From contig NEEC01000017.1 of assembly GCA_002189035.1 (NCBI GenBank), positions 1 to 64,000 of the forward strand: a stretch of 64,000 nucleotides of DNA. The letters run 5' to 3'. Source of the DNA: Utricularia gibba. Taxonomy: Eukaryota; Plantae; Magnoliophyta. The stretch's first letter is position 1, and the number at the start of each line of letters is the position of its first letter. Made by a program: the position numbers and the translations under genes. The notes under the pieces are model-generated. The model had not been told where the DNA came from. It searched no databases and saw only the letters and a program-made list of their open reading frames with translations. Positions 1 through 64,000 of the stretch are shown here, in pieces.

Positions 1-3000
1 GGTGCTCCAGGAAAGATATGCAGGGTTTCGATGGTATTCCAGCCATCTCGTGAAGCTCGAAATGAAGGGGAGCGAATGATCGATGCTGTTAGAAACATGC
101 ATGGAGCCTCCTGCTGTGGAGTGAAGACGCATGATGTTGCGTGTGCTTGCATTACCTGCGTGGTTCGAGGTGCATGTAGGAGGCGCGTCATCGGGACCAC
201 CATCCACTCCACCTACAAGGAGAACCGAGCATACGTCAGAGGAGGTGGTGGTTACGTTTTGCATGTAGAGTATGCCACTTCCAACGCCATGCTCATTGAT
301 GGTGCTCCAGGGTAGACCGAGGTCGGGCTGGTTGCTGCGTCGTTAGGTTGCCTCGTGATGTGTGTTCTGTTTCAAATCTCCATAATCTGCTGCGTGCTCC
401 ACATCTTTCCATGAAGTGAAGGAGGACACAAACGTATCTCCTCTCGTGAGGAAATACAAGCGGAACAACCCGAGTGCACCACAATGAAGTGAACCTCGAA
501 GAAGGACATTCCGGTCTGAAGACAAACCGCAAGAAGCACACAAATACACGATTTTAAGTCACAGAGAAGGAGTGGCAACACTCACATCTATCCACGCCCC
601 TTTTCTGCGACGGATGGGGACTTCTCGTGTTCTGCATACAAACATAAGCTACTCAACTTCTTTAAATCCATGTAGCAAAAAGTGAGCTCGGGGACTGTCG
701 ATTCCCGTCAGCAGCCTGTCAAGATAGCATTGATATGCTGGCTATCGAGGGTGGCACTATCCACGGAGCTTGGAATGAATATCGTCACGTAGATTCACCT
801 GAAGGCTTGCGTGTGAACCCGGCACCTGGTTCATACCCATGGGAAATTATACAAGGACAGCTTTTATAGCTTTTTGTGCACAAGCGGTACCCCCCGCTTC
901 ATGCTTATTGCAAACTACTGTTCGCCACCCTGTATCCTTGTGAAACTGCGCAAACACGCTACACCCATCGACGCACATAATGGTGGAGCAACACAAGTCA
1001 CACGTACTGCTGCTCCAATTCCAAATTTCGTGAGCCTATTTGAACGGTCTTCCTTGATGCCCAATTCTTTTCCAAACAACTTCTTTTCTCCTCGAATGCG
1101 ATTGCGGCGCGGTAACTACGCCATTGGACGTGCTCTCCCTTGCCATCATTGCGAATCCATGTGCTGAGTTTCAAGAGCCATGCGCTCCTGAAAACGAGCT
1201 ACCGTAGAAAGCTCGTTTTTTCGAGGTACGGAGACACTCCGCAGGGGATCCAATAGCTGCAAAGGAGGTCGTCACACGGTGCTTGTAGAGAGTTCCTTGG
1301 CAACGACGTCGGTGACCGATGTTGGTGTTTTTTCGTATGCATATCTCCATTCGCGGCATGTGGAGCAAGTTCCATCCGCCCTCCATTCTCAAAGGAGGTG
1401 TTCTAGACACCGCGCCCTTTTGGAGGGTTTCTCGACTTGTTCGTCTTTTTTTCTTACTCCCATGGCTAATTGACTGCATTCCAACCCTTGGACTCGCAGA
1501 AACCTCATGCGGATGAACGCTCCTTCGAACCACCGGACATGTAGGCGCACCTTGCATTCTACAGCTTGAATGGTTCTACACAGCTACACGATTGTGAAAA
1601 CGACGTTCACAACGCCGCGATCCAGGATCGATGACTTTGGGCGCAACCCTGGTCGCGTATGCGTACCACCGTTTGTTGCTCCAAGGATCCCTTTGCGTGT
1701 GCCCCTCATGTTGGAATGCTGGTACGGCCTTCGAGAACCGATTTCTGTAGTTTTTTGCAGCCTCTCTGCTACGAACTTTTGGATTCAATTTTGGGATCGC
1801 AAATAGTGATAACATTGGAATGCGAATTCGCCTCATACTTCCCTTTCATCATGTCCCAACTCACGTTCCCTGAGTTCCTGCTGGTGAGCTCGTTCGGATT
1901 GTTATGCAATGCCTTTTAGAGAGAATGGTTTCCGCAAAGCGTGACCTTCTGTTGGCGAGTGTTGGCTTCCTTTGCTGCATGTTAAGCGGATCGTCGCCTT
2001 CGAGCCCACTCTGGGAAAACAAGTTGAGACGAAGAATGGCCATGACGCGGATGTCCTAAGAAAATAGGAGCTTTGTCGCACTTGGGCGGGTGCTCCAGGA
2101 AAGATATGCAGGGTTTCGATGGTATTCCAGCCATCTCGTGAAGCTCGAAATGAAGGGGAGCGAATGATCGATGCTGTTAGAAACATGCATGGAGCCTCCT
2201 GCTGTGGAGTGAAGACGCATGATGTTGCGTGTGCTTGCATTACCTGCGTGGTTCGAGGTGCATGTAGGAGGCGCGTCATCGGGACCACCATCCACTCCAC
2301 CTACAAGGAGAACCGAGCATACGTCAGAGGAGGTGGTGGTTACGTTTTGCATGTAGAGTATGCCACTTCCAACGCCATGCTCATTGATGGTGCTCCAGGT
2401 AGACCGAGGTCGGGCTGGTTGCTGCGTCGTTAGGTTGCCTCGTGATGTGTGTTCTGTTTCAAATCTCCATAATCTGCTGCGTGCTCCCACATCTTTCCAT
2501 GAAGTGAAGGAGGACACAAACGTATCTCCTCTCGTGAGGAAATACAAGCGGAACAACCCGAGTGCACCACAATGAAGTGAACCTCGAAGAAGGACATTCC
2601 GGTCTGAAGACAAACCGCAAGAAGCACACAAATACACGATTTTAAGGTCACAGAGAAGGGAGTGGCAACACTCACATCTATCCACGCCCCTTTTCTGCGA
2701 CGGATGGGGACTTCTCGTGTTCTGCATACAAACATAAGCTACTCAACTTCTTTAAATCCATGTAGCAAAAAGTGAGCTCGGGACTGTCGATTCCCGTCAG
2801 CAGCCTGTCAAGATAGCATTGATATGCTGGCTATCGAGGTGGCACTATCCAACGGAGCTTGGAATGAATATCGTCACGTAGATTCACCTGAAGGCTTGCG
2901 TGTGAACCCGGCACCTGGTTCATACCCATGGGAAATTATACAAGGACAGCTTTTATAGCTTTTTGTGCACAAGCGTACCCCCCGCTTCATGCTTATTGCA

Positions 3001-6000
3001 ACTACTGTTCGCCACCCTGTATCCTTGTGAAACTGCGCAAACACGCTACACCCATCGACGCACATAATGGTGGAGCAACACAAGTCACACACTGCTGCTC
3101 CAATTCCAAATTTCGTGAGCCTATTTGAACGGTCTTTCCTTGATGCCCAATTCTTTTCCAAACAACTTCTTTTCTCCTCGAATGCGATTGCGGCGCGGTA
3201 ACTACGCCATTGGACGTGCTCTCCCTTGCCATCATTGCGAATCCATGTGCTGAGTTTCAAGCCATGCGCTCCTGAAAACGAGCTACCGTAGAAAGCTCGT
3301 TTTTTCGAGGTACGGAGACACTCCGCAGGGGGATCCAATAGCTGCAAAGGAGGTCGTCACACGGTGCTTGTAGAGAGTTCCTTGGCAACGACGTCGGTGA
3401 CCCGATGTTGGTGTTTTTTCGTATGCATATCTCCATTCGCGGCATGTGGAGCAAGTTCCATCCGCCCTCCATTCTCAAAGGAGGTGTTCTAGACACCGCG
3501 CCCTTTTGGAGGGTTTCTCGACTTGTTCGTCTTTTTTTCTTACTCCCATGGCTAATTGACTGCATTCCAACCCTTGGACTCGCAGAAACCTCATGCGGAT
3601 GAACGCTCCTTCGAACCACCGGACATGTAGGCGCACCTTGCATTCTACAGCTTGAATGGTTCTACACAGCTACACGATTGTGAAAACGACGTTCACAACG
3701 CCGCGATCCAGGATCGATGACTTGGGCGCAACCCTGGTCGCGTATGCGTACCACCGTTTGTTGCTCCAAGGATCCCTTTGCGTGTGCCCCTCATGTTGGA
3801 ATGCTGGTACGGCCTTCGAGAACCGATTTCTGTAGTTTTTTGCAGCCTCTCTGCTACGAACTTTTGGATTCAATTTTGGGATCGCAAATAGTGATAACAT
3901 TGGAATGCGAATTCGCCTCATACTTCCCTTTCATCATGTCCCAACTCACGTTCCCTGAGTTCCTGCTGGTGAGCTCGTTCGGATTGTTATGCAATGCCTT
4001 TTAGAGAGCATGGTTTCCGCAAAGCGTGACCTTCTGTTGGCGAGTGTTGGCTTCCTTTGCTGCATGTTAGCGGATCGTCGCCTTCGAGCCCACTCTGGGA
4101 AAACAAGTTGAGACGAAGAATGGCCATGACGCGGATGTCCTAAGAAAATAGGAGCTTTGTCGCACTTGGGCGGGTGCTCCAGGAAAGATATGCAGGGTTT
4201 CGATGGTATTCCAGCCATCTCGTGAAGCTCGAAATGAAGGGAGCGAATGATCGATGCTGTTAGAAACATGCATGGAGCCTCCTGCTGTGGAGTGAAGACG
4301 CATGATGTTGCGTGTGCTTGCATTACCTGCGTGGTTCGAGGTGCATGTAGGAGGCGCGTCATCGGGACCACCATCCACTCCACCTACAAGGAGAACCGAG
4401 CATACGTCAGAGGAGGTGGTGGTTACGTTTTGCATGTAGAGTATGCCACTTCCAACGCCATGCTCATTGATGGTGCTCCAGGTAGACCGAGGTCGGGCTG
4501 GTTGCTGCGTCGTTAGGTTGCCTCGTGATGTGTGTTCTGTTTCAAATCTCCATAATCTGCTGCGTGCTCCCACATCTTTCCATGAAGTGAAGGAGGACAC
4601 AAACGTATCTCCTCTCGTGAGGAAATACAAGCGGAACAACCCGAGTGCACCACAATGAAGTGAACCTCGAAGAAGGACATTCCGGTCTGAAGACAAACCG
4701 CAAGAAGCACACAAATATACGATTTTAAGGTCATAGAGAAGGGAGTAGCAACACTCACATCTATCCACGCCCCTTTTCTGCGACGGATGGGGACTTCTCG
4801 TGTTCTGCATACAAACATAAGCTACTCAACTTCTTTAAATCCATGTAGCAAAAAGTGAGCTCGGGACTGTCGATTCCCGTCAGCAGCCTGTCAAGATAGC
4901 ATTGATATGCTGGCTATCGAGGGTGGCACTATCCAACGGAGCTTGGAATGAATATCGTCACGTAGATTCACCTGAAGGCTTGCGTGTGAACCCGGCACCT
5001 GGTTCGTACCCATGGGGAAATTATACAAGGACAGCTTTTATAGCTTTTTGTGCACAAGCGGTACCCCCCGCTTCATGCTTATTGCAAGCTACTGTTCGCC
5101 ACCCTGTATCCTTGTGAAACTGCGCAAACACGCTACACCCATCGACGCACATAATGGGGGAGCAACACAAGTCACACGTACTGCTGCTCCAATTCCAAAT
5201 TTCGTGAGCCTATTTGAACGGTCTTCCTTGATGCCCAATTCTTTTCCAAACAACTTCTTTTCTCCTCGAATGCGATTGCGGCGCGGTAACTACGCCATTG
5301 ACGTGCTCTCCCTTGCCATCATTGCGAATCCATGTGCTGAGTTTTAAGAGCCATGCGCTCCTGAAAACGAGCTACCGTAGAAAGCTCGTTTTTTCGAGGT
5401 ACGAGACACTCCGCAGGGGATCCAATAGCTGCAAAGGAGGTCGTCACACGGTGCTTGTAGAGAGTTCCTTGGCAACGACGTCGGTGACCCGATGTTGGTG
5501 TTTTTTCGTATGCATATCTCCATTCGCGGCATGTGGAGCAAGTTCCATCCGCCCTCCATTCTCAAAGGAGGTGTTCTAGACACCGCGCCCTTTTGGAGGG
5601 TTTCTCGACTTGTTCGTCTTTTTTTCTTACTCCCATGGCTAATTGACTGCATTCCAACCCTTGGACTCGCAAAACCTCATGCGGATGAACGCTCCTTCGA
5701 ACCACCGGACATGTAGGCGCACCTTGCATTCTACAGCTTGAATGGTTCTACACAGCTACACGATTGTGAAAACGACGTTCACAACGCCGCGATCCAGGAT
5801 CGATGACTTTGGGCGCAACCCTGGTCGCGTATGCGTACCACCGTTTGTTGCTCCAAGGATCCCTTTGCGTGTGCCCCTCATGTTGGAATGCTGGTACGGC
5901 CTTCGAGAACCGATTTCTGTAGTTTTTTGCAGCCTCTCTGCTACGAACTTTTGGATTCAATTTTGGGATCGCAAATAGTGATAACATTGGAATGCGAATT

Positions 6001-6761
6001 CGCCTCATACTTCCCTTTCATCATGTCCCAACTCACGTTCCCTGAGTTCCTGCTGGTGAGCTCGTTCGGATTGTTATGCAATGCCTTTTAGAGAGCATGG
6101 TTTCCGCAAAGCGTGACCTTCTGTTGGCGAGTGTTGGCTTCCTTTGCTGCATGTTAGCGGATCGTCGCCTTCGAGCCCACTCTGGGAAAACAAGTTGAGA
6201 CGAAGAATGGCCATGACGCGGATGTCCTAAGAAAATAGGAGCTTTGTCGCACTTGGGCGGGTGCTCCAGGAAAGATATGCAGGGTTTCGATGGTATTCCA
6301 GCCATCTCGTGAAGCTCGAAATGAAGGGGAGCGAATGATCGATGCTGTTAGAAACATGCATGGAGCCTCCTGCTGTGGAGTGAAGACGCATGATGTTGCG
6401 TGTGCTTGCATTACCTGCGTGGTTCGAGGTGCATGTAGGAGGCGCGTCATCGGGACCACCATCCACTCCACCTACAAGGAGAACCGAGCATACGTCAGAG
6501 GAGGTGGTGGTTACGTTTTGCATGTAGAGTATGCCACTTCCAACGCCATGCTCATTGATGGTGCTCCAGGTAGACCGAGGTCGGGCTGGTTGCTGCGTCG
6601 TTAGGTTGCCTCGTGATGTGTGTTCTGTTTCAAATCTCCACAATCTGCTGCGTGCTCCCACATCTTTCCATGAAGTGAAGGAGGACACAAACGTATCTCC
6701 TCTCGTGAGGAAATACAAGCGGAACAACCCGAGTGCACCACAATGAAGTGAACCTCGAAGA
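1..6761. repeat. Tandem array of ~2.09-kb monomers (3.2 copies visible, continues beyond the left edge)
   Basis: GGTGCTCCAGGAAAGATATGC recurs at 1, 2089, 4173 and 6260 (periods 2088, 2084, 2087). The ORF track repeats with the same offsets. Units are about 99% identical. The fourth unit breaks off at ~6761. Confidence 0.97.
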
Positions 6762-6821
6762 GGGGAGTAAAACCTGCTGTGAAGATATGCATGGATGTCC
6801 TCTTGCTGTTGTTGAGTTTAC

Positions 6822-7150
6822 AGATTATGCCATAGCTTGGTGTATATAGTAGTACTCAACAGAAGACGAAATGATGAAGAACCAATTCGCACTTGGGCTG
6901 AAATGAAGAGGATCATGAGAAAAAGGTTCATTCCCAGCCACTACCAAAGAGATCAACACCAAAATTTGCAAAAGCTAACCCAAGGGAGCAAAACCGTGGA
7001 AGAATATTGGCAAGAAATGGAGGTGTTAATGATTCGAGCCATTATAATAGAGGATAGGGAAGCTACAATGGCAAGATTCCTCTATGGTTTAAACAAGGAA
7101 ATCTCTCAAGTGGTCGAGTTGCAACACTATGTGGAGATTGAAGTCATGTT
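6822..7150 (+). pseudogene. gag: CRM1 gag fragment (5' part, interrupted by copia insertion)
   Basis: VEFTDYAIAW, then ORF 6837..7268 with the CRM gag core. Gag resumes at 12258 after the copia (HVAIKIENQLK). Confidence 0.88.
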
Positions 7151-7155
7151 GCATG

Positions 7156-7627
7156 TGATGGGTCCCTCCACATGGGGCCCACACACAAAAAAAGAAAAAA
7201 AAAAGAAGGGAGTTGGTGCACGCCGGTTGGTGTGCCAACCCAAGGTGTGCACTCCCCTCTATAAATAGAGGGGAGCTCTCTCTCACAATACAGACACACA
7301 CAAGAGTCGAAGAACTCTCGAGCCTATTAGGTGTTTTGAGTGAGTTTTCGGTTTCCGAGGGTAGAATAGGGAAAGAAGAAAGATAGTATTCTTTACTATT
7401 CGTGTTTCTTGCCCGGTAGAGTTTTCGGGGAGAGGGTAGAAAGAGAGGGTAAAACCCGATAGTTTACCGAGGTAAATCTCTTTGTATTCACTGTGGTAAA
7501 TAGTGAATTTTTCTCGAAGTTGAGTGTGGACGTAGCCCTTATTTTGGGGTGAACCACGTTAAATCTCGGTGCCTTTTTCTTGATTTTTGCGGTCAATTTT
7601 ATTGTCAGATATCGACTACGCGCAAGA
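7156..7627 (+). repeat. 5' LTR of Tork copia (472 bp)
   Basis: Direct repeat of 11785-12257 with about 14 substitutions. TATA-like CTATAAATAG. The terminal CA is mutated to GA. Confidence 0.95.
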
Positions 7628-7629
7628 AG

Positions 7630-7641
7630 TGGTATCAGAGC
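7630..7641 (+). promoter_or_regulatory. Primer-binding site (tRNA-iMet) of Tork copia
   Basis: TGGTATCAGAGC, 2 nt after the LTR end. Confidence 0.93.
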
Positions 7642-7780
7642 TAGGGTTGTCTATGTAATTGCTATCTTATCGTATGCTCTGTGGCCGCCACTAAGTGGAT
7701 TTCCAACATCAGAAAATAAGTTAGTATATTGCACATTCTCCTAGTCGGTATCAGGGACCATAGAGGTCAAGACCGGCAGT

Positions 7781-10700
7781 ATGATCAAGCTGAATGGGAC
7801 GAATTATCTCTTGTGGAAGTGCAAGATGAAGGATTTGCTTTTCGTAACGAAAATGCATCTACTGGTGTTTAGTGAGACTAAACCAGATGTGAAGACTGAT
7901 GAAGAATAGGATTTCGAGCATCAGCAATCCTGCGGTTTTATCCGACAGTTTGTCAAATAAAATGTGTATCAGCATGTTGCTGAAGAGACACATGCAAGGA
8001 GCTTGTGGTTCAAGCTGGAAAATCTGTACGCTTCCAAGATGGGAGGAAACAGATTGTTTTATGTCACGAAGTTGATTACTCTGAAGTATAGAGAAGGGAT
8101 TTCCGTAGCGGACCATCTGAATGAAATTCAAGGGGTCGTGTCGCAGTTGGCGACAATGGGTATCTCGTTTGATGGTGATCTATTAGCACTGCTGGTGCTA
8201 GCTACTCTGCCTGAATCTTGGGAGACCCTCAAGATTACGTTGACGAGTTCTCCAAATCTGTCACTTGAGCAAGTCAAAAGTGCGGTTCTCAATGAGGAGA
8301 TGAGGAGAAAGATGCAGAATGCTTCAACCTCTGGGCAACAAGATATCATGGTTGCGGAACCTAGGGGAGAAGTAGGGCTCGTGGGTCTAACCTACGGAGT
8401 GAAAGAAGGGATGGCAAGAGTAGGGAAAGGAACAAGTATACCAATGTGGACTGCCATTTTTGCAAAAAGAAGGGGCACATTAAGAAGAACTACTAGAGCT
8501 TTCAGAAGCGTAGCAGAAGTGAGAAAAAGACGGAGTCTAGAGATGATGACGACACGAATGTCATCAAGGAGTTCAACTTGGCAATTGATGAAAATATCAA
8601 TCAGATCTCCGAAGAGATGTGCTGGGTGGTTGATAGTGGAGCCACTCTTCACGTGACATCAAGAAAGGAGTTATTCTCATCTTATATAGCAGGGGATTTT
8701 GGCAACGTGAAGATGGGAAATGGACAACTGTCGAAGGTTGTAGGTAAAGGAGATATTTGCCTATGCACGAACAAGGGAATGAAGTAAACCCTGAGAGATG
8801 TTAAGCATGTGCCAGACATGCGATTGAATCTTATCTCGGTTCACTGTCTCGATTGTGAAGGTTATGCCATGAACTTCAACGATGGCCAGTGGAAGATGAC
8901 TAAGGGTTCATTGGTCGTAGCCACTGGAGAGAAGCTGAATAAGCTGTATGTGACACAAGCTAGCATTTGTGTTGATGTTGCTAGTGTTGCTGAGAAAGGA
9001 ATTCCTATGGATGTGTGGCACAGACGCCTTTTCCATATGGGTGAAAAAGACATGGAGACTTTGACGAGAAAGAAGGTGTTGGCTGGGCTCCTCGATCAAA
9101 ATTCGAGGCCATGCAGTGATTGCTTCGTTGGGAAGCAAACGAGGGTGGCATTCAAAAGAAGACCACCAGGTAGAGCCAAAGCGATCTTGGATCTGATTCA
9201 TTCAGATGTTTGCACTCCGAAGATATTTTCGCTTGGTGGAGCTCATTATTTTGTGACCTTCATTGATGATCACTCTCGCAAGACTTGGATCTATCTCATC
9301 AGGACGAAAGATCAAGTTTTGGAGAAGTTCAAGCAGTTTGTTGCTATGGTGGAGCGAGAAACTGGTAAGAAGGTGAAGTGCATTCGCACTGATAACGGGG
9401 GAGAGTATCTTGGGCCGTTTGATGGCTATTGCAAAGAGCTAGGAATCCGACATCAGTTTACTATGGCAAAAACACCGCAATTGAATGGTTTGGCAGAAAG
9501 GATGAACAGGACTTTGATGGAAAGAGTGAGATGTCTTATTTCGCACTCAAAGTTGCCTCAAATGTTTTGGGGAGAAGCTATTCTAACAGCAGCATATGTT
9601 CTGAATCTTTCGCCATGTGTGCCGTTGGGACATGAAGTACCAGAGAAGGATTGGTCTGGAAAAGAGATCTCTTATGATCATCTGATGGTGTTTGGTTGCA
9701 AGGCTTTCGTTCACATTCCAAAGGATGAACGATCGAAGTTGGATTCTAAGACACGAGAATGTGTGTTTATTGGTTATGGCCAAGATCAGTTTGGGTTTCG
9801 ATTCTATGATCCTATCTCGAAGAAACTCATTAGGAGCCGAGATGCTATCTTTGTTGAGGAAGAGACCATCAAAGATATTGGGAAACCCAAGAATGATGTC
9901 CCTCGAAGTAATGAAGACTCGACGGATGTTCGACTGATACCTCCTATGATGGTGCCTGAAAATGAAGGAGGTGAAGTTGATGATCATGTTCCGGAAGTTC
10001 CCCATGATCATGAAGAACCAGAGGTTGCTGGTAATGGAGATGGTGTGGTTCAACAACCATCAAGTTCCATTGGAGGTTCCCCTATGCGCACAAGATCGGG
10101 AAGGACTGTGCGGCGCCCTGCTAGATTTTCATCAAATGAGTTTGTTATGCCTACTGATGAGGGAGAACCTGAGAGCTTCCAGGAGGCTATGGAAAGCCGA
10201 GATAAAAGTCTTTGGATGGAAGCTGCTGAAGAGGAGATAAGGTCCTTGAATGAAAACAAAACATTTCAACTGGTGAAGTTGCCTGAAGGCAAAAAGGCAC
10301 TAAGGTGCAAGTGGGTTTTCAGAATAGCTCGAAACCCATTTCAAGTGGGTTTTCAAAAAGGCACTAAGGTGCCTGAAAATAGCTCGAAACCTCGATACAA
10401 GGCTAGGCTGGTGGTGAAGGGTTTCAACCAGCGGAGGGGCATCGATTATGATGAGATATTTGCACCAGTTGTGAAGATGACATCCATCCGGACAGTGTTG
10501 GGGTTGGCAGCAAGTCTCAACTTGGAAGTTGAGCAAATGGATGTCAAGACGGTGTTCTTACATGGTGATCTAGAGGAAGAGATCTACATGGAACAACCAG
10601 AAGGTTTTGTTGAAAATGGAAAAGAGGGATAAGTCTGCAAGTTGCAGAAAAGCCTGTATGGATTGAAACAGACACCGAGACAGTGGTATAGAAAGTTTGA

Positions 10701-11787
10701 CTCAGTCATGGAGAAGCATGGCTTCAAGAAGACGAGTGCTGACCACTGTGTGTTCTTTAAGAGGTTCACGGATGATGACTTTGTGATTCTATTGCTCTAT
10801 GTTGACGACATGCTGATTGTTGGACAGAATACTTCAAGAATTGCAAGCTTGAAGAAGGAGTTGAGTAAGTGTTTCTCGATGAAAGACTTGGGGCCAGCAA
10901 AGCAGATTCTTGGCATGAAGATTATCAGGAATAGAGATGCTAAGAAGATATGGTTATCGCAAGAACAATACATTGAGAAGATTCTTGAGAGATTAAACAT
11001 GAAGGACGTCAATGCGGTTAGCTGCCCTCTTGCTAATCATTTTCAGTTGAGCAAGAAGCAATGTCCATCGACTGAGGAAGAACGGAAAGCGATGATGAGT
11101 GTTCCCTAGTCATCAGCTGTTGGGAGCTTGATGTATGCCATCGTATGTACTCGACCGGATATTGCTCATGCTGTTGGAGTTGTGAGCAGGTTTCTGTCTG
11201 ATCCAGGGAAGGATCATTGGTCTGCTGTGAAGTGAATTTTCAGATATCTAAGGGGATCTTCAAGCATGTGTTTATGCTTTGGAAGTGAGGAGCCTGTGTT
11301 GAAAGGATACATAGATGCTGATTTAGCTGGTGATGTTGATGGTCGAAAATCAACATCAGGATATCTGATTACATTTGCAGGGGGAGCTGTGTCTTGGCAG
11401 TCAAGACTGCAAAAGTGTGTTGCTCTATCTTCAACTGAAGCAGAATATATTGCAGTTACTGAGGCTTGTAAGGAACTGCTGTGGATGAAGAAGTTCTTGG
11501 GAGAACTTGGTGTGAAGCAAAGGAAGTACGAGTTATTTTGTGATAGTCAGAGTGCTATCCATCTAGCGAAGAATGCTTCTTTTCACTCGAGATCGAAGCA
11601 TATTGATCAGCGCTATCACTGGATCAGGGATGTCTTAGAGGAAAAGCACTTGTGCCTGGAGAAGATTCATACTGAAGAAAATGGTTCAGATATGATGACA
11701 AAGATACTTCCGAAGGAAAGCTTCGAATTCTGCAGAAGAGTGGTTGGGTTGACCAGCTCGCCCACGTGTCGGGAGGGGGAGAATTGA
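7781..11787 (+). pseudogene. pol: Copia gag-pol polyprotein with stops and frameshifts
   Basis: MIKLNGTNYLLWKCKMKDLL gag start; protease WVVDSGATLHV; GAG-pre-integrase and integrase (LDLIHSDVC, IRTDNGGEY); RT (YKARLVVKG, LLYVDDML); RNase H (GYIDADLAGD, KHIDQRYHWIRD). In-frame stops at e.g. 8785, 10630 and 11107. Confidence 0.93.
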
Positions 11788-12257
11788 TGGGTCCCTCCAT
11801 ATGGGGCCCACACACAAAAAAAAGAAAAAAAAAGAAGGGAGTTGGTGCACGCGGGTTGGTGTGCCAACCCAAGGTGTGCACTCCCCTCTATAAATAGAGG
11901 GGAGCTCTCTCTCACAATACACACACACACAAGAGTTGAAGAACTCTCGAGCCTATTAGGTGTTTTGAGTGAGTTTTCGGTTTCCGAGGGTAGAATAGGG
12001 AAAGAAGAAAGATAGTATTCTTTACTATTCGTGTTTCTTGCCCGGTAGAGTTTTCAGGGAGAGGGTAGAAAGAGAGGGTAAAACCCGGTAGTTTACCGAG
12101 GTAAATCTCTTTTGTATTTACTGTGGTAAATAGTGAATTTTTCTCGGAGTTGAGTGTGGACGTAGTCCTTATTGTGGGGTGAACCACGTTAAATCTCAGT
12201 GTCTTTTTCTTGATTTTTGCGGTCAATTTTATTGTCTGATATCGACTACGCGCAACA
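11785..12257 (+). repeat. 3' LTR of Tork copia (473 bp)
   Basis: TGATGGG...CAACA, preceded by the PPT and followed by the TSD. Confidence 0.95.
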
Positions 12258-15200
12258 GCATGTTGCAATAAAGATTGAGAATCAACTAAAGTCTAAGGGA
12301 CAACATAGAGACCATCCAAAACCTTCTACCTTGTGGAATGTTGCTGGAAGTAAGGAGAAGAAACCAAATTATCCTTCATTTGGGAAATCAACCACGCTTG
12401 GACCGATGAAAGAGGGCACTGCAGATACTCGAAACCAGGAAAGAGGATTTAAGTCCTCTGGACAAACACGAAATATCAAGTGTTTCAAATGTCTTGTCCA
12501 TGGTCATATTGCTTCAGAATGCCCAAACAAGAGGACCATGATTCTAAGGGACTCTGGAGACGTTGAATCTGATATTGAGTGTGAAAGTGGAAGTGAAGTG
12601 CAGGAGATAGATGATGGGGAACAACAACCTGTCATTGGTGAAAGTTTGGTAACAAGAAGGACTTTAGCCATGGATGCTAAGCCAATGGAGGAGCAACGAG
12701 AAAACTTATTCCATACACGTTGCTTTGTGAATGCGAAAGTTTATTGCCTAATAATCAATGGAGGCAGTTGCGCAAACGTTGCTAGTACTCTCATGGTAGA
12801 TAAACTCCATCTTCGTACTCTTAAACATCCAAATCCCTATAGGCTTCAATGGTTGAACGAAGGGAGTGAATTAAAGATCACTAAACAAGTTCTTGTTGCT
12901 TTCCAAATTGGAAAGTATCAGGATGAGGTTCTTTGTGATGTAGTGCCCATGCATGCTGGACACACACTCTTGGGAAGGCCGTGGCAATATGATAGGAACG
13001 TGATCCATGATGGCTATACTAACAAGTATTCCTTTTCTATGAAAGGAAAACCAATCACATTCTAAAAAAAGAGTTATGAGATTCCTTTTCTATGAAAGGA
13101 AAACCAATCACATTCTAAAAAAAGAGTTATGGTGCCTTTATCTCCAAATGAGGCACAAGAGGATCAAGTTAAGATTGCTGCTGCTATCAAATCCTTTGGT
13201 GATTCGAGTGATGAGAGCTTGAGAGAGAAAAAAGAGATATCACGAGAAAGGAAAAGAACATCTAAAAAAGAGTGAAAAGAAAGACGTGAATAAAGAAGTT
13301 GTGAGGAAAAAAGAAGTGGAATGCCTTGTTACAAGAATGAGTGATGTGAGTTATGCCTTTTGGATTGACTAATGCACCTAGTACTTTCATGAGATTGATG
13401 AATCATGTATTGCATCACTTTCTTGGGAGATTTGTAGTTATTTACTTTGATGATATTCTTGTGTATAGTAAGACATTGGATGAACATACATGTCATTTAC
13501 GTGAAGTGTTGGTTCTTTTGAGAAAAGAGTGTTTGTATGCTAATATCAAAAAGTGCGACATTTGCACAAACAAAATCTACTTTCTTGGAGATATTAAAAG
13601 TGATGCAGGTATTTTAGTAGATGAAGAAAAGGTGAAAGCAATTAGAGAATGGCCAACTCCTACCACAATTGGAGAAGTGCGTAGTTTCCATGGATTGGCT
13701 AGCTTCTATCGTCGTTTTGTAAAGGATTTCAGCACAATTGCTGCACCATTGAACAAGGTTGTGAAGAAAAATGTGCAATTTTGCTGGGGAGAATCACAAG
13801 AACATGCTTTCAAGACACTTAAGGATAAGCTTAGCTCAGCTCCTTTACTTGCATTACCTGATTTCTCTAACACGTTTGAAATTGAATGTGAAGCTTCTGG
13901 AGTTGGAATAGGTGCTGTTCTCATGCAAGGAAGTCGACCTATTGCCTATTTCAATGAAAAATTGGGTGGAGATACACTAAATTACCCAACTTATGATAAG
14001 GAGTTGTACTCATTGGTTAGAGCACTTGAAACTTGGAAACATTATCTTTGGCACAAAAAGTTTGTTATCCATACAGATCACGAAAGTTTGAAGCATGTCA
14101 AGAGTCAAAAAAATCTCAATAGAAGACACGCAAAATGGGTGGAGTTCATTGATACCTTTCCTTATGTTATCAAATATAAGAAAGGTAAGGAGAACATTGT
14201 TGCAGATGCATTGTCACGAAGATACACACTTTTAGCTACTCTTGATGCTCAAATTCTTGGATTGTCAACGATAAAAGAATTTTACAGTCTTGATCATGAT
14301 TTTAAAGATATTTATCTTTCATGTGAACATAAACCTCTTGAAAACTTCCATAGGCAAGATGATTTTCTTTTCAAAAAGAATAGATTATGTATTCCTCAAT
14401 GTTCAATTCATGAGTTTTTAGTGAAAGAAGCTCATGGTGGTGGTCTAATGGGGCATTTTGGGGTCACCAAGACATTGGACATGCTTTAACAACACTTCTA
14501 TTGGCCACACATGAGAAAAGATGTGGAAAGAATCTTTGGAAGATGTTTGGTGTGCAAGAAAGCCAAATCAAAATCAACTTCTCAAGGATTGTACACTCCT
14601 CTTTCTACTCCTCTTTACCCTTGGATTGACCTTTCTATGGATTTTGTTTTAGGATTACCAAGGACTCAAAAGGGAAAGGATTCAATATTTGTGGTCGTGG
14701 ACAGGTTCTCCAAGATGGCACATTTCATTCCTTGTCACAAGACTGATAATGCTTCGCATGTTGCCGATTTATTCTTCAGGGAGATTGTTAGGCTTCATGG
14801 TATGCCACTTACCATTGTAAGTGATCGTGACACAAAGTTTCTTAGCCACTTTTGGCGTACACTTTGGAGTAAGTTGGGAACAAAGCTTCTTTTCTCTACC
14901 ACTTGTCATCCCCAAACTGATGGACAAACCGAGGTAACAAACTGAACCCTAGCTACTCTACTTCGTGCCATCATAAAAAAGAACATTAGAACATGGGAAG
15001 ATTGCTTACCTCATATTGAATTTGCATACTATAGAGCAGTACATTCTTCTACTCATTGTTCTCCTTTTGAAATTGTGTATGGTTTTAATCCTCGTGCACC
15101 TATAGACTTGTTGACCTTGCCATCTAATGAATTTCGTAGTTTTGATGGTGCTAAGAGAGCAGATGCCATCAGAACACTACATGAGAAGGTTCGAAATCAA

Positions 15201-15506
15201 TTGGAAGCCAAAAACATGGAGTATGCAGCTAAAGCAAATAAACATAGGAAAAAAGTTACTCTACAACCAGGAGATTGGGTTTGGGTACATATTCGAAAGA
15301 AAAGATTTCCAAGCATGAGACATTCAAAGCTTTCACTCAGAGGAGATGGACCCTTTCAAGTCATTGAGAAAATCAATGATAATGCTTATAAGATTGATCT
15401 TCCAGGTGAGTTTTCGGTGCACTCCACGTTCAATATTGCTGACTTGGTTCCTTGTGATGTAGATGGTGATGATTTAAGGATGAATCTGCTAAAAGAAGGG
15501 GGATGA
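12258..15506 (+). pseudogene. pol: CRM1 gag C-terminus, protease, partial RT, RNase H and integrase
   Basis: ORFs 12217..13065, 13353..14489, 14511..14945 and 15075..15506 with gypsy motifs. The N-terminal half of RT is missing before MPFGLTNAP. Confidence 0.9.
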
Positions 15507-16072
15507 TGAGATCATGGATGCTATAGATTATCCCAATGAAGATAAAGGACACAAGATCAATAATCCTCCATTGATTTAAGTCGAGCCAATCACTAGATCA
15601 AGAGCAAGAAGGAATCAAGAAGTGCTTAAGAGCTTATGGGCCAATCAACCAAGCTATGAGGTGTTGGGCATGGAATTCAACATTCTCAAAGTGCATCAAC
15701 TTGATTAGAGAAGGCCCATTACTACCAAATACATTATTATTACTACTTTTCCTCTAATAAGGCCCAATCCTTCATCTATTTAAGAAGGCCTTACTCATGT
15801 TTTGGACAACTTTGATTGTAATCACTTTTGAGAGCTATTCTCCTTCCTTGAGTTCTTGTAGAACTTAGACTTATCAAACCTCGCTTGTGGTGTTTAGTGT
15901 GTGGTTTATCATTCTCAATTCCTTCCTTGATTCTGTGAGTATGGTACCATTTCATACATTGGGTTGCAAGGATCTTTCAATCCTTGAGGGCCAACTTCTT
16001 TTTCTTGAGGGATTGCTTCTTTTCAACAAAGATCTGGTTTGTCAATCCCTTATTGATTGGAGGATCGTATCA
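15504..16072 (+). repeat. 3' LTR of CRM1 (569 bp)
   Basis: TGATGAG...CGTATCA after the purine tract. Directly followed by satellite sequence GTGGCACTATCC. Confidence 0.85.
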
Positions 16073-17670
16073 GTGGCACTATCCAACGAAGCTTGGAATG
16101 AATATCAGCATACATATTCACCTCAAGGCTTGCGTGTGAACCCAGCACCTGGTTTATACCCATTGGAAATCATACAAGGACAGCTTTTATACCTTTTTGT
16201 GTGCACGCGGTACCCCGCTTCATACTTATTGCAAACTACTTTTCGCCACCCTGTATCCTTGTGAACCTGCGGAAACACGGTACACCCATCGACGCACATA
16301 ATGGTGGAGCAACACAAGTCACACGTCCTGCTGCTCCAGCGAGGGGCTCACGACTACCCACGCATTCTTCTCGTATTCGGGTTGATCGAATTCCAAATAT
16401 CGTGAGCCTATTTGAACGGTCTTCCTTGATGCCCAACTCTTTTCCAAACATCTTCTTTTCTCCTCGAATGCGATTGCGGTAACTACGCCATTGGATGTGC
16501 TGTCCCTTGCCATTATTGCGAATCCATGTGCTGAGTTTTTTTCGTATACATATCTCCGCTCGCGGGATGTGGAGCAAGTTCCATTCGTCCTCCATTCTCA
16601 AAAGAGGTGTTCTAGAGACCGCACCTTTTTGGAGGGTTTCTTGACTTGTTCGTCTTTTTTTCTTATTCCCATTGCTAATTGACTGCATTCCAACCCTTTG
16701 ACTCGCAGAAAGCTCATGCCAATGAATGCTCCTTCGAACCACTGTACATGTACGCGCACCTCGCATTCTAAAGCTAAAATGGTTATACATAGCTGCACGA
16801 TTGTGAAAATGACGTTCACCACGCCGCGTTCTAGGATCGATGACTTTGGCAGTAACCCTGGTCGCGTATGCGTACCACCGTTTGTTGCTCCAATGATCCC
16901 TTTCCGTGTGCCCCTCATGTTGGAATTCTGGTACGGCCTTCGAGAACCGATTTTTGTAGTTTTTTACAGCCTCTCTACTACGAACTTTTGGATTCAATTT
17001 TGGGATCGCAAATAGTGATAACATTGGAATCCGAATTTGCCTCATACTTCCCTTTCATCATGTCCCAACTCATGTTCCTTGAGTTCCTGCTGGTGAGCTC
17101 GTTCGGATTGTTATGCACTGCCTTTTAGAGAACATGGTTTCCGCAAAGCGTGACCTTTTGTTGGCGAGTGTTGCCTTCCGTAGCTGCATGTTAACGAATT
17201 GTTGCCTTCGAGCCCACTCTGGGAAACCAAGTTGAGACGAAGAATGGCCATGATGCGGATGTCCGGAGAAAATAGGAGTTTTATCGCACTTGGGTGGTTA
17301 TCCAGGAAATATATGCAGGGTTTCGATGGCATTCTAGCCTTCTCGTCAAGCTCGAAATGAAGGGGAGTGAAAGATCGATGTGCTGAGAAACATGCATGGA
17401 GCCTCTTGTCGTGGAGTGAAACACGCATGATGTTGCGTGTGCTTGCATTACCTGCGTGGTTTGAGGTGCATGGAGGAGGCACGTCATCGGGACCACCATC
17501 AAGTCCACCTACAAGGAGAAGTGAGCATACGTCGGAGGAGGTGGTGGTAGCTGCCAAGGGGTTACGTTTTGCATGTATAGTATGCCACTTCCAATGCCAT
17601 GCTCATTGATGATGCTCCACGTAGAACGAATTAGGGCTGGCTACTGCGTTGTTAGGTTGCCTCATGATGT
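16073..17670 (+). repeat. Diverged copy of the 2.09-kb monomer (monomer positions ~751-2088 then 1-362)
   Basis: Collinear with the array units but with many transitions. It has an extra ~51-bp segment (16339-16389) and lacks ~160 bp. Confidence 0.93.
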
Positions 17671-17705
17671 GCTGCATTGTTAGGTTGTTAGGGCTGGCTG
17701 CTGTG

Positions 17706-18537
17706 TTGGTAGTATTGCTATAACCAACAAATACACCAGATGCAGATTTCTTATCAAGTTTTCCTCATTTTTCGTCTGGTACATGAGTAAAACACATACT
17801 ACCGAAGATTTTGTGATGATCAACCTTTTTAATATAACCATGCCATTTTTGATGGGCGGTTTTTCCACTAATCGCCCTTGAAGGAAGCAAGTTCAATAGA
17901 TATACAGATGTAGATACCACTTAAGCCCAGAAATTTACAAGAAGATCTTTCTCAAACAATAGGCATCTTGACACATCAATGATTGTTCTGTTTCTCCTTT
18001 CACATATACCATTCTGTTGTGTAGAATATGGTACGTTGAATTGATGCATGATTCCCTCATTTTCACACAACATTCTCATGCTATTATTGTAGAATTCGCC
18101 TCCATTCTCATGCTCCTTAAAGATGATTAGATCAGACAATGGAGGCGTATTCTACAATAATAGCATGAGAATGTTTTGTGAAAATGAGGGAATCATGCAT
18201 CAATTCAACGTACCATATTCTGCACAACAGAATAGTATATGTGAAAGGAGAAACAGAATAATCCTTGATATGTCAAGATGGCTATTGTTTGAGAAAGATC
18301 TTCCTGTAAATTTCTGAGCTGAAGCGGTATCTACATCTGTATATCTATTGAACTTGCTTCCTTCAAGGGCGATTAGTGGAAAAACCGCCCATGAAAAATG
18401 GCATGGTTATATTAAAAAGGTTGATCATCTCAGAATCTTTGGTAGTCTGTGTGTTACTCATGTACCAGACCAAAAACGAGGAAACTTGATAAGAAATCTT
18501 TATCTGGTATATTTGTTGGTTATAGCAACACTACCAA
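17706..18537. repeat. Inverted repeat (~400-bp arms, 31-nt loop) of copia integrase coding sequence
   Basis: 17706-18106 is the reverse complement of 18138-18537. ORFs 17921..18139(-) and 18123..18317(+) encode the same NGG(E/V)FYNNSMRM...CERRNR peptide. Confidence 0.95.
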
Positions 18538-21119
18538 TGGATATAAAGTTTATATACCTCAACAGAAGAAATTTATCTTCAGTCATGATGTCACTTTTGA
18601 TGAAGGTGCAAGGTATACTTTAATTAATGATTTCATTTCTCTCAATGATGCAGAAGCTCATAACAGTCGTGTAAGGCATAGCACCCATCTGAAAGGAGAC
18701 CTCTGGACACACATGCCTCAAAACTTCTCTTCCAGGAATTCAACAAACCAAGAAACTTCAGAACTCGTTCATGAAGATTCAAATCAAGTAAATGATCAGC
18801 ATTCAGAAGAGAATTTTCCAGCTCCAGAGGAGGAGAAGGTCACAAATCAAGATGACTCGTCCAATGAGAATTCAAAATCAAACTCTGAACCCCTGTATGG
18901 ACAAACTCATTAGGCCAATGATCAACATTCAGATGGGAATTTCGAAATCCGAGAAGAGGAGCAAGGCACGAATGCAGAAGACTCATCAACAGATAAATCT
19001 GATGGAGAGGAACCTGATACTGATGATGAAGATTATTACCCATCTGATCGTGATTGGCAAGGGAGGAAACGCAAAAACATCAGAGATTCAATAGATAATG
19101 AGGATAGTCATGTTACTGATATTAGAAGAAGCAAAAGAAACAAGGCTCCTACAATAAGTTTCTCCAAGTTGAATGATGATGTCCAAGATGCTGTAGCTGA
19201 TATTTTGGCTGGATTATTGACAGGAGATCCAACATCATTTGAAGTGGCTGTACAAAATCCGAAATGGAGAGAGGCCATGAAGGAAGAAATGAATCTATAC
19301 TTAAAAATGAAACATGGGAGTTAGTTGATAAACCCAAGGATAGGGGTTTCAAACCTATTGGCCTCAAGTGGTTATTCAAAACCAAGATGAATGCAGATGG
19401 TTCTATCAACAAATATAAGGCAAGATTAGTAGCCAAGGGATATAGTCACATCAAAAGAATAAATTTTCATGAGATTTTTGCACCAGTAGCAAGATTTGAC
19501 ATGATTAAAGTACTTCCTTCTATTTCAGCCGCTCATGGATGGAAAGTGCATCACATGGATGTCAAGATTGCATTCTTGAATGGTGTGTTAGAGGAGGTTG
19601 TTTTTGTCGAACAACCAAAGGGCTTCAAAATGTCAGGTCATTAAGACAAAGTATTGAAGCTAAAGAAATCTCTCTATGGGTTGAAGCAAGCTCCTAGAGC
19701 ATGGAATGAATGCATGGATAACTTTTTCCAGGGTATTGGTTTCAAAAAGACATATAGTGATTACTCACTATATGTTAAAGGAAAAGAAGATGATCGTTTA
19801 TTTATTAGCTTATATGTGGATGATCTTATGATTATCTCAGGTAATGAAAGGAAGATTGAGGAATTCAAAGCTCTACTCAAAAATGAATTCAAGATGACTG
19901 ACCTTGGAATGATGTCCTACTATCTAGGCATGGAAATTCATCAACTTGAAGGTGTTGGAACATTCATATCTCAGAAAAAATACTGTAATGAACTTCTTGA
20001 AAGGTTTGGGTTCAAAGATGTCAATCCTTCAAAAATGCCTTTGAATTACAAACAGCTGATTGGAGAGAACAATCAGGGAAAGAATGTGGATGCCACTACT
20101 TATAAAAGTATGATTGGAAGCCTCATTTATCTCCAGCATACAAGGCCTGACTTGTGTTTTGTGTAAATGTATTATCTCGCTTCCTAAACAAACCAACAAC
20201 AACTCACATGGCAGCTGTGAAAAGAGCTTTCAGGTACATAAAATCTACTACTGATTTCGGATTGTTCTATCCCTATGAAGGTGAAAAACCAGTCTTGAAA
20301 GTTAGAGTCTACTTAGAAAGTGATTATGGTATGGCACCAGATAGTAAGAGTACATCTGGTGCACTCTTCTTCTTAAATAAGAGCCCTGTAGTCTGGTTTT
20401 CGAAGAAACAAAAAGTGGTAGCACAATTAACAGCTGAAGCAGAATACATCTCAGCAGTGGAAGCTACACAAAGTGGTTTGCTGAACTATTGTGTTTAGTT
20501 GAGGCAGATGCTAAACGAACTTCGATTCATACAAAAGGAAGCTACACATCTGCTTATGGATAATCGAGCTGCAATCTCCATTGCCAAGGATCCGACGAAC
20601 TTCAGCAAAGCCAAACACATAAGAATTAGGTATCATGTCATAAGGAATTACATCAAGGAGAAGAAGATTAAAGTGCAGTATATTGAGAGTGGGAATTAGC
20701 TTGCTGATGGGCTCACCAAAGGTTTGAACAGAGTTCGGTTTGAGCTAGCAATGAAGAACATGAATCTCATGACTATGGAAGACTTTCTCAAGTTAGGAGA
20801 TCTCGGTCTGGGGGAGAGTGTTGGAGATCAGCCTCAATCCAAAGCTTGAAGGTGATTGGAAGCACTAATCTTGTGTCATAATGTCATATTTCAGATAAAA
20901 AGGTGTTGGGTTCGAGTTGTTGGGCTTTTTTGTGTTTTCAATGATTGCGGCCCACTGTTGGGTAACCTAGGTATTGGGTATATAAAAACCCTATTAAGAA
21001 TGCGTGTCAATTAGGTTTTCGGTCATTCTTATTGTTAATGAGTTGTTTTTCATCCAAGGTGATCTCCTAAGCATTACCTTTTTGTTATTTCCCAAGACTC
21101 TATCTTTCTTGCATCAACA
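18123..21119 (+). mobile_element. 5'-truncated Ty1/copia (Ale/Ivana-like): integrase-RT-RNase H-PPT-3' LTR
   Basis: IRSDNGG integrase; RT (WELVDKPK, KYKARLVAKG, SLYVDDL); RNase H (KHIRIRYHVIR); PPT GGGGGAGAG; LTR 20819-21119 (TGTTGG...CAACA). The lineage call is tentative. Confidence 0.88.
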
Positions 21120-21755
21120 AATACAAGGCATCCATTGCTTCATCTTTTCTTTGTTGAAGATACTCAGCTTCCTCTTGCTGTTCTGATGTGGATTTGCTTG
21201 TTATTGTAATAGCCGGAATCTCCCTTTCAACAACATCCCAAATCTTTCTTACCCGAAGGTAGCTACTAATCTTTTTGACCCAGCTTCCAAACTCAGAACC
21301 ATCAAATATTGGAGGTCCTCTACCAAATGCATCATAGCCACCGCTTGACAAGCTTTGGGTTGATACTTGGTAATCCACCAAGTAAAAACGTTGAACGGTA
21401 AATAAAATACTGAAACGAACACAGATTTGAGAACCTTACTGCTCTGATACCATGTTGATGCAAGAAAGATAGAGTCTTGGGAACTAACAAAAAGATAATG
21501 CTTATGAGATCACCTTGGATGAAAAACGACTCATGAACAATAAGAATGACCGAAAACCTAGTTGACACGCATTCCTAGTAGGGTTTATATATACCCAATA
21601 CCTAGGTTACCCAACAGTGGGCCACAATCATTGAAAACACATAAAAAAGCTTAACAAGTTGAACCCAACTCATTTTTATCTAAAACATGACATTATAACA
21701 CAAGATTAATGTTTCCAATCACCTTCAACCTTTGGATTGAGGCTGATCTCCAACA
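21120..21755 (-). mobile_element. Same copia family in opposite orientation: 5' LTR (21453-21755), PBS (21441-21452) and gag N-terminus
   Basis: The LTR is the reverse complement of 20819-21119 (about 7% diverged). GCTCTGATACCA is a reversed tRNA-iMet PBS. ORF 21100..21381(-) has PPIFDGSEFGSW...IWDVVE. Confidence 0.92.
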
Positions 21756-22185
21756 TGCGTACTACCGTTTGTAGCTCCAATGATCCCTTTTCGTGTGCCC
21801 CTCATGTTGGAATTCTGGTACAGCCTTCGAGAACCGATTTCTGTAGTTCTTTACAGCCACTCTGCTGCGAACTTTTGGATTCAATTTTGGGATCGGAAAT
21901 AGTGATAACATTGGAATGCGAATTTGCCTCATACTTCCCTTTCATCATGTCCCAACTCATGTTTCCTGAGTTCCTGCTGGTGAGCTCGTTAGGATTGTTA
22001 TGCAATGCATAATAGAGAACATGGTTTCCGCAAAGCGTGACCTTTTGTTGGCGAGTGTTGGCTTCCTTTGCTGCATGTTAACGGATCGTCGCCTTCGAGC
22101 CCACTCTGGGAAACGAAGTTGAGACAAAGAATGGCCATGACTTTGATGTCCGGAGAAAATAGGAGCTTTTTCGCACTTTGGTGGG
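21756..22185 (+). repeat. Diverged partial copy of the 2.09-kb monomer (positions ~1660-2088)
   Basis: TGCGTACTACCGTTTG...GCACTTTGGTGGG is collinear with the monomer. Confidence 0.92.
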
Positions 22186-25100
22186 TGATGAGCCCCAAGA
22201 AGATAATGAAATGTATTTAAAGAATGATGAGGAGTGTGTCCAAGTGAACACATTAGACACAAAGATCATTCCACTAGGACCAATGACTAGGAGAAAGAGC
22301 TAGATGCTTGAAGATACACTTAAGGCTCTCCTTAATTCTATTGGAATCAAACATGGGCTTGAAGACATCCCATCAAAAGAGCTCAACTACTTGAAGGTAG
22401 ATTTATCTTAGACCATTTGGCTTGTTCGACTTTTCTATTTCATTTAGTTTGAGCCAAGTAATGTTAGAGCCCAATCCTAGAGTATAAATACTATAGAGTT
22501 GTATTATTTCAGGACCTTTAGTCATTTTCATGTATGTTGTGAGGATTCTCCTCTTCTTTGAGTGCTTGAACACTCTTAACTTATCAAGCTTTGAGCTTGT
22601 GGCGTCCTAGGATTATCACTTCCAATCCTTCTCTCTTTTTTGAAGTGTGGCTCCTAATTTTCTTTGTTTCGAAGTTTGGTGGCAAGAGATTCATTCTCTT
22701 GAGGGTAGACTTGGGTGGGTTCTCTTCTAAGCTTCAAAATCACCTCTTGTTCGTGGGTTGCTAATCTCTATAGATTAGAGGGTCACATCATTTGGTATCA
22801 GAGCTTTGGGTTCCTTCTCCTTAATATTATCCTGTTCTTGTTTTAGTTCTTCCATTCTTGCTTATTGAAAAAAAAAGAAAACAAAAACGTTCAAGCCACG
22901 TCCTTCTTCGTACTTTTGGCTTTGACAAAAAAAAAAAAGGGTTTACAAGAAGTTGATTGTTGAAGAGCTCGAAATTGAGTGTCAATTGAATAGCAAGAAC
23001 ACCTTGAATATCAACTTCAAGGGTGTAAGAAGAGAAGGAGAGTGAAGGTGAATACCCATCACCCATCACTATCATCCATTCCACCAAGCAACCACTTTAT
23101 TGTTGTTTTCCTTATCTTCATCTCCATACCCTGTCACTTACTTGTCCCTACCATTCCATTTAACTATTCTTTTTGTTAATTGCCCATTCATGTGTTTCTA
23201 CAATTTCACAAGCATTATATTTCGTGTGTAGTGCTCATTCCTCTGTTTTCATCTAATCTTACCTTGTGTCCATCCCTCCTCTTTATCTACTGCAACAAGC
23301 AACCAACATAATTCAACCAATCCTCCTTTTTTGTCTCTATCTTGAGACAATTAACACTACCACCCTCACCTAACCCCATCATAACACCATAATCAATACC
23401 AATCTGGAAGTGATTAATTCTTGAGGTGTCATGAGGTCAAGCATGATAATGTTATGGAGTGCATCAAGGACTTGAAGCTTGGGGATTGAGTGGTAAACCT
23501 TGTGTGTGCTTCTTTGTTCTTTCACTTTATTCTCTTTTGTCTTCTATTTAGGATGTCAAATTCAAGAAGTGACCATGAAAAGGATGACTCACCGGATGAG
23601 AAGTTCACTTTGACAGCTATGCAACAAGAATTTGCAAGATTGCATCGTATTCTGGAAAATATAAATGTTAGGCTTGAGAAACAAGAAAATTCTCTACAAA
23701 ATGTTGCAAGAGCCCAAAGACAAGATAATTATGCTGATGGGAGGGGTCAAGGCATTCAAATGCATCAATGCATCAACAATGAACATGACTTAAGTGATCA
23801 ACCAAGTGCGAGGACTGTTGGAAGAAGAGATCGAATCTTGAATACTGATGAAGACGATGACTACCTTGAACATGGTGAAAATGATTTTGTTCATGGTGAT
23901 ACAAGAAAATTTCGAGATCAGGGAGGCAGAAGAGATGGAGGAAGAATTGGAAAGGATGCTAACAACATCAAGATGAAGATACCTCAATTTCAAGGAAAGA
24001 ATGATGCAGATGCGTATCTCCAATGGGAAACAAGAGTAGAACATGTGTTTGATTGCAACAACTTCTCTGAAGAAAAGAAAGTAAGATTAGCTTACATGGA
24101 ATTTAGTGACTATGCTGTAATTTGGTGAGATCAATTGGTGGCTACAAGAAGGATTGACTCTGAAGAACCAATTCATACTTGGATTGAGATGAAAAGAGTC
24201 ATGAGAAGGCGATTTGTTCCAAACCATTACCAAAGAGATTTTTTTTAACGTTTGTAGAATCTCAAGCAGGGCTTAAGGTCAGTGGAGGAATATTGGCAAG
24301 AAATGGAGATCTTGATGATTAGAGCCAATGTTCATGAAGATAGGGAAGGAACTATTGCTAGGTTCCTTCATGGGATAAATAAGGAGATTGCAAATATGGT
24401 GGAGCTTCATCACTACATTGAGAGAGAGGACATGAATCATATGGCCACAAAAGTTGAGAAACAACTCTTTAGCAAGAGCTATGCTCGAGATTTCAACAAG
24501 AGGGCCCCCGGTTCGAGATTTGAAGGCACTAAGGAGATGCTGGAGAGAAATAAAGGGAAGTCATCCATGGAAAACTTCAAATTCGATATCCCATCAAGTT
24601 CCAAGCAAGGGGAACGTACAACACCTCCAAAGGGCACTACAAGGAACATAAAATGTTTCAAGTGCTTGGGGCACGGACATATTGCTTCTGAATGTCCAAA
24701 TAAATGAGCAATGGTGATTAGAGGAAATGGCGAAGTGGTTAGTGAGGATGATGATGATTTCGTGGAGATAGAAGCTGAAGTGCGTGATGAGGATTAGTCA
24801 CTCGAAGGACACTTAACATTGGAGTGAAAGATAATGATCAACAAAAGGACAACTTGTTTCAAACCCGGTGCTTTGTTAATGGAAAAGTGTGCAGCCTGAT
24901 TATTGATAGAGGTAGTTGCACCAATGTTGCCATCAACATCTTGGTGGAGAAATTGGGACTACCAAACGTGAGGCATCCTAAGCCTTACAACTTGCAGTGC
25001 TTCAATGAAGGAAGTGAGGTAAAGGTTACGAAACAAGTGCTTGCGGCATTTTCCATAGGGAGATATGAAGATGAAGTCCTATGTGATGTTGTCTCTATGC

Positions 25101-26137
25101 ATGCCAGCCATATTCTTCTTGGGAGGCCTTAAGAATATGATAGAAGAGCGTTTCATGACGGTTTCAAGAACAAGTATTCCTTTTATCATAATGGACGCTC
25201 CATCACACTTGCTCCATTATCTCCAAAGGAGGCACATGAAGATCAAGTCAGAATCCTTCGTGATGCTAGAGCCCTGCATAGTGCTAATGGAAAACACCAG
25301 GAGGATGTGCCTAAGGGAGAAGAGATGAGTGGAGTGAAAATGAGTGAAAAAAATATTCGAAAAGTGAAGAGAAAAGAAGAGATGGGAAGGAATTGAGTGG
25401 GAAAAAGGATGACAATGAGTGCAAGACAGAAAGTGGAAACATGAGAGTTTTAGAAATTGAGAAAAAGAATGAGAGTCTCTTAGCAAGGCCAAGTGAGATT
25501 AGACACTCACTTCATGCTAAGCAATCATTCCTTCTACTTATGTACAAGGATGAAGTTCCTACTTTCCTAACAATGCTTCACCCATTCCATCTTGTATTGT
25601 GTCTCTCTTACAGGTATATGAAGATGTATTTCCAGAAGAACTTCAAGGCCTACCTCCCCTTAGAGGGATTGAGCATCAAATTGGCCTTGTACCAGGAGCA
25701 CAACTCCCAAACTGACCAGCCTATCGAGCCAATCTAGAGGAGACGAAGGAAATACAAAAGCAAGTTGAGGAATTGATGTCTAAAGGATTTTTGCATGAGA
25801 GCATGAGCCCATGCTCTGTGCCAGTGTTATTGGTTCCAAAGTCTGATGGAACTTGGCGGATGTGCACTGATTGTCGCGCCATCAACAACATCACAATCAA
25901 GTATAGACATCCTATCCCTACACTTGAAGATTGATTTGAGAAGGTGGATATCATCAGATTAGAATGAAGGAAGGTGATGAGTGGAAAACCTCTTTTAAAA
26001 TTAAGTTTGATTTGTATGAGTGGGTTGTTATGCCTTTTGGACTATCTAATGCTCCTAGCACCTTTATGAGATTGATGAATCACGTTCTTAGGCTTATATA
26101 GGTAGATTTGTAGTCGTTTATTTTGATGATATTCTGA
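22186..26137 (+). mobile_element. CRM-clade Ty3/gypsy retrotransposon 2, 3'-truncated within RT
   Basis: 5' LTR 22186-22790 (TGATGAG...CATCA); PBS TGGTATCAGAGC 22793-22804; gag (KMKIPQFQGKNDADAYLQWE), zinc knuckle (CFKCLGHGHIASECP), protease (LIIDRGSCTN); RT up to YFDDILIYS. Confidence 0.92.
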
Positions 26138-27648
26138 TCTATAGCGAAAAGTAACCTCGGGGACTGACGATTCCCATCAGCAGCCTGTCAAGATAGGATT
26201 GATAGGCTGGCTATCGAGGGTGGCACTATCCAACGAAGCTTGGAATGCACTCAATTAGTCATGGGAATAAGAAAAAAAGACGCACAAGTCAAGAAACCCT
26301 CCAAAAAGGCGCGGTGTCTAGAACACTTCTTTTGAGAATGGAGGGCGAATGGAACTTGCTCCACATGCCACGAATGGAGATATGCATACGAAAAAACACC
26401 AACATTGAGTCACCGACGTCGTTGCCAAGTAACTCTCTACAAGCACCGTGTGACGACCTCATTTGCAGCTATTGGATCCCTTGTAGAGTGTCTCTATACC
26501 TCAAAAAACGAGCTTTCTACGGTAGCTCGTTTTCAAGAGCGTATGGCTTTTAAAACTCAGCACATGGATTCGCAATGATGGCAAGGGACAGCACATCCAA
26601 TGGCGTAGTTACCGCAATCGCATTCGAGGAGAAAAGAAGTTGTTTGGAAAAGAATTGGGCATCAAGGAAGACCGTTCAAATAGGCTCACGAAATTTGGAA
26701 TTCGATCAACCCCAATATGAGAAGAATAGGTTTGTGGTCGTGAGCCCCTTGCAGGAGCAGTGGGACGTGCGACTTGTGTTACTCTAGCATTATGTGCGTC
26801 GATGGGTCTAGTGTGTTTCCGCAGTTTCACAAGGATACGGGGTGGCGAAAAGTAGTTTGGAATTAGTATGAAGAAGGGTACCGGGTGCACACAAAAAGCT
26901 ATAAAAGCTGTCCTTGTATGGTTTCCAATAGGTATAAACCAGGTGCCGGGTTCACACGCAAGCCTTCAAGTGAATGTATATGCTGATATTCATTCCAAGC
27001 TTCATTGGATAGTGCCACCCTCGATAGCCAGCCTATGAATACTATCTTGACAGGCTGCTGACGGGAATCGACAGTCCCGAGGTCACTTTTCGCTACATGG
27101 CTTTAAGAAAGTTGAGTAGTTTATGTTTGTATGCAGAACACGAGAAGTCCCCATCCATCGCAGAAAAGGGGCGTGGATAGATGTGCGTCTTGCTACTCGC
27201 TGCTCTATGACCTTAAAATCCTATATTTGTGTGCATTTTGCGGTTTGTCTTCAAACCTGAATGTCCTTCTTCGAGGTTCACTTCTTCGTGTTGCACTCGG
27301 GTTGTTCCGCTTGTATTTCCCAACGAGAGGATATACATTTGTGTCCTCCTTCACTTCATGGAAAGATGTGGGAGCACGCAGCAGATTATCGAGTTTTGAA
27401 AAAGAACACACATCACGAGGCAACCTAACAATGCAGCAACCAGCCCTAATTCGTTCTACATGGAGCATCATCAATGAGTATGGCATTGGAAGTGGCATAC
27501 TCTACATGCAAATTGTAATACCTTGGCAGCTACCACCACCTCCTCCGACGTATGCTCACTTCTCCTTGTAGGTGGACTTGATGGTGGTACCGATGACGCG
27601 ACTCCTCCATGCACCTTGAACCATGCAGGTAATGCAAGCACACGCAAT
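26138..27648 (-). repeat. Diverged monomer copy, mostly inverted (26248-27648 = reverse complement of monomer ~140-1475), preceded by a 110-bp forward piece
   Basis: ORFs 26245..26553(+) and 27131..27571(+) mirror the minus-strand ORFs of the array. 26138-26247 matches monomer ~675-780 in forward orientation. Confidence 0.92.
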
Positions 27649-28237
27649 TGTTAGTGTATGTGTTCTTGAGGCAATCAACTCATTGGCAAATCTTATCTTT
27701 TGATATTTACTTTGAATTGTGATCAAATTTATATCATTGATAAAATCCTCTACTTGTTCTATGTGCTATAGAAATTATGATGAGATCATAATGTGAGATT
27801 CTTCAAGCACTCATGATCAAGTTAAAAACTCCCTAGCTAGAGTATTTGTGAAATGAGGATATCACAAATACGGATAAGCTAGCACACATTGAGTTCCCTA
27901 AATTGTTTAGGCAATGGTTCTCACAATTGATGTAATGAGATTACTAGAACCTATGTTTGGGTGTCGATTAGAGAATCGATTCACTGGATGACTCATCTTC
28001 GAGATGCTACTATGGGCAGCTAACCAAGTGTCAGTAGCAAGATCTCGAATATGATAGCCGTGTAATTAAGCTTAAACTTGAGGTCAGCAAAGTTATCTTG
28101 ATCTTAAGCTCACATTTTCGCTCATTACTAATGGGAGCCTAACCATGGCTTGCCTAGTATGGATGATAGGGATGTGACTCCTTAAGGTTGGAGATAGTTG
28201 ATTGATCAATAAAGGATTCATCACTCATGTTAGCGAT
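27649..28237 (+). mobile_element. 5' part of a long AT-rich copia-type (Angela-like) LTR
   Basis: Starts TGTTAGTGTATGTG. Reverse complement of 31307-31872 and related to 45005-45332. No coding sequence, so the lineage is tentative. Confidence 0.7.
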
Positions 28238-28520
28238 ACAATGTCCTCCTCGTACTTCGCTTTCGGCTAAATTCCAACTTAGCAATCGCTAATCACAATT
28301 TCTATGTCTTATTCTCAACATGCTGCTGCGATACAATGTCCTCATTACAACTACGTTTTGAGTTTTTGTGATCATTTCATGACCTTCAAAGCAAGCATTT
28401 TACATCGTGCCTGGCAAGAGATTCAAAACGATGTGCTGTGCATCACATGGATCAAATTGGTTTGAAAGTTATGCTTCCCGAATCAAGGAACATGACGAAT
28501 GGGTTACTCTGCCACGCAAT

Positions 28521-29363
28521 TGAAAGGCTAGGGGCCTAGTGATGGTTACACATCCCACATTGGTTACGGGTGGGGGAGGGGATGTGCTTAAATAAAGAGA
28601 CTCTCCGAATCTAGCATGAGGCCTTTTCCCCAAAAGGGGAGAACATAGAACTATGAGGGTTGGGTGCTCGAAGCGGACAATATCATGTAAGGCGAGTGTG
28701 GGTCATGACATTTGGTATTAGAGTCAAACACGGGCTCGTGCCAATCGTGGGATGAGGTGGGACTCAACGAGGATGCTGACGGTCTAAAAGGGGGTGAATG
28801 TAAGGCCAGAGGCTTAGTGATGGTTATGCATCCCACATTGTTTACAGACAAGAAAGGGGCTGTGCTGAAATAAAGAGACTCTCCTAATCTTGCATGAGAC
28901 ATTTTCCCCATAAAGAGAGAACGTAAAACTATGACGGTTGAGTGCCCAAAGCGAACAATATCATGAAAGGCGAGTGTGGGTCGTGACATATGGTATCAGA
29001 ATAAAACCCAGGCTCATGCCAATGATGCGATGAGAGGGTGCCCAAAGTGGACAATATCATGCAAGGTGAGTGCGGCTCGTGACATTTGGTATCATTGACA
29101 AACCCGGGCTTGTTCCAAGGGCGGGATGAGGTGGCACTAAGTGAGGACACTGATTGTCTAAGAGGGGGTGAATGTAATGCCAAGGGCCTAGTGATGGTTA
29201 TGCATAATCACATTGGTTATGGATGGGGGAGGGGATGTGCTTAAATAGATAGACTCTCGTAATCTTGCATGAGGCCTTTTCCCCGGAAGGGGAGAACGTA
29301 AAATAGTGAGGTTCGGGTGCCCGAAGCGGACAATATCGTGCAAGGTGAGTGTGGGTTGTGACA
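28521..29363 (+). mobile_element. Tandem-array TRIM (three ~190-bp LTRs, one partial LTR, short internal regions)
   Basis: LTRs 28521-28710, 28799-28988 and 29173-29363 end in GTGACA/ATGACA. PBS-like TGGTAT(T/C)AGA after the first two LTRs and TGGTATCA after the partial LTR. PPT AAGGGGGTGAA/GAGGGGGTGAA before LTR2 and LTR3. No coding capacity. Confidence 0.88.
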
Positions 29364-30394
29364 TGTAAACCCTAAAATCGATTCTGAATTCAAAAAATTT
29401 CAAGTGAGAAACTCGACAAAACGAATGGAGTATGCAATATAAAACCATAAGATGCATTTGTCTAAACCCAAATGAACTAAACATAGGTTTAGGCCTTACC
29501 TAACAACCAAACGTGGCCTAAGGCTTCGTAACACAATAAATAAAATAAAAGCAATAAAAGCTGTAGTTACTAGATGAGGGAGGAGTCCTTCACTCCATGT
29601 TTCAGCTCTTTTACTTCCTAAAGAAGGTCTCCAAGCTGACCAACATTTCAAGCTTCTTTAAGTTGCACAAAGGGAGTAGATGCATGATTGAATTGTTTTA
29701 CCATTGGTGCACATTTCACAAATTCCTGAATTGACTTAGAACAAATTTATTTTCTTTATATTATTGGTCCATAAGATTTCAAAATTAAACATTAAAATTT
29801 GATTTTAATGCCAACATAAAAAAAAACTGAATCATGAACTCCATGAACATATGTGCAAGAATTGTAACAATCTAACGATAACCATGTTGTGCTAATTTAA
29901 AAATAAAAGCAATAAACATTAATTAACACAATTTTCCAGAAAAAAATAAACCATGATTTTCATCACACTCAGAACTAACTCTAATCATGGACAAAATGCA
30001 ACAAAAGTACTCGAAACCTAATCAACTAAAATAAATCTAAATATTGAAAATAAAATGCAAAATAAAACTTAGCTAGGGTTGCCTCCCTGTTTATAGTCTA
30101 GTACTCGACTCTCTTTGGGGCTATGTTTTTATCATATCTTTCAATACCATATTGTCAGCAACGTGATGGACCTCATTCTCAAAAGTTTCACAAGAATTGT
30201 TCAACAATTTGAATACTCCATCTTTGCATCTCCTCCACTAATATGGATCATCCCAAATGCCAGATTCTTCATCATTGAAATACATGTTCCTTTCATGGTA
30301 TTCATTTCCAAATGGTACAATTCCTATAGTGATAAATTAACAATATCAGTAGAACCTCGTTCCCAAGTTGTAGTCTTACCTAGGAGTAACTGTT
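29364..30394 (-). mobile_element. Athila-like Ty3/gypsy internal remnant
   Basis: Minus strand encodes WDDPY (30241-30255), as in Athila pol. GGGTTGCCTCCC motif at ~30075. Confidence 0.6.
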
Positions 30395-31872
30395 TGTTGG
30401 GTTTCTCGTAGACATCGTATGTCACAAAAGCAACGGAATTTTAAAAAACTTTTAGAAACCCCAAACGCAAATCTCGGAATATGGTGTACATTAGACAAAG
30501 GGATGTTGAAAATACCATTCAGATGACTCCATTGTTCACCAACCGCCAATAGCAGACGCCCTCTATGGTATCCACACGTGGAGCACTCCGTCGATAACCT
30601 TCTCAAGGCTGTTGAATGATGGTCGAATTCCTTAGGTACTAGTAGAGAAAAACGCCACTTTGTGGATCAATCTCTGAGAGCACAAAGACCTTGAAGCTTA
30701 TCTGTAGATCTAAATCTTTTAATAGATATTTGGTGACATATCAAATCAAATCTCCACAAAGATCCCATCTTGTGGACATATGTATATGTTCCCAATCTTA
30801 TCTATACAAGATCTTTTATTTTGAATTTAATCAATATTAATCTCAAAATAACTCTCTATTTAATTTATCCAATTTACCAATTACATCTCATGTAATTGTG
30901 TCATTCTATTTTATATCGATGAGTGACTCCACTATTGTGTGTGACCCTATAGGCTTCTTCAATTAAGGCCGTAATAATGGATTTATTAATTAACTCTTAA
31001 TTAATCAAATCCATCATTATCGATCATGAGTTATGTCTAGCAAAATATCATGATTCCCAAGATGTAAGAATAATCAGGTGAACTGATTGAGCCTTTCCAC
31101 GACCAGCCACCATGCAATGAACAGCCTTCATCATATTTATATCTCATTCGATACTAGAACATGGGTGTGTGTCTTTCTGATGTATCGAACTTATAATTGC
31201 ATTCAAGCACTAACACTCAAAGACCTACTCAAACAATTCGAGTGTCATTACCCTGGGCCTAGGACTTACTGTTATGCTTTGATGCAATTACTTGAGATAT
31301 GATCACATCGCTAACATGAGTGATGAATCCTTTATTGATCAATCAACTATCTCCAACCTTAAGGAGTCACATCCCTACTCATCCATACTAGGCAAGCCAT
31401 GGTTAGGCTTCCATTAGTAATGAGCGAAAATGTGAGCTTAAGATCAAGATAACTTTGTTGACCTCAAGTCTAAGCTTAATTGCACGGCTATCATATTCGA
31501 GATCTTGCTACTGACACTTGGTTAGCTTCCCATAGTAGCATCTCAAGATGAGTCATCCAGTGAATCGATTCTCTAATCGACACCTACACATAGGTTTTAG
31601 TAATCTCATTACATCAATTGTGAGAACCATTGCATGAATAGTTTAGGGAACTCAATGTGTGCAAGCTTATCTTCATTTCACAAATACTCAAGTCAGGGAG
31701 TTTTATATTGATCATGAGTGCTTGAAGAATCTCATATTATGATCTCATCATAATTTCTATAGCACATAGATCAAGTAGAGGATTTTATCAATGATATAAA
31801 TTTGATCACAATTCAAAGTAAATATCAAAAGATAAGATTTGTCAATGAGTTGATTGTCTCTAGAACACATAA
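30395..31872 (-). mobile_element. Near-complete ~1.48-kb copia-type (Angela-like) LTR, reverse orientation
   Basis: Begins TGTTGGGTTTC (reverse of the ...AAACCCAACA LTR end). Reverse-complement matches to 27649-28237, 31875-32232 and 38717-38883. Confidence 0.72.
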
Positions 31873-32989
31873 TTTCGATAATGATGGATTTGATTAATTA
31901 AGATTTAATTAATAAATTCATTATTATGGTCTTGATTGAAGAAGCTTATAGGATCACACACAATAGTGGATTAACTCAACGATATAAATAGAATGACACA
32001 ATTACATGAGATGTAATTGGTAAAATGGATAAATTAAATAGAGAGCTATTTTGAGATTAATATTGATTAAACTCAAAATAAAAGATCTCATATAGATTTG
32101 ATTTGATATGTTATAAAATATCTATCGAAAGATTTAGATCTTCATATATGCTCCAAGGTCTTCGTGCTCTCTGAGACTGATCCACAAGGAGGCGTTTTTC
32201 TCTACTAGCACCGGAGAAATTCGACCAGCATTTAGAGGTGGGTTCGGTACCAACGAACCGTATGGTTTCGGTTCGGAACCGAACGTTTCCAACGAACCGT
32301 CATTTCCAAAACCGCGGTTCACTGTAGACAACGGTTCCCGTTTCGGTTCGGAATCGTACGGACGAAACCGTAAACCGAACCGAAACCGGAACCGTACGGA
32401 CGGTTTCGGTTCGGAACCGGAACCGAGATTCGGGAACCGAACCGTAACCGGAACCGATCGGTTACTGTTTATATGTATTTTCCAGGCACTCATAAGAATC
32501 ATTTTGGGTGTTTGGCTGTGAAATTTGTAATAATTATTATTTTTTATATTTAAATATTATCAAACAATATATTTAATAATATTAATTTTTGTATTTAACT
32601 AGATATATTATGTAATATACTATATTAATTTTTAAAAAACTATAACTTAAATTACTTGATAGACTATCTCAATAAAATATAATTAAAATCAATATAATTT
32701 TTGACTTAAATAAATGAAATAAATAATTAAATTATTAGTATTTGAATATATATTTGATAAAATTAAACGAGCATATTTCACACGATACATATGGGAATTC
32801 AACGAATGTAACACTAACAACAACATAATTGTCTACTAGAAAAAAAAAGTTATCAACAAAAATATTTCAACTACAACATAAGTGTTCAAAAGAACTAATA
32901 TTAGAGGCTCACTCTAACAATCTTGTAGGCATGCATAATACTCCCATAAGGTATGTCCCTCACGTATGAGAGGCTGTCCTATTCAATTC

Positions 32990-34437
32990 TCATTAACATA
33001 ACTTAGAACATCGTTGAGGCTCAGAGGCACTCAAAGAGGGTCCGGTATATGCCCAACGGCTCTCATACCAATCCAACTTGGAGCGAAGCTCTTCATTCTC
33101 CTATGTTATAAATTCAAGTCTCTCATCTATATCATTGAGACCATGTGTGAGCCCGTCCCCTTCAACATCATTACTTTCTTGTGTCCTCTCATTCTTAGAC
33201 AAATCTTCATTCTTTTGGAATACTCTAGGATTCTTCAACACACCACACCAATAATGTTTTGTCCCCGGTGCATCCACAAATGGCGATAAAATGTCAATAA
33301 AACTCCTTTGCAAACGGTAGAAAAGGAGTATAAGATCTTGTACATCCCTCTTGTGCAAGTTATCAAAACCTACAATAAATAAAGATTAATTAACAATAGA
33401 TTCAACAAAAATATTCAAAAAAAATATTAAATATGAGTAATTTCGACAATTCTAAACTAAATAGCAATAAATTAAATACACATATTCGAAAAGAGTATTG
33501 AAAAAAAAAATTCAATAACACTACAATGTATAAATATATATACTCAATAAGAAAAGATTAAAAAATATTCAATAATGATAGATTGAATAAAAATAGATAG
33601 AAAAGTATTCAATAATAATAGATTGAATAAAAATACATTGAAAAAAAAATCTGTAAAAAATAATAAATAAGAACATAATAAAAAATTAACAAACAAATTT
33701 AATTAGATTAGATCGAATAAAAGTAAAATCTGAAAAAGATTTAGTAAAAACGAGATTTAATAAAATTAACTTGATTAAAAATATTTAATAACAATAGAAT
33801 TAATAAGAGTAGATTAAAAAACATTCAATTATAATACATTCAATAAAAACATTCAATACAAATATTCAATAAAAATATTCATTAAAAATATTCCATATTT
33901 TTATTCATATTTCTTCTAGTAATACAATGAAAGATTTACCTTTTGTCTTGCCTACTTCACTCGAATTAGGATGCATTTGAGGAAATCTTGTTTCCATTGG
34001 AGTATGTATCCAAACAAAGCTTGTTCACCATTCCTCAAATCCTCTTCTCACGTCTGTCACTAGTACCAACCCTTTTTTCCCCTTTAGTGTGTAGTGGTTC
34101 TTGTTTGGAGTCCTGAACATACACTCACAGCAAAAAAATAACGAAGTTCCACCTCAAGAGATAACTCCTCACAAATACTCACAAAAGCCAATACATATGA
34201 GATCGATCTTGGAGTTAAATGAGATAATGGAATCTCTAAACATTCTAATATTTCTTCTAAAAAGGGCAACAATGGTAAGCGCAAACCACAACAAAAATGC
34301 TCTGTGCTTAAGGCAAATCCCATTGGACCCACGCGGTTTGGAATTTCACTCTCAATCAACTCATCCGGTTCTTTCTCCCAAATCTCATACTCATCCGGTA
34401 TCAAGAATCTAGTTCTCAATTTTTCAGAAGTGTACAT
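32990..34437 (-). pseudogene. Spliced accessory gene with a Transposase_28 (PF04195)-like domain inside the hAT element
   Basis: Exon 34437-33940: LRTRFLIPDEYEI...CGLRLPLLPFLEEIL...LSHLTPRSI...W*TSFVWI, with a frameshift at ~34085 and a stop at ~34025. GT-AG intron 33939-33370 joins in frame to ORF 33101..33358. A 5' intron spans 34547-34438. Confidence 0.7.
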
Positions 34438-35209
34438 CTACAAAACACCCATAGGTATTGTATAAAAAATCAAATTACAATAATTGGACAAGGTATTTCA
34501 ATTTGGAACACAAATCAGCAACCCATGATGGAAAATAAATCACATACCTTGTTTAATTTAAACAACACTCCAAGCAGGTGGTGGGACTGTGGGGGTGTTC
34601 GGTCGCTTTCGGCTGGGGGGGACGGGGAAAGAGGTAAGAAAATTTTCTTACCGAATGGGTGAGGATTAGGGTTGTCTTAATTGTCAACGTGGGGAGTGGG
34701 TAAAGTGGGGACTGGGGTGGTGATGTGTAGCGCTATGTCTGGGTGCGTGAAGAGTTGGTTTAATTATCGAAATCATTAGGTAATGATTACGCACAACATG
34801 TATGTAGGTTCATAGGTTGTTAGTAATTATTTTTGTTGATTTTAGATGAGAAGTGTCGCTCGCTTCAATCGATCCGAACCCATTGTGTAATTTTTTTGGA
34901 AATGCTGTTTAATTACTCCAATTTTGAGTCACCCAGAGTCGCTAATGTGGGCGCCTAGCACCGTCACCCGTAAAATTATATTATCTAGGCACCCGTACCC
35001 TAATATTTGGGAATTGCGCAATTTTAAAAGAAGACTTAATTTTCAAAAATATACCATTGTTTTCGTGCATTAATTGGATTATAAGAAATTTAAAATGAAA
35101 TTCTTTCATATATCCTAAATATTACAAAACAAATTAAATGACATGTTAATTAAACATTGAAATAAAATTTCAATAAATAAAAAATTTTCATGTGTCGTTT
35201 AGACCATCT

Positions 35210-35631
35210 TCTAGACACCCACATTGTATCGTGTGGGTGTCTGGAAAGACACTAGGATACCCTTTTCCAGGCACCCACAATGCCTCGCGTGGGTGTCTGG
35301 CAAGAGTGGGCGAGACCATTTCCAGTCACCCATATTTGCACATGTGGGTGTCTTGGAGTGTGCAATCATATTCCAGGCACTCTATCTTTAGGAATGATAT
35401 GGATCGAGTACATTATTTATTTGACTTAAAAATATTGCACTCTATTCTTATGTTTTCTAAGGATCGAATATCAGTGTATAATAAAAAAATGCACTCTATA
35501 TTTAGGAACGATAAGGATCGAGTGTATTATTTATTTGACTTGAAAATATTGCACTCTATCCTTATGTTCGATCCGTATGAGTGCAACCCTATTCCAGGCA
35601 CCCACATTTACACATGTGGGTGTCTGGTAAG
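35210..35631. repeat. Repeated ~38-bp hairpin modules and a 54/60-bp alternating tandem repeat
   Basis: TCCAGGCACCCACA-N8/9-TGTGGGTGTCTGG type modules at ~35210, 35262, 35319 and 35590. GCACTCTAT recurs at 35377, 35437, 35491 and 35551. Confidence 0.8.
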
Positions 35632-35814
35632 GATGTATCCAAAGGTTTTGGTAATTGCTCGGATCATATAATTTTAATGAAAGGCATGAATACAGCGTAC
35701 TTCATCTTTATACAAATTAATAGTTCTTCATGAAGCACACAATGTTATCAAATTAGGAGTCTTCAACTTCATCTTCACTTGAACTTGAGGATAATGTTTG
35801 ATTTCTTTTCAATG

Positions 35815-37915
35815 CTTCTAGCCAATCCTTTAGACAAATGCATGCCTCCAGGGTCTCTACTTTCAACTTGGACCGCTTGTGATTAAGAACTCGTCCCCTT
35901 GCACTAAACGCACTTTCGGATGCCACTATAGATGCTGAAGGTGATTAAGATCTTTGGCATTCTAGCCAAGATAGGGAATGTAGTAGAATTTGTCTTCTAC
36001 CAACCCAATATATCAAAGTTGTCATCATCAACACCCTCAACAATAGGAGTATTATTGTAAAGTGTAATTTGATCAATGGAATTTAATGAAGATGATGAAG
36101 AGGATGACACAAATGAGGTATGTTTTCTACGAATAATGTCCATCGGAGTGCGACTACCAAACATCGAATTATTACATGTTTTAGGAATAGGAACACTAAG
36201 ATCACTATATTTAGAAGTATAAAGGGAATACATAGCACGTAAAATATTGTTAGCATCAACATCTTTTTCTTCACAATTTTTAATGGAAAAAGCAACATCA
36301 TCTACACTAAATGACTCCGAAATGCATTCAACTAATGTTTTCACACCTCTAGATTTAACCCGAGGATCCAAAATAGGTGCAATAAGAAACAAATGTGGGA
36401 TTTCATCAAAATATTTCAAAAACCCATTTTTCATATTTCGCACTACATCCCCCAAAAAATCACAATCAGTTTGATGATCATAAAAAGCAAACGAAATTTT
36501 ACAAATACATGAAAGCACAAGTTGAGAAGTTCGATAATAAATACCACTCAAAATTTTAGTACAAGAATAAAATGTTTCTAGTAAATTTACTAAACCTCTT
36601 ATTTTTTAAAAAATAGAATGAGTCAAGAAATTGAAACCCGTAAAAGATTCACAAAATTCAATAAGAACATTTTCATAAGGAATCAAAAATTGTAACATAT
36701 CATATGCAGAATTCTATCTAGTTGGACAATCATTTTTAAATTTTCGATAAGATATATTTCTTTCTTGAAAAATCCTCTTATAATCATCTCTTTTATTAGG
36801 TGTAGTTCTAATCATACCCACTAAATCACGAATAGGAGTTAAAAAAATTTCACATTCTTTTAAACCATTTTGAACACACAAATTTAAGATATGACAAGTG
36901 CACCTAGTGTGGAAAAAAATGCTATTCAATATAGGATTCATGCTACTTTTCAAAATGTGAATAGCATTGGTATTTGCAGAGGCATTATCCAAAGAAATAG
37001 AAAAAATCCTATCAGATATTCCATAAAATGCTGTGACCTTTTCAATGATTTTACCAATAGAAAAACCATTATGTGGTGATGGCCATTCTTGTAAAGATAA
37101 AATTCGTTTTTGCATACACCAAGAATTATCTACCCAAGAACATGTAATAACAATATAACTCTCATTGTTACAACCTTTCCAACCATCACAAGTCAAACAA
37201 AAATTATATTGTAGAGATTTAAAAGTAGAAATTAAATAGTCACGCATGTTTTTAAAATCCTCAAGTGCTATATGATGCATGGTTTTCCAGGAAAAATTTT
37301 TGTATCCCGGTTGAAAAAGAAGATTTTTGTATCCCTTTCAACATATCATTAAAAGAAGATTTTTCAACTAATGAAAAAGAAAGTTCATTAAGTATCAAAT
37401 AACGCACCACACTTACTTGAAAAGTTTATAATTAAAAAAAAATTAGATAATCTCACACTATTATCATCCCCTAAACATAATCTAGTCTGACAAAACTGTA
37501 GTAATTTATCATTATACTTTTCCCTAATATGCCTCTTATATGTACCGGTTCCCCAACCCTGTTTGAAAGTATACTCTTTACCACAATGTTTACAAGAAAT
37601 TTTTTCGGGATTAGAAACAATAATATGCTCTCCAACATCCAAAGAATCATCACTAGAATTTTTTGATCTTTTACGAAAAAGGGGACTCGATGAGGTTGAA
37701 GAACCCACTTCTTGAGGACTAGAAAAATCATCATCTTCGGGTAAGGGACCACATTCAAGTTCTTGTAAGAATTGAAGATCTTCCCCAAAAGAAAATTCTC
37801 TATCATTTTCAAAAACGCAAGATATAGTAAAATCAGCTTGAGAAGCTTGAGAAATTAAATTAATAGCAACGGATACTTTCAAAACCCTGTGCAACCCCAC
37901 AGTGTGCACAGTCAC
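35815..37915 (-). pseudogene. hAT transposase (BED finger, DDE core, C-terminal dimerisation domain), disrupted
   Basis: KISCKHCGKEY...RH; CLTCDGW; ISLDNASAN; HTRCTCHILNL; APILDPRVK; FDILGW; after that VASESAFS in a shifted frame. Confidence 0.92.
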
Positions 37916-38883
37916 AAATGCATGTACTAGTCGTTGAGATTAATATATATATAAAAAATATATTTTAAATATGATGCTGTCACGTCAGTCTTCACATGAG
38001 TATTTTAAATATATACTTATGTTTAAATATGCATTGTACTACAAATATGGATAAATTAGAGATATTGGCAATGCATAATTAGTTATTGAGAAAAATATAT
38101 AGGTAATTAAATGTTAAAATATTTATTTGGTTGAACTATCGAAATTATTCAATAAATTTGAATAATTTAGTATTTTTCTATTGAGGTTATACATTTTATA
38201 TTTATTAATTTCATTCTAATTTTATAATTTCTATTATATAAATAAATGAAATAAATTATTAAAGTGATAAAATTATCAGTAATTGAAAACATATACAATA
38301 AAATTACATTTTTTCAGACACCAACATTAGCTTGCGAGTGTTCGGGAAGAACATCTGAAAGTCACAGACCATTCCCTGGCCACCAGCATTTACTCATGCC
38401 TCATGTAAGAGTGTCATGAGGGTGCCTGAGATCATTTTCCAAGCACCCACATCTATTGTCAGTGTTTCTAGGAAAGGGTGTTTCAGAAGATTTTCCAGGC
38501 ACCCACTTCCATCGTATGGGTGTCTGAAATCATATACATTTATTTATTTTTTTAATTTTTTAATTTTTTAATTTTTTTTTAATTTTTTTCGGTTCCGAAC
38601 CGACGGTTTCGGTTCGGAACCGTGAACAGTGCGGTTCGAACACGGGTCGGAACGGTCGGTTCCACGGTTCCAAATTTGCCGAACCGAACCGAAACCGTAC
38701 GGACATCCACCCCCTGAAAATGTCTGCTATTGGCGGTTGGTGAACAACGGAGTCATCTGAAAGGTATTTTGAACATCACTTCGTATGATGTATACCGTAT
38801 TCCAAGATCTGCGTTTGGGGTTTCTCAAAATTTTTAAAATTCCGCTGCTTTTGAGACATACGATGTCTACAAAAAACCCAACA

Positions 38884-41766
38884 ATTTGGAGAGTTTATAA
38901 CATCGTTCATGTGATGTGTGAACTTTTCTCCATCTTATGGACTACATGAAAATCAGAAAAAAAATATCAAATCTTCAATTCGAATTAGGACATCGTCTAC
39001 CAAACCTTTAGGAGAAATGACACTTCGATCTACAAATTCAATTTGTACTCCGGATGCTTGCACGGGTCTCAATCTAAGAGCTTCATAAACTAAATATGAG
39101 ATTACATTAACAGAAACTCCTAAATATGCCCGGATCCTTGCATTTTTTAGGAAGCTTTTGAGTGGGTAATTAACTTCATCTTGGGTTTGGACATGCAAAG
39201 CCGCTTCAAATATTTCGCACTTCTTTACACCATAGAAATATAGTCCAAAATAGTTAAATTAAGTTGAACACTATCCAAGGCCTTCAAAATCTTATTCTTT
39301 TCATCTTTTTTTTCTTTTGTCATCAACTTACAAGGAAATAAGGGTTGAGTGATCTTCACTTTTAAGAGGTTCCCAATGAACCACCATTTTTTCCTTGTCT
39401 TTAACCGCAACACTAAATTTCCTCTTCTCATCAATCTTAGTCTCAGATCGGACTATGTTTCTGTCAGGTTTCTCCTTACTGTTCCTCAATGTCAATGCGC
39501 TGCAATTCAATCTTCTACCAGAATTTGAATATGATGCTGTTGGTTCCCCTTTCTTTTTCAGTTCTCCAAGCTCCAATGTTGTTTTATGCATGCTGATTGA
39601 ACCATGAACATTTTCATCGTTTTTTTCAAAGAACTCGAAAAAATTTCCTCCAACATTTCTTTGGCTTGAATATTGAGATTTTTGGACTTGTTTTAGAAAG
39701 GTGGAACCTATGCATTCTTTGTTGCTCCTAAAAATTTTGCTGGAAATTTTGTTGCACCATGCTTGAAATTTCTCCCTTCTACATAGCCTCATTGTTGTTA
39801 CAATGAGAGTTTGGGTGATCCCTCCAACATGGGTTATAAGTGTTTGAATATTAGTCATATTCTTCCTTGAGTTGAAGGTCTTAATCCCCCATAGCCTTGA
39901 CATGCTCTTCTTGAAATAACTTTGGATATTCATTAAAAGATGTTCAAGTCTGTGATAGTTTCCAAATGGCATGTTCTTAACTTAGAATAAGAACAACTTC
40001 TTCATCATTTAAGACATAGCACCAACATTTTTCGTGAGTTAAATCATCTTCATAAACTCTTGGTACATGGCAAGGAGTCTTCTCAACTTCGGTGCTTCCC
40101 TTGATTTTTTGATTCCTTCTAGCAAGCCTCTTAAACTCAAGATTGAAATCAAAATCCCCTACACCAAAGGAATACAAATGCATCAACTAAAAACACAAAA
40201 CAATTGAACACCCCTCCCCCGTATCAGTGCCAATTTGATAAAAGAAAATTATACAAGTCATTAAAATTGCTAATTCACATATCAAATAAATTTATAAACT
40301 AATTCACATCCAATCATACGAAAAATATGAGAAAAGTGGATCGGGGTCGAACACAAGGAACTACATGCTTCTCATGTAAATGTTTTTACATGTTGTTTTT
40401 TTCATGGTTGGAAATTAAGTCTAAGTTAAAAATAAAACAAGTTTACAATAAAATACAATAGAGAGATAAACAGATAAATTCGACTACTAAGTAGAACAAG
40501 ATTATGAAATCGAAATCACTTACACCAAATGAATACAAATGCATCAACTAAAAACACAAAACAATTGAACACCCCTCCCCCGCATCGGTTCCAATTTGAT
40601 AAAAGAAAATTATACAAGTCAAATTACTAATTCACGTATCAAATAAATTTATAAACTAATTCACATCCAATCATACAAAAAATATGAAAAAAGTGGATCG
40701 GGGTCAAACACAAGGAACTACATGCTTCTCATGTGAAGGTTTATGCATGTTGTTTTTGTCATGGTTGGAAATTAAGTCTAAGTTAAGACTAAAACAAGTT
40801 TGTAATAAAATACAGTAGAGAGACAAACACATAAATTCGACTATTAAGTAGAACAAGATTGTGCAATGCCTTGAAGCTTCCAGGAGTAGCATGATCATTG
40901 ATGCACTTAACTCATCCAACCCAACAATCATTCACCTAACAAATAAAGGATTCAAGTCTACCTAAACCTTTCTTTTCCCTAATTGTTGGTCTACCTCTAA
41001 CTAGGTTATTTTATGATGAATTTCATTACTTCGTCCTCTTGGATCTATCCTTGTTTGATAAGCTAGGTAGTCTAATAAGCAATAATCATGCATACTCCCT
41101 TCTACTCAAGGCATTATGTGTGTTTAGCCACTCATGCTAATGTGAAATGAAACACGTATGTAACATAGAGAACGCAGCATGTTCATGTAATGACGCAAGC
41201 AACAATAACAAAAGAAACATAAATAGAAACAGAAATCGTAAATATTTCGTGCAAAAAGCTAAAACCACTCCTGGCTAGGAGTAGTGTTGATAAACAAAGG
41301 AAAGTTCAATGGTAAGCTTGGTTCTTCGTTTTGTCTTGTTCTTTCTTCTTCTTCTTCATGGTTCTTCTACGATTCCCTACTAGATCTCCTTCCCATAAGT
41401 CTGTAGCGAGTTGTTCAATGGGGAGATATTTCTTTCTCACTCCTCATTATTCTCAAAATCCTCTTTTTATCTTCTTGGAATTTGGTATTTCTTTTTCTTC
41501 TCTTTTGTCTCCTTTTCATGCTGCCTTTATTGTATGCTTTTTCACTCATTGGGATTTGTATTGTTGACATATGCTACATTGCTCATGAAAACGATTAGAA
41601 CTAAAATTGGAACTAAATCTTCATTTAGTCTCAATTAGGAATAAAAGTCACAAAAACACAGAAATACACAATAAAATCTGAGTTTTGCAGTAAAATATTA
41701 ATTATTTTCCTATTTTTAAACACTCAAAGGTGTCGAAGTAATAATTAGAGATAAATGGCACTATCA
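38884..41766 (-). mobile_element. Athila-like Ty3/gypsy 5' portion: LTR, degenerate PBS, gag and protease remnants
   Basis: LTR start TGATAGTGCC at 41766. Inner LTR end/PBS-like junctions at 40236 and 40597. Protease-like AYLGVSVNVI...FVDRSVISPKGLVDDVLIRI at 38953..39198. Gag N-terminus-like DFNLEFKRLARR. Confidence 0.72.
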
Positions 41767-42723
41767 AGAATCTTATTGGCATGCATGTACATCTTTAATG
41801 AGAGCATATGAGATGTAATATGGTACTTGAAAAAGTTCTATAATAGAATAATTATGGTATATCAATGAGGTGCATAGGTGCAATCGAGCAACAATAGTAA
41901 AATTCCATTCCATAGAAAGTGATGATAATGATAGTTTGTTATCATGAGTATTCTAGTCTTTAGATTTTTCAATGAATGCCTTTCAATTTGGTCGTCAAGT
42001 TTTGTATAGTGATGGAGCACATTTTTATGATTGATACAATTTTAAGGTTTCAATTGTTATTCTTATTGATGAAAATAATTGATATAGCATATACAATAGT
42101 ACCCTCAAAACTAGACCGAATTGAGCATGATTATTGAGAAAGCTGCATCCACACATGATGCAAAGAACACAAGGTATTTGCATAATAAGTGATTGAGGTA
42201 TTGAACTCATTTCTGCTTTAGGGTTTAGAAATTGTATGTCCTCAATGCAGTAGAATTTAAAATTTTTTGAGAAATTCAAACCATAAATCTTAGAATAGGG
42301 TATATATTAAATAAAGCGATTCTGAAAAACGCCTCTCATTGGACTCCGTTGTTCACCAATTGCCAACAATAATTGGCCACTATAATATCCACACGTTCAG
42401 CATTACATCGATAACCTTCTCAAGGCCACAAAAAGATGGTCGATTTCCTCAGATGGTAGTAGAAAAAATTGCCTCCTTGTAGAAAAATCTCGAAAAGAAT
42501 AAAGATATCAAAATCTCAAAAGATCGATTTTTTCTTATTATCTTATATAGATATTTGATAACATATCTAATCAAATCTCTTTAAAAATATTATCTAATGG
42601 AAATCTAATAGATATATATGTTTTCAAATCTTATCTATATCATATCTTTTATTTTGAGATTAATCAATATTACTCTCAAAATATGTTTCTATTTAATTTA
42701 TCTATTTTTACCAATTACATCTC

Positions 42724-43882
42724 TGATAAACAAAAAATTTAAGCACACATCATGAATATGCAATTTTCCTTGTCAAATAAATTTATAATTAATACACATT
42801 CAAGTATAATACAACTATGGGCATAGTGATTAGGGTTGAACTCAATGAGTTGGTGTTTGTCATGTGAAAATTAATGCATTGTCACGATTAAGAGATTTTG
42901 TATGAGCTAGGATTAAAAAGTTCATCATAACATATAGAAAGACAATAAACGGGTAAAAACAGAACTTAATCTAGAATAAGATAAGGTAATTCCTTGGGAC
43001 TCTCAGGGGATGTATGTTTATCTCTAAGACACTCTCATCTAAACAACAAATCAAACATCTAACAAACAAAGTCTAGGTCTACCTAAACTTTAATTTTCCC
43101 GCTAATCTTTGATCTATCTCAAATTAGGGTTGTTAAGATGAGTTTCATTACTTCTTCCTCCTAGATCTATCCTAGTTTGTCAAAGAACTAGTGTGATTTA
43201 TGGTTAACAAGATCTAGAATTGATTAGCACATTACTCCCCCTTGCCCCAAGGCACCCTTAATTGCTTGGCCACTCATACTTAACATAAATGAAAATAGAC
43301 CATAAAAAATCATCCATGTTATACTCATATCATAGTTCGATAACCAGGAAAAAAAACAAGCACAAATGTATAAAGTTCAACAGAAAACTAAAAATGTTGC
43401 AGGTTACTCTTAGCTAAGAATATTATTCTTGAGAGACAAAAGATAGTCTTCATACATGAGTTTCGTTTCTCGGATGTCTTCTTCGTTGTCCTTCTTGGTT
43501 CATTGCCGATCTCCTCCCCTCTAGTGTGTGGCATGTTCTCCAATGGGTTATCCTCCTTTTTCTCTTTCCATCTTGTCTCATTTTGTGTCCCACATTCTCC
43601 TTTTTCCTCTCCTTGTATTTTGTGTCCTTTTCAGCTTTTGGCCTCATCTTCTGCCACTTCACTATTAATATACAGCTCCTTGGTATTTGGGTTACTAACA
43701 TGTCTTGCATTGCTCAAGGGAACTATTAGAACCAAGGTTGGGACTAAATCGAGTCCCAACGAGGAATAAAGGACACAATTACGGTACTATCCACAAAACG
43801 CAGAAATAAATAATAAAACTTCAGTCTTGTAGTACAATGAGTCATTTTCCTATACTGAAATACTCAAAAATATGTGTTATCA
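42724..43882 (-). mobile_element. Athila-like solo LTR (1159 bp)
   Basis: TGATA...TATCA termini; TSD ATCTC/ATCTT; similar to the LTR at 40236-41766 (e.g. GATGA(G/A)TTTCATTACTTC). Confidence 0.75.
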
Positions 43883-44191
43883 ATCTTATGCAATTGTATT
43901 ATTCTATCTTATATTGAAAAATGACTTTACTCCAATGTGTGACCAACTTCAACTCTTCAATCAAAGCATTAATAATAAATTTATTAATTATCACTAAATT
44001 AATATTAAACAATAACATTAAATGACCAACTCCAACTCTTCGAGTGTGATTTACTTGGTCCCACGATTTACTGTTACGTTTGATGCAATTACTTGAGATA
44101 AGATCGCATAACTAATATAAGTGATAAATCATTTATTAATCACTCAAGTATCTCCAATCTTAAGGAGTCGCAATGCTTCTCATCTATTAAG

Positions 44192-45001
44192 TGTCATTTT
44201 TTTACTATTTCTTATGTAGTTTTAATGTTTAATTGTGATTAGAAATGTCTAATTAGGAGTCTATAATATGATATTTAGGTTTTTATCTAGCTTAGAGTAA
44301 TTATCCTAAATCTTGTACTTTATCTAATAATTTTTTTAGTTTTAATTGAGTTTTTTTCTAGAGGCGCACACGTGGTAGGAAGTAAGAGAAAGACGGCATC
44401 AGATGGCAACAAATTGGATCCTCCCGAGCTGACATTCTCTTGATTTCCGGAAGACTGCAGACGCATAATCATGAGACTTCATGTGTGGAACGCGGGAGTT
44501 TCTGACAGGCGATATCATTAGCGTACCAGTGTCAGAGCACACGTTGCTTGCAAGTCATCCCTAGTTCAGCAGAACCACAGAGACACGAAATCTCAAACAA
44601 AATAGTTCAACTCAGTTCTGTTGAGACAAGTTTTAGTTTTACTTTTAGTTTAGTTTAGGCTTTTGTTTCTCTCTCTAGAGGATTTTCCTCTACTAGAGAA
44701 GAGTGAAGACGCAACGAACATAGCTGGACAGAATTCCATACCCAGGAACATTCACTTTATTTAAGGTTCATCGCTTACGTTCATTTCAGTTGTCTGTTCA
44801 AAACCCCTCTTATTCCCTTACTCAAGTTTCATCATTTACGTTTCTCGCACCTTTACGCTACAAGCCGTTTACAAATCGTGACAGTTATATTCGGTGAAAA
44901 AGCACCTTTCACTGAAAAATAACTCCGTGCGTTCGACACCCGTACTACGCTTTTGTGTTTTACGAGTTCTAAAAATATTAAAATTTATTATGGAAACGAC
45001 A
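44192..45001. mobile_element. Probable solo LTR (~810 bp) of an unidentified gypsy family
   Basis: TGTC...GACA termini interrupting the Angela-like LTR. GTTCGACACCCGTACTAC near the end. No clear TSD. Confidence 0.4.
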
Positions 45002-45986
45002 CGCATCATCATCCATACTAGGTAAGCCATGGTTAAACTCTCATTAATAATGAGTGAAAATGCGAGCATAAGTTTAAGATAACTTTGTTGATCTCATGTC
45101 TAAGCTTATTAAAACGGGTGTAATATTCGAGATCTTGCTATTGACACTTGGTTAGCTTATCGGTATTTGTGATATCATCAATGCTTGAAGAATCTCAAAT
45201 TATGATCTTATCATAATTTTTACAGCATATAGATCAAGTAGAGGATTTTTATTAATGATATAAATTTAATCACAATTCAAAATGATAAGATTTACCAATA
45301 AGTTGATTATTTTTAGAACACATACACTAACATTCTCATCCTCAAGGAATTCATTGATGATGTGTGTTCAACTAAGAAAAAATTATATGAACCATATTTC
45401 CTAGAATTCTGAAGGTATTTCAGATTTAATAGTGCGAGTAGCATATGCTAAATGACATTACTTCGATTTTGTTAGGAAGAAAGTTCAGTCTTAACTATAG
45501 AATAAATGAATGATATCTTATATAAGGAGTGTATAAGGTTATTTGATAAATGACACAAGTACAACTCGATAACTTTATTAAATTAATTATATCATATTCA
45601 ACAATTTTTTTGTGTATAAATATATAATAATGAGCACAAATCATATTGAATCTCTAATTGACGTACTACAAGAAGCACAAGATCTTCATCCAACATCAAT
45701 TACAAAGGTAGTACCATAATTAATATTCACCTCTATCATTGTAAAATGACATATATATACATTTATTTTGAATGACATAAAATGGATACATTGGGAAAAC
45801 AAAAGAGAGAGATTCATTTTAGTGACGAAATTGATATAAAGTATGATGAAGCCTCAAGAATGCTCCCAAATAACACATACAACATATTCGACAATGTAAA
45901 CATCATTGTAGAACAAAAAATTGATTGGTTCATATTATACTTTAAGTAACAACGTAAGCGTTGATAAAAGAAAGTGTGATTGTAGA

Positions 45987-46534
45987 TGATGGGATCTAAA
46001 TCGGATATAGTTAATCGGTCACGAAAAAGAAGCCAAAAGGTGTCTTGACAAACTGGTATAGGTCGATAGACCAGTAAGTGTCAGAGTTTGCTAGCGGTTG
46101 CCATTTTGAACAGTATGAAAAGTAACCGAATTACGGCAATGTCAGAACAGTTGGTGGTTATCCGAATGCAGGACAACGATACGGTCATCAAGCGTAGAAA
46201 GTAGATGACATCTACAAGATTCAGAATTCGGTCAGATTAGTCCCTTCTATAAATATAAGAAAACCTGAAGAAGAAGGTGTTGAACTCTTGGCATTCTAAC
46301 TTGTATTTTTTCTCCACCTCCATCTAGTGAAATCATTCTCCGGTGAGCTTTGATAGTTCTGTGGTTTTTTTCGTTCTTCAACGGTTTCCACGTTAAAATC
46401 CCTGCCTATTTTTATTAATGTCAACTACGTCATATCATCCAAAACGCTACTCACTAAATTGGATCCAACCCGTTCGGATTCACTCGAAACCGGAAAATCA
46501 ATTTTTGCCTTACTATCGATTTTCGACCACAACA
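45987..46534 (+). mobile_element. Tat/Retand-related solo LTR (548 bp)
   Basis: TGATGGG...CAACA with perfect TSD GTAGA (45982-45986, 46535-46539). CTATAAAT. Aligns with the LTR at 60195-60721 in opposite orientation. Confidence 0.85.
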
Positions 46535-47296
46535 GTAGAATTTGAAAAATCAAGAAATATCTCTATGTTCATTCTCAAAGGCTACATTTGAGATCAATTT
46601 GATCTCCAGAAATGTATATATTAACATGTTTTAGTACATGTTTAAAGGTTTTTTATTGCTTTTGAATCAATCCAGAGATCATAGAGTATCACACAATTTC
46701 ATTTTTAGTGAATATCTATTGTATAAAAATATGTTCAGTGAGAGACAAATTTCATTAGACACACAAGTCCGTCAAATGAAGAAAATTCATATGAATTGAA
46801 TACGTATTCATCAAATCAACCTTGCCTGAAAAATAAAATACAATCAAAACTCATCAAACCCAATTTATAGATCTATTTTTGTTGTAAATGAGATAATATT
46901 CTAGTGTGATATCATAACAGTATCAACATTCATCATATCATATGGAAACTAGCAGATTTTTGCAAACTTCATCTTTAATTTGTGCTAGTAACTCCATGTG
47001 ACTACTATCACTATTGATGCAAATACTTTTTCAAAAGACCATACAAAAAGATATTGAGTTGGTGTCATCACAACATTCTATTTTCAAAGATTTGAAATGG
47101 ATTCTTTTTTTAGAAAGCAAGATAAACATAAAAATTTAAAAAATAATAGTATATTAGCGATTTGAATATTTTTTAACTTTATAACTTATTTTTTTTACAC
47201 TGTATTAAACATTGTATCTTTTAATGATTAAATACTTTATATTTATTGAATAATTTTCTAAAAATGTATAAAACGCAATTATTCAGATATTATAAT

Positions 47297-47515
47297 TGTT
47301 AAGGGCGAAAATTAGCATTGGCGTCGGAGCCAATTTCCAGGTTATGGAGTTCGCCAGAGGTGTCGAACACGTGTATGGGTTTTATGCTTTGTTTGGTGCG
47401 TTTAACGAAAATGAAGAAGGATGGAGATTTTTATGTGAAAATCGTTGGGGAACGAAAAAACCACGGAGCTATCGGAGCTCGCGTGAATTATCTTCACTAG
47501 ACGGACGTGGGGAAA
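47297..47515 (-). mobile_element. Degenerate fragment of a Tat/Retand-related LTR (U5 end)
   Basis: TGTTAAGGGCGAAA...AAAACCACGGAGCT...TTCACTAGA parallels 50877-51070. Confidence 0.65.
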
Positions 47516-49074
47516 AATAGATATTATATTCTTAGTTAAATAGAAAAATGATATATTTATTTAGCTAGAATATTACATTCAGTTATTCAATTAATGAATA
47601 TTGTATTGATTTTACAAATTTTTAACTGAATTATTTTATTTGATATTTTACATGAAAAAATCTATATATGTCAAATTGATTTTCTGAAATTTTTAATACA
47701 AAAATTATAATTACAAATAAAAGTATGATAAATTACTAATAAAATTACAATAGAATGCATATTTCAAAAAATTGACTGAAAAATACAGGTATTCTATCAT
47801 TTTAAAAAGAAATCAAGGATATTTCACCAATTCATTAGTGGGACAATTGGAAAAATAACTATTTTTATTCAAATTTAATATAATACTTAATTTTCAATAA
47901 ATGTTGTTAAGTATTTCTACTTCTATACTTGAATTGATAATTTACTCTACTTTTGCATTTTAAATTTAACTTTTTAATTAATATTATCAGAAAATATGTC
48001 TAACTTGCAGATTTCATCAATAAAATTTGTCAAAATATACAATATTAATTTAAATAATTAACTAATGGTGAATATAAAAATGCATAGATCCAAATAATAA
48101 ATAAAATTATCTTCACAAAGAATTGATTATTTAATTTTTTTTAAATAATGTCTCAAAATGATTTAACATAAAAAAAATAGTTTTAAAAACAATATAAAAA
48201 TTCTTCTATATGTGTGTATACTAATCTTGAGAACTAACTTGATTATCCAAGTTCCAAAGTGTTATTGTAAAGTAATGCTACGCAATAATCTTTTAGGATA
48301 ACTTATGTTTTATCAACACCCGATTTTAACCTCTACACCTCATACTTTCGCAAACATATTAAACCTTACCATGACAACAATATCTGATTTGTTATTAACT
48401 TGTTGCAATTATGCCATTTTTTTATAATTTTTATTTATGAATTATTTTATACATATCACTTGAAATTACTTAGAAAATGTTTTAATCTTTGTGGTAATTC
48501 TGTTTTTTTTTTATTTTATAAACATACACAATTATGTTCATTGAAATGCCATCCATTTATCTGGAAATTATGCATTAAAAAATGATAATTACAATTGTGG
48601 ATATCATAAAATAATATTAAATATTTTTCAATCATCCATAATAATTAATCATTTTAATTGTGGAGCCTTAAAAATTAAATGTAACGACTCACACTTGTCT
48701 TTCACAATATTGTTTGCTCGGGACCTAATCTTGACAATTTTACATTCTTGACTTTTGAGGAAAAGACCTCATGTTCACTTACTTTTGAGTAAACAAATAT
48801 TTCAACCTCTTATGATTAATAAACACTTCATAAAACCTGATACAAATAGTGACTTTAAAGCAAATATAAAAGCTGCTAGTTCCACATCAAGAATAAAATA
48901 AATTTTTTCATGAGATTTCAACTTTTTAGAACCAGAAGCTATAACCTGTCTATTTATGCATCAAAACACAGCTAAATCTATCCTTAGATGCATCATCTCC
49001 CTCATCAACTCATCTGCCTACCTCTTTGGTTGTCCTGATGCATCATAATCCTAGAGTGATCAACCAAAGGGCCT

Positions 49075-49335
49075 TTGATACCGAATGTAACGATCCACAC
49101 TCATTTATACGATATTTTTCACCTCAAGCAGGTGGCACTCAACGAAGACACTAAGTCTCTAAAAGGGAGAAAATGTAAGGTTAGTGACTTAGTGACGATA
49201 TGATATCCCCATTGGCTACGAATGTAAAAGAAGCTATGCTTAAAAAGAGGAGTCTTACTAATCTTGTATGAGATTTTTTTTTCAAAAAGGAACAATATAA
49301 AACCATGAGAGTTGAGTATCCGAATCAAAAAAATA
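49075..49335. mobile_element. Degenerate TRIM remnants related to 28521-29363
   Basis: 49075-49103 is a reversed LTR end plus PBS. 49130-49335 matches the internal region, PPT and LTR (GGCACTCAACGAAGACAC...AAAAGGGAGAAAA TGTAAGG). Confidence 0.5.
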
Positions 49336-51699
49336 TCAGATAATTACATTAAACATTAAGCAAATAGAAGAAATTTTTAAATTTTATTTACTTTCCAAAA
49401 AATGCTCGTTACACTATGGGTAAAAATAATTTTTAAAATTTTCTTGTTTCATGTTTTTTTAAAAAATTATGAATTCTTATGTGTTTAACATATAATAAAT
49501 ATATTGAATAGAACATCAATAACAATAACAAAATCGTTTTCTTTTTTTCATGACGATGAAAAGGGTCGTAGGTGTCCTCAATCGCACATGATTCATTATA
49601 CTGAACTGCTCCTGGACTTTTTCATGACACTACGGCTTATTCTTCAGTCTTGCGTTAATGAAAATAAAAGTTTTAAAGGGAATATTATTTGCGTTAATTA
49701 CTCCACTTCCATTGCACCTACACTGTATAGTACCATAAAATCTACGGCTTGTGGTTGCTATCTCGCGAAATTTGTCTTCATCACCAATCCTTTTAGATTG
49801 TTCCTTTACTCTGGTCAGCTTTCCATGGACTCCTTAATGGGAAGTCATTTACAGCTACCTCTGACGTGAAATACTCTACACCTAGCAGCATCGAAAGCCA
49901 GAGCTCGGAAAACACACAATAATGGGAAGTAGTTATAGTCATCTGCGGAAGTTGAAATTCGCGGGCCAATTTTTTAAAATGCCTGTGTCAGATTAAAAAA
50001 TTTGTAAAAATACCTGTGGTTTTTTTATACTTACACAAATACCTATAGTTTTATATTTTCTTGTCAAAATACCTGTGTTTTTATTATTAAAAATATAAAA
50101 CAAATTTTTAATAATATATGTAGTTTTATCCTGTGTTTTTTTACATAAATGTATTATTATTAAAAATATATGTAGTTTTTTAAATTGAAAACAAATTTTA
50201 ACCACTTTCACTTTCTTTTTATATTTACTCAATAAAAATTTAGAAATTTGACTAAATATTGTAATTACACATTTTATATATATTTTTTTGTTTAGTGATA
50301 AAATACATTTGAAAAAATATTCGAATTTGTACTAATTTCGAGTTATATATTTATTTTTGTAACATTTGAAAATTTATGATATATTAGATTAGTTGTTTAT
50401 TAAATTTGATAATATTTTGATTTATTAAGAGTTTTTACATATGAATACTTTTCGATATATTAATTTTTATTTTTTCAAAATACAATAATTTAAAAACCAT
50501 ACTTTTTTGTTTTGCTGTTACTAGGTAATTAAAAATGTAATCAGATTTACATTAATAAATTTTTAATATTCATCTAAATTTTAGATTTTTTATTTCTTTA
50601 ATCATTATTTTTTCTTTATTAACAAAATTCATCCATTTAAATATTCTTTTAGACAAATAATTCAGCCCTTTTATTAAAATAAAAGTTTTTATAAAATTAT
50701 CTATTAATATTTAGTTATTATGAAAAGAATTATATTGTTTTCATCTTTTTTAACATAAATTCATTGTTATACTTGTAATTTTTATTGAAATTAAAAAATA
50801 AATTTAAAAGATCAACAATTTACTTTTGTATATTAATTCTTGAACATTTAACTATTACTCGATTAATGTTTTATATTGTTATGGGTGAAATAGGTATCCG
50901 TTGGGGGCCGGTTTCAGGTGATAGGCGCGGTTGGGAATGCCACGCTTGGTCACGTTCTTCACGGTTGGTGCGATTGAAATAAGAATGAGCAAGAATTTTT
51001 ACGTGGAAACCGTCGGAAAGCGGAAAAACCATGGAGCTGCCGGAGCTCGTCGGAGAAGAGTTTCACTAGATGGAGATCGTTAAGAGGAGAATACAAATTG
51101 AAGAAATCTTTTTTGTCCCACCTCTTTCTTGTCATAATTCCGTCTATTTATAGGAGAGCTCACTCTGATCGAATTCTGGTGTCCGCAAATATCGGTTGCT
51201 TTCTGCTCCTGCTATATGATCTCGCTTTTCAGATATCGGCCGCCTGTTATTAGCCCTTTTTGGGGTAAATCGGGGGATCAGAACTACTACGATACCGATT
51301 CTTGAGCTGCCGCTTCCCCCGAATAAGCCACATGCCGTTCTCTGCCACGCGTCAGTTCGTTGGCATGCCACGTTTTTTCCCGGTCATTCTGGGTACCCCA
51401 AACGTCACGACGCTTCGTCTCCTTGAACTTTCCCGTATAAATAAGCGCCCTTCGCTTCAGTTCTTTCCTTTGCCCTTTCTGTTGCCTGCAAGAGTTTTGT
51501 GCCCTCCGTGCTCCGTCACACTCGTCCGCCGCTCGATCATCGCGATATCCGTCGGAAACCGCCAATTTTCCAGGTATCATTCGGTTCTTCGTCTTTTCTG
51601 TTCGGTCTTCTGGGATTTTTGACGGGTCCCCCTTGTCATTCTAAGTACTTCCCCCTCCCTGACTCCTGCCTCGTTCTAGGGTTTTGGGCTTCTTTGAAA

Positions 51700-53925
51700 A
51701 TGGGTAGGAGATCTAGTGAACTAAACATCCCCTCCCTTCGCATTCGGTATTCGATCCCTGATGAGTACCAGCTTTCTCATGCTCGGGATACTGAAATCCC
51801 TTGGGGGTAGGTGAGGACCCCCTGCCTCCATTCAGTCTCCCAATTCCACTTGCCTATTTCGAAAGCGGTTTACGCTTCCCTTTTCACCCTTTCATAGTCC
51901 GTTTTCTCTATACCTTTGCAATTCCGATTTACTGTCTTGCCCCGAATTCCATATTCTGCTTTACCACTTTCCTTTTCTATTCGGTCGGTATGGATCCGGC
52001 TATGACTCTGATAGACTTCTGTCATCTCTTCAAGATAGCCGTTCGTAAAGCTAAGTCCCCGATGGATGACCGATCTCACTTTCAATTCCGCCGATTTGAA
52101 GATAACCCCAACTTTGTTGTTAAAGCCCTCGATACCCACCATGATTGGTGATCTTCTTTCGTTTGGATAGCTCCCCCTTTGGGTTCTCGGTGGAACTTCC
52201 CAGTCGATCCCCCAAGTCCTTTCAGGATCAAGATCTTGGGTGCATATCGGTCTTCTTCCGAATCTCACGAAGTCCTTTATGAGAGGCTTAGTCGGGGTTC
52301 AGTTCGGTATGAGTCTCATGCCTTGATGTTCTCGGGTGAGTCGTTGAAAAGATCAGGTATTATCGGTCGTTCCCGAGACCTCCATTGGCCCGATATCATT
52401 CCTTTCGACGGCACCGATTCGAGGAGCCTTCCTCTTAGCCCCTCTTCATCCTTCCCTCTTGTTCCGGCTTCACCTCCGATTCCCCCACCTGTTCAAACCG
52501 GGGCCCCCAAGAAAAAGAAGAGGGTTAAGACAGTTGCACACAAACCTCAAAGAGGCAAAGAGGTAGTCGGGTTCAGCTTTCCCGAGTCTCAGAATCGGCA
52601 CTATGCCTTATTGCTTTTCCTTCTTTCGTTTTCAGCTGAAGAGATGGCTCGAAGAAGCTCTCTGGAAGATTCGGTGATGGCGCGGTTGTCTGCCGAGATG
52701 TAGAGGATGCAGGAACCCGAGGATCCCTCCCCTGCACCAGTCTATCTCCTATTTAACAGTTACCGCGAATTCTCGATTATAACCTTTTTTCCTTTCAGGC
52801 TGATACGATTGGAGCTCAGCTGGACGCCGCTGATCCTTCCTCAGGGAAGATCAAGTAGTAGAAGTCTCCGAGATCCGGGAGTTGACTTCCCGTCCTTCAG
52901 CCGGGAAAGGGAAAGAGAAACTTCCTCCATCACCCGATCTCAGCTATTCTCCTATTCCTGATGCAAGATTCTTTTCGGCTGGTGCTTCAACATCGGCTCT
53001 TCCAATCGAGTTACAGAGGGATTCTCCCTCGCAGAAGTAAGGGACAACCCGGTGCTTCCTCTACCTTCAGTTCCAGCTGAACTAAGGGGAATCCTGGATG
53101 GAGCTATGTCTAGTACCTCGGGTGTTCAGCCGGAGGCAGTACTGGAAGGGATCTGGCAGGTACGTATCCCGTTTCCTCTTCTAAATTCTAAGTAGTCGGT
53201 CCTTGACTTGGGATATTCTTTTAGGCTCTGACTCTTGGGTTGGGAATGGTTAGAGAGATTGGCTCTCAATCGGAGGAAGTCTCTCGGCTTCAAGCCCAAG
53301 TTGTGGCTCAGAGCGCCCAGATAAAGTTGTTGGAGGAGGAGGGGAGTTCGCTGAAAACCGTTTTAGGGAAACGCAGCCGCCAGGAGGAAGAACTGTGAAA
53401 TGTGATCGAGGAAATGGGAAAGGCGGTTGACGACGCTCAATCAGAGAGAGAGGGCTTAAAAGTCCGATTTGAAGAGGCAGAACTGGAGTTAGAGCATGCC
53501 AGGGCCGCATTTCAGCATTGGAGGCCGAATTACTTGATCGACAAGCATCTCGGCAGGGTCTTCTGGATGACTTTGTCAACTCGGCCTGTTTTGCCAAACT
53601 CTCTGATATCTATGCAGGAGATTTAATCGGCTTACTTCTATACCGTCAGAGACGACAGTTTAGCCGGGAATTTGGGCTTTCAATCATGGATCCGCGCTTC
53701 GACATGATAAACCCCTTGATGAAGGATGAGAACATGCTTGATGTTATCACGGATACTTTCCAGGCCCCGGAGTTCGGGTTCGAAGCTGATCGGGAGCGAC
53801 TGATTGCACTGATTCAGGCGAGGATAGGGCGAGAGAATGACGCCAAGCTGAGGGCAAGGATGGAACGGCATACCGGTTCCTCTGCCAATCCTCCCGATAA
53901 TCCCCCATCCCCTCCTGTACTTTAG
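51700..53925 (+). pseudogene. Antisense accessory gene of Retand (Transposase_28-like domain, NLS, coiled coil)
   Basis: LRIRYSIPDEYQL...FESGLRFPFHPFIVRFL...LAPNSI...W*SSFVWI; PKKKKRVK (52506-52529); intron 53160-53224; E/K-rich helical C-terminal part. Contains stops and frameshifts. Confidence 0.78.
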
Positions 53926-54699
53926 TAATTTTTGACTTGAAGTTATTCCCCTGCTGTGGGGCTTTTTGGATAATTTTGATCTCCCGGTTCGGGGTTTTCT
54001 TCTAATTTACTCTGTTTTTTGCGCATCACTTTTGCCTTTGGTGACGTTCACATTTCATGGGAAGCCTCGAGTTGGTATGTTGTGTCTATTACGTGCTTAG
54101 ACTCTGAGATTCGCCTATGCTTTTGTGATTCGGGGGTGGATGCCTCCTCGCCAACCCTTTGATTGGGCTTTTTGATTTTAGTTTGCCTTAGTGTTTCCTC
54201 ATGCGAGTTGAACCGCTGCTAGGGAAGTAGGTCGGAACCCCTCATGGGTTGAGCGACTTCCCCAATCCGAAAGGGCCCTCTTCTGGCCATAACCCATTGT
54301 TTTGAACATGGGTGGATTTGCTTCGGTTGCTCTTGCCGCCTCGAGATTCCGACAATAAGGTCAATACTTAAGGGCTTTTTAGGGCTTACACGTGCGGTTT
54401 ACATAAACCGGTGCCCAAATCGTACTAGGGCTTATTCTTGCTATTGACGCCTGGGTTGGTGGATCGCATATATATATCGTGGGAGACCCCGAGTCGATTT
54501 GCTGTATCCCATAGGGGACTCCGATTTAGGAGATTCGTCTGGGCTTACGTTACTTGGCCAGAGCTTTAGATCTTTGATGGTCTGCCTGGGCTTACGCGAT
54601 TCAGCGAGGGCTTGTGTTTTGTTTTTCCATCTCCATTTCGGAGGAATTTATAGGTGCATGAGCGTTTTGGGGAAGAGAATGCCGAATCTTGTGACAGAG

Positions 54700-57600
54700 A
54701 TTGATATTGAGTCGGTTAGGCGTAGAACTTCCTTACATGTGACGCGTTCCATGACCTTGGGAGTTCCACGCCATCTAATTGTTCCAGGCGATATGCTCCT
54801 TTTCCGATCACCCTTGAAATCCGATAAGGGCCTTCCCAGTTGCGGTCTAATTTCCCGACGTGTCTTTGTGGTTGGATGCTTCGGAGCACCAAATCTCCCT
54901 CGGAGAATTCCCTTGAGGATACCGAGTTGTTGTAACTCTTTTCCGTTGTTCTCTGATAAGCCCCTAGTCGGCTATAGATGCTTCATCGCTTCTCTTCCAA
55001 CAGCTCCAATTCCAGTTTTCGGAGTTCAGTATTCTCTTCTTCGTTATAATGCTCTACCCGATAGCTCTTCAAGGTCAGTTCGATAGGGCATAAGGGTTCT
55101 GATACGTAAACCAATAAGAATGGGGACTCTTCCGTGGTGGTTCGAGGGGTAGTGCGATATGACCACAGTACCTCATCTAAGCGATCTGTCCATTACCCCC
55201 AAAATCTTCGAGCTTAGTCTTCATACCTAGTCGGAGCGTTCAGTTCGTTACCTGTGTGAGGCCATTGCTTTGCGGGTGATATATCGAGGTGAAGTTGTGC
55301 TTGACGAATTGAGTTCCGTTATCAGTCACTAGCTCTCGAGGGATTCCGAACCGGATGAAGATGTTTTTCCACAAAAATCAGATAACGGTCTCCTCCAAGA
55401 TCTTTGCCACGGCTTCAGCCTCTACCCACTTGGAAAAATACTCAACACCCACGATGACGAATTTCCTTTGACCCGAGGTGTGGGGAAGGGCCCCATTATA
55501 TCCACCCCTCATCGGTCAAAGGGGCAAGAGAGTGGGAGAGAGATCAGTTTGCTTACTGGTTTTCTTGGTATACTTGCATGGTATTGGCACACTTTACACT
55601 TCTTCACCATATCGATAATATCCTGCTTCATAGTTGGCTAGTAGTACCCGGTTCTTAGAACTTTCCGGCATAAGGATCGTGTTCCAATATGGCTGCCGCA
55701 TTCACCCTCATGTAGATTGGTTATGAGTTCTTGAGAATGCTTTGCCCCGATGCACCTCAATAAGGGTCCATCTAAGGATTTGTGATAGAGAATTTCATTC
55801 ACCAACGTATACCTCTTCACTCTAATCTCTAACTATCGGGCTTTCGGCTTATCAGATGGGATTTTCCCATTTTGTAAATACCGGATGTAGGGCGTCGTCC
55901 AGTCATCAAGGGGACTCAGTTGTGAAGAGATATTGTTTCCCGGTTGCTGGGTGATATGATTCACGGCTCGTAGGCTTACCGAAGGTTGGTCCCGCAACCG
56001 AATTGTCACACTTCCTTCTCTTAACTCGTGAAACCCTGCTGCGAATCGGGCGAGGCTATCCACGGACCCGTTTTTCTCACGTGCTATGTACGACAGGGTG
56101 AACTCCTTGAAGGTTTTAGCCAATTCCTTCACCTGGACACGGTACACAGCCATGAGGCAGTCATGGGTTTCGTATTCTCCGAAAATTGCCCTTGCACAAG
56201 CCACGAGTTGGTGTAAACGTCGAGTTCTGCCACTCCCAGCTCCTTGGCGATTTTCATTCCCTCGATCAGGGCTTCATATTCGGCCACATTGTTGGAGGCA
56301 GGGAATAAGAATTTCACCGTAATATAAATATGCTCTCCTTCTCGGGTTCTAATGTCTATCCTCCTCCGGCACCGTTGTATGTTGAGCAATCCACGTACAT
56401 AGCCCATCGGTCATTGGCTTCCATGAAACGGTCTATAGGCCTGGTCATTTCGACCACAAAATCGGCAAGAGGTTGGGCCTTGATTGCTGTTCTCGACTTA
56501 AACTCAATATCCATTGTACTTAATTCAACTGCCCATTTGGCAACCCTTCCAGAAATCTTTGGACGAGATAGGATGTTCTTCAGAGGCCGATTGGTGAATA
56601 CCATGATGTGCCGATCTTGGAAATATGACCTCAATTTGATGGCTGCCCTCTTTAGAGCCAAGATGAATTTTTCTGTCACCGTATAGCAAGTTTCGGCCGG
56701 TAACAAAACTTTGCTTACATAATAAACCGGCAAGTGATTATCTACCGAGATGGTTGTCAAGACTACGCTGACTGCAACGGGCGATATAGACAGATATAGT
56801 CCTAAGGGCTCCCCTGCTTTCGGAGCCACAAGAAGCAGGGGTGATGAGAGATATTCCTTGAGTTTCTCAAAAGCAATCCGGCAATCCTCGTTCCATTCTA
56901 AAGCACTTCCCTTTTGCAAGACCTTGAAGAAGGATTCCGACTTATCGGCTGATCGAGATATGAAACAGCTGAGGGCAGCCAATTTACCCGTGAGGCTCTG
57001 ATACTCCTTGATTGTCCTCGAGGGTTGCATTTCGCATATTGCCTTAATCTTCTCGGGGTCAGCCTCGATTCCTCTCTCTGATACGTAATACCCAAGGAAT
57101 TTTCCACTTTGCATCCCGAAGCAACATTTCAATGGGTTAAGCTTTAACCCGTATGACCGACATAAAGAGAAACACGAATCCAAATACGCTAAATGGTCTT
57201 CTCCATTCATAGATTTCACGATCATATCGTCCACATACACCTCCATTGAGGTATCAATTTCATAAGAGAATATTTTATTTACCAACCTCTGGTAAGTCGC
57301 CCCAGCATTCTTCAATCCAAAAGGCATTGCCACGTAGCAGTAAACCCCATCCTTAGTGTAGAAGGTGGTTTTCGGTTGGTCTTTCTCTGCAACGAAAATT
57401 TGATGATACCCCGAATAGGCATCCATGATGCTCAGGAATTGGGATCCGGCAATGGCGTCTACTAGCTTGTCGATCTTTGGAAAAGGATAAGGGTCCCTTT
57501 CGCAGCAGGCGTTGAGGTCGGTGAAGTCAATGCACATCCTCCATTTTCCCCCGGGCTTCGGGACGACGACTGGGTTGGCTACTCATTCGGAGTACTAGAT

Positions 57601-58587
57601 TTCCTTCACATAACCAGCTTCCAAGAGCTCTCTTGTTTTTTCTTTGATAATTTGGCACTTTTCCTTTGAGAAATGTCGTTGCTTCTGCTGAACCGGTTTT
57701 GCCCCCGGGTAGGTATCAATGTGATGTTCGGAAACGGATCGATCGATGCCTACAAAATCTGCAGCAGTCCAAGCAAAAATATCGGTGTTCTTCATCAAAA
57801 GTTCAACTAACCTTTTCTCGAATCCAGCGTCTAGATTGGCACCGATGCGGGTGGCTTTCTGCGCATCTTCTGGTATTAGTTGCACCGACTTGTACCCTAT
57901 TGGTTCCATTGCTTGCCTAGGGGGTTCCCGGGGTTCCTTTTCTGCCATCATCACTCTCGACTTTTTAGCGCAGGGGTCCCGACAGGAAGATACGTAACAA
58001 GACCGGGCGGTTGGTTGGTCGATATCCATCGTGCAAATGCCCTTCGACATTGGGAATTTGATTCTCAAATGCACAGTGGAGGGTAACATACCGAATTGGT
58101 TGATGCCGAGTCGCCCGAGGATGATGTTGTACGAGATCCCTAAATCCAGGATTAAGAATTCCAACCTCTCGGTTCGGCTCCGCCTTGCCGCTCCGAATGT
58201 TACGGGCAGAATTATTTTCCCGATAGTTTGCACGGCCCGCTGGTCGAATGCGTAAAACTCCATGCGCACATGGCGAATATTTCCCTCGTTGGATGACGCC
58301 AGTAACTCGCCCACTTCCTTCTTCATGATGTTGCACGAGGATCCTTGATCGATAAGAATCCTCCTTACCTTGGCACTCCCACATATTCTTGACACCACCA
58401 AAGGCTCATCTCTCATGGCTGGGCCGGACGGGACGTCTTTGTCGGAGAAGCTGATCTCTTCCTTTTCCCAAGCAGCTTTCTCAGTCGGACCATTTCCGAT
58501 TTTGAAAACTTGTCCTTTTCTAGCTTCATCCAAATATCTCTTCCGTTCCTTTCCAGACACATCCATCTCGGTTCCTCCGGATATCAT
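54700..58587 (-). pseudogene. pol: Retand pol: protease, RT, RNase H, additional archaeal-type RNase H, integrase
   Basis: ILIDQGSSCNIM; MCIDFTDLN...MDAYSGYHQI...YVDDM; SNNVAEYEALIEG (aRH); H..ECGSHIG integrase zinc finger. Several stops and frameshifts. The 3' boundary is approximate. Confidence 0.92.
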
Positions 58588-58688
58588 ATGGATTTCCCGA
58601 ATATAGGGGGACTACCTTGCATTTGATGGGCACTCCGTGAACTTTCCGGTAGGTCTTGTCCTCTTCCAAGATTCGGTTCCCTGTTGGC

Positions 58689-60115
58689 TCATGAGTCCGC
58701 CATCCCCGGTTTCGGAGGGAATTTCGGATATCGGTTCTCTTCGTTCCCCGTTTGCTCGTTACGTCCTCTTTTCCAGTTCGTTATTGATGCGGGATTCCGC
58801 ATCGCGTTGTTCATCCCTCGACCAGCATGATACTGCTCAATCATCCTCTTCATCAGTCGGCAGTGGGCAGTATCATGCCCGGTGGTCTTGTGTATTTCGT
58901 AGTAGGCATCTGTTCTGGTTGGTTCCACCTGATATACTTCACGGCGCTTATTCGGCTTGGGCCCCGGTTAAGTTGGGTCTCCTGTTGTGGGACTGGACGA
59001 ATCTCCACGCGGCTTTTCATCTCGGCCCTGAGGTCGTCGTCGACTCGGATGTACTTCATGATTTTCCTTAACAATTCTCCGAGATTCTTTGGTGGGGACT
59101 TCGATAGACTCTGTCCCAATTTCGACGTTCCTAAGGCCCGCTTCATTATTTCCACCCTTTCTTTTAAATCTAATTGGACATCCTGCACCAAGCAGTTGAA
59201 TCGATCGATGAATCTTTGCAAGCTCTCTTTTCGGTGATCGTACCGAATAGAGTATAGTGATGCCTTCGAAGGTGGAGCTTCAATGTTAACAGCGTATCGG
59301 GTAGTGAAGATCAGTACTAATTCCCGATAAGATGCCACACTGTATGGTTCTAACTGTTTGAACCAAGTCTTCGCTCCTTTCTGGAGCGAGCAAGCAAACA
59401 GCTTACACTTCATGGCCTCTGAATGTCGAACTGTGGACATCCTCATATCGAAGTCGGTTACATGCGATATGGGGTCCCCTTTTCCGTCATACGTGGGTAA
59501 TCCGTCTGGGACTCTAAATCCTCTCTCGGGCTCTTCTCCGACTAAATCATCCGAGAAAGGGTCAAAATGCAGCGTTGTGGTTCCAGCCGCTCCCTCAACT
59601 CCACTCTTTAAGGCCAAAGGAATATCGGCCAAAACATCTCCTCTCCCAGTGGATACGTTCTGATCGAAAACGTCCCTGAAGCCTCTATCCTCTCTTCTCC
59701 CTGCCAACATCCTCTTGTCGATAAATCTTTTCCTCTCGCGGATCAGCTCTAACTCTCTCTTCAACTCTTATTCTCTTTCTTCCAAGATTTTGCTAGTCAT
59801 GTTTTCCCTATCAGCACCTGGCTCATACACGACTTGGTTGCGCCTCTTTCTCCGTAGCATCTCCTCTTCGATTTCGGATTCAGTCTACGTATCTGGGGGG
59901 TACTCCGGAATAAGAGGTTGCTTCGCCGTTCGTGGTGCGGTTTCGGGTGTTCTCTCCTGGGCGTTGGAGTTGAGACCTGAAGGCGCCCGGAGGTCGGTAA
60001 GGATTTCCGTTAGCAGGGCCTTCAGTTGCTCCCTGCTAGTGATCATAAAGCCGGGGTCTCGCGCGTCAGCACTTCCGTCATGAGCCGGGTCGGTGGCTGT
60101 GCTATTTTCCGCCAT
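58689..60115 (-). pseudogene. gag: Retand gag
   Basis: ORFs 59885..60115 and 58853..59764 (YDGKGDPISHV, KCKLFACSL...AKTWF) and CHHC-type YYEIHKTTGHDTAHC. Confidence 0.88.
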
Positions 60116-60171
60116 GACTCGTGATTAGCGAGTGGCTCCTTGTGGGTTTCTCAAATGGGACTGTGGAACAT

Positions 60172-60190
60172 AGCCCCACGGTGGGTGCCA
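60172..60190 (-). promoter_or_regulatory. Primer-binding site complementary to the tRNA-Lys 3' end
   Basis: Minus strand TGGCACCCACCGTGGGGCT, one mismatch from the complement of the plant tRNA-Lys(CUU) 3' end, 4 nt from the LTR. Confidence 0.85.
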
Positions 60191-60194
60191 AATA

Positions 60195-60721
60195 TGTTAT
60201 GGGTGAAATCGGTATCCGTTCGGGGGCCGGTTTCAGGTGATAGGCGCAGTTGGGAATGCCACGCTTGGTCACGTTCTTCACGGTTGGTGCGATTGAAATA
60301 AGAATGAACAAGGATTTTTACGTGGAAACCGCCGGAAAGCGGAAAAACCACGAAGCTGCCAGAACTCGCCGGAGAAGAGTTTCACTAGATGGAGATCGCT
60401 AAGAGGAGAATACAAATTGAAGAAATCTTTTTTGTCCCACCTCTTTCTTGTCATAATTCCGTCTATTTATAGGAGAGCTCACTCTGACCAAATTCTGGTG
60501 TCTGCAAATATCGGTTGCTTTCTGCTCCTGCTATACGATCTCGATTTTCAGATATCGGCCATCTGTTATACCGTAATTCGGCCGCTTTTCAAACTATGTC
60601 ATATGGCCATACCTGTCAGATTTCTGACAAACGTCGATCTGTCGTATGGCGTTATACTCTCGGGATCTCTTTTGGCAGCCTTTTAGGAACCGATTACCCT
60701 TGGCCGATTTTTCCCTTATCA
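60195..60721 (-). repeat. 5' LTR of Retand (527 bp)
   Basis: TG...CA termini. About 95% identical to 50877-51250 over ~373 bp. Confidence 0.92.
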
Positions 60722-61134
60722 TATATTACAATTTTTGTTTTCTATTTTTTAGTTATTATTTTTTTGTCATTAAGAGTAATCCATCAAAATAATTTTTTGA
60801 TTAATATTAACTTTGAAATAAACTAACGTGTCTTAATATATGATTGTATACATTTCAATAAAAATTAAAATGGGTATTAAAACATTAATTTCGAAATGAC
60901 AGGCATTTTTAAAAGAAAAAATTGAATCACACGTATTATGATGAAATCAAAAAAACAACAGGTATTTTGAAAAGAAAATTTTCTAACACAAGCATTTAAG
61001 TAAATTACTGGAAATTTGCGTATTGTGATCCCTGAGAAACCATTTGTACGCTCTGCTTTACGGGTATTGCTCCTGCTGGTGAACAATGAACTGAAAAATA
61101 TTGGGATAAATAGAGTTTCGCCTTACAAATTTGA

Positions 61135-61906
61135 TTACTTGTAGTCATGCAGCGGTGTCGTATTCCTGTCAAGATAAGCCAACACTGCCACCGTGGTGAC
61201 AGACCCGACAAACATTGGGATAGGCCCAAAGATCCAGAGCAGTAACGTGGTGGCGAAGTAGAGGGATCTTAGCCCGAGCTGCCAAAACTCACTTCCTCTG
61301 ATCACCTCCTTTTCAACAAAACCGTGTGGGACATCTTCATTACGCATGCTAATGAGGTAATTTGCATGTACGAAATACCTAGCTGTCTGAACGAAGCAGG
61401 CGAAAGCCACCAAGAAAAATGCAAGAAGAGCTGTGTACTTGATGTATATTGTCGATATGCTTTTGCTGCCATAGATATACCTATGGGTGAAAGCATTTGC
61501 ATCGGAACTGCCAATCAATGCCCCCATCACAGAACTGAGAACCAAACAGATTGATGCTAGAGCTGTGGCGGCGCTTATATTGCTGGATACCACACTGATC
61601 ATTGGCGCTCTTTCCTTTACATCCACCTGGGACCATAAATGAAGTATATGTATCAGATAGTAGGCATAGCAGAATGATTGGGTTCATCTCAGAAAATCTA
61701 CTTCATAGAAAATTCAGAATACTAACCTGAAACATTCTTCGAACCCATGCTCGTTTATTGTGATTCTCAAACCCAATGACCGTGGTTCCGGGATACTTGA
61801 GGTATCTGTAGAGAAGGATGAGATGGTACAGAAGCATGATGCTCAATCCAAACGACACTAAACCAACATCGAGGTAAAGCTCCACCCATGATGCTCTTGG
61901 TGCCAT
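61135..61906 (-). CDS. DUF599-family membrane protein, 2 exons (61906-61727, 61626-61135), 223 aa
   Basis: LDVGLVSFGLSIMLLYHLILLYR...GFENHNKRAWV; LLAFFLVAFACFVQTARYFVHANYLIS; RGSEFWQLGLRSLYFATTLLLWIFGPIPMF. Phase-0 100-nt intron CAG|GTTAGT...CCCAG|GTG. No disruptions. Confidence 0.92.
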
Positions 61907-63956
61907 AAATCTTTGAAGTCGTGCTTCACTTTGCGGATCTGATATGTGTAATGGGAATTTGGCAATCTACGTGAAAGAATAGTTGTATTACTTTTCACGG
62001 TAGTTCCGTCACGGTTGTACAATCTCCACCGTGTGACGGGTAGGTGGGATTCCGCGTAGAGTATTCAATCAACTATTTCAAGTGTTCATTTTTGACCCAT
62101 CACAGCTGTGGGTAGCAGCAATGGAAGGAACGTAACCGGTACTCTCAAGTCTTGCCTATGCGGTGCATGCATCAATCATCGTCATCCTCCACACAGTTGA
62201 CTCTTTCGCACTCATCCACCCACTCGCTGTATCTGTAGACAAGGTTTCGTAAATAACAAGATTAAACATGCGGTTTGTTTATTTATTTGTTAAAGCGACT
62301 CCTTCGTCATGTAGCTGCAAGCACTTACATGTCTATAGCCTCAGAGAGTGCTGCAGAGAGAACGAGGAAGCAAGGTTATTCACTCAGGCAGCGTAATCAA
62401 GAAACAAATATTAAATACTTTTGCTGCGGTGAAAGAGCAACAAAGAGAGAGACATGTGATGTTCATTTCAGCATACAGTTTACGGAGGTGCTGAAGCTTT
62501 CTTGGCATATCCGACAGGACGCCTCCCCGATCAAGTTCTTCATGTCACTGAAATAAGAAGATCATATTATCATCATCATTTTCGAGCTCCAGGCACCATT
62601 CTTTGCGCATGATATTATGGATATGTCAAGGTAATATGGGTACTAATTACATGCGGCATTCGACGCTGGTGGCGTGGCTACAAAAGGGGCAACGAAACAC
62701 AGAATCAAGTTTGTTCATCCTCTTCTTGGGTAGTGGCTTAGCCCTTGACTTTCTCTTCCCCATGCTCTGCAAATCTAGGCATTAGCCATAACATGAATAT
62801 ATGGTTAGCTGTTAAACGCAAATTTGATCCAAGCGATTTCTTAATATCTACGCTTCCACAGGCATGCGACGACAACCCCTAGCTACAAGAAAAAGGGGGC
62901 GGTCGATATCATCATTAAAGAGGCTTGGGAGACGCACGTCCAGACGCCCATAACACACCTAACCTAAAAGAGATCAAGGGGAGAGAAATGAGGAAACCTA
63001 ATCCGAAGTTGATCGCAAGAAACCAGGGAGGAATGAAGCAGGATCTACGCCGGAGCATGAAAGAGAGGCCAGTATTACGTACATGGATCTCCGTTTTTTT
63101 AGCTATTGGACCAATGGCTTCTTAATTCGGCCCATAGGCATGAAGCCCAGCAGAGAGCATCTACGCGCATTTTTGTAATCATGGACGCGGAGCGCTAGCT
63201 AAAATTATTCAAAACAACCCAGCAGGCAGCAGATAAAGAGAATCTTGATTTTGTGCGTTGTTTCTTGAAAGGGAACGCTCTAAATCCTTGTCTTTCTTTT
63301 AAAATCCAAGTGTGTGGCGTGCGCGACTCTTTCATGGGTGAGCGAGCATATAGGAAGGATACCATCTAATAGGTAATACCAAGAAGGGTCAACCTTAACA
63401 GCTAAACAATCCAGTTGCTCTAGAAGAGTCGGATCCGGATCCGGAGCGGGAGCGGGTGCCTGTTAGAGAAAGAGAGAGGGACTGGGAGGGACCAAAAGGA
63501 ATCTTGTTGATGTGGGAGGCGGGCCCTCGTGTATTAAAAGGGGGGGCATCCGGTCTGCTTTCCATGTTTGAAGCCCATTAAAGTTACCACCAACTCTCAT
63601 CAAGACCCCATCCATCCATCTGCCTTCCACTTTCCTGTTTCCAGTCAGTCAGCCCCCCTCCCCTTAACTCGAGGTTTATTCCAATTCCAATTCCATTTTC
63701 CCATTCACATCACCCGCCGCTCTTTCAATGCCCACAAACGCCACCGCACTCATCGCTCCGCTTCGCACACCAACATCGAATTGGAACAAGAATCGTCGCA
63801 ACTGAAGCTTCATCTCTCCCATTCCCACTCTCCTCTCTCTCTGGGGTTTTTTTCATTCCTTTTGGTTCATGGGTTGGTTTTCTTGCTCCGCTGAATCCGC
63901 CGTCGCAACCTGCGATTCCCAAAACTGGGAGCTTTTGATCGCCAGGAGCAGACAAG

Positions 63957-64000
63957 ATGACAAACGACGCCCCTTCCAGATCACCGAATTCTCTTTTGCA
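63957..64000 (+). CDS. Possible start of a host gene running off the window (MTNDAPSRSPNSLL...)
   Basis: ATG after a ~400-bp CT-rich leader-like stretch, open to the window end. Only 14 codons are visible. Confidence 0.3.
   Translation, partial: MTNDAPSRSPNSLL

Follow-up and report, generated by a model that had tools for sequence, protein, structure and literature searches.

A dead hAT element of Utricularia gibba carries a downstream gene with the TRP28 domain of Retand retrotransposons, likely as one copy of a many-copy family

The 64,000-nucleotide stretch analysed here (the window) contains a hAT element that we consider, with reasonable confidence, to be one dead copy from a hAT family with many members, in which a transposase and a downstream spliced accessory gene lie in tandem on one strand. 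Judged by its profile match, the accessory gene is a true PF04195/TRP28 homologue of the antisense Retand-type ORF, at the level of the domain only. The window locus is inactive today. The features of the element, and of a Retand-like element in the same window, are collected in Table 1.

Table 1. Coordinates of the hAT element, its two genes and the Retand-like ORF in the window
Feature	Position	Strand	Remarks
hAT element	32233..38716	-	6,484 bp, single insertion into arm 2 of host palindromic repeat
Terminal inverted repeat, transposase-distal (3') end	32233..32252	.	TAGAGGTGGGTTCGGTAC
Subterminal array, palindromic unit CGGTTCGGAACCG	32240..32460	.	partner array 38586-38700
Accessory gene	about 34720 to 32983	-	downstream of transposase, same strand, inside element ends
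Last ten codons (DVLSYVNEN + stop) of deleted C-terminal domain	32983..33012	-	
Internal deletion junction	33011..33012	-	two-sided loose ends in contigs
Second coding exon, linker region	33013..33369	-	frame FDNLHKRD...ERLEFIT*ENEELRSKLDWYES...
570-nt GT-AG intron (predicted)	33370..33939	-	AAAAG|GTAAAT ... TTGTAG|GT
Main coding exon	33940..34437	-	complete extended TRP28 domain
110-nt GT-AG intron (predicted)	34438..34547	-	AAG|GTATGT ... TTTTGTAG|ATG; acceptor directly at ATG
Non-coding leader exon (predicted)	34548..34720	-	G+C 51%; AAG|GTATGT donor at lower end; upper limit uncertain
Array of palindromic motif CCAGGCACCCAC-N10-GTGGGTGTCTGG	34917..35631	.	between transposase and accessory gene
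hAT transposase remnant	35756..37939	-	several stops and frameshifts break frame
Terminal inverted repeat, transposase-proximal (5') end	38697..38716	.	reverse complement CAGGGGGTGGATGTCCGTAC
Decayed TRP28 ORF	51736..52700	+	antisense, pol-to-3'LTR region of Retand-like gypsy element

Elements of the hAT type are recognised by a BED zinc finger, an RNaseH-like core with an insertion domain and a C-terminal hAT dimerisation domain, together with short terminal inverted repeats (TIRs) beginning YAGRG, subterminal repeats and an 8-bp target-site duplication. A preliminary description of the window had named the element a hAT transposon, and this identity is borne out by the transposase domains, the TIRs and the subterminal CGGTTCGGAACCG arrays at both ends. 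In Pfam, the transposase remnant matched zf-BED (PF02892) at 37391-37915 (E 1e-3, just under the cut-off), hAT-like RNase-H (PF14372) at 36000-36551 (E 1.4e-8) and Dimer_Tnp_hAT (PF05699) at 35756-35926 (E 9.9e-9), in the expected order on the minus strand. Scanning metagenome contigs with the transposase core yielded no relative.

The limits of the element were set by the repeat that it interrupts. Repeat comparison within the window showed the host-repeat alignment stopping at 32232 and picking up again at ~38722, and DNA-run contigs from empty copies of the host repeat depart from the window sequence at 32232 with the loose end CAAGAGCCTTGAGAAGG... The outermost sequence of the element is TAGAGGTGGGTTCGG... 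at one end and ...CCACCCCCTG at the other. The TIRs matched at ~14 of 20 positions with two indels (32233-32252 vs the reverse complement of 38697-38716), and their starts, TAGAGGTGG... and, reverse-complemented, CAGGGGGTGG..., fit the pattern YAGRG. Two family-specific motifs largely keep to the interval so defined. The CGGTTCGGAACCG unit occurs 13 times in the window, where 0.34 matches would be expected, and 11 of these fall within 32269-32419 and 38590-38655. The motif CCAGGCACCCAC-N10-GTGGGTGTCTGG had 15 matches against 1.9 expected, with 13 inside the hAT element; besides the array between the two genes, there are more upstream of the transposase (38310-38529) and a single one at 32478-32510. 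An 8-bp target-site duplication was absent at the element, whose flanks read CCAGCATT vs AAAATGTC. The right flank lacks ~58 bp of the host repeat, a deletion that may have taken the target duplication with it.

The accessory gene lies within the hAT ends and, as first described, on the transposase (minus) strand. Its main exon scored 38.9 bits against PF04195 (gathering threshold 26.2 bits; E 1.1e-9) over 34087-34437 and carries the motifs IPDEYE ... GLRLPLLPF ... LTPRSI ... YFF ... HYTLKGKKG ... W*TSFVWI; its extended TRP28 domain was aligned with 22-24 homologues. TRP28 (PF04195, Transposase_28) is known from gypsy retrotransposons of the Retand lineage, as an ORF in antisense orientation (PMC11963269; PMC6317226). 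Among Retand clusters with recent activity, 97% have TRP28, for which DNA binding is predicted; the same 2025 survey found TRP28 to be without similarity to other known transposons (PMC11963269). Of the positions singled out there, the columns of G21, P25, L34, P46 and F55 are retained in the hAT gene (GLRLPLLPF, L64, TP, F85), and N47 of P-N-S-I is Arg (LTPRSI), with the numbering transferred by motif and not by the alignment of PMC11963269.

The preliminary description had likened the accessory protein, motif by motif, to the antisense ORF of the Retand element in the window. Every motif that it quoted was found: LRTRFLIPDEYEI, GLRLPLLPF, LTPRSI and W*TSFVWI in the hAT gene (minus strand), and LRIRYSIPDEYQL, GLRFPFHPF, LAPNSI and W*SSFVWI in the Retand-like ORF (plus strand, 51736-52169). 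The likeness goes beyond chance by two measures. The proposed PF04195 profile comparison also matched the Retand-like ORF (29.5 bits, E 8.7e-7, 51795-52148), and direct BLASTP of the two gave E 1e-6 with 36% identity over 42 aa. The Retand-like element has LTR pieces at 50903-51202 and 60222-60521 that are 96% alike, and it encodes gag, RT and RNaseH on the minus strand (55836-59764). Its TRP28 ORF has the antisense pol/3'LTR placement, whereas the hAT gene lies on the transposase strand; the hAT gene is a homologue of the Retand antisense ORF class, not a member of it. The TRP28 domain of the hAT gene is no nearer to the Retand ORF of the window than to TRP28 proteins of other species, and therefore no recent exchange between the two elements is implied.

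For the in-frame stop common to the hAT gene and the Retand ORF, a splice donor (TG|GTGA) or readthrough was considered. The intron reading was rejected because the conserved motif resumes in frame three bases on.

Beyond the window, a phmmer search of 1.84 billion representatives with a 117-aa piece of the exon returned 35 remote matches only, at identities of up to 45%. A word-indexed search with the TRP28 exon piece gave no match, and a metagenome-contig scan with the TRP28 piece found no relative. Among the remote matches, P0002 lies in a host-gene neighbourhood with no hAT close by, P0016 is flanked by an acyl-CoA oxidase gene and by a gene model matching a copia-type reverse-transcriptase family, and P0003 and P0009 are both on 1-kb contigs. 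No Pfam family was assigned to the 94-aa piece at the C-terminus of the accessory gene product or to its middle pieces, and none of them matched the C-terminal part of the Retand ORF. In the literature search, we found no description of TRP28/PF04195/IPR007321 in DNA transposons, and none of FCP1/NIF combined with transposons.

Structure prediction, also proposed earlier, agreed with the profile result. The AlphaFold model of 34087-34437 (pLDDT 87) shares the TRP28 fold in AlphaFold DB, where it matched 30 clusters at TM 0.54-0.74 by query; the named matches were almost all annotated "Transposase (putative) gypsy type domain", and TRP28 proteins only. The extended domain was modelled on an intact homologue, P0009:123-300 (pLDDT 86.6, pTM 0.83), rather than on the broken protein of the window, and this model superposed on ASY2 718-861 with TM 0.69 and on At3g60930 158-312 with TM 0.74 (E about 3e-7). 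Among solved structures, neither the window model nor the P0009 model had a match; the best Z values were 4.9 and 2.5, and Foldseek E stayed above 2.

Introns of 110 and 570 nt, each bounded by GT and AG, had been proposed for the accessory gene. Both were found as sequence, and splicing at them is predicted; the 570-nt candidate keeps the frame (phase 1 on both sides). Its G+C content is 15.5% vs 39-40% in the adjoining exons, it contains 13- to 40-bp repeats, and one contig of run X7 had 12 letters in place of 33372-33932. When the candidate introns were looked for in RNA, the stretch was in none of the listed RNA runs, and run X11 gave zero contigs.

The window copy had been called pseudogenised, and the accessory frame is indeed interrupted three times: by a private frameshift near 34114, where most sister contigs have one extra base (A), by an in-frame TGA at 34025-34027 in the main coding exon, and by a TAG at 33101-33103 in the second exon. 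The sister evidence consists of diverged contigs from three DNA runs (X1, X2 and X7, different samples); these contigs are 85-95% alike to the window, which indicates that they come from other copies. Position 33103 is T in all sister contigs, giving a Lys codon, and A here. Beyond the first reading, the 33101 stop is thus a private mutation, and the copy is also internally deleted at 33011/33012, where 6-9 contigs per run part from the window in both directions. There the sister contigs continue in frame, with ...SEPQR|KLIILDVNGV at one edge and (T/S)FLEGL(W/R)YAH|DVLSYVNEN* at the other. The species has other copies that lack the 33101-33103 stop (all contigs) and the 34114 frameshift (most contigs).

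In all three runs, the diverged contigs cover the accessory gene and the junctions as well as the sequence between the two genes. Bridging contigs include X1 record 3 (34559-35180, ~95% alike), X2 record 12 (34659-34952), X1 record 6 (35511-35778), X7 record 20 (35447-35805) and X7 record 17 (32293-32610). The preliminary description had named a separate nested insertion among the outcomes that would speak against it; the sister contigs instead bridge the gene-to-hAT junctions, which argues that the accessory gene is not a private nested insertion. Pieced together from overlapping short contigs, the copies form a family of many members that share one gene order. Summed word depth in X7 was ~1,090 over the accessory exons and 950-1,500 over the transposase, values that possibly include TRP28 of other families and are not a copy count. 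A single event peculiar to this locus, either a nested insertion or a rearrangement, would fit the missing target duplication and the flank deletion, which mark the locus as rearranged, but the coverage of gene, intergenic region and junctions by contigs of other copies largely refutes it, and we regard it as extremely unlikely.

Another arrangement would divide the 6.5 kb into two elements, a non-autonomous hAT-like element with TRP28 (32233 to ~34885) abutting or nested in a standard 3.8-kb hAT (~34886-38716). In favour, a TIR-like stretch (34861-34882) pairs with the left terminal region (TGGGTTCGG..., pair I22) at 73% complementarity and is closely followed by the palindromic motif array, from 34917 on. 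The outermost bases of this stretch, CACAAT, however, do not fit the TIR start TAGAGG/CAGGGG. With the CGGTTCGGAACCG arrays confined to 32269-32419 and 38590-38655, a separate transposase part would be short of one subterminal array. Moreover, the host repeat is broken once, by the entire 6.5 kb, and the diverged contig X1 record 3 spans the supposed boundary. We consider two elements very unlikely. Points against the two-gene family reading include the absence of a target-site duplication, the TIR-like stretch at 34861-34885 and a best protein identity of 45%.

The accessory gene could also be passive cargo, if the hAT family once transduplicated part of a TRP28 gene belonging to another transposon or to a host (Pack-type capture), which then spread without rendering a service. 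No expression was seen (zero contigs in run X11), the window copy is broken, and accessory genes are not known to be usual in hAT elements. The gene also sits in the 3' subterminal region with family motifs on either side (32478; 34917-35631), as if inserted into an older, simpler element. Yet the captured unit would be a whole gene, in which a leader and two candidate introns accompany the full extended domain. Two of the point defects are missing from all or most sister contigs, which indicates that the spreading copies had a longer open frame, and this too argues against cargo. We hold passive cargo to be unlikely.

The sister contigs suggest what the window copy has lost. FCP1/NIF (PF03031) HAD phosphatase domains begin with a DxDx(T/V) motif I. 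The sister-contig pieces are KLIILDVNGV, in which the second Asp of the motif is replaced (D-V-N), and ...FLEGL.YAHDVLSYVNEN*. We take KLIILDVNGV to be the start of an FCP1/NIF-type domain (DxDx(T/V)-like), and we infer that this end and the DVLSYVNEN* end are the two ends of an FCP1/NIF-like phosphatase domain. The putative domain is visible here as 10 + 19 codons, from sister contigs only, which is below the length for a profile search. On this sequence reading, the family gene probably encodes TRP28, a helical linker and a phosphatase-like domain, and the window copy looks like one that lost the FCP1/NIF-like domain by the deletion at 33011/33012. If the domain is of FCP1/NIF type, the three residues D-V-N in place of D-x-D make a binding or impaired-catalysis domain more likely than a standard phosphatase.

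Compared with the TRP28 ORFs of Retand elements, the hAT gene likewise has a PF04195 domain above the Pfam threshold, a putatively helical region after it, as first described, and the conserved motifs that reach past the 69-residue Pfam core (IP.EYE, GLRFPLHPF, L.PNSI, LF..F, W-K-..FF.V). Unlike them, it resides in a class II element on the transposase strand, has candidate introns and Arg at N47, and in sister copies apparently continues into a phosphatase-like domain. The "globular and long-helix domains" of ATLANTYS resemble ASY2 structurally (PMC13547354). The extended TRP28 domain, as modelled on P0009, resembles ASY2 and At3g60930 in the segments superposed above, whereas the ATLANTYS, ASY2 and At3g60930 proteins are without a phosphatase-like part.

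VANDAL Mutator-like elements encode the anti-silencing proteins VANC, which bind non-coding repeats of their own family (PMC5735166; PMC10398659) and are structurally MAIN/PMD-like (PMC13547354). Like VANC, the accessory gene is an extra non-transposase gene on a DNA transposon, and in the hAT element both genes are preceded by arrays of palindromic motifs specific to the family. The TRP28 fold, however, differs from the MAIN/PMD-like structure of VANC, and no PMD or VANC family was matched in the hAT element by Pfam at E up to 1. MAIN/MAIL1 (PMD) act with the phosphatase PP7L, and the PMD-PP7 fusion MAIL3 is known as well, in transposon silencing and gene expression (PMC7156037). There, a transposon-type domain that gypsy extra ORFs also contain is linked, in cis or in trans, to a phosphatase-type domain, and the hAT family gene may, by analogy only, do likewise. 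The parallel differs in that PMD is not TRP28, the phosphatase is PPP-type and not FCP1/NIF HAD-type, and these are host genes, not transposon-borne ones.

A possible mechanism, to which we give as a whole a tentative and minority weight, is that the intact accessory protein acts in trans for the hAT family. TRP28 and the helical part would form a chromatin- or DNA-associated oligomerising module, with the fold of the ATLANTYS accessory domain and the ASY2 segment. This module would bring the phosphatase-like domain to the machinery that transcribes or silences the element, where it would aid expression or transposition. The wider proposal, that TRP28, helical linker and FCP1/NIF-like domain are a selected helper that has passed between Retand (class I) and hAT (class II) elements and acts, at the elements encoding it, on the transcription or silencing machinery of the host, we rate as rather unlikely.

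For the window copy, dead and with its C-terminal domain lost, the contribution is one of anatomy only. The likeness between the two genes suggests that unrelated transposons share one helper-protein module, for which the preliminary description had proposed a possible anti-silencing or targeting role. If the wider proposal holds, the TRP28 module would be a second counter-silencing or expression factor of transposons, unrelated to VANC. The apparent phosphatase-like fusion and the ATLANTYS/ASY2 fold point to concrete assays. Retand retrotransposons have TRP28 as their hallmark extra domain; as an integral, predicted spliced second gene of a hAT family, it would not be tied to retrotransposition. 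Its role would then have to suit both copy-and-paste and cut-and-paste elements, which provides a comparative handle.

The hAT element is probably a dead copy of a many-copy family that carries, besides its transposase, a spliced TRP28 (PF04195) accessory gene. Its limits were set by a host palindromic repeat whose second arm stops at 32232 and picks up again at about 38722. Contigs of other copies of this repeat pass 32232 straight into the expected host sequence, so the insert occupies 32233-38716 (6,484 bp). The element ends, TAGAGGTGGGTTCGGTAC and (reverse-complemented) CAGGGGGTGGATGTCCGTAC, are imperfect, with about 14 of 20 matches and two indels. An 8-bp target duplication was looked for at both flanks and was absent, and the right flank lacks about 58 bp of the host repeat; a defining hAT feature is thus lacking here.

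Two motif families mark the element. The palindromic unit CGGTTCGGAACCG matched 13 times in the window vs 0.34 expected, and 11 of these matches form two arrays just inside both element ends. The palindrome CCAGGCACCCAC-N10-GTGGGTGTCTGG is nearly restricted to the element (15 matches vs 1.9 expected) and stands upstream of both genes; either the transposase or the accessory protein is a candidate to bind it. The transposase is decayed and split into several stop-free pieces, with zf-BED, hAT-like RNase-H and hAT dimerisation domains. The TRP28 gene lies downstream of it and parallel to it, as the preliminary description had stated, and the element limits together with the motif arrays place the gene inside the element.

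Coordinates of features in the hAT element, its host sequence and the Retand-like element
Feature	Position	Strand	Remark
TRP28 exon piece, 117 aa, ATG start	34087-34437	minus	stop-free stretch
In-frame TGA inside TRP28 domain	34025-34027	minus	read in continuing frame
Candidate donor AAAAG/GTAAAT, end of main exon	33940/33939	minus	sequence prediction
Candidate acceptor TTGTAG/GT	33370/33369	minus	sequence prediction
Candidate GT-AG intron, 110 nt	34547..34438	minus	between leader and ATG
CCAGGCACCCAC-N10-GTGGGTGTCTGG	38310-38529; 34917-35631; 32478-32510		upstream of transposase; between genes; once
Junction-crossing diverged contig	34559-35180		leader into intergenic motif region, about 95% alike
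Junction-crossing diverged contig	34659-34952
Junction-crossing diverged contigs	35447-35805 and 35511-35778		motif region into transposase end
Junction-crossing diverged contig	32293-32610		terminal array into region behind gene
Host palindromic repeat arms	30380-31030 and 31875-32232		flanking host sequence
LTR pair of Retand-like element	50903-51202 and 60222-60521		96% alike

The host repeat is a nested palindrome (27657-32232 and 38717-38900) with the hAT element inside it. Its outer arms, 27657-28237/31307-31871, are 96-100% complementary, and the inner arms are 30394-31023/31875-32232 plus 38722-38884. A diverged third copy is found at 42226-42708. The repeat may be an element of the foldback type. 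In its first quarter the window also contains a pol of copia type (8812-10632) and an RT-RNaseH of gypsy type (13356-14489).

The 117-aa exon piece matched the PF04195 profile (Transposase_28, 'TRP28') at 38.9 bits, with a cut-off of 26.2. Near 34114 a frameshift carries the domain on in another frame (34028-34153). Both introns claimed earlier have candidate GT-AG pairs, predicted from sequence: the 110-nt intron ends at the ATG and follows a predicted leader of 51% G+C, and the 570-nt intron (33939..33370; 15.5% G+C) keeps phase, the same frame picking up at 33369-33104. The Logan contigs of one RNA run gave no RNA support for the gene or its introns over 32200-38199. In one contig of X7, one of the DNA runs, 33372-33932 (nearly all of the 570-nt candidate intron) is swapped for 12 letters, so that the splice sites stand about 21 nt apart; the contig may come from a copy that underwent a deletion inside the intron, or from a paralogue that lacks the intron.

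Logan contigs from three DNA runs and one RNA run were compared with 32200-38199 at 85% likeness. Hundreds to thousands of contigs matched, most of them 90-99% alike, which indicates a many-copy family. The summed depth of the TRP28 exons was of the same order as that of the transposase; TRP28 genes of other families may contribute to this depth, which does not measure copy number. Contigs that diverge, and so come from other copies, cross the junctions between the genes and the neighbouring motif regions, and none of the 15 listed contig joints (of 88) skips the whole TRP28 gene. As far as short contigs can show, the arrangement is common to copies and is not the one-off capture or nested insertion that the preliminary description had set against its own reading. 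The intergenic region has a 78-nt unit repeated with a spacing of 114 nt (35377-35568; 91% alike), and several contigs skip 120 nt (35422 to 35543), so its copy number varies among family members. Many sister contigs diverge at 35943-35958 (in X7, 4 and 11 loose ends), suggesting that this copy has undergone another deletion or rearrangement of its own, immediately upstream of the dimerisation domain of the transposase.

Comparison with sister contigs also revealed three defects private to this copy. Most sisters have one more base at 34114, where the frame breaks here, and at 33103 all have T vs A here, so that a Lys codon stands in place of the TAG stop. The third defect is at 33011/33012, where six to nine contigs in each run diverge from the window in both directions. 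Across this break (marked |), sister copies read in the gene's frame (minus strand) ...SLSASEPQR|KLIILDVNGV; on its other side they read (T/S)FLEGL(W/R)YAH|DVLSYVNEN and a stop. These two-sided in-frame loose ends indicate an internal deletion here and a longer real gene. The gene thus extends beyond the end proposed earlier; the copy is a pseudogene, as had been proposed, with the frameshift, the in-frame TGA, the TAG and the deletion as its lesions. We take KLIILDVNGV, only ten codons, as strand one and motif I of a HAD domain of the FCP1/NIF type. This motif is DxDx(T/V), and its position reads D-V-N in the sister copies. We read the C-terminal part beyond the break as a putative phosphatase-like domain.

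All four motif pairs quoted for the hAT gene and the Retand-like ORF were recovered, with the partner at 51736-52700 on the plus strand. The partner also exceeded the PF04195 cut-off in the Pfam search, and the two proteins aligned by BLASTP at E 1e-6 over 42 residues. It lies in the long stretch between pol and the 3' LTR of a gypsy element and is antisense to the gag and RT-RNaseH of that element, which are on the minus strand; this is the architecture described for Retand (PMC11963269). A DUF599 (PF04654) gene fragment (61138-61626) lies beside the 5' LTR. Both TRP28 genes read TGG-TGA followed by [TS]-S-F-V-W-I (partner TGA at 52149-52151), and the TGA coincides exactly with the Lys that intact homologues of other species have in W-K-x-x-F-F-x-V. 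The common TGA may be a coincidence, such as independent CGA-to-TGA decay if both had Arg, or something shared.

Protein libraries (1.84 billion representatives) held no close relative of the TRP28 piece: none of 35 hits exceeded 45% identity (best E 5e-8), and all 10 scanned hits hold PF04195 only. Conservation among homologues reaches well past Pfam's 69 residues, through IP.EYE, GLRFPLHPF, L.PNSI, LF..F and, about 150 residues in, W-K-x-x-F-F-x-V, and every block is present in the hAT gene. The 117-aa piece was modelled with pLDDT 87 and matched only TRP28-type proteins in AlphaFold DB. In an intact homologue, the extended domain (P0009:123-300) gave a confident alpha+beta model (pLDDT 86.6, pTM 0.83) that no solved structure matched (Foldseek E above 2; best VIA-align Z 2.5, unusually low). 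Among Swiss-Prot models it resembled Arabidopsis ASY2 718-861 (TM 0.69) and At3g60930 158-312 (TM 0.74). For ATLANTYS retrotransposons, 'globular and long-helix domains' that resemble ASY2 in structure have been reported independently (PMC13547354, which does not mention PF04195). Since the TRP28 model also resembles ASY2, the globular part is, by our own link between models, most likely TRP28.

At this locus the TRP28 gene is a fossil, with no mechanism. Established for the family gene are its position, its domain, its candidate introns and, in sister copies, an open frame that extends further. That it is passive cargo of the family seems unlikely to us. Tentatively, we prefer to see in the family protein a possible helper acting in trans: TRP28 and the helical part would form oligomers and associate with DNA or chromatin, and the protein would bring a phosphatase-like domain to the machinery that transcribes or silences the element. 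DNA binding by TRP28 has been predicted (PMC11963269), and for ASY2 the mode of action described is coiled-coil oligomerisation (PMC13547354). The closest functional parallels of such a helper are VANC, an accessory protein of VANDAL elements that binds non-coding repeats specific to its family and lifts silencing (PMC5735166, PMC10398659), and the PMD-PP7L/MAIL3 module, which pairs a domain of transposon type with a phosphatase and acts on the silencing of transposons (PMC7156037). Each is an analogy, and the Pfam search found no homology to VANC or PMD.

A 2025 survey reported TRP28 to be without similarity to other known transposons (PMC11963269). The open-access literature ties PF04195/TRP28 to Retand elements only, an absence that is no proof, and yielded no description of hAT or DNA-transposon accessory genes with FCP1/NIF. 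New here are a truncated hAT copy with TRP28, contig evidence for a common gene order and the fold link to ASY2 and ATLANTYS.
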